A stretch of DNA of 31,944 nucleotides from an uncultured virus (IMG/VR IMGVR_UViG_3300030376_003962) (Duplodnaviria > Heunggongvirae > Uroviricota > Caudoviricetes): the IMG/VR virus record IMGVR_UViG_3300030376_003962; one strand, 5' to 3'. Below the pieces are notes generated by a model that saw only the letters and a program-made list of their open reading frames with translations, was not told the origin of the DNA and made no database searches. The position numbers were made by a program, and so were the translations under genes. Position 1 is the first letter of the stretch; each line of letters starts with the position of its first letter. This document shows, piece by piece, positions 1-31,944 of this stretch.

Positions 1-1200
1 AACGTTCTCTACGGACAGAAAGTTTGGTCGATGCTTAACCAAGAGGTTAACCCTCTTGCTATGCTAGCAAAGAGGCCATACACATCCAGTGGATGGCGAG
101 TCCTGAAGAACAGAGCGCAAGGTGGCTCAGGTTCTGCATTTTCCGTTGACCCGAATGGTTCAGGTGTTGAAGGTGCAGACTCAGTAAGAGCAGACAAGAT
201 TGGTGGTGTTGGTGAGAACGCAACTCTAGGAACTGGAAACGATATCCCACCAATTGCACCTCAGTATGAGAAACTATACGTCAGTCCAAAGACTGTGGCT
301 CATCTATTCGAGTTCTCTGAACTTGGTATGGAACTTGCTGCAATCGATGACGGTGTTGGTGACATTCGTGCAATCGTTCGTGAGGACATGGGTAAACTAC
401 ACGCTGAAGTACAGAGCAAGATGCTAGTCATGCCTCTTGAGTTGTATGATGGTGCAAACCTAACGGACATCGAGAGAAACTACACATCTCTCATGAAGAT
501 TGTTTCGTCTGCTGCCGAGATTGCTGCTATGTACAACGCAAACCTATTGACCACTGGTGCTAACAACGGAGACAACTCCGCTGTAATCGGTGAGGTTGTA
601 AGGCTATTCGGAACTTCCCGAACTGTTGGCGTATCAAGCAACGCTGCAACTGGAACTGCTTCCTTCTTGGATGCAGAGGTTGACTTCGGTGCAGGATATG
701 CTGCTGGCGATGCTAGGGTTCTAACCCTGACCATGCTTAACGACATGATTAGGAGAATCAGGCAGAACGGCGGAAACCCGAAGGTCATGTTGACTGGCTA
801 CGACACAGTTCAGCACCTCGCTGACCTTCTACAGAGCCAAGAGAGATTCATGGACAGGAAGGAAATCGTGCCTAGCCACAACGGAGTTCGTGGTGTCAAG
901 GGTGCAGAGGTTGGATTCAGAGTTGCAACATACTACGACATCCCAATCATCCCAACCAAGGACATGCCATCTACTGGTGGTAACACAACCAATGAACTGA
1001 GTGACATACTTCTGCTAGACACAGACCATCTGTGGCTATCGGTGATGAAGCCTACTCAATACTTCGAGGATGGTATCACTAGCGGAAACCCATTCGGTGT
1101 TGGCAAACTTGGAAACCAAGGAATGTACCGAACTATGGCTGAGACCGGATGTTCGTTCTTCAAGGGACAAGGAAAGATAACCAACATCAAGAGTGCTTGA
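1..1200 (+). CDS. Major capsid protein (HK97-like fold, archaeal tailed-virus type), 5'-truncated
   Basis: Frame is open from base 1 (NVLYGQKVWSMLNQEVNPLAMLAKRPYTSSGWRV), so the true start is upstream of the window. This N-terminal pattern, plus 'MLNDMIRRIRQNGGNPKVMLTG', 'YYDIPIIPTKDMP' and the C-terminal 'QGKITNIK', resembles haloarchaeal/marine archaeal tailed-virus MCPs. It heads a head-neck-tail gene series. Confidence 0.9.
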   Translation, partial: NVLYGQKVWSMLNQEVNPLAMLAKRPYTSSGWRVLKNRAQGGSGSAFSVDPNGSGVEGADSVRADKIGGVGENATLGTGNDIPPIAPQYEKLYVSPKTVAHLFEFSELGMELAAIDDGVGDIRAIVREDMGKLHAEVQSKMLVMPLELYDGANLTDIERNYTSLMKIVSSAAEIAAMYNANLLTTGANNGDNSAVIGEVVRLFGTSRTVGVSSNAATGTASFLDAEVDFGAGYAAGDARVLTLTMLNDMIRRIRQNGGNPKVMLTGYDTVQHLADLLQSQERFMDRKEIVPSHNGVRGVKGAEVGFRVATYYDIPIIPTKDMPSTGGNTTNELSDILLLDTDHLWLSVMKPTQYFEDGITSGNPFGVGKLGNQGMYRTMAETGCSFFKGQGKITNIKSA

Positions 1201-1206
1201 GGTGAT
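1199..1206 (+). promoter_or_regulatory. Archaeal-type Shine-Dalgarno GAGGTGAT (also at 2415-2422 and 3123-3130; AGGTGA at 1628-1633 and 13635-13640)
   Basis: The motif is complementary to the 16S rRNA 3' sequence AUCACCUC and recurs a few nt upstream of start codons (TTG 1212, ATG 1638, ATG 2427, GTG 3134/ATG 3143, ATG 13645). Confidence 0.8.
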
Positions 1207-1211
1207 TAGAG

Positions 1212-1547
1212 TTGACACACGCGGTTACTCTAGTTGCTGACCATAAGGGCATAACTGCCCCAAAGGTCGTCGGTGACGAGTATGTGGTTGATGCAATAAT
1301 CAACATCACTGCATACGTTCAGGGTGGAATAACCCTGACTGCTGCTTCATTGGGTCTATCTTCACTACACTGTGTTCTAGTAACAGGTGTAGAAGAGATT
1401 GGACACAGTGCTAGAGCCGTCATCAGTACAGCAGGTGCATACGAGTCAGGAACAAGTGCCAAACTTATCCTGTCAAATGGCAGCGGGCAACAATCAGGTA
1501 CAGCAGATGAAGGCATGGTAAGAGTCCGTGTCTATGGTAATCTCTGA
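1212..1547 (+). CDS. Probable capsid decoration/stabilising protein (111 aa, TTG start)
   Basis: Lies directly after the MCP with a strong SD. Small and beta-rich ('YVQGGITLTAASLGLSSLHCVLV', 'VRVRVYG'), and followed by a strong hairpin that closes the MCP unit. Function is inferred from position. Confidence 0.6.
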   Translation: MTHAVTLVADHKGITAPKVVGDEYVVDAIINITAYVQGGITLTAASLGLSSLHCVLVTGVEEIGHSARAVISTAGAYESGTSAKLILSNGSGQQSGTADEGMVRVRVYGNL

Positions 1548-1575
1548 AACAACAATGATTAAGTGATAACGTAAA

Positions 1576-1615
1576 GTAGTGGCCTCTGCCCCTAATACGG
1601 GGCAGGGGTTACTAC
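1576..1615 (+). terminator. 17-bp RNA stem-loop after the capsid genes (terminator or mRNA stabiliser)
   Basis: GTAGTGGCCTCTGCCCC-taatac-GGGGCAGGGGTTACTAC: 14 Watson-Crick pairs plus 3 G.U pairs. There is no downstream U tract. Confidence 0.65.
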
Positions 1616-1637
1616 CACAATAAAAAAGGTGAATAAA

Positions 1638-2120
1638 ATGGCAAAAGTAAAGTTAGTTAGACACAGACCAACTGGCCCTCTTCTATTGAGAAGGGGCGGT
1701 GGCACATACGCATTAACAGCGCAAGAGGAAACTGTTGTTCCACTAGGAATCGCAGTTACTATGTTAGGGGATAAAGGTCTCCTAATTGAATTAGACATAT
1801 CAGATGCAGCAGACGTTCTAAAATTGAACGACTACCTACTCAACATACTCAAGAGAGAGTTCAACGTTGAGGGAGATGCAAAGGCAGTCAAGGCTGCTTT
1901 GTTTCCTTCAGCAAAGAAGTCATTCATTCCTAACATAATCAAAGATACTCCTGTAGAGGAAGAACCAGTGATAGAGGAAGCACCTGAAGAGGTAGCAGTG
2001 GAAACTATTGACTACTCAAAATACACAGTGAAGAAACTCAAGGAGATGCTTGAGGAAAAGGGACTATCAACTGACGGAAAGAAAGCAGACTTGGTAGAGA
2101 GGATGTCGGGGGCTGAATAA
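1638..2120 (+). CDS. SAP (HeH) domain protein, 160 aa
   Basis: Start moved to ATG 1638 (SD AGGTGA at 1628). The C-terminal 'YSKYTVKKLKEMLEEKGLSTDGKKADLVERM' matches the SAP consensus and follows an acidic E/P linker. Confidence 0.8.
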   Translation: MAKVKLVRHRPTGPLLLRRGGGTYALTAQEETVVPLGIAVTMLGDKGLLIELDISDAADVLKLNDYLLNILKREFNVEGDAKAVKAALFPSAKKSFIPNIIKDTPVEEEPVIEEAPEEVAVETIDYSKYTVKKLKEMLEEKGLSTDGKKADLVERMSGAE

Positions 2121-2416
2121 TGTCATCCCCAACATGCAACTCCACAGGCGTACTTTCTACTAGCACAGTAGCAATAAAGCACCATGCTAAGATAATGAGC
2201 GTTCATGTCACTTCAACGGCAAACGCTCTGATGACTGTCAAGATATGGGACAGCGACAATTCAACCACATCAGGCAAGAAAGAGGTTGCCCGAATAGTTC
2301 TACACGCCGGAGGAACCGCTCAGACCATCGAGCAAGACCTACACGGTGTTCTTGTAGCGAATGGAATATACGTTCAGATTACAGGAACTGGAACCTGTTC
2401 GGTCAACTTTGCTTGA
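2120..2416 (+). CDS. Small beta-rich protein, probably virion-associated (98 aa)
   Basis: TAATG stop/start coupling to the previous gene. Alternating beta pattern with C-terminal 'GVLVANGIYVQITG', a pattern seen in small phage structural proteins. Confidence 0.6.
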   Translation: MSSPTCNSTGVLSTSTVAIKHHAKIMSVHVTSTANALMTVKIWDSDNSTTSGKKEVARIVLHAGGTAQTIEQDLHGVLVANGIYVQITGTGTCSVNFA

Positions 2417-2426
2417 GGTGATTCAT

Positions 2427-2852
2427 ATGCCAAGCATAGATACAGATACAAAACTCATAATGACCATCTTGTTCGTTGGAGCAGTAAGTGGTGTCAACGT
2501 TTACTTCTACGCTTCAGTAGCAGACATGCTATTATTCGGCACGTACATTCATGCCGTTCTATTTGGTGTTTTGACTGTCGGTGGAATAATGATAATGAAA
2601 GCATTATTCGACTTGATGTTGAATGACTACATCGAGGACTTCCTACTACAGCGTCAAATAAACAACTATTGGGACAGAAAGGCAAGAGAGGAAGACAACA
2701 GGAAGAGGGTCAGGGAGTCACTAAGAAACTTCCAGCAGCAGTTTGGTATAACCAACGCACCTTATGGTGACAGTGTTATGCCTAACTTGCCTATACAGAA
2801 CAAAGAACCCACTACTGTTAGTCCTACGTTCTTAACTGGATTCCAAGAGTGA
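2427..2852 (+). CDS. Membrane protein with two TM helices and a charged coiled C-terminal region (141 aa)
   Basis: SD GAGGTGAT at 2415 then ATG 2427. Hydrophobic segments LIMTILFVGAVSGVNVYFYASV and LLFGTYIHAVLFGVLTVGGIMIMKALF, followed by 'WDRKAREEDNRKRVRESLRNFQQ'. Confidence 0.75.
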   Translation: MPSIDTDTKLIMTILFVGAVSGVNVYFYASVADMLLFGTYIHAVLFGVLTVGGIMIMKALFDLMLNDYIEDFLLQRQINNYWDRKAREEDNRKRVRESLRNFQQQFGITNAPYGDSVMPNLPIQNKEPTTVSPTFLTGFQE

Positions 2853-2857
2853 TTTGA

Positions 2858-3079
2858 ATGGTAAGCGAAATCCTATTCGGGATGGATGAGACCACACTCG
2901 CATATGACTTACAAAGAGCGCACTCTGCTGACGTTTGGTTTCTAAGAGCGAGATTTTGGCTTTGGGGAACAATATCGTCCGTTGCTTGTTTCTTTCTAGG
3001 ACATGCAGTAGCAGTGTTCGGTGTGAATCTATTTTCAGGTGGATGGCATCTTCTTAGTTCCCTTTGGGGCGGTCATTGA
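2858..3079 (+). CDS. Small membrane protein (73 aa)
   Basis: Hydrophobic segment FWLWGTISSVACFFLGHAVAVFGVNLF followed by the amphipathic Trp-rich tail GGWHLLSSLWGGH. Starts 5 nt after the previous stop. Confidence 0.7.
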   Translation: MVSEILFGMDETTLAYDLQRAHSADVWFLRARFWLWGTISSVACFFLGHAVAVFGVNLFSGGWHLLSSLWGGH

Positions 3080-3133
3080 CTTCTCAACCATTTTAATGCT
3101 CTTCTACATCCGACTCACTGACGAGGTGATAGT

Positions 3134-3805
3134 GTGTCGGTGATGGCGGGTTTTGCAATACTCATTGTAGAAGCCATGAACAAACTGTATAATCGTCTTC
3201 ATTCTATCAATTTCGGTATCTATGGTGCAAGTAAAGCAGGTAAGACGACATTGCATCGACAGTTGATGACTAGAGGGGAGGTTCCCGATATTCAGAAAAG
3301 AACTGTTGGCAGACACAGGGCTACTCGTAAATTCGTTAAATTAGATGGAGATGCACATACCGTAAAGACTGCTGACATAGGAGGTCAGACGGTTTACTGG
3401 GAAGAATGGGTTAGAGACATGAGAGGAAGACATGTGAAGTATATCGTATTCCTCTTTGATGACAGACACTTAGACAAACACTATGACATCGAGCAACAGT
3501 TATCTTGGACTTTTCTCGTTGATACCATCTGCAATCAATATTGGACTATCGGTGGCAGGAAGAAAAAGAAGCAAGAACATGATTACCCGTTGGCTGTCGG
3601 TCTTTGGGCTAACAAGTATGACTTATGGAAAGACAAGTATCCACACGATGGTAAAATTGAGAATCACCCGATATTTGAGTCATTCAAGCCCGGTCTTCAG
3701 AAACTGAATGAAACTGGAATACCTTGTCACAAATACATTGTCAGTGCCAAGTCAGATTCTGAGATGGTGTATCGGGGAATCTTAACAATGATAAAAGACT
3801 ATTAG
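3134..3805 (+). CDS. Small GTPase of the Ras-like superfamily, Arf/Sar-like
   Basis: All five G motifs in order: G1 GASKAGKTT (3224), G2 RTVG, G3 DIGGQ (3374), G4 ANKYD (NKYD at 3611), G5 SAK (3743). It has an N-terminal hydrophobic/amphipathic helix and an SD at 3123. The start is GTG 3134 or ATG 3143. Confidence 0.9.
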   Translation: MSVMAGFAILIVEAMNKLYNRLHSINFGIYGASKAGKTTLHRQLMTRGEVPDIQKRTVGRHRATRKFVKLDGDAHTVKTADIGGQTVYWEEWVRDMRGRHVKYIVFLFDDRHLDKHYDIEQQLSWTFLVDTICNQYWTIGGRKKKKQEHDYPLAVGLWANKYDLWKDKYPHDGKIENHPIFESFKPGLQKLNETGIPCHKYIVSAKSDSEMVYRGILTMIKDY

Positions 3806-3869
3806 TACGTCATGGTGGACAGGCTTGACTGTCAGCACAGGCTGACTGATAGAAAAAGGAGTCGGAAAA

Positions 3870-4556
3870 ATGACAATGCAACAATTTAATCCCCCAAGTT
3901 TGATTGGTGCTACGAATGCCACAGTTAACACAAATAGTGTCAATCCTTTCATGGATAGACTAACTACTGCAAGAGCCGCAGGGCCGATTATGGCATACGA
4001 GTTCAAATCATTAAAACCAAAAAAGCAACTGAAAGAAATAGTGAAGGTATTGAAACCTGAGAAGAAAACATTTCTCAAGATACCGTATAGTTTCAAGTAC
4101 AACTACAAAGACAGGTGTGTGATTTGCGGTACACAGAAATTTTGGACAGCAGATGATGCTAGAAGACCACCTCTTCCACTGCACAAGGTTCGCAAGGGAT
4201 ACCCAATGAGAGGTACTTACTGTGAGAAACATGCAGCAATTCACATGCAGTATGAGATGCTAGAGCAGCAGATACTGGCACAAGAACACGGACTTTCATT
4301 CAGCGCATACATTCCATCTGCTAAGAGCCTGAACCCAGTTAACTTAGTGAAATCAGGGCCAATAACAAGATTGAAGCAAGAAGACATCAACTCACTATCA
4401 TCTCTAGGATGGAAGATTACCCCTCCTACTAACGAAGCATCTTCTAAGGAAGAGCAATTGTATGCTATGATGATTGAGAATGCGGCCATGTCTGAGAGGA
4501 TAAAATCTTTATTGACCGAAGGCGTTAAGGTAACTACACAGGAAGGTGCTGAATGA
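3870..4556 (+). CDS. Zinc-finger protein (CxxC-x31-CxxH) with C-terminal helical region, 228 aa
   Basis: CVICG at 4116 and CEKH at 4221, with an AGGAG SD upstream of ATG 3870. Confidence 0.7.
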   Translation: MTMQQFNPPSLIGATNATVNTNSVNPFMDRLTTARAAGPIMAYEFKSLKPKKQLKEIVKVLKPEKKTFLKIPYSFKYNYKDRCVICGTQKFWTADDARRPPLPLHKVRKGYPMRGTYCEKHAAIHMQYEMLEQQILAQEHGLSFSAYIPSAKSLNPVNLVKSGPITRLKQEDINSLSSLGWKITPPTNEASSKEEQLYAMMIENAAMSERIKSLLTEGVKVTTQEGAE

Positions 4557-5242
4557 TGGGAGTCTTCGGAACAAGCAATACTGCTCTTGCCTCGCAAATG
4601 AATCAGATGGGACAGCAGAATTTCAAGTCTGTTAACAACCTACTCACACTACAGGAAAATCATGTGGAAGAGTTCTTTCAATATCATGGAGAGCCATTCC
4701 TGTCTGCGTTTGAGAAGATGATGGAAGATGTCATGACTAGAGTTGTCAGTCAGATGCTCGTTAAGATGAAGTTCGTTTCCAACACTCAAGGTGACTTGGA
4801 GATACATCCTGATTCCCTCAGTGAATTCACATCAATCACTCAAGAGAATATCGACTTGGATATTGTAAACCTGCTAGCAACTGCGGTCAACTCGGAAGTA
4901 ATAATGCAGCGAAGAATGGCGAAGCAGCAGTATCTAGAATCACAAGGATTCGCATCACCTTCTGCTGATGCTATGCAAGGTATGGGGTCGCCGCAAATGA
5001 ATCCTGCCAACATACAAGGAGGCAACATGGGTATGGGTATGAACAACGCAATGATGCAACAACAAATGGCAATGAACAATGGCACTGGATATCCTGTTCC
5101 ACCTGCTGGCTATGACATGAACAATAACCCATATTGGATTGACCCCGCTACTGGACAGCCCTCTTACACTCCACCTCAAAGTGGTCTTGGTTTAGGAGCG
5201 GCCATTACAAAGGGCGTTGCATGGGCAAAGTGGTTAGCATAG
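4553..5242 (+). CDS. Hypothetical protein: helical core, Q/M/N/G-rich low-complexity region, WW-like motif and amphipathic C-terminus (229 aa)
   Basis: ATGA overlap with the previous gene. Contains 'GNMGMGMNNAMMQQQMAMNNG', 'PYWIDPATGQPSYTPP' and C-terminal 'AAITKGVAWAKWLA'. Confidence 0.7.
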   Translation: MMGVFGTSNTALASQMNQMGQQNFKSVNNLLTLQENHVEEFFQYHGEPFLSAFEKMMEDVMTRVVSQMLVKMKFVSNTQGDLEIHPDSLSEFTSITQENIDLDIVNLLATAVNSEVIMQRRMAKQQYLESQGFASPSADAMQGMGSPQMNPANIQGGNMGMGMNNAMMQQQMAMNNGTGYPVPPAGYDMNNNPYWIDPATGQPSYTPPQSGLGLGAAITKGVAWAKWLA

Positions 5243-5256
5243 GTGGAGTTTGATGT

Positions 5257-6855
5257 ATGACAGTGGTAAAGGAAGAACCTGAAGAGGTTGTAGAGGAAAC
5301 TACTGTAAAACCTACCATAACCATCAACAATCAGAACGCTAGAGGAATCAAAACTACCTTCGTTCTGACTGATGAGGATGTAAATACTGCTGACTTCGGA
5401 AAATCAACAGACGCTTCAAGGCTATTGACAGCGTTTGTCTTGAAGATGCTGGCTCAAGTAGAGAAACTAGGATTCAAGGAGGATGTCGGCAATCTAGGCA
5501 GAAGACAGGTGAATAACATCTTTGCTAAAATCAGAAAACTAGACAGGTCTGATTTCTCCACGGATGAAGAATACAAGACGTATGAAGAATACATGGAAAA
5601 ATTAGTCAAGAAGGCTATGGATGCACCAGTTCTAGAAACTATGAAATCACTAAAAGCACACTTCTCAAAAACCGCACCTGCGGTACGGGTATTCGGTGAG
5701 AAAAGAAAAGGCTCTGCTCACCAACTAATATCTGAAAGGAATACCACGTTCGGTGAACTATCCAACCCAGTATCCCTCGGTCAGACATATGAGGGCATAT
5801 CAGTTCAGGGAGAAGATGGAGAGTTAGAGATAAAGGGTTCAAGACTTATGCAACAAGTCGATGAAGGAAAGTCACTATATGACTCACAGAAATTTAATCA
5901 AATCAAACCCGGCGAAAAAAGTAGCGATAGTCGTGCCATTGTGTATGATGCGGAGAAATATATACGGACGTTGTTTACGACTGCTGGATATGATATCAGT
6001 GACGGCCTAACTGACAAAGATATCAAGGATGCAGATAAGACAGGAGACTCTGCTCATCTAGTGGTAAACACCGATACGGCAGAGAAAGGACAAATCATGG
6101 AAATTTCATCAAGGACTAGTAGGTATCCCGGCGCAAAGGGTAGCGCATTGAGAGGAAAAAGGATACCAGTTGGCAGTGGAGGAACACAACAGGCAAAATT
6201 ATTCGATGGGGAATATTATCTTGATGTACTCCTAGACAGTCGCGCTTTGACGAAGAAAGGCAGGAACCGAATCAAGAAAATAAGGATAATGAAAGACAAT
6301 GAAGTTCTAGGTGAGTATGAAAGTTATAGCGAAAAAGAGCCTGACCCATATAAGGTGAAGAGAGAGGATATTATCGGTGTTGAGAATCTGTCAGCGGAAT
6401 GTAAGGCTAAGGCGAGAGAGATAATGAGAGACTTTGATGAAAAGAAAATGGGAGAATACCTTCTTGCGGAGTCATCTCTCATGAAGCCTAAAAAAACTAG
6501 AGACAAGGGTAAAGAGCAAAGGGGAGCAAGCAAGAGAGTGGGAGATGACGTAATGAATGTGCCTACACAAGCAGAACTGACCATGAATTACCGTGATTTA
6601 GATTTAGGAAAAATGACTCTTCAAATAACCATAAACACTGATAACATTGAGAAATTGTTTGAAAAGATAGAAACGAAAGACACATCAGATATTCCTCTTT
6701 TCACAACATCGATAAAAGTAGACAAGACGGGTGAGTTGGAACTTTCAGGAGAAGGTGCATTCGTCAGTGTAGGCAAGACATATGTTAAGAGCATGAGGGA
6801 AGCAGTGCGAGGCGTTAAGACGTTCATAAATGGAACAAAGAAATTCAGGAGTTGA
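5257..6855 (+). CDS. Hypothetical charged (K/E/D-rich) protein, 532 aa
   Basis: Long ORF with AGGTGGAG SD-like sequence upstream, tightly packed between neighbours. No recognisable motif. Confidence 0.7.
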   Translation: MTVVKEEPEEVVEETTVKPTITINNQNARGIKTTFVLTDEDVNTADFGKSTDASRLLTAFVLKMLAQVEKLGFKEDVGNLGRRQVNNIFAKIRKLDRSDFSTDEEYKTYEEYMEKLVKKAMDAPVLETMKSLKAHFSKTAPAVRVFGEKRKGSAHQLISERNTTFGELSNPVSLGQTYEGISVQGEDGELEIKGSRLMQQVDEGKSLYDSQKFNQIKPGEKSSDSRAIVYDAEKYIRTLFTTAGYDISDGLTDKDIKDADKTGDSAHLVVNTDTAEKGQIMEISSRTSRYPGAKGSALRGKRIPVGSGGTQQAKLFDGEYYLDVLLDSRALTKKGRNRIKKIRIMKDNEVLGEYESYSEKEPDPYKVKREDIIGVENLSAECKAKAREIMRDFDEKKMGEYLLAESSLMKPKKTRDKGKEQRGASKRVGDDVMNVPTQAELTMNYRDLDLGKMTLQITINTDNIEKLFEKIETKDTSDIPLFTTSIKVDKTGELELSGEGAFVSVGKTYVKSMREAVRGVKTFINGTKKFRS

Positions 6856-6859
6856 TTAA

Positions 6860-7939
6860 ATGCCAAAACTATCCTCCCCAAGTGACTTTACTAACATTAA
6901 CCCAAATTATGCAGATGGTAGAGGATTCTATACAACACATACTGATGTGTCCCAGTTATTGCAAATATCACCTTTCACTGCTACCACTACTACACCGACC
7001 ATCGGTGAAGTAGGCAACCTAATCAAGAGAGCAGAGGAAAGAGTGGATGACATTGTAGGACACTCATATCGACCTGTTATCTATCACCATGAATTTCATG
7101 GTTTCGAGGCGTTTCAGATGGGTGCTTATCCTGTTAACAGATACAAGGATTACATCGGCTTCGTTCAATTAGATAGAAACAATGTTCAGAAGATTGTTAG
7201 ATTGGAAGTATGGCAAGGAAATGAGTATGTGGACTTGGCATCCGCAACTGCGAAGATAAAGGTTCCAAGCGGCCCTGAGAGCGGTAATTGGAGAATAGCA
7301 TTAGGAGTCGGGGCATATACATTCCATCTCGATAAAGCAACTGACTTCTTTGACAACTACGGCCCAAAGACAACTGCTAGTCAGATAGCAGATGCAATCA
7401 ACGAGGTATTTCCACACAAGACTGCTAAGTTCACTGGTGAAACTGTTGCGAAGACTGTAACTGCTGAAGGAGCGGTTGGTGTGAATATATCTGATTTCTT
7501 CTATGCTACAACAGACAGCGAGGCAGGGGATACTGTTGTTATCTCATCTCTGTTGATGGGTGATGACGGCTCCGCATGTACGATAACCTCAACTGTCGGA
7601 ACGGTAACTCAATTCACAGATAACCAAGACCAAAGAAGACTAGGAGACTATTGGACAATCAACAAAGACGGTAAGATATTCTTCTTGAAGAACTATCCAT
7701 ACCTACACTCTCACTCAATTCGAGTGACGTATGTTAGTGGGGAATCTAGGGTTCCTGCTACAATACAGGATGCTGCCACCAAACTAGTTGCAGCAGAGGT
7801 GATACGACACGATGACAACTCTATACTCATTGCTGAGACAGGCTCTAACATAGACTTGAAGACAAAGCATGACATCCTTCTTGAAGAAGCGAATGCCATA
7901 CTGAAGGGAAAGAGAGACATTATTCATTTCATACAGTGA
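6860..7939 (+). CDS. Head-tail adaptor/connector (SPP1 gp15 / HK97 gp6-like) with internal insertion
   Basis: N-terminal 'YTTHTDVSQLL...LIKRAEERVDDIVGHSY' and C-terminal 'IRVTYVSG..RVPATIQDAATKLVAAEVI' are typical adaptor signatures, and the gene lies before the neck and tail genes. Confidence 0.75.
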   Translation: MPKLSSPSDFTNINPNYADGRGFYTTHTDVSQLLQISPFTATTTTPTIGEVGNLIKRAEERVDDIVGHSYRPVIYHHEFHGFEAFQMGAYPVNRYKDYIGFVQLDRNNVQKIVRLEVWQGNEYVDLASATAKIKVPSGPESGNWRIALGVGAYTFHLDKATDFFDNYGPKTTASQIADAINEVFPHKTAKFTGETVAKTVTAEGAVGVNISDFFYATTDSEAGDTVVISSLLMGDDGSACTITSTVGTVTQFTDNQDQRRLGDYWTINKDGKIFFLKNYPYLHSHSIRVTYVSGESRVPATIQDAATKLVAAEVIRHDDNSILIAETGSNIDLKTKHDILLEEANAILKGKRDIIHFIQ

Positions 7940-7943
7940 TTAT

Positions 7944-8141
7944 ATGGGCGATTCAGATAGGATATTCAATGAGATTCTTGCTCTAGAGAAGGAGCGCAAC
8001 AAAGCCCTGAAGGAAATGGAGGGCATATTGGGATTCGATATCAGTTTCTCTGATGAGATGGTCATGAGGAATGCTAGAGATACGTTTGCTAAGGCGTATG
8101 ATAAGGAACTTAAGGAGAAGTTGAAGAAATGGATGAAGTGA
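7944..8141 (+). CDS. Small helical hypothetical protein in the neck region (65 aa)
   Basis: Fills the gap between the adaptor and the next gene and overlaps the next start by 13 nt. Confidence 0.6.
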   Translation: MGDSDRIFNEILALEKERNKALKEMEGILGFDISFSDEMVMRNARDTFAKAYDKELKEKLKKWMK

Positions 8142-8671
8142 CTTTTGTAATCAGACTGTTGCAAGACAACTGGACATCTTCAACAACAGCATTAGCAGCA
8201 GCAGGCACTATCACGCAGAGCCACGTTGTCGGCACTGATGATATGTTATTCATAGATGTCAGGTCAATTGAACCGAAACAAGGGAGACGAGTAGATGTCG
8301 ATTCTGACGCAGTGATAATCGTGTACGAAGATAGTTCCGCCACCTCCTACCCAACCATCGATTATTCTGCTAGAAATGAGGACTTCTCTTTTACCCTTCA
8401 TTTGAGGGTTTTACACAGGAGAGATATGACTAGTAATACGTTTTCTAGAGATAGGTTAGAGGCATTATACAAGATAGTCAGACATATTTTAGAAAACAAT
8501 GCTTTTAGGCCAGCAGTATATGCAACACCTGCCGACAGCAGTTCGGCAACTTTAGGAGATGCCGATTTAATACGATTAACTTCAAGAAACGAGGCTAATG
8601 ATAGAGGGAAAAGACTATTGGGATACAAGATTGGAGTCGAATTAAAGCGATTTGCTAGATGTACGTTGTGA
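8129..8671 (+). CDS. Probable tail terminator / tail-completion protein (180 aa)
   Basis: Lies immediately before the tail tube gene. The alpha/beta pattern 'FSFTLHLRVLH...RLEALYKIVRHILE...YKIGVEL' is consistent with lambda gpU / SPP1 gp17-like proteins. Confidence 0.55.
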   Translation: MDEVTFVIRLLQDNWTSSTTALAAAGTITQSHVVGTDDMLFIDVRSIEPKQGRRVDVDSDAVIIVYEDSSATSYPTIDYSARNEDFSFTLHLRVLHRRDMTSNTFSRDRLEALYKIVRHILENNAFRPAVYATPADSSSATLGDADLIRLTSRNEANDRGKRLLGYKIGVELKRFARCTL

Positions 8672-8682
8672 GGGAATGAAAA

Positions 8683-10230
8683 ATGGTAAGCAATGAAGTA
8701 TTTGTAGGAGCAAACGCACAAGTCGGAATGAGTCCTGAGTTGGATTTGTATTTTCAGGATGCCGTTCTTAGTGGTGGGGTAACTCTGACTCTATCTTCAG
8801 GGCAACAAGCCTTGATTCACTTAGTTCCTAACCTATACGTCGGTTGCACAATCAAGATTGATGACCTAAGCAGTAACGATGCAGTATCATATCGAACTGT
8901 GACAGCAAACAATGCCACTACCATAACCATAGACTCAGCCCCAACCGACTCTAATGGTACTGCTGTTACTTCTGATACTGGCTTAGATGCAACAATACTT
9001 GCTTTTGGTGCGCCTCTCTATGCTTCTAGAGACGGTATCACAAACACTAGGATTCACTCTGACAGTTGGCTTGGATTGGTAAACACGTTCACACCACCAA
9101 GCGTGGAGGTGGAAATGAAGCAACTCAACCTTGCTGCCGCAGGTGGAAGAAACTTCGACTATCAGTACAAGGGAGCGGAGACTGTAAGCGGTGGCTCATT
9201 GGACGTATCGATGAACAATGGCTCTTGGTTATATTACGCATTAGGTAAACTCACCTATACTCTCTCAGGCACTCATACTGCTTTATCAGGAACTAACGGT
9301 GAGAATGGTATTGCTGTCAATGCATCAGCCAACAGAATAGTCAGAACGTATGAACACAACAATTACCCTGAGATAAATGATGGCTCAGGTGCTGACTTAG
9401 CAGCAACCGCACTAACTGTATACAACAACACAGATATGTTCAACTACACTTTCACAGAAGCAGATGATGATGTTCTGCCTTCTTTCGCTCTTGATGTGGT
9501 TTACAGGAAATCCGGTCAGACGAACACCACTGACATAGATGACCTGACCCCGCATGAGAATATGTACAGCGTACTATACACCGGATGTCAGGTAAACAGC
9601 CTCGCTTTGAACTTTGAAGAGGGGCAGGAACTGAAGGCAAGTGTCGATATGGTATCCCGAAGTGCTTTCGACCCACCATCCAACTACGTCCCTCTAGGTG
9701 GAAACGCCTCTCTATCCGCATTAAACAGCGTAGAGAATGGTAGGGGTATGGTAAATTACAGCGATACCAAGGAGGACAACTATCCATTCTTGTTCTCTGA
9801 TGGCTCTATCAAACTATTCGGTCAAACGATGGCTAGAGTAAAGAGCGGTTCTCTTACCATAACTAACAACCTACAGCCACAGAGATTCATAGGACAGTAC
9901 AACAGGAAGATAACCTCCGCTCATCTGCCGGGTCAGAGAACTTACGACATAACACTAACCATGTTAATCACAGACACAAAACTGTGGGATGAGATGAGGC
10001 AGAAAGAAGAATCAACAGGTGTTTTACAATTAACATTCGAGAAGAGTGGTGGGGAGAAGATAGAGATAAAACTGAATGACTACCTAATTAACTCAGTTAC
10101 TGTTCCTTTCCCTGAAGACAAGGGGCCAATCGAAGTAGAAGTGGCCGCTACTGCTAGGACGTTGACCAGTGCAACCTACACAGGCAAGTGGGCAATCCAA
10201 ACATTAGGCGGAACTGCAACAGGTAATTAG
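8683..10230 (+). CDS. Major tail tube protein with inserted domains (515 aa)
   Basis: Tube-type motifs 'YTGCQVNSLALNFEEGQELKASVDMVS', 'ARVKSGSLTITNNL', 'GQRTYDITLTM' and 'GPIEVEVAATA'. Followed by a terminator, the chaperone and the tape measure gene. Confidence 0.8.
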   Translation: MVSNEVFVGANAQVGMSPELDLYFQDAVLSGGVTLTLSSGQQALIHLVPNLYVGCTIKIDDLSSNDAVSYRTVTANNATTITIDSAPTDSNGTAVTSDTGLDATILAFGAPLYASRDGITNTRIHSDSWLGLVNTFTPPSVEVEMKQLNLAAAGGRNFDYQYKGAETVSGGSLDVSMNNGSWLYYALGKLTYTLSGTHTALSGTNGENGIAVNASANRIVRTYEHNNYPEINDGSGADLAATALTVYNNTDMFNYTFTEADDDVLPSFALDVVYRKSGQTNTTDIDDLTPHENMYSVLYTGCQVNSLALNFEEGQELKASVDMVSRSAFDPPSNYVPLGGNASLSALNSVENGRGMVNYSDTKEDNYPFLFSDGSIKLFGQTMARVKSGSLTITNNLQPQRFIGQYNRKITSAHLPGQRTYDITLTMLITDTKLWDEMRQKEESTGVLQLTFEKSGGEKIEIKLNDYLINSVTVPFPEDKGPIEVEVAATARTLTSATYTGKWAIQTLGGTATGN

Positions 10231-10265
10231 GAGGCGTAACCAAACAGGTCACGCTATCCTTTTTT
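10229..10265 (+). terminator. Imperfect hairpin plus T tract after the tail tube gene
   Basis: AGGAGGCGTAACC-aaaca-GGTCACGCTATCCT (one bulge, one mismatch) running into TTTTTT at 10260-10265. Confidence 0.6.
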
Positions 10266-10317
10266 CGATTCCACCAACACGTTTGTTTGTTGGTATATTA
10301 GTTAGGTGGAAAGAAAA

Positions 10318-10686
10318 ATGACAGAAAGAAAAATTGTAAGTGATAAGAACATGCTGTTCGCAAGAGCAGCAACCGAATGCCATCAGATTAGGGTAGCCCC
10401 TGACTCTGATGAATACCTCCAAGTTTGGATTAAGGAACCGACTTGGCTACAGGTAGAACAGGCGTTGTCGTCTGTTATGGACATGGATGCTCAGGGTCAA
10501 ACTATGGGCATCAATCTAAACAAGATGTATAGATACATGGTTGAGAACTTCGTAGAGAAGACTGAGCCTCAACTGTCTACTACCGACTTAATCAGACTCA
10601 ACCCGTACATCGGGGCGCAACTGAAAGAAATTCTCCCCAATCCATTCGTGGATGTCATAGGGGATGATACGGGAAACGAAAACTAA
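10318..10686 (+). CDS. Tail assembly chaperone (lambda gpG-like), 122 aa
   Basis: Lies between the tube and tape measure genes, with AGGTGG SD before ATG 10318. It ends in an in-frame slippery heptamer G GGA AAC. Confidence 0.8.
   Translation: MTERKIVSDKNMLFARAATECHQIRVAPDSDEYLQVWIKEPTWLQVEQALSSVMDMDAQGQTMGINLNKMYRYMVENFVEKTEPQLSTTDLIRLNPYIGAQLKEILPNPFVDVIGDDTGNEN
10671..10677 (+). promoter_or_regulatory. Programmed -1 ribosomal frameshift site G GGA AAC
   Basis: X XXY YYZ heptamer in the correct phase (acG GGA AAC gaa aac TAA), with the -1 frame open to 10886. Confidence 0.8.
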
Positions 10687-10886
10687 TCCGAAGAGGTCTG
10701 AAAGGTGGAAGTGTGAGCAGTGAGGTGGCAATGAAGATTATGCTATACACCTACTGCACTACTTTCTCCATCAACCCTTTGGAGGCTTATGATACACCAG
10801 TATCCGTAGTGAAGGAAATGTTGGAAATACATGGAGAGATAAAGAGACTGGAATCGGAGGCGATGAAAGAAGGAACTAAGAAGTGA
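10677..10886 (+). CDS. Frameshift extension of the tail chaperone (gpGT-like C-terminal part, 69 aa; not in ORF track)
   Basis: The -1 frame reads RKLIRRGLKGGSVSSEVAMKIMLYTYCTTFSINPLEAYDTPVSVVKEMLEIHGEIKRLESEAMKEGTKK* and exactly fills the gap before the TMP. Confidence 0.75.
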   Translation, partial: RKLIRRGLKGGSVSSEVAMKIMLYTYCTTFSINPLEAYDTPVSVVKEMLEIHGEIKRLESEAMKEGTKK

Positions 10887-10892
10887 TTGATA

Positions 10893-12884
10893 ATGGTGGA
10901 TTCAGGCATACAAGAAGATATCAAGGAACTTCGTGAAGAGTTTGAGGGTGTTGACCGAGCCATTATCGATGGCGCAAAAAACATGAAAAGTCTACAATCA
11001 ACGCTCAGTAAGACAAATGCGGTTTTAGGCTCAAAGAATTGGGAGATATTCTCTCGGTTCATTTCAGGAACAGGGCTTTGGCGAGTTCAGAATAGAGTCA
11101 AGGCCACTGTTCAACTTCTCAATGAGATGGCTAGTTCCACAGAGAGAAGAAGGCTAGAGCAAGTAAAGCAACTCAAGACCTACGCAGAGATTGCAGAACA
11201 AGCAGAAGAAATACAAAAAATACAGGACAACATAGAATTGGCTGAGAAAAGCACTGGACAGGCTAGAGAGAAAGCAATAGTGGCTTTGCAGGGCCAGTCT
11301 CAGATATTCGGTGGACTACTCTTTCAGTATCAAGACTCAAACAAAGCCCTCACGGAAATGTCCCTGTTGCTGGACAGACAGACTAAGGACATGGAGAAGT
11401 TAGAGAAAATTGCAACTAAAACAGCAAGAAGAAGAAAAGAGGGGCTGATTACCAATTCATTGACATTCAAGATGGCTAGTGGATTGTCGGAGAAGATGAA
11501 GAGTGTCTTTGAAAGCACGAAAGGAATAGCATCTACAAAATTAGACAAAATAAAAGACTTTGCTGAAGGAAAAAAAGAAGAATTCTTTGGAATCAGCGAA
11601 GAAGAGATTGCTGCGAGATTCGAGGCAATGGGTCGCAAAGAGAGCGATAAAGACTTTGTAAAGATGGCTGAAGATGGAAAGCCGGGCAAGATTGGAAAAG
11701 GTGCGGGTTCTTTTGCTAGTAAAGAACAGATAGAAGAATTCAACAAACTAGTGCTATTGGCAGAGGAAAGCAGAAGAACGAGAAAGAAAATGAGAAGAAA
11801 AACTTCTGCTTTCTTCAAGTTCGCCACTACACCACTTAGAAACATAGCAAATCAAATGGTTAGACTAGGAGGGGGAATACTAAAGATTGTCAAATACATG
11901 GGAATGGCAGTAGGATACCTGTTAATCCTAATGCTAGGTCTCACTCTATTGAAGAGCGTGTTCACGGATACGAAGGACGAACTAGCAGTGGGTTTTGCTG
12001 CAATGAAGGAAGTATTCGCAATAGGCATGGCAATCGTGTCGGACGGGCTAGGTGATGCCAAAGATGCATTACAGAAAATATGGGCTGGTTTTCAACAAGG
12101 TGACATAGAGAAGGTGGTAATAGGTGCAGGACAACTACTACTGGCAGGTATTCAGATACTAGGTGGGTTGCTGGTTGCTACATTAGGAGCGGTTCTTGTT
12201 GGCATTGGAAAATACCTCTCAGCACTCTACAAGCGATTTTACGCTGTTGCCAAAGAAGAATTTGGTAGTGCTAGAGCAGCAATAATAGGAGCGTCATTGA
12301 AAGTAATAGGAATCATTGGAAAGATAGTAGCAGGAGTGGCTTTCCTCGCCTTTTTCTTTGGCGGTGGTTGGATTGCTCTATTAGTTGCTGGAATCGCTAT
12401 AGTAGTCTTTAAAGCAGCAGAATTTCTCTATCAGTATTCTGAGGAAATAGCAAATGTTCTGTTTGGAATAAAGGATTTTCTCTCAGATATTTGGGGATGG
12501 GCTACCTCTTTAGTAGAGCAACTAGTTAGTGGTATAGGTAAAGAGATTAGCAAAGCATTGGGATTTGGCAAAAGAACTTATAATAAAGTCAAGAATTTCG
12601 GAAGCAATGTTCTTGGATTAGCAGAAGGCGGAAAGATAAGTCAAGGTGGTCTTGCTATAGTTGGGGAACGTGGCCCTGAACTGGTCACACTTCCTAGAGG
12701 GGCGCAAGTACATTCTAATTCACAATCTAAGGCAATGGCTTCCTCAGTTACGAATCACATAACAGTACAAGTCACAGGAAGAGTTGGTGCTTCTGATACC
12801 GAGATACGAGACATCGCAAACAAGGTAGCAAGAGAAATCAACACTAGAATGAATAGGACTTCTACATCGGTGGTGAGATTTTAA
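10893..12884 (+). CDS. Tail tape measure protein (663 aa)
   Basis: Long helical N-terminal half, a hydrophobic G/A/I/L-rich central region, and the typical TMP C-terminal motif 'LAEGGKISQGGLAIVGERGPELVTLPRGAQVHSN'. Follows the chaperone. Confidence 0.88.
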   Translation: MVDSGIQEDIKELREEFEGVDRAIIDGAKNMKSLQSTLSKTNAVLGSKNWEIFSRFISGTGLWRVQNRVKATVQLLNEMASSTERRRLEQVKQLKTYAEIAEQAEEIQKIQDNIELAEKSTGQAREKAIVALQGQSQIFGGLLFQYQDSNKALTEMSLLLDRQTKDMEKLEKIATKTARRRKEGLITNSLTFKMASGLSEKMKSVFESTKGIASTKLDKIKDFAEGKKEEFFGISEEEIAARFEAMGRKESDKDFVKMAEDGKPGKIGKGAGSFASKEQIEEFNKLVLLAEESRRTRKKMRRKTSAFFKFATTPLRNIANQMVRLGGGILKIVKYMGMAVGYLLILMLGLTLLKSVFTDTKDELAVGFAAMKEVFAIGMAIVSDGLGDAKDALQKIWAGFQQGDIEKVVIGAGQLLLAGIQILGGLLVATLGAVLVGIGKYLSALYKRFYAVAKEEFGSARAAIIGASLKVIGIIGKIVAGVAFLAFFFGGGWIALLVAGIAIVVFKAAEFLYQYSEEIANVLFGIKDFLSDIWGWATSLVEQLVSGIGKEISKALGFGKRTYNKVKNFGSNVLGLAEGGKISQGGLAIVGERGPELVTLPRGAQVHSNSQSKAMASSVTNHITVQVTGRVGASDTEIRDIANKVAREINTRMNRTSTSVVRF

Positions 12885-13636
12885 TGGCAACGAGTGACAG
12901 TTACAGCAACTTCAGCGTGTGGCTGGAATTACAGAGAAGAAATGAGATAGGTGGAGATAGGGCGGTTAACAGAATACCTCTGTTCATCACAGAAATAAAC
13001 ATCATCACGACTAAGACCGTTCCCACTATACCTGTTCCATTCAAAGCAGTGTTTACCGGAGAGTCAGAGACCCTTGCTTTCGATATGGGAATAGCACAGA
13101 AGTCGATATCCTTGACAGGAGTATTGTTGAATCAAAGAGTGTCGAAGGACTCAGGGGAGAATGACGGTTCGCCCAAAGAGAGAATACTATCTCCGTTTGA
13201 GATGGCACAGTTGATTCACTCCTACGTTGATAGCAGTGCGGCACAGGATGACCAATCGATGAACAAACTAATCATCTTGATGCCTAGTAGAATAGACACT
13301 AACTTTGAATATCACACAGCAGGTGATGAAACCAAGGATATATCAGAACTACCGCTGATTCCTTTCACCTTTAAAAATAGAAGATACGATGAGAGATTCA
13401 AAAGAGTATTCAATGATTTAGTGGATAATGTTACTGATAATTCCCTTGTGAATCTTCAAGAGACAGAGACTTCACTATTCGCAGATGTTTCATCTGCTGA
13501 CGAGTTATCGGGAATGTCGGGATTCATACGTTCTTTCAACACAACCTTTGCAGGAGAGCAGGGGAACACAGTGCCATTCACCTTAGAATTTGAAGTTGCT
13601 AGGGTCTTATCGGAGAACCCAATCAACAGTTTGTAG
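12884..13636 (+). CDS. Probable distal tail (Dit-like) protein, 250 aa
   Basis: TAATG-coupled to the TMP. Tube-fold-like motifs 'DMGIAQKSISLTGVL' and 'GFIRSFNTTFAGEQGNTVPFTLEFEV'. Confidence 0.6.
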   Translation: MATSDSYSNFSVWLELQRRNEIGGDRAVNRIPLFITEINIITTKTVPTIPVPFKAVFTGESETLAFDMGIAQKSISLTGVLLNQRVSKDSGENDGSPKERILSPFEMAQLIHSYVDSSAAQDDQSMNKLIILMPSRIDTNFEYHTAGDETKDISELPLIPFTFKNRRYDERFKRVFNDLVDNVTDNSLVNLQETETSLFADVSSADELSGMSGFIRSFNTTFAGEQGNTVPFTLEFEVARVLSENPINSL

Positions 13637-13644
13637 GTGAAGAG

Positions 13645-14700
13645 ATGGCAACAACAGCGCACATAGGAGAATCAAGAGCATTGATTTTTCCCGTAATGTG
13701 CGATGGACATCTGAAAATAGAGTATGATGACTACAACACGAATGACTCAAAGCATAAGTTGTGGGACTGTGGTGGGCCGTTCTCAATAGAGGCGATACTG
13801 ACTCCCTATGATGTAAACGGAGTGGGCCATAGAGACTCAGGCCAAGGACGGCTAGATAGCACGAAGACGCCACCAAGCCCGAACCTGTCTTTGGATGACC
13901 ATGCAGATACAACTTCCAATTATGAGAGCGTGTCCTATTTCGGTGCTGGAAGAAACACGCATAAGATGATGATATTCTGCAATGACTATCTAAAATTCTA
14001 CTTGCAGAATACAACATCATCGAACTTCAACCAACCAGCAGAATACAAGATAGTGGTAGAATTGACCGATTCTCTTAGTACGCCGATAACACATACTGTT
14101 GCAAGTGAACCAGTATTCATCTCTCAGAAGAATCTTGTAGGCTACTATGACCCTGAAGGGCTATACAATGGGATATCAACAGACAAAACAAACGTGACCA
14201 CTAGTGCAAGTGGCTCAGGAAATAACATAACAGTTGGTTCAGGTGAAGCCGATGACATAGGTGCTGGTAATCAAATATACAACAACAGTGGAGTATTGAT
14301 AGGAACCGTTGCATCTGTCTCAGGAAATACCATCACATTATCGGATACTCCGGCAACGGCAGTAACATCCACTATATACAGAGACCAGCAAAGAGAGGCA
14401 TTGTATCTAGAGCAGACCAATAAAGTAGGAGTGTCCTTCGATAGCAATACCATTACTCTGTATCTGAATAATCAACCAGTAAAGAGAGTGAAGGTTAACA
14501 TCGGTAAGTTCAGATTGGATACGAGTCCGGGTGATTGCTTCATAGGACAGGACGGAAATAACCCGAATAGAAAGGCGACACAATTCATGGGTGAACTCTA
14601 CGAGATTGCATTTCATAAGTCGTCAACTCCATGTGCTAGCATCTCCACGCTTACTCCTAGTTACAATGATATTCTCTTCTACTATTCTTTTGGTGATTGA
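13645..14700 (+). CDS. Tail protein with LamG/concanavalin-A-like domain (351 aa)
   Basis: 'FSIEAILTP', 'VGVSFDSNTITLYLNNQPV' and 'FIGQDG...QFMGELYEIAFH' follow the LamG-like pattern. Confidence 0.65.
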   Translation: MATTAHIGESRALIFPVMCDGHLKIEYDDYNTNDSKHKLWDCGGPFSIEAILTPYDVNGVGHRDSGQGRLDSTKTPPSPNLSLDDHADTTSNYESVSYFGAGRNTHKMMIFCNDYLKFYLQNTTSSNFNQPAEYKIVVELTDSLSTPITHTVASEPVFISQKNLVGYYDPEGLYNGISTDKTNVTTSASGSGNNITVGSGEADDIGAGNQIYNNSGVLIGTVASVSGNTITLSDTPATAVTSTIYRDQQREALYLEQTNKVGVSFDSNTITLYLNNQPVKRVKVNIGKFRLDTSPGDCFIGQDGNNPNRKATQFMGELYEIAFHKSSTPCASISTLTPSYNDILFYYSFGD

Positions 14701-17700
14701 TGATGGCGAAGACAAATGGGACTATCCTCTACCCTCTGAAATCAGGAGTCAATGAATCCCTTGCCGATGAAGCCTATGCAGGTATGGTTACTGAGTTTAC
14801 TACAGGAAAGGCATTCAGGGATGTATCGGTCAATCCTGTATTGAAAGCGACATATGTGGAGTCCGAGACTAGCGGAACTGGAACTGCTACATCTGATGTG
14901 GTTCCATCTGTTATATTCACCGAGATTAGAAAGGGGTCTCATGGTGGCTCTATATCAAATGACAAGGCTGACCAAATAGGAAATAGGCTTCTTCCTAAGA
15001 ATAAGACAATCGCTAACTATGCTACGACTAAGGAAACAACCCCTCCCTTCAAGATAAAGGCATTTGATACCAGTATTAGCACAGGAGAGACAAATAGAAA
15101 GTTTGTATATGCAGATACCTCATTGGGTGTTGCTGTCATTGACTATCCTGCTACTGATGTTATAGCATTGGACATAGAGAGATATGATTACTTCATTATG
15201 TTGAATCCTGAGATATACGATTCATCGACACAGACTGATACTGCAAGACCGCACTTTGCCAAGATAACTAGAATATCTACATTCGATGAGTTTGGGGATG
15301 GCTTGGAGTTCAGTCCTAAGTATCCTACTTCTATACCAAAGGGAACTAACTTTGAGGTATTCAAGGGGCCAGCAAAGACAGATACTGATGTCATGGCTGT
15401 GAGTTATGGTCTTCGTGGTGACAATCAGGCTTCAACGGACAACTATGATGTGCTAAACAGGGTCGATAGACCGACGTTCTACTTCTACAATGACAGGTTG
15501 GAGCAGGATGACCAATTGGACTACATGGAGAAATACACCGTCACTAGATTGAGATGGTATGACTATAATATTGCATTAGGTACAGGGGATAGTGGTAAAT
15601 CTGTTGCTTTCACAAGCAGTAGTGCTGCTTATTCAGCGTTTGAAGAGGGCAGTTCATCGAAGAAACTATTTGTGAATACAGGCAGTTATCCTAATTTTAT
15701 GAATATAGTATTCCAAGGCATGTCGTTGTTCAATGACTCAGATGATAGTTTTGTTGGCAATGTAAAAACAATCAACACTAGTGATAACTCTATTGAGTTG
15801 GATTTCGCTAGGCAAGCATCGACTGCATGGAGAAGCGGTACTTCTACCTTCGGTTTAACATATGGAAAAGGAATACAGAATATAGTATTCAGAACGGAAG
15901 CGAAGTTGAAAGGAACAATAACCAGTATCGGTAGGAGTAAACTAGATGCAACGCTTGTGGATAATCTAAGGACGACTGATGATTTCGATAGCAATTTCAA
16001 TCCGATTCTATGGCATAAGGCATTTCCAAACATGAAGAGACATGCTTCAGATAGCACAACGGCGACATCAGCGACTCTAGATGGCAATCGCACTGGCCCT
16101 TCAAGGTACATAACATTCGACCCAAGACCTCGTAGGAATGATGTTATTCCATTTACTACTGATTTGATTGTCAATAACCCTCAGAACAAAATGACTAAGA
16201 TATTCAAGACTAAGTTACTAAACAACTCAGGATTGATGTCACACAAAATACGAGAGGGTCAGATACTCAAAGCAATGAAGACGACTTTTAGCGATAAGAT
16301 GTCATTCAAGAAATTACCATTCAAAGCATCCAAGGTAGATGGTGCAAATGAGATTCGATTCACAGACATGCTAGATTCCCATGATTATGCTTTGTCCGGC
16401 AAACTCACATCCAATTCCATCATCAAGGTAGGCGACCACTACTACGTGGTCAATGCAGTACAGAGTAAATCTTCAGGTACGCAAGATGTCACAGTGAAAG
16501 CGAATAAGACTCTCAAGGCAACGACATTCACTGTTACTCCAACGGTTCATCACTTTCAGAATGAGAATGTCGAGATTGCTGCTTGGACAGGAGTTCTAAA
16601 CACAGAGAACTTCGATTCCGATACTCAGGTAGTCTATGCAGATGGAAACAGATTGACCGTATCAGGCACAACCATCCCTAAAGAGGAATCTAAGTTCTAT
16701 GATACTAAGGTGGTATTCTCCAACATAAGCACTCATCAGAATCATGTGGATTACATTGACAAGGACATGGAGTATGTCAAATTTCAAGACGCAAGTAGGA
16801 AGTTCTATCAAAATACGAACATACAGCGTTTCTACTATTACACAGACGCATACAATTTACAGGAAGAGGTCTTTGATGGCACAGTTGAGTTGAGCGAGAC
16901 TTCTGCTGAAAACGGACTGTCAACATTGGTGATTGAGGGAAGAGACACCAATGCTTCTTTGTTGAATACACTGATAGACAAGAATCTGTCTTTCTCTGAG
17001 GACATAGTATACAGCACATTGAATCCTATTGTACCAGCATTGAATGAGGCAACTATGGATGTAAGCAGTGTGAATGGTAAGGAAATTATTCATGCTACAA
17101 TAAGTAATTGGAATACGACTGCCAAAGCAAGAACCCTGTTGTTTACTAGGAGTACCACTGAAGCAGAAAATATGATTTTCATTGGAGAGGTAGCATCGGC
17201 ACAAACATCTTTTACAACTCTCACGCATGAGCCTTTAGTTACACTATCCACTACTGCGAATACTGATATCTACTATTATGACCCTCACACTGAAGCAACA
17301 TACCTCTCAGGTAAGAAGGCGATTGGCAGTAATCCATCTATAGCCAACTCTGTTACTGACTTCTCAAGAGTCAGCGACAAGGGCTTGGTGTTCTCTGACT
17401 CGTTCTCATTCGATAGAACCGGAACTAGAACCAAGTTGGAATCAACTTCCAATACCGCTTCATTCGCTGAAGACAGGACACTGGGGTATGACATCGCCAG
17501 CCCGATAAGCATCAACTCATTGAACACCAGCACACTGAATGCAGACTCCGCTTTTGCAGTGCAGTTGTCAAGGGAGACAGGGGTATCAACAACCAAGATT
17601 AACAAGATGACATATGCTTCTGAGATGTTTGATATTGTAGAGACTATCTCAAAGGATGATGGTGGATTCAAGATGTCAATCGCACCGATTTGTCCTTTGG

Positions 17701-20700
17701 TTATGGCTAGACTAGAGAACAACACCAGTGACACTAGAACCGGATATTCATTCTACATGGTGAACAACAATGTAAACACTGGTGGTTTCATACATAGAAT
17801 AGACCCACAAATAGGGGGAAAGGGAAACCAGCAAAACACCTTCTATACACCTAAAGAGACATACAGATATTGGGATACTCAAATACTGCAAGCAGGAACA
17901 GTCACTAAGTCCGATGCTGGAATATATGGAAGTTCAACTCAACCACAGGCAATATCTGCATATTCAATCGCTTATCCGATAAAGGCAAATGGGATTGCAC
18001 CTGATTCGCCTACTCTATCTGCTTCTACTGCTCCTGTGTTGGGAAGCAACATGAATGACTCTAATTACACACTGAAGAATACAGTTGGCAGTCCATTTCA
18101 GTCAGCAGGCACTGGATACGAGAACCTGATACCGCCGAATCATGCGATTACTTCTGTTGGTAGTCTGTTGAACTCAAGAGTGCCTGACATAGACAAATTG
18201 CTGAATTACGCGCCTAAAGCGCAGAACTATGAGATATTTGCAACGGGAGATTTGTTTCCTTATTCAAAATTAAGATACAATAACATCGGAAGTCAGACAC
18301 TTAACTTTGAAGACTTAGCATGTCTGTTAGAGAGCGATGGAAAAAACTCTGCAACATCTGTTTCTCATTCTTCTTACAGTGGAACGACAAAAATGATTGA
18401 GAAGACAGACACGAACTATGAGAGAGTATCGATAAAATCTGCTAGTACAACTACAAACAACATAAAGAGATTCGGTATTGCTAGGTTGGTAGAAGCAACT
18501 TTCGATTGGCACTTCAACCCCGTTGACCCTGATTCACTACCCTCTCCTGCTGATGCACTACTGGACATCGAGAGATATCAGATGTATAGGTTAAGAGAAG
18601 TACCTGCCGGTTTAGCAGTCGTTAGGGATGGCAGTGGCAATAACACTTTGACTTTCACAGGTGGCGGCACTCTATCGCTAGAACAGGGAGATGCTGTCTT
18701 CAGGGCAGACACAGGAGAGTTGGTTCTTATTGCCAAGGCAACTATTACTAATATGAGTAGTGGTGCTAATCAATCTAACTTGATAAATATGACAGGAGAC
18801 CCCACTGCGTTAAACACCCCTGCTTACATAATCAGACAATACTCAAAGTTGTCCTTTGAGGTATTCAAGTTTGAAGATGGAGGATTTCAATCGCCACTGA
18901 TAACCTCTGACACTCTTGCTGCATCACAGACAAAGATAGATTTCACAAGTGTCTATTTAGCGAGACCAAACTATCACTCAGACAGTGGTATATTCAAGTT
19001 CGCTAAACTCAGCAATGGAGGTGATTTTCTGCCACCTAACGTCTTCATCCCCCTAGTGTTCAAGTCATCAACACACAGCACAGACCCAAAAGTATCAGAT
19101 TTGAGTCCCTATCATCCTGAATACACATGGCACAACGACACTGGGTTAAGCACTGGGAGTCATAAATTTATCAACAGTTCGAGGGTGATTGCAGGTCTAG
19201 TACAACGAAGTCATTCAGGCGGAAATACACAACGAGCAGAGAAATATGGATTATTCACTGATTCTCATCCCTACGAGAACTGTATCGCGGTGTTTAGGAA
19301 TATAAGGCAAGTTAGCGGAGGCGGGCCAAGTGTACCGTCTGATATGTTTCAAACCAGTGCGATACTAGGAAGCAGACAACAGAAAAGCAACTATCTTGCT
19401 TATACGAGTGGCTTCAATGGGGGTACCAATAACAGTGCAAATGACCTTGACCAACATACTGTGAATACAATGATATTCCAAAATAACCCAAACACATATG
19501 CAATAGCAGGAACACATACTAGGTCAGGGCGTCTTGACGATACAGCGAACAGCGGTGAAGGGGCTTTTACGGATTTAGGCGTATCATACTTCCTAGAGTC
19601 TAATGAAGGAAACACCTTGACAACCACAGAATATGACTTGCATGATGATGCGGATTTCACCTCTAATGATGGTGGTGGACTATACAGAGCGCAGATGATG
19701 ATAAAGCCAGTATTAGACATAAATGATGGTAATATAACTCTTAGCCAAACTAATAGTGCAAGGGACACGATTACCATTGATATTAGTGATTTTGATTCAC
19801 AGCACACTTGGCTTTCGTTTGTGCCGAATCTAACAGGCTACTACCTTGTTTCTGAAAAGACGCTTGAACTGAAACATGATTTAACTCTCGGTCAAGCCGT
19901 GTTGGGTGGGACTACATTCCATAGAGGTCAAATATTCGAGTCAGGAGGCGGAGGGAACATCGGGTTCATCGCTAAGATTCTAAGTCATACTACAGACCAG
20001 TCATCTTTGGATGATGATTCTTTTACCCATGTGATAAAATTGGATAGGAGCATAGAAGACAGTGACGTATTTTTAGGAAATTCACAACGAGCAAGGATAC
20101 CACGATTCAGATTAATGAAGTTGGCAGAGACAACATTTAGAGATACGCCGAGGGAGATAATATTGAACAGATTGCATTCGACTGGTTTGGATTATAGTGA
20201 GACAACCTCTAGATACGATACGGGCAACCAGTCAGGAAACTCAACCTCACATCTAGCCGAAGGGGTATTCAGTGCTTATGTTCTCATGAATTTGGACAAA
20301 GCACCCGAAACAACAAGCATAGAGTCGATAGTACCTGAAAATCCTAGTAATTCTGTGCATAACCTACCATTCTCGAATGGTGATGTTTTCGATTGTTTCA
20401 TCACAGATGGCACTAATAGACAAAGAAAAACAATCACGTTTACAGATGTTTCACCAGCATTGCACACCGGAGTTAGGCAACGAGAGGCTAGACTAACCTT
20501 TGAAGGAACGTTAACTGGGAACGGCATAGTTTCATTCGGTGAAGTAATAGACTTGGAGTTATCTAGAAAACCGAATTTGGATAACATGACGAAGTGCCAT
20601 ATCGGAACTAGCATGATTATCGGTGAAGAGGTGGAGACGGAGATTGAGCGTATAGTCAAGGAGGCGGGTCTCGATATTGACATGGTGCAGTCTCAAGCAG

Positions 20701-21746
20701 AGTTCACTGGAAACATCGTGAGTTCAGTCTCCAATAATGTCATTACTTGCAAGGCCACAGTAGAGAATATTGTAGCAGGAGATGTCATATTCACACATGA
20801 AGGATACCCAATCGGTGTTGTTGCTTCCACTCCTAGTGGAACTACAATCACTGTTAATGATGTAGATGATGATGACCCTGATGTAGATTTATGGTTCGTT
20901 CCTCTTGTCAATGATGAGATAATTAAGAGAAATAAGAAGACTTTTGTTTCTACCGATAATTTCGTACAGTCTTCTGCTTTCGATACGTTAAACAAATTAG
21001 CAGGAAAGAAGAACTTGGATTTTCGTATTAACAATAAAAAAGTGGTATTTCGTGACTTGAATTCTTCTGCCTTATTGAGAAAACAGGGAATTTCCTATAG
21101 AGACCATAGAATCTTCTCTGTGAAGAAGAATAGTTCATTGTTTGCTAAGGCTAACAAAGTGACTGTGATTGGTGATAGAATAAGAACGAGTGTGGCGAAC
21201 GATGAGAGCGGAGTACACATTAATTTCGTGGATGCAAATATCAGGACTATCACAGATGCGAAGGTGAAGGCAAATGAGTTGTTAGAATTACATTCATCAG
21301 ATGCTAGAAAAATAGTGCTAACAGTTGAGAAAAAGGGTCTTGAGACACTTGAAGCAGGGGATATCATTTACTTGGACTTCCCTCAATACGATATTCCACC
21401 TGATGATTATGTCATATTCGAGATAGAGAACGTATTAACACCGACTCTCACTATGACGGTAGGCACGTTCGACAAGACGATAGCAGAGAGGTTGTCGGAA
21501 ATAGGAAGCCAGCAAAATTCCAGCAGTTCTACTATATTCAGTAGAAATGCACAAGAGGTTTCGATAGGCAAGGTCTTCAAGGATTCTATATCGTTAAAGA
21601 CCACATCGGTTCAGTATACAATTACGGGTACTGCTAAAAGTTCAAACATGGGCTTTGATGACCTTGTGGGTTTCACTGAGGAAGTAGGGTTTGAGAATAC
21701 AGGAAGTCAGGTATTAGGGTATTATACAAGTGAGGGTAAGTTATGA
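14700..21746 (+). CDS. Giant baseplate hub / Tal-like tail tip protein (about 2,348 aa)
   Basis: TGATG-coupled start. Hub-like segments 'VFDGTVE...LVIEGRDTNASLLN', 'AFDTLNKLA...DFRINNKKVVFR', 'ANKVTVIG', 'DANIRTITDAKVKANELL' and 'LEAGDIIYLDFP...YVIFEIEN'. Confidence 0.7.
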   Translation: MMAKTNGTILYPLKSGVNESLADEAYAGMVTEFTTGKAFRDVSVNPVLKATYVESETSGTGTATSDVVPSVIFTEIRKGSHGGSISNDKADQIGNRLLPKNKTIANYATTKETTPPFKIKAFDTSISTGETNRKFVYADTSLGVAVIDYPATDVIALDIERYDYFIMLNPEIYDSSTQTDTARPHFAKITRISTFDEFGDGLEFSPKYPTSIPKGTNFEVFKGPAKTDTDVMAVSYGLRGDNQASTDNYDVLNRVDRPTFYFYNDRLEQDDQLDYMEKYTVTRLRWYDYNIALGTGDSGKSVAFTSSSAAYSAFEEGSSSKKLFVNTGSYPNFMNIVFQGMSLFNDSDDSFVGNVKTINTSDNSIELDFARQASTAWRSGTSTFGLTYGKGIQNIVFRTEAKLKGTITSIGRSKLDATLVDNLRTTDDFDSNFNPILWHKAFPNMKRHASDSTTATSATLDGNRTGPSRYITFDPRPRRNDVIPFTTDLIVNNPQNKMTKIFKTKLLNNSGLMSHKIREGQILKAMKTTFSDKMSFKKLPFKASKVDGANEIRFTDMLDSHDYALSGKLTSNSIIKVGDHYYVVNAVQSKSSGTQDVTVKANKTLKATTFTVTPTVHHFQNENVEIAAWTGVLNTENFDSDTQVVYADGNRLTVSGTTIPKEESKFYDTKVVFSNISTHQNHVDYIDKDMEYVKFQDASRKFYQNTNIQRFYYYTDAYNLQEEVFDGTVELSETSAENGLSTLVIEGRDTNASLLNTLIDKNLSFSEDIVYSTLNPIVPALNEATMDVSSVNGKEIIHATISNWNTTAKARTLLFTRSTTEAENMIFIGEVASAQTSFTTLTHEPLVTLSTTANTDIYYYDPHTEATYLSGKKAIGSNPSIANSVTDFSRVSDKGLVFSDSFSFDRTGTRTKLESTSNTASFAEDRTLGYDIASPISINSLNTSTLNADSAFAVQLSRETGVSTTKINKMTYASEMFDIVETISKDDGGFKMSIAPICPLVMARLENNTSDTRTGYSFYMVNNNVNTGGFIHRIDPQIGGKGNQQNTFYTPKETYRYWDTQILQAGTVTKSDAGIYGSSTQPQAISAYSIAYPIKANGIAPDSPTLSASTAPVLGSNMNDSNYTLKNTVGSPFQSAGTGYENLIPPNHAITSVGSLLNSRVPDIDKLLNYAPKAQNYEIFATGDLFPYSKLRYNNIGSQTLNFEDLACLLESDGKNSATSVSHSSYSGTTKMIEKTDTNYERVSIKSASTTTNNIKRFGIARLVEATFDWHFNPVDPDSLPSPADALLDIERYQMYRLREVPAGLAVVRDGSGNNTLTFTGGGTLSLEQGDAVFRADTGELVLIAKATITNMSSGANQSNLINMTGDPTALNTPAYIIRQYSKLSFEVFKFEDGGFQSPLITSDTLAASQTKIDFTSVYLARPNYHSDSGIFKFAKLSNGGDFLPPNVFIPLVFKSSTHSTDPKVSDLSPYHPEYTWHNDTGLSTGSHKFINSSRVIAGLVQRSHSGGNTQRAEKYGLFTDSHPYENCIAVFRNIRQVSGGGPSVPSDMFQTSAILGSRQQKSNYLAYTSGFNGGTNNSANDLDQHTVNTMIFQNNPNTYAIAGTHTRSGRLDDTANSGEGAFTDLGVSYFLESNEGNTLTTTEYDLHDDADFTSNDGGGLYRAQMMIKPVLDINDGNITLSQTNSARDTITIDISDFDSQHTWLSFVPNLTGYYLVSEKTLELKHDLTLGQAVLGGTTFHRGQIFESGGGGNIGFIAKILSHTTDQSSLDDDSFTHVIKLDRSIEDSDVFLGNSQRARIPRFRLMKLAETTFRDTPREIILNRLHSTGLDYSETTSRYDTGNQSGNSTSHLAEGVFSAYVLMNLDKAPETTSIESIVPENPSNSVHNLPFSNGDVFDCFITDGTNRQRKTITFTDVSPALHTGVRQREARLTFEGTLTGNGIVSFGEVIDLELSRKPNLDNMTKCHIGTSMIIGEEVETEIERIVKEAGLDIDMVQSQAEFTGNIVSSVSNNVITCKATVENIVAGDVIFTHEGYPIGVVASTPSGTTITVNDVDDDDPDVDLWFVPLVNDEIIKRNKKTFVSTDNFVQSSAFDTLNKLAGKKNLDFRINNKKVVFRDLNSSALLRKQGISYRDHRIFSVKKNSSLFAKANKVTVIGDRIRTSVANDESGVHINFVDANIRTITDAKVKANELLELHSSDARKIVLTVEKKGLETLEAGDIIYLDFPQYDIPPDDYVIFEIENVLTPTLTMTVGTFDKTIAERLSEIGSQQNSSSSTIFSRNAQEVSIGKVFKDSISLKTTSVQYTITGTAKSSNMGFDDLVGFTEEVGFENTGSQVLGYYTSEGKL

Positions 21747-22102
21747 CAGTAGTGAATGAAGGAGCAAACAGAATAGCGACATTGATAGCAGGAGATTTCG
21801 ATATCATCGCAATAGGTGATGGTGGTGACAGTACATCAGCAAGTCAAACAGGGCTGAACAACTTCGTCTTTCAGCATCCATCCAATCAAACACCAACAGT
21901 GGTGGGTTCTACTTTAGTCTACAACGTGAGTTTCACAGGCTCGCAGATACCACCATCAGGAGTTTCAGAATTAGGTATTTTCAAAACGGGAACCACGAAC
22001 GGAAACGGCACGTTATTGAGCCGAGTCACTTTCACAAACACTGGTGTTGTAGCCAGTGGAGACACAGTTACGTTTACAGTTAGAGTAGAGGTGGGTAATT
22101 AA
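21743..22102 (+). CDS. Small baseplate / fibre-attachment protein (119 aa)
   Basis: 'IAIGDGG...SELGIF...GTLLSRVTF...GDTVTFTVRVEV' resembles the N-terminal attachment domain of P2 gpH-type fibres, here standing alone. ATGA overlap with the previous gene. Confidence 0.6.
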   Translation: MTVVNEGANRIATLIAGDFDIIAIGDGGDSTSASQTGLNNFVFQHPSNQTPTVVGSTLVYNVSFTGSQIPPSGVSELGIFKTGTTNGNGTLLSRVTFTNTGVVASGDTVTFTVRVEVGN

Positions 22103-25100
22103 TGTCAACAAATCCGGGTATCATCTCAACATTAGCAACGAATCCGTCCGGCACACAACTTACGGATAACACAGACAACATACACTCAGGAATCATCAAG
22201 GCACTACACGCTGCCACTGGCGAGAACAGAGGAATAAGCGGATTCGGTTTGACTCAAGGTACTACCAGTGGCAGGACACATTTCCAAGTTGCATCGGGTA
22301 AAGTGCTAAGAGACGGTAAGTTAGTGGATATCAGCGGCACTACCCTAACAACTACTACCGACACCATCTCTGCCAACGCCAATGACTGGTATGGTTTGAT
22401 AGTGGTTAACTCGTCAAATGCATTGGCATGGAGACACGGTACTGTTACTGGAAAGGCGACTACTGGTGCAGCCACTGTTGCAGAACTAGCAACAGGAGAC
22501 ATACCACTGATAGTGGTTAAAGTCGATAACGCAGAAGCAAACAACTACGCTACTAGGTTACATCAATTCGTTTTTTACGAGCAAGCAACTCGACAGTTCT
22601 CCGCAATCAACAGTGGTTCTGAGACAATGAGAATCAATAACGATGGAACACTGACCAAAGGCTCTGCTACTATTACACTACCATCTAGCACTGGAACATT
22701 GGCACTAACCAGCGAACTCACTAGTCTAGATGATAGTAACTTAGCAGACAATGCAGTGACTACTGCTAAGATAAACAACGGAGCAGTTTCAGAGGTGAAA
22801 TTAGCAACCAATGCTGTCACGACTACTAAGATTGCAAATAACAATGTGACAACTGATAAAATTGCAAGTGATGCAGTTACCTACGATAAGATACAAGACA
22901 TTGGCACAGCAAACCGAGTCTTAGGAAAGGCTTCCACTGGAACAGTCGAAGAGGTACAAGTCACATCAGCCATGATAGCAGATGGAACAATCGCAACAGC
23001 AGATGTGGCTAATGATGCAATCACATACGCCAAGATGCAGAATGTATCTGCTACAAACCGAATACTAGGAAGAGACTCTTCCGGTGCTGGAAACGTAGAG
23101 GAAATAACCCCTGCCAATCTAGTGACCATGCTTGGTATAGAAGCGGGTGCAGATGTAACAGATACAGACAATGTAACGACTGCTTTGGACAGTGTGAGTC
23201 TAGGGGATTTCAGCCTTGGTGATACGAATGACAATATTAGTGTGGGTAATCTGACTGTTGGTGGTAATCTAACCATTTCAGGAAGCACAACAACAGTCAA
23301 CTCAAACACTGTCAACATAGGAGATAGCATAATCACCCTAAACTCAGATGAGACAGGCACACCATCACAAGACGCTGGTATAGAAGTAGAGAGAGGAAAC
23401 CAAACCAACAAGACCTTGGTTTGGGATGAAAGTGCAGGAAGATGGACAGTTGGCTCTGAAACATTCGTTGCAGGTACATTCATTGGAAATGTGACAGGAA
23501 CTGTATCATCTGCTACTGCTCTAGCAAACGAAAGAGACTTCCAACTTTCAGGAGATGTTACATCTCCTTCAGTATCCTTTGATGGCTCAGGAAACGTCAC
23601 ATTATCTACTTCCATCGGAGCGAACACTGTCGGTGCAACTGAGATACAGGATGCGTCAGTAGGTACTACACAACTAGCAAACCTAAGTGTTACAACGGGT
23701 AAGATTGTAGATTCCAGTGTCATAACTGATAAACTAGCGAATGATGCTGTGACCTCCGCTAAGATTGATGACGATGCAGTTCTAACTGCTCATATCGCAG
23801 ATGACCAAATTACTGCTGACCATATGGCAAACAACGCAGTAGGTACGGATGTAATAGTCGATAGTGCAGTTACTAATGACAAACTAGCAGGAAGCATCGC
23901 TCAATCCAAGATAACAAGTCTAGTCTCAGACCTAGCAGGTAAGCAGGCAACCTTGACCTTCGGCTCAGGATTGTCTAACTCAGGAGCAACAATAAACGTA
24001 GATATCACTGAACTAAGCACTGAGAATGGAATACACAAGACAAATGATTTCCTGATGTATAACGACACTGGTAGTGGATTGAAGAAAATCAACCTGTCCA
24101 ATGTGTTTGCTCAACTTGCAGCATCAGACATACCTAACTTAGCAGCAAGCAAAACAACCAGTGGTACATTTGCAGACGCTCGTATTCCTAACCTCGCTGC
24201 AAGCAAGATTACCAGTGGCACATTTGCTACCGCAAGAATAGCAGATGATGCTGTTACCTTTGACAAGATACAGAACGTAGACTCAGGAGTTTTAATTGGT
24301 AGAACCAGTAGCAATACTGGCTCCGTTGAAACACTGTCAGCCTCTGTTGCTAGGAGCCTACTTCAAGTAGATGTCAGTGGAACAGACAACTCAACAAATG
24401 TCACATTAACAGGAAGCAGGAACTATCTAACTCTGAATGGACAACAAATTACAGTTGGTGAGATAGACATATCAGATGATACCAATCTAGTTGCAGGAAG
24501 TCGTATCTCATTGAGCGGTGACACACTGAACGTAGATGGAGACTTGGCTAACTATGACAACTCGAATAGTGGATTCCTCACATCGCATCCCACTATCTCC
24601 GGTGCAGCCAGCAGTGTTGATAACTCAGGAAGCAGAACCTATATTCAATCAGTAACTTTAGATTCAAATGGTCATGTAACTAATCTAACATCAGCAACAG
24701 AAACTGTCACAGATACACAATACACTGTTGGTGATGGGGGTCTGTCACAGAATAACTTCACAGATGCTTTGAAATCTAAGTTACAGGGTATTTCTGCCTC
24801 TGCTAATAATTACTCCTTACCAGTGGCAGAGTCAGATGTTCTTGGCGGCGTGAAGGTCGGTAGTAACCTGACAATAAATGGTCAAGGGGTTCTTTCTGCT
24901 GATACTCAATCCGATGTGAACTTCACATCTGCTCTAAACACTAAGTTGGCGGGAATAGAAACTGGTGCAACAGCAGGTGCTAACTTCGCAACTAACGTAA
25001 GTAACATCTCAGTCACCAATGCTCAACTTGCTGGTAGTATTGCAAACAACAAACTAACCAATTCATCAGTAACTGTTAATGGAAGCACTGTTGCTTTAGG

Positions 25101-28100
25101 TGGAAGTATTACTCTAACAACCGCAAACGTGGCAGAAGGAGCGAATCTCTACTACACGGATGAGAGAGTGGATGATAGAGTCAATGCACTCTTTACAGAT
25201 GCAGAGGGAATCACTTCAGTATATGATGACATCAACGGAACTCTAACTGTGTCTGTGGAAGATGCTACATCAAGCAACAAGGGAATAGCGTCCTTTGCAA
25301 CTGCTGACTTTGATGTGAGTAGTGGCGCGGTCACGGTGAAATCCGGTGGTATAAGCAATGCACAACTAGCAGGTTCTATTGCAAATAGCAAACTCCTAGA
25401 TATATCACAAAGCAAAGTCACTGGATTAGTGTCTGCTTTAAGCGGAAAGGTAGGTAGTCTAAGCGATTTGAATATTACCGCATCTTCGTCAGAAATCAAC
25501 ATTCTAGATGGAGTTACAGGGGTATCTGCTGCCGAAATTAATTATTTAGATGGTGTGACATCTGCAATACAAACTCAACTAAATGCGAAACAGGCGGCTG
25601 GTAACTATCTAACCACATCTGCCACCATCGCAGACCTCGCTGGAATAACTGCTCTAGACTCAGATATCACTGCTGTAAGTAGTAATCACGATACAATTCC
25701 ATCTGCGTTGGCTGTAAAGACCTATGTGGATGCCATATCCTTTGAAGCAACCGACACTCAATATGTATTCACTGTTGAGGATGTGAATTCTACTAACATT
25801 CAGGAGTTGAAGATGACTGGAACAGACGGTACTTTCAGTTCTATTTTCTTTGAGGGTAGTGGAAATATTACTGTATCTAGAATAGATAATAGAATCACAA
25901 TAGATTCATCAGCAAAACCAGCCTCAAGTCTAGCGTTCAGTGAAGGGACGTTAACTTTAACCAAGGTGGATAATACAACAATCTCTGCTACGATACCCGA
26001 TGCAACAACCTCTGCTCATGGCTTAATGACTGATGACCAGTTCGACAAACTAGCAGGGATTGAAACTAGTGCGAATAACTACTCAATATCTTCTGACTTG
26101 CTAGATGAGAACGATATGGTATCTAACTCTGCAACGAAAGTAGCAAGTCAGCAGTCGATAAAAGCGTATGTTGATGCTGAAGTGGCAGATTTAATCAATT
26201 CGGCTCCGCTCACATTAAACACACTTGGAGAGTTAGCAACTGCATTACAAGACAATGACAGCGACATCACCACTATCACTACAGCATTGGGTAACAGATT
26301 GAGAATTGATGGCAGTCAATTCCTCAATAGCACACAACAGGCACAAGGTCTGACCAACTTGGGAATAACTGCAAGCCTAGCAGAGATAAATATCCTTGAT
26401 GGCGGATTATCTGCATCCGACATTCCTACATTAAACGCATCTAAGATAACCGCAGGGACTCTTGGAACTGCAAGAATACCCACACTGAATGCTTCAAAGA
26501 TAACAGCAGGGACATTCAACGATAACAGAATAGCAGAAAGCAACGTCACGCAACATCAAGCAGCCCTATCAATCACTGAGTCTCAGATAAGCGATTTAGG
26601 TGCGTTGCCTAAATCCGGTGGAACGATGACGGGTGACATAACGTTCAACTCAGGACAGCAGTTCGATGGTAGAGACCTATCTGTTGATGGAGCGAAGTTA
26701 GATGGTATCGAAGCATTAGCAAATGTCACTGATGCAACTAATGTAGCAGCAGCCGGAGCGATAATGGATGGTGACTTCACCAGTAACGGGTTCATGAAGA
26801 GAACAGGTGCAGGAACATACGCTATCGATGCAAGTACATACTTAACCGCACATCCAACAATTAGCGGTGCTGCAAGCGATACAAGTAATACGGGAAGGAC
26901 ATACATACAGAACCTAGAGTTTGACTCAAATGGTCATGTCACAAGTGTATCAACAGCAACAGAAACGGTTGTGAATACAGACACACAACTCACTCAGGCA
27001 CAGGTTCGTGACTTTGCAGGTGGGATGTTCACAGGAAACACAGAGACATTCATCACTGCAACCTATCAGACCTCTGACGACACGATAGACTTGGTAGTAC
27101 CCGTTCTAAATGAAAATAATTTGAACTCAAACTCTGCTACACATCTCGCTACCCAACAATCCATCAAGGCGTATGTGGATACCGAAATATCGGATTTAGT
27201 CAATAACGCACCTTCAACACTAGACACTCTGAAAGAAATAGCAGATGTGCTAGGAGATGATACTCAAATAGCGGGTACGATAATCGATGCTCTTGGAAAC
27301 AGGGTGAGAACGGACACCGCTTCACAAGGTCTCAATTCGACAGCAAAGGCAAATGCTAGAGCAAACATAGGTGTAGATGTAGCGGGAACTGATAACTCAA
27401 CAGATGTGACTCTTGCATCTGTGTCAAACAACTATCTCAGTATTTCAGGACAGGCAATCACTGCTGGAACTGTGCCTCTCTCACTGGGAGGAACTGGGGC
27501 TACTTCAGCATCTGCCGCAAGAAGTGCATTAGGTGTTGATGCGGCTGGAACAGATAACTCCACTAATGTCACACTAACTGGCAGTGGAAACTATCTCAGT
27601 ATCAGTGGACAAGCAATTACAGTTGACCCAATAGATATCTCAGATGATACTAACCTAACTGCTGGAACAGGGCTGACTCTAAGTGGAGATACACTGAATG
27701 TAAATGCAGCACAATCAGGAATCACAAGTGTTGGAACACTATCTTCCCTAACTGTATCAGGAGATGTCACAGTAGACACTAACACATTCAAGATAGATAC
27801 AACGAACAATCGTGTTGGTATTGGAACATCAACACCCGGATACAAACTACAAGTAGAAGGCTCATTCGCTGCACAAACTAAGTCTTTCGTTATTCCACAT
27901 CCTACACAAGAAGGTAAGACACTACAACATGGTTCTCTTGAAGGACCGGAACATGGAGTGTATCATAGAGGCAGACTAGAAGGAAGTGTGATACAACTAC
28001 CTGAGTATTGGACAGAGTTGGTTGATGAGAATACAATTAGTGTTCAATTGACTGCTAATGGCGACTTTCAAATGCTCTATGTAGAAAAGATAGAAGACAA

Positions 28101-28200
28101 CCAAGTGTTCGTGGCTAATGCAGCAGACGAGGGCATTGACTGTTTCTATCTGATTCATGGTGAGAGAAAGGATGTTGGAAAGATGGAGGTTGAATACTGA
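22102..28200 (+). CDS. Long mosaic tail fibre protein 1 (2,032 aa)
   Basis: T/S/G/A/N-rich with 10-residue 'AVTTAKIA' repeats, several duplicated modules, 'RVGIGTSTP..KLQV', and a C-terminal 'KSFVIPHP...LEGPEHGVYHRG' domain. Confidence 0.85.
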   Translation: MSTNPGIISTLATNPSGTQLTDNTDNIHSGIIKALHAATGENRGISGFGLTQGTTSGRTHFQVASGKVLRDGKLVDISGTTLTTTTDTISANANDWYGLIVVNSSNALAWRHGTVTGKATTGAATVAELATGDIPLIVVKVDNAEANNYATRLHQFVFYEQATRQFSAINSGSETMRINNDGTLTKGSATITLPSSTGTLALTSELTSLDDSNLADNAVTTAKINNGAVSEVKLATNAVTTTKIANNNVTTDKIASDAVTYDKIQDIGTANRVLGKASTGTVEEVQVTSAMIADGTIATADVANDAITYAKMQNVSATNRILGRDSSGAGNVEEITPANLVTMLGIEAGADVTDTDNVTTALDSVSLGDFSLGDTNDNISVGNLTVGGNLTISGSTTTVNSNTVNIGDSIITLNSDETGTPSQDAGIEVERGNQTNKTLVWDESAGRWTVGSETFVAGTFIGNVTGTVSSATALANERDFQLSGDVTSPSVSFDGSGNVTLSTSIGANTVGATEIQDASVGTTQLANLSVTTGKIVDSSVITDKLANDAVTSAKIDDDAVLTAHIADDQITADHMANNAVGTDVIVDSAVTNDKLAGSIAQSKITSLVSDLAGKQATLTFGSGLSNSGATINVDITELSTENGIHKTNDFLMYNDTGSGLKKINLSNVFAQLAASDIPNLAASKTTSGTFADARIPNLAASKITSGTFATARIADDAVTFDKIQNVDSGVLIGRTSSNTGSVETLSASVARSLLQVDVSGTDNSTNVTLTGSRNYLTLNGQQITVGEIDISDDTNLVAGSRISLSGDTLNVDGDLANYDNSNSGFLTSHPTISGAASSVDNSGSRTYIQSVTLDSNGHVTNLTSATETVTDTQYTVGDGGLSQNNFTDALKSKLQGISASANNYSLPVAESDVLGGVKVGSNLTINGQGVLSADTQSDVNFTSALNTKLAGIETGATAGANFATNVSNISVTNAQLAGSIANNKLTNSSVTVNGSTVALGGSITLTTANVAEGANLYYTDERVDDRVNALFTDAEGITSVYDDINGTLTVSVEDATSSNKGIASFATADFDVSSGAVTVKSGGISNAQLAGSIANSKLLDISQSKVTGLVSALSGKVGSLSDLNITASSSEINILDGVTGVSAAEINYLDGVTSAIQTQLNAKQAAGNYLTTSATIADLAGITALDSDITAVSSNHDTIPSALAVKTYVDAISFEATDTQYVFTVEDVNSTNIQELKMTGTDGTFSSIFFEGSGNITVSRIDNRITIDSSAKPASSLAFSEGTLTLTKVDNTTISATIPDATTSAHGLMTDDQFDKLAGIETSANNYSISSDLLDENDMVSNSATKVASQQSIKAYVDAEVADLINSAPLTLNTLGELATALQDNDSDITTITTALGNRLRIDGSQFLNSTQQAQGLTNLGITASLAEINILDGGLSASDIPTLNASKITAGTLGTARIPTLNASKITAGTFNDNRIAESNVTQHQAALSITESQISDLGALPKSGGTMTGDITFNSGQQFDGRDLSVDGAKLDGIEALANVTDATNVAAAGAIMDGDFTSNGFMKRTGAGTYAIDASTYLTAHPTISGAASDTSNTGRTYIQNLEFDSNGHVTSVSTATETVVNTDTQLTQAQVRDFAGGMFTGNTETFITATYQTSDDTIDLVVPVLNENNLNSNSATHLATQQSIKAYVDTEISDLVNNAPSTLDTLKEIADVLGDDTQIAGTIIDALGNRVRTDTASQGLNSTAKANARANIGVDVAGTDNSTDVTLASVSNNYLSISGQAITAGTVPLSLGGTGATSASAARSALGVDAAGTDNSTNVTLTGSGNYLSISGQAITVDPIDISDDTNLTAGTGLTLSGDTLNVNAAQSGITSVGTLSSLTVSGDVTVDTNTFKIDTTNNRVGIGTSTPGYKLQVEGSFAAQTKSFVIPHPTQEGKTLQHGSLEGPEHGVYHRGRLEGSVIQLPEYWTELVDENTISVQLTANGDFQMLYVEKIEDNQVFVANAADEGIDCFYLIHGERKDVGKMEVEY
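22741..23913 (+). repeat. Two arrays of 10-aa repeats (consensus about [D/N]xAVTxxKIA) in fibre 1
   Basis: LADNAVTTAK-INNGAVSEVK-LATNAVTTTK-IANNNVTTDK-IASDAVTYDK (about 22741-22893) and about 9 further units at about 23620-23913. Degenerate at DNA level. Confidence 0.8.
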
Positions 28201-31200
28201 TGGGTAACTCGGACAAGGACATTCTAATTACGCCAAACAAAGGACAGAGTGCAAAACCAAAGATAGAGGTAACTGGTTTTGACAATACAACTAAGGCAAT
28301 AGAAGTCAACAATGATGGTTCTCTGACATTCAATGCGAAGATTGCAGCAACATCAGGTTCTATTGCTGATGGCAATGCTAACTTAGTTACTGGCGATGCA
28401 GTATACGACTACATAGCAGCACAGGGTTTCACTACGGAAGTTGGAGACATAACTTCTGTTACCGCAGGAACTGGTCTTTCAGGTGGTGGAACATCAGGAG
28501 CAGTCACTCTAACAAACGCAGGTGTTACTTCTATTGTCGCTGGAAGCAATATCTCGATTGATAGTTCAACAGGTGCAGTGACCATCACAGGGACTGATAC
28601 TAACACACAGTTGAGTAATTCACAAGTAGAAACTGCATACAACAGTCAGGTTTCGGCAGTAACTTCACAAGAGAGAACAGATGGAACTGTGACGGCTGTT
28701 AGAAGATTCACCCCTGCTGATATTCATAGTATGATTGATACTCACCAAACGGATACTGTCTACTCTCATCCAACTCATGATGGAGATGACATAAACATCG
28801 ATACAGGGGCATTAACAGGTGCAACGGTCATATCAGACTTGGACTTCAATGTGACTACTGACACACTAGGACATGTCACAGACGCAAACGCTTCGGTTTC
28901 CACTAGGACACTAACACTAGCGAACTTAGGTTTCACAGGAGACTCAGACGCTACCGATGACCAAACTGCCTCTGAGATAACTGCTCTACTAAATGATGTT
29001 GCTAGTTATTCACTTGGAACATCCAGCAGTGGAACTATCACTGTGAACAATGACCTGACTGTAGCAGGAAGTTTGACTGTAACGGGAACAACTACTACGT
29101 TAGACACAACCAACCTAAATGTCGAGGATAAGAACGTAACTTTGAACTATCACGCTACTGGCGATACTTCCGGCAGCGCAGACGGGGCTGGCATAACCAT
29201 ACAAGACGCTGTTAATGCCTCGACGAATGCCACGATACTTTGGGATGCTTCAAATGACAAGTTTGACTTTTCTCATAAGGTAAATGTAGCGGGACAAATT
29301 ACTGCTTCAGGTAATGTCGGTATAGGAACTACAACCCCATCAAGAAATTTACACGTTGCCAGTCTTGGTTCAACCACAGGTTCGGAAGACCCCTCTATAT
29401 TATTACACGCTACAGGAACAGGGTCATCTGATGATACCATATTCAGAAATTTGATAGATGGCACAACTGCCAACAACTACATCTATTTTGGTGATAATGA
29501 CGACCAAGACGTAGGTAGGATAAGATATAACCATAGTAGTAATTTTATGCAATTCAGAGTCAATGCCATTGACAATGCGTTGATGATTACCAATGATGGT
29601 GATATAGGCATGGGAACTTCATCCCCGAAAGGTAATCTTCATGTTGTAGGCAGGACAAGTGATGCTGCTAGGATATATCTGAGTGATGCTGATAACGGCA
29701 CAGGAGCCGGAGATGCTCTTCTCATAACCAAGTCAGGAACAAACTCATTCATATACAACAGAGATGATGGTAGCCTCGGTCTAGGAAGTAATGACAATTC
29801 CAATTATGTCACCATTCAATCTAATGGTAAAGTTGGAATAGGCACTACGAGTCCTGATAGGTTACTTGAGATTACAGAACAAGGCACAGGTGCGGCATAT
29901 CTACGACTATCAAGCACGAACACATCCTATCCGAGTGATACTATCTTCGGCGGCATTGAGTTCTACAATGCAGATGCATCAGGTGCTGGTGTTGGTGCTA
30001 CGATAGATGCCCTGTCGAATGGTTCGGGTCGTGGTGGCTACTTACAATTCAGAACAGACCCTGATGGCAGTGGTTCTCCATCAGTCAGAATGACGATTGA
30101 TGAGGATGGTAGAGTCGGAATAGGCACTACGAGCCCGACTAGTGATTTGCATGTCACAACATCGGGAACATCTACAACACTTCTCTTGGAATCTACTGAT
30201 GCAGGTGCAGCAGATGCACCCATCTTGGAGTTATACAGAAACTCAGCCTCACCAGCAAACACAGATGACTTAGGGCAGATTCTATGGTCGGGCGAGAAAT
30301 CAGACGGAAGCAAGTATAGCATAACAAAGATGTATGGTCAGATAAACACAGTCGATAACAGCGACAGACTGATGATTAACATCGCTTCCAGTGGCGGTTC
30401 AGGTCTGAATAACTACGAGTATATGAGATTCGATGGTGGGGTCAGAGATGTAATCATCAACGAGGACGGACGAGACATCGACTTCCGCATTGAGGGAGAT
30501 TCGGATTCTTCGCTTTTCTTCACGGATGCGTCCAGTGACCGGATAGGAATAGGCACTACAAGCCCCAATCAAAAATTGACACTTGAAGGCACGATGAGCC
30601 TGAAGGAGCAGGCAAGTGCCAATGCAGACACAGCGGCATATGGTCAGTTGTGGGTCAAGAGCGACAGTCCCAACAATCTGTATTTCACAAACGATGCTGG
30701 TAATGATGTTCAGATTACAGACGGCTCATCGATTGCAGGTGGTGGTGGTTCAGTTGGTGGTAGTGATACTGAATTATTGTATAATGACGGTGGAACTGAA
30801 AATGGCATAGCATCTTTGACTTGGACTGATACATCAGGTTCAGAACAATTGAAACTTACAGATGAGAGCGACACTGCTCTCTTCAAGATTGAACAGACAG
30901 GAACTGGGAACGTCTTTGAAGCCCATGACCAAGCATCTGATTCTAATATATTCAAAATAGATAATGCTGGAAAGACAGTGATAGGAGCAACTTCCACAAG
31001 CACAACACACGCCGCTTTCTTCCTATATGTTAATGGTGACACAAGACTATCGAGATTGAGAGTCGGCACAGGCAGCAATTCAGAACCGGGAGTACACTTT
31101 GAGGGTGACAGCGATACTGGCATTAGAAGAACAGCAGCAAACCAACTAGGTTTCATCACCGGAGGTAGTGAGAGACTCAGTGTAGGTTCAGCGGGTGAGA

Positions 31201-31944
31201 TTCTCATTGGTGGCTCTGCTGCTGGTACTAGCGGTCAGGTATTGACTTCAGGTGGTTCCGGTGCAGCAGTAACATGGGAGGATGCAGGAGGGAGTGATAT
31301 TGATGTCAACGTCAGCAACCTAACTGCTAGATTACCGCAAATCACTGAGAGTGTCACGATAGGTGATGCGACAGATGTGACTGTCACCACTTCAGGTGAT
31401 TTGACCGTGACTGGTGACTTGAACGTATCAGAAATAGTAGACACTACAGGCACTGGTCATCTGAAACTACGAGCAGGTGGTAGTAGCGTCAACATCCTAG
31501 ACGGTGGGGTAGCAAATCACATCAATATCACTCCTGCTAGTGGTCGTTTGAATGTATTTGGAGAGACACTCGCAATTGGTGAGGCAGATTCAACAATAAC
31601 AACCGGAGGAACATATGACTTGACTCTAGATACAAACGGAGGAACAAACTCCGGTTCGATAAAGATACTAGATGGTGCAAATGGAAACATAGAGTTGGAT
31701 AACAATGGTTCGGGACAAGTGGTATTCAAGGGTAATTCAACGAAGGGTTCCGGTCAATTAGTGCTTAACTGCGAGCAGAACTCTCATGGTATAACCATCA
31801 AAGGGCCACCACATTCTGCGGGAGCATCATACACGTTGACATTACCTGATGATGTTGGCTCTTCTAACCAAGTCCTAAAGACGGATGGCTCAGGTAATCT
31901 CAGTTGGGTTGACCAAAGTTCCGGTGGTTCTCCTGCTGATTCTG
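28200..31944 (+). CDS. Long mosaic tail fibre protein 2, 3'-truncated (at least 1,248 aa; not in ORF track)
   Basis: ATG overlaps the TGA of fibre 1. Begins MGNSDKDILITPNKGQ, contains five G(N/D/K/R)(V/I)GIGTTSP-type units, and is still in frame at the window end (...TLTLPDDVGSSNQVLKTDGSGNLSWVDQSSGGSPADS). Confidence 0.85.
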   Translation, partial: MGNSDKDILITPNKGQSAKPKIEVTGFDNTTKAIEVNNDGSLTFNAKIAATSGSIADGNANLVTGDAVYDYIAAQGFTTEVGDITSVTAGTGLSGGGTSGAVTLTNAGVTSIVAGSNISIDSSTGAVTITGTDTNTQLSNSQVETAYNSQVSAVTSQERTDGTVTAVRRFTPADIHSMIDTHQTDTVYSHPTHDGDDINIDTGALTGATVISDLDFNVTTDTLGHVTDANASVSTRTLTLANLGFTGDSDATDDQTASEITALLNDVASYSLGTSSSGTITVNNDLTVAGSLTVTGTTTTLDTTNLNVEDKNVTLNYHATGDTSGSADGAGITIQDAVNASTNATILWDASNDKFDFSHKVNVAGQITASGNVGIGTTTPSRNLHVASLGSTTGSEDPSILLHATGTGSSDDTIFRNLIDGTTANNYIYFGDNDDQDVGRIRYNHSSNFMQFRVNAIDNALMITNDGDIGMGTSSPKGNLHVVGRTSDAARIYLSDADNGTGAGDALLITKSGTNSFIYNRDDGSLGLGSNDNSNYVTIQSNGKVGIGTTSPDRLLEITEQGTGAAYLRLSSTNTSYPSDTIFGGIEFYNADASGAGVGATIDALSNGSGRGGYLQFRTDPDGSGSPSVRMTIDEDGRVGIGTTSPTSDLHVTTSGTSTTLLLESTDAGAADAPILELYRNSASPANTDDLGQILWSGEKSDGSKYSITKMYGQINTVDNSDRLMINIASSGGSGLNNYEYMRFDGGVRDVIINEDGRDIDFRIEGDSDSSLFFTDASSDRIGIGTTSPNQKLTLEGTMSLKEQASANADTAAYGQLWVKSDSPNNLYFTNDAGNDVQITDGSSIAGGGGSVGGSDTELLYNDGGTENGIASLTWTDTSGSEQLKLTDESDTALFKIEQTGTGNVFEAHDQASDSNIFKIDNAGKTVIGATSTSTTHAAFFLYVNGDTRLSRLRVGTGSNSEPGVHFEGDSDTGIRRTAANQLGFITGGSERLSVGSAGEILIGGSAAGTSGQVLTSGGSGAAVTWEDAGGSDIDVNVSNLTARLPQITESVTIGDATDVTVTTSGDLTVTGDLNVSEIVDTTGTGHLKLRAGGSSVNILDGGVANHINITPASGRLNVFGETLAIGEADSTITTGGTYDLTLDTNGGTNSGSIKILDGANGNIELDNNGSGQVVFKGNSTKGSGQLVLNCEQNSHGITIKGPPHSAGASYTLTLPDDVGSSNQVLKTDGSGNLSWVDQSSGGSPADS
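29835..30560 (+). repeat. Dispersed direct repeat GGAATAGGCACTAC(G/A)AG at fibre module boundaries
   Basis: Identical 17-mer at 29835-29851 and 30117-30133, with a near-identical copy starting at 30546. It encodes GIGTTS. Confidence 0.75.

Follow-up and report, generated by a model that had tools for sequence, protein, structure and literature searches.

Tailed viruses of the magrovirus type carry, as a fixed gene, a small GTPase that is viral and not a gene of the host. The gene lies in a stretch of 31,944 nucleotides, referred to here as the window, which represents the structural block of a tailed virus, from the capsid to the tail fibre. The GTPase family is very conserved within the viruses and yet, as judged from its sequence, looks very divergent from the known Arf proteins, despite a build that resembles them. 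We read the protein, tentatively and with slightly less than even confidence, as a nucleotide-gated membrane organiser, which would act late in infection together with the partners encoded in the same gene cassette.

The viral GTPase gene and its conservation

The GTG start of the gene is preceded by GAGGTGA at 3123-3129, as read directly from the sequence, and its relatives begin with M-S-V-M at the matching position of the alignment. The motifs G1, G3, G4 and G5 of the small GTPases in the Ras superfamily (TRAFAC class) are present in order in the window protein. All of the motif strings quoted by the first-pass annotation of this DNA were recovered in the translation of 3134-3805 (+): GASKAGKTT, RTVG and SAK at the residues given in Table 1, DIGGQ at residues 81-85, YWEEW at 88-92, YIVFLFD at 103-109 and WANKYD at 158-163. 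The threonine of RTVG (T57) is a candidate for the G2 threonine, which binds Mg. The protein is probably a true Ras-superfamily switch that binds guanine nucleotides, with an Arf/Sar-like build, and it would be expected to bind and hydrolyse GTP.

Conservation was followed in 122 unique sequences drawn from 155 loci, 53 of them belonging to the window's clade. Every one of the 122 carries the G1 motif, the Asp and Gly of G3, the Trp at D+11, NKxD and the RT of switch I. A dS value was obtained for 12 of the 14 closest pairs; the dN/dS of their GTPases is 0.011-0.033, a range to be read with synonymous sites close to saturation (pS 0.61-0.75). Relatives are abundant, with 347 at E<=1e-3 in the protein collection, and IMG/VR stretches with the GTPase number 139 for the window's clade and 280 for a second viral subgroup, whose GTPase is 28-38% identical. 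Both the conservation and the relatives of the GTPase are far beyond chance.

Table 1. Coordinates of the GTPase gene, its motifs and the neighbouring cassette genes in the window (res, residues of the GTPase)
Feature	Positions	Strand	Observation
Small GTPase gene	3134..3805	+	Intact single open frame, 223 aa (P0001), GTG start, from translation
N-terminal helix (res 2-22), apolar stretch then basic amphipathic stretch	3137..3199	+	Predicted in the AF2 model at lower confidence (pLDDT 59-69)
G1 / P-loop GASKAGKTT (res 31-39)	3224..3250	+	GxxxxGKTT in 122/122 unique sequences; G31, G36, K37, T38, T39 invariant
Switch I RTVG (res 56-59)	3299..3310	+	RT dipeptide within switch I in 122/122 unique sequences
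G3 DIGGQ and switch II to the invariant Trp (res 81-92)	3374..3409	+	D81, G84, W92 invariant; Trp at D+11 in 122/122
Basic loop GGRKKKKQ (res 140-147), part of an additional beta-hairpin preceding strand 5	3551..3574	+	Model strands 136-139 and 142-145
G4 NKYD (res 160-163)	3611..3622	+	NKxD in 122/122; N160, K161, D163 invariant
G5 SAK (res 204-206)	3743..3751	+	S204, A205 >=90% conserved in alignment A1; SAK in 53/53 unique sequences of the window's clade
Upstream membrane protein, two predicted TM segments	2361..2852	+	ORF from 2361; likely ATG start at 2427, giving 141 aa; two hydrophobic 19-mers
Upstream small membrane protein, 73 aa, one predicted TM segment	2858..3079	+	One hydrophobic 19-mer
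Downstream Cys/His protein, 228 aa	3870..4556	+	C83, C86, C118, H121 invariant (alignment A3)
Downstream Met/Gln/Gly/Asn-rich protein, 229 aa	4553..5242	+	M 9.6%, Q 9.2%, G 8.7%, N 8.7%

Gene content and the published magrovirus descriptions assign the virus to the magrovirus-type tailed viruses of the Poseidoniales, archaea that abound in the ocean. The features found are an HK97-type structural block together with an archaeal-type replication block, a split PolB, and an association with Poseidoniales. A complete relative of 98 kb (G004), with a GTPase 96% identical to that of the window, encodes the split PolB, an RFC-like protein, ERCC4-HhH, a TFIIB-ribbon protein, terminase, portal and protease. 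The PolB is nearest to that of haloviruses among named records, and a split PolB is given as a hallmark of the group B magroviruses in the available text of PMC5434244. No tRNAs were found in the window. The earlier suggestion that a tailed prokaryotic virus encodes the small GTPase is borne out, for an archaeal virus, by the place of the gene in the virion structural block.

Relatives selected by their capsid gene, with enough DNA downstream of it, carry the GTPase without exception (49/49). A single-cell assembly of Ca. Poseidoniales holds a copy of the second subgroup on a contig of 106 kb, of which the 40 kb sampled and a portal gene look viral. In the host order, 301 genomes yielded a single real match, on a contig (C2 of G007) whose examined parts look viral, and 299 of the 301 gave no cellular relative with the family profile. 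By tblastn, the GTPase had no match in 50,697 named phage records. Our literature search returned no paper on magroviruses and a GTPase, and the accessible parts of the main texts and supplements of PMC5434244, PMC10160649 and PMC11706807 do not mention one; likewise, the available text of the literature on archaeal viruses or Caudoviricetes and small GTPases describes no such viral gene.

A predicted membrane anchor and the gene cassette

The AlphaFold (AF2) model of the GTPase is confident (pLDDT 88, pTM 0.84) and shows the small-GTPase fold, with a six-stranded sheet and five helices as in solved small GTPases, which it matches in Foldseek at E about 1e-10. The N-terminal helix of the first-pass annotation, MAGFAILIVEAMNKLYNRL, corresponds to residues 4-22, and a helix is kept there in 24/24 aligned members. 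In all of these there is an N-terminal extension of 22-38 residues, the second half of which is amphipathic and basic, with an 11-mer hydrophobic moment of 0.36-0.98. A TM segment of 19 residues was sought in the N-terminal region of the GTPase and was not found. The polybasic loop, noticed at the same time as the helix, recurs as 4-10 K/R within the 18 residues before strand 5 in 24/24 members. Together, this N-terminal helix plus the lysine-rich surface hairpin could hold the GTPase on the host cytoplasmic membrane, and we infer that the protein binds membrane.

The GTPase is part of a stable gene cassette. Among 80 related loci, the 73-aa small membrane protein stands directly 5' of the GTPase in all 80 and the Cys/His protein is present in all 80, while the upstream membrane protein with two TM segments is found in 77 and the Met/Gln/Gly/Asn-rich (hereafter Gln/Asn-rich) protein in 75. 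The upstream membrane protein at 2361..2852 has no Pfam or PHROG match, and the fold of the Cys/His protein gave a poor model (pLDDT 57, pTM 0.25). Nothing ties the cassette to egress specifically.

The second subgroup has the same cassette architecture at a different genome position, and small membrane proteins flank the GTPase in both subgroups. Positional counterparts were detected by hhalign for the Cys/His protein (Prob 80.9%, E 1.3e-5) and for the Gln/Asn-rich protein (Prob 48.9%, E 1.7e-4), and of 28 profile comparisons across the subgroups these two rank highest. Both downstream genes are inherited along with the GTPase. The upstream membrane proteins of the two viral subgroups have no detectable homology (hhalign Prob <1%), so what links them to the GTPase is their position and character. 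The recurrence of the cassette suggests that the GTPase and its neighbours would act as partners.

As a membrane organiser, the GTPase in its GTP state would sit on the host membrane, with the Cys/His, Gln/Asn-rich and small membrane proteins, and with these partners it would control a membrane event, which could be the timing or execution of egress, or a remodelling of the membrane. For tailed archaeal viruses, the available text of PMC10791045 describes the machinery of egress as 'completely uncharacterized'. A conserved, virus-specific GTP switch with a predicted membrane anchor, encoded beside small membrane proteins, is a candidate for this missing step. The GTPase may have a part in how these viruses work on the host membrane or cross it when they leave.

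In the window's clade the cassette stands within the virion gene block, between the capsid and the neck/tail genes, a position that suits a part in morphogenesis or in the virion just as well. The GTPase gene follows the capsid gene by 1.4-2.2 kb there, and in the second subgroup it stands just upstream of a Zn-finger protein and of large ORFs that resemble packaging genes. Rather than a membrane protein, the GTPase could then be a GTP-dependent chaperone or checkpoint of assembly, serving head completion, neck attachment or DNA packaging. We regard this as unlikely, while giving it some weight: a conserved apolar-plus-basic helix and a basic loop are hard to explain in a soluble assembly factor, the small membrane proteins adjoin the GTPase in both subgroups, and the GTPase matched no PHROG family, including those of head or tail assembly.

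Arf-like build and probable separate descent

A DxGGQ motif with a Trp 11 residues on is typical of Arf, Sar and G-alpha proteins. The Arf/Sar-type signatures that had been proposed for the window protein, namely DxGGQ with the Trp at D+11, the helix at the N-terminus and the basic loop, are all seen. Membership of the Arf family is not supported, as the window protein scores 16.0 bits on PF00025, below the cut-off of 22.3, and scores higher on Roc (PF08477; 21.4 bits, cut-off 27) and MMR_HSR1 (18.9 bits). The SRbeta profile (PF09439) is not reached either, which leaves the window protein below the cut-off of each of the Arf, Roc and SRbeta families that the first-pass annotation had named for comparison. 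The protein is a single 223-aa domain with no COR or other partner domain. Across the family, Pfam matches at E<=0.1 fall to MMR_HSR1 in 21 of 24 members and to Arf in 11 of 24, and NCBIfam gives only a generic small_GTP domain, below its cut-off, in 20/24.

Comparisons of structure and of remote profiles draw the family towards Arf. Ranks 1-29 of the VIA structure re-ranking are all Arf-family chains, and a Foldseek-independent structure search places Arf6, SRbeta and Sar1 at the top. The best PDB match by profile is the Asgard ArfR protein GerdArfR1 (8OUN, E 1.7e-9), in an alignment that spans the N-terminal helix, a feature called defining for ArfR in the available text of bioRxiv 10.1101/2024.02.28.582541. 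All five PDB matches of the subgroup-2 profile (A2) belong to the Arf family. Less derived members also exceed the Arf cut-off with Arf as their best match (P0174, 57.2 bits; P0167, 27.2 bits), as does an Asgard relative, L216. The family could accordingly be a true branch of Arf, a captured derivative of ArfR or Arf with an interswitch toggle, whose divergence was so rapid that it is misplaced by methods based on sequence. Against this, the 40.7 bits of 8OUN fall to 29.5 bits in the N-terminally truncated Q69L form 8OUM (about 11 bits lost), a score close to that of Rab33B (29.2), and hhalign shows no preference for ArfR (83.1) over Ras-like proteins (RasL; 86.1).

The trees place the viral family elsewhere. 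In two maximum-likelihood trees, a group of ArfR and RasL excludes the viral family with a support of 96/87 and 99/92, and in the careful tree the viral family is sister to a separate Asgard GTPase family, that of L216, with 95/70. A clade of the viruses with ArfR was not formally rejected by the AU test (p 0.062), the references having been taken from a single Asgard genome, with a single outgroup and none from eukaryotes. A descent from within the Arf family was not recovered in these trees; a position beside an Asgard family was found instead. With the nearest cellular group being a different Asgard family, true membership of Arf seems quite improbable to us.

The L216-like family was found in 39 of the 251 Asgard genomes searched, where it is chromosomal and sits among housekeeping genes; it occurs in Asgard archaea and not in the host order of the virus. 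L216 is the best cellular match to the viral HMM at 55.1 bits, the next being 26.1 and ArfR 21-23, and with each of the three viral profiles the L216-like family is the top hhalign partner (116.8, 98.4 and 83.8), at about 21% identity over the match. Both families have a Trp at D+8 and another at D+11, a strand of the IIFMID type, a basic insert ahead of strand 5 and an acidic residue in the place of the Gln, which is Asp in the L216-like proteins (D.PGD). Most L216-like members lack a long N-terminal helix, unlike the viral family. The family may equal ArfL, Rup3 or an unannotated group of bioRxiv 10.1101/2024.02.28.582541, as far as its available text goes. A Cys-rich neighbour of L216 (305 aa, CxxCxxCC) was tried as a homologue of the viral Cys/His partner and ruled out, at a Prob of at most 1.2%.

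Among 401 Pseudomonadota genomes, real matches came from a single MAG only, which has three copies on three contigs, and a grouping with bacterial Roc/MglA-type proteins, which the first-pass annotation had named as the contrary outcome, was not seen. PF00025 matches occur in 89/301 Thermoplasmatota genomes; the short small GTPases of this phylum are Ras-like, reach at most 16 bits on the viral HMM and were rejected as kin. P0174 was considered as a bridge to a cellular family and set aside as a compact intermediate member, a singleton on a 1.6-kb contig, from which no cellular family was reached.

By descent, the viral GTPase therefore appears to be a separate deep lineage, not nested within Arf/ArfR, with an Asgard-specific GTPase family as its probable nearest cellular kin. 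The bearing on the origin of the Arf family, which had been claimed for this gene, is weak because the viral family falls outside ArfR+RasL and Arf membership is unsupported. The viral family also shows an Arf-type design, in which a small GTPase bears an N-terminal membrane helix, beyond the Asgard archaea and the eukaryotes. The presence of this design in a lineage that, by the trees here, is not derived from ArfR affects the weight of such features in arguments on eukaryogenesis. Both parts of the argument can be joined into one reading. Magroviruses would carry a GTP-gated membrane machine, complete in itself, with which the GTPase and its co-inherited Cys/His and Gln/Asn-rich partners, along with the small membrane proteins, open the membrane of the host or change its shape; among tailed archaeal viruses, no system for egress or membrane remodelling would have been known before it. 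The viral and L216-like families would form a hitherto unnamed deep branch of the Ras superfamily that uses the Arf design independently. As a whole, we hold this joint reading to be doubtful.

A viral counterpart of the euryarchaeal vesiculating GTPase ArvA, that is, a vesicle-forming switch of the virus's own for budding, decoy vesicles or export, is suggested by a parallel among the Euryarchaeota. According to the available text of PMC10927574, ArvA is a small GTPase with an N-terminal amphipathic helix that drives vesicle formation and is required for vesicles, and it is PF01926 by annotation and Arf-like by HHpred. The viral family is likewise ambiguous in Pfam. The lack of a cellular relative by family profile in nearly all host-order genomes, and the Ras-like character of the short Arf-profile matches in the host phylum, speak against this reading, which we hold to be very unlikely.

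The residue after GG, presumed to be the catalytic Gln, is Q in 65, E in 47, D in 8 and H in 2 of the 122 sequences, and Q85 in the window protein. Since Gln stands there in only 65 of the 122, hydrolysis may be slow, partner-dependent or absent. Some working GTPases without this Gln rely on a partner or on another residue. A pseudo-GTPase or scaffold, which would bind GTP without cycling and serve as a static membrane adaptor, would suit this variation and the Asp of the nearest Asgard family, and is nonetheless highly improbable: G1, the Asp and Gly of G3, the RT of switch I, NKxD and the Trp of switch II are invariant under very strong purifying selection, which is the pattern of a working switch.

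Comparison with known systems

The Arf family, including Arf1, Arf6, Arl1, Arl2, Arl3, Arl6, Arl8, Sar1, SRbeta and ArfR (8OUN/8OUM), has the N-terminal helix before strand 1, as in the viral GTPase, and both have DxGGQ with a Trp 11 residues on. Unlike the Arf family, the viral GTPase appears in its model to have a further basic hairpin, at residues 136-145, and a longer stretch between G4 and G5, and the Gln at its catalytic position is not conserved. In the available text of bioRxiv 10.1101/2024.02.28.582541, it is given as an Arf feature that the helix is released, depending on the nucleotide, by an interswitch shift of two residues.

ArvA/OapA of Haloferax volcanii is similar by its description in the accessible part of PMC10927574, in its euryarchaeal setting, its N-terminal amphipathic helix and its ambiguous family, with Arf as the best remote match. 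ArvA acts on the cytoplasmic membrane and is a cellular protein whose function was shown by knockout. Among the small GTPases of giant viruses, which infect eukaryotes, that of mimivirus (PDB 5XC5) can be recognised as a Rab, while the host here is an archaeon without a detected homologue and the GTPase fits no named family. Finally, a mobile-like region of the Asgard Atabeyarchaeia, described in the available text of PMC11529989, encodes two Arf-clustering GTPases and also represents an archaeal mobile element. That region is integrated in an Asgard chromosome and is not shown there to be viral, and the authors' tree groups its GTPases with Arf, whereas in ours the magrovirus family does not fall with ArfR.

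The GTPase gene and its conservation

A single uninterrupted reading frame of 223 codons occupies the GTPase locus of the window, and its translation contains all of the motif strings quoted in the first-pass annotation (see table). The frame opens with GTG, with GAGGTGA lying four bases 5' of it, and relatives carry M-S-V-M beginning at the same point. An N-terminal extension of 22-38 residues, combining an apolar stretch with a basic amphipathic stretch (11-mer moment 0.36-0.98), is kept in all 24 members of the family alignment A1; its length is insufficient for membrane spanning. A basic hairpin with 4-10 K/R is also present in 24/24.

The GTPase is a real and strongly constrained gene. 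At E ≤ 1e-3, 347 relatives are present in the protein collection; among the 120 matches listed, identity is 60-99%, most are unnamed, and at least four bear the name "GTPase SAR1 family protein" in one source. A library of 50% representatives gave 56 matches, some full-length at 28-38% identity, and IMG/VR provided 139 stretches from the window's clade and 280 from a second, divergent subgroup (alignment A2). GTPase ORFs were recovered in 155 of 160 loci, yielding 122 unique sequences. GxxxxGKTT, the G3 Asp/Gly, the Trp at D+11, NKxD and the RT dipeptide of switch I each occur in 122/122, and the position of the usual catalytic Gln varies (Q 65, E 47, D 8, H 2). The predicted nucleotide-binding site is conserved across the family. 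Comparison with the 14 closest relatives of equal length gives dN of 0.022-0.065 and nearly saturated synonymous sites (pS 0.61-0.75); for the 12 of 14 pairs with computable dS, dN/dS is 0.011-0.033. The literature searched contained no published description of this gene, and the generic SAR1 name already stands on some database entries.

Features of the window, the GTPase translation and related loci
Feature	Position	Strand	Occurrence or basis
163-aa protein between capsid gene and cassette; C-terminal SAP domain (Pfam E 3.9e-10)	window 1629-2120	+	67/80 related loci
Two-TM protein	window 2361/2427-2852	+	77/80 related loci
73-aa one-TM protein	window 2858-3079	+	80/80 related loci
GTPase	window 3134-3805	+	80/80 related loci
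Cys/His protein, 228 aa	window 3870-4556	+	80/80 related loci
Met/Gln/Gly/Asn-rich protein, 229 aa	window 4553-5242	+	75/80 related loci
N-terminal MAGFAILIVEAMNKLYNRL	residues 4-22	+	translated frame
G1 GASKAGKTT	residues 31-39	+	translated frame
RTVG	residues 56-59	+	translated frame
DIGGQ	residues 81-85	+	translated frame
YWEEW	residues 88-92	+	translated frame
YIVFLFD	residues 103-109	+	translated frame
GGRKKKKQ	residues 140-147	+	translated frame
WANKYD	residues 158-163	+	translated frame
SAK	residues 204-206	+	translated frame
Giant ORF, 2349 aa	window 14697-21746	+	zero Pfam or PHROG matches
Giant ORF, 2032 aa	window 22102-28200	+	tail-fibre PHROG matches, DUF5907 repeat
G004 ThiF-family protein	L083:6436-7041	-	
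G004 protein with TFIIB zinc ribbon	L083:7263-8180	-	
G004 PAP2-family lipid phosphatase	L084:13582-14382	+	directly 3' of portal gene
60-67-aa insert of second subgroup	L157:8665-8865; L090:6770-6967; L088:3708-3911		examples
Asgard-specific small GTPase	L258:9891-10541 (G006:C76)		family L258-L288

Genomic setting, cassette and host

The window is a structural block, all on one strand, which runs from an SU10-type capsid protein through a SAP-domain protein, the GTPase cassette, tail tube, chaperone and tape measure to very large fibre-like ORFs. SAP is a DNA-binding motif known mostly from eukaryotes. Selection by capsid similarity (72-92%) gave 80 loci; in 49 of these the downstream DNA extends for 3.2 kb or more, and a full GTPase lies 1.4-2.2 kb 3' of the capsid gene in 49/49. 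The gene is also carried by four relatives whose records, at 98-102 kb, are complete or nearly so, one of them with terminal repeats. The complete 98-kb record G004 has a GTPase 96% identical to that of the window and encodes a family-B polymerase divided over two ORFs, an RFC-like ATPase, an ERCC4-HhH nuclease, a TFIIB zinc ribbon protein, ThiF, class II ribonucleotide reductase, terminase, portal, prohead protease, capsid protein and a PAP2 phosphatase, the last being possibly another link to host membrane lipids. The nearest named records to its polymerase are haloarchaeal tailed viruses at ~24% identity; a split polymerase is given as the hallmark of group B magroviruses in passages of the paper on them (PMC5434244).

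In the window's clade, the cassette lies 3' of the capsid gene in the order of the table rows, where shortfalls from 80 include contig ends. C83, C86, C118 and H121 are invariant in the Cys/His protein. In the second subgroup, six inspected loci keep the cassette architecture and have it elsewhere in the genome, 5' of a Zn-finger protein and of large ORFs that resemble packaging genes. There the GTPase is preceded by a membrane protein of 149-221 aa and then one of 75-95 aa with a hydrophobic segment at the C-terminus. It is followed, often after a protein of 60-67 aa, by one of 307-343 aa, one of 202-223 aa rich in Gln/Asn/Gly/Met, and a small protein with two TM segments. In 44 of 75 loci of this subgroup, GTPase and partner are separated by an ORF of 54-80 aa; a motif conserved in the 60-67-aa protein may be reminiscent of AbrB/SpoVT-type DNA binders. 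When profiles were compared between the subgroups in 28 pairings, the top two results joined both downstream genes to their counterparts by position (Prob 80.9%, E 1.3e-5; Prob 48.9%, E 1.7e-4), and homology of the upstream membrane proteins was not detectable by the same means (Prob <1%). Therefore, the unit conserved by descent is the GTPase with the two downstream genes, and the predicted membrane proteins appear conserved in kind and position only.

Searching one genome per prokaryote species placed A2 relatives at just five loci, four of them on short MAG contigs. These MAGs are two alphaproteobacterial and one Asgard, and one of the three has three cassette copies on three contigs, with two subgroups represented; we read these contigs as mis-binned viral DNA. 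Cassette-bearing MAG contigs are C57, C77 and C111 of genome G308, C72 and C109 of genome G309, and an 8-kb contig of genome G006 (L088). The fifth locus lies on a contig of 106 kb in a single-cell assembly of Candidatus Poseidoniales, with a portal gene 13 kb from the GTPase. The 40 kb sampled from it holds a tail-tube gene, a 2205-aa lectin-type ORF and 19 of 23 ORFs without a Pfam match; both polymerase matches of the assembly are on other contigs. The family profile matched 2 of 301 host-order genomes and, beyond the Poseidoniales contig, nothing real, the second match being marginal and within a 551-aa ORF.

Position among small GTPases

The Arf-type identity proposed in the first-pass annotation holds in part. 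In its favor are the N-terminal helix and several profile results. The top PDB chain for the A1 profile is the Asgard ArfR GerdArfR1-GDP (8OUN; E 1.7e-9, 40.7 bits), in an alignment that takes in the helix, and the independent A2 profile has five PDB matches at E ≤ 0.01, all of the Arf family. The less derived members P0174 and P0167 reach 57.2 and 27.2 bits on Pfam Arf, above the cut-off and with Arf best. However, in the HMM scan which the annotation had suggested, the window GTPase itself scores 16.0 bits on PF00025 (cut-off 22.3), and is outscored by Roc (21.4) and MMR_HSR1 (18.9). The tally over the 24 members at E ≤ 0.1 is MMR_HSR1 21, Roc 18, SRPRB 16, Ras 14 and Arf 11. On 8OUM, a Q69L form of that ArfR truncated at its N-terminus, the A1 profile drops to 29.5 bits, no better than Rab33B (29.2); therefore, much of the ArfR-specific signal comes from the helix.

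The Asgard reference panel consists of 28 small GTPases from a single genome, of which Pfam places 6 as strongly and 2 as weakly Arf-best, 19 as Ras-best and 1 as a DRG-type outgroup. With hhalign, the viral profile scores 83.1 versus ArfR and 86.1 versus Ras-like, whereas ArfR versus Ras-like scores 203. A maximum-likelihood tree (52 rows, LG+C20 PMSF) recovers the viral family as one clade (99/93), and groups ArfR with RasL to its exclusion (96/87); constraining virus with ArfR costs 8.97 log-likelihood units (p-AU 0.062). We read the viral family as a probable deep branch of its own within the Ras superfamily, Arf-like in build and not nested in Arf.

The viral HMM was scored on 60 cellular GTPases (32 host phylum, 28 Asgard), where the Asgard protein L216 stands apart at 55.1 bits, the next being 26.1 and the ArfR proteins 21-23; L216 is also best for the subgroup-2 HMM. 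Its neighbours are hydrogenase, pyruvate:ferredoxin oxidoreductase, Sir2 and lysyl-tRNA synthetase genes, of housekeeping type, and L216 is therefore chromosomal. Family-specific traits common to L216 and the viral proteins are Trp at D+8 and D+11, the strand that follows switch II, a basic insertion ahead of strand 5 and, at the Gln position, an acidic residue. Of 251 Asgard genomes searched, 39 have relatives of L216, in 1-2 copies each. This L216-like family is the best match of all three viral profiles (116.8, 98.4 and 83.8, versus 83, 54 and 53 for ArfR and 86, 78 and 45 for RasL), and its distance from ArfR and RasL equals that of the viral family. A second careful tree of 44 rows, with long branches, one outgroup, ArfR and RasL references from one genome and no eukaryotic, MglA, Rag or ArvA sequences, sets ArfR+RasL apart from the rest (99/92), groups the viral and L216-like families (95/70) and includes P0174 in the viral family (91/74).

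Several observations accompany these results. Members of this Asgard-specific L216-like family (L258 and L259-L288) measure 208-244 aa and have the G3 motif D.PGD with Trp at D+11; the family may already be named, as ArfL, Rup3 or other. P0174 is a compact singleton relative of 203 aa, encoded on a contig of 1578 bp; it has the basic loop, DDVGGE and a switch I that looks canonical (PTVG), and may be an intermediate linking the viral family to ordinary small GTPases. Arf-profile matches occur in 89 of 301 Thermoplasmatota genomes (loci L228-L257), including a recurrent ~380-430 aa fusion class and short Ras-like proteins; the no-match genomes listed include Poseidoniales genomes, which gave no Arf-profile match.

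A possible role at the host membrane

We propose that the GTPase would attach to the host membrane in a GTP-dependent manner and act jointly with the cassette proteins, and that this would lead to an event at the membrane late in infection, for example egress. Given the location of the GTPase gene, a role in morphogenesis competes seriously with this proposal. The late membrane event is suggested by context: the egress system of tailed archaeal viruses is called unknown in reviews (PMC10791045), and in Euryarchaeota, vesicle formation is reported to be driven by a small GTPase bearing such a helix (PMC10927574).
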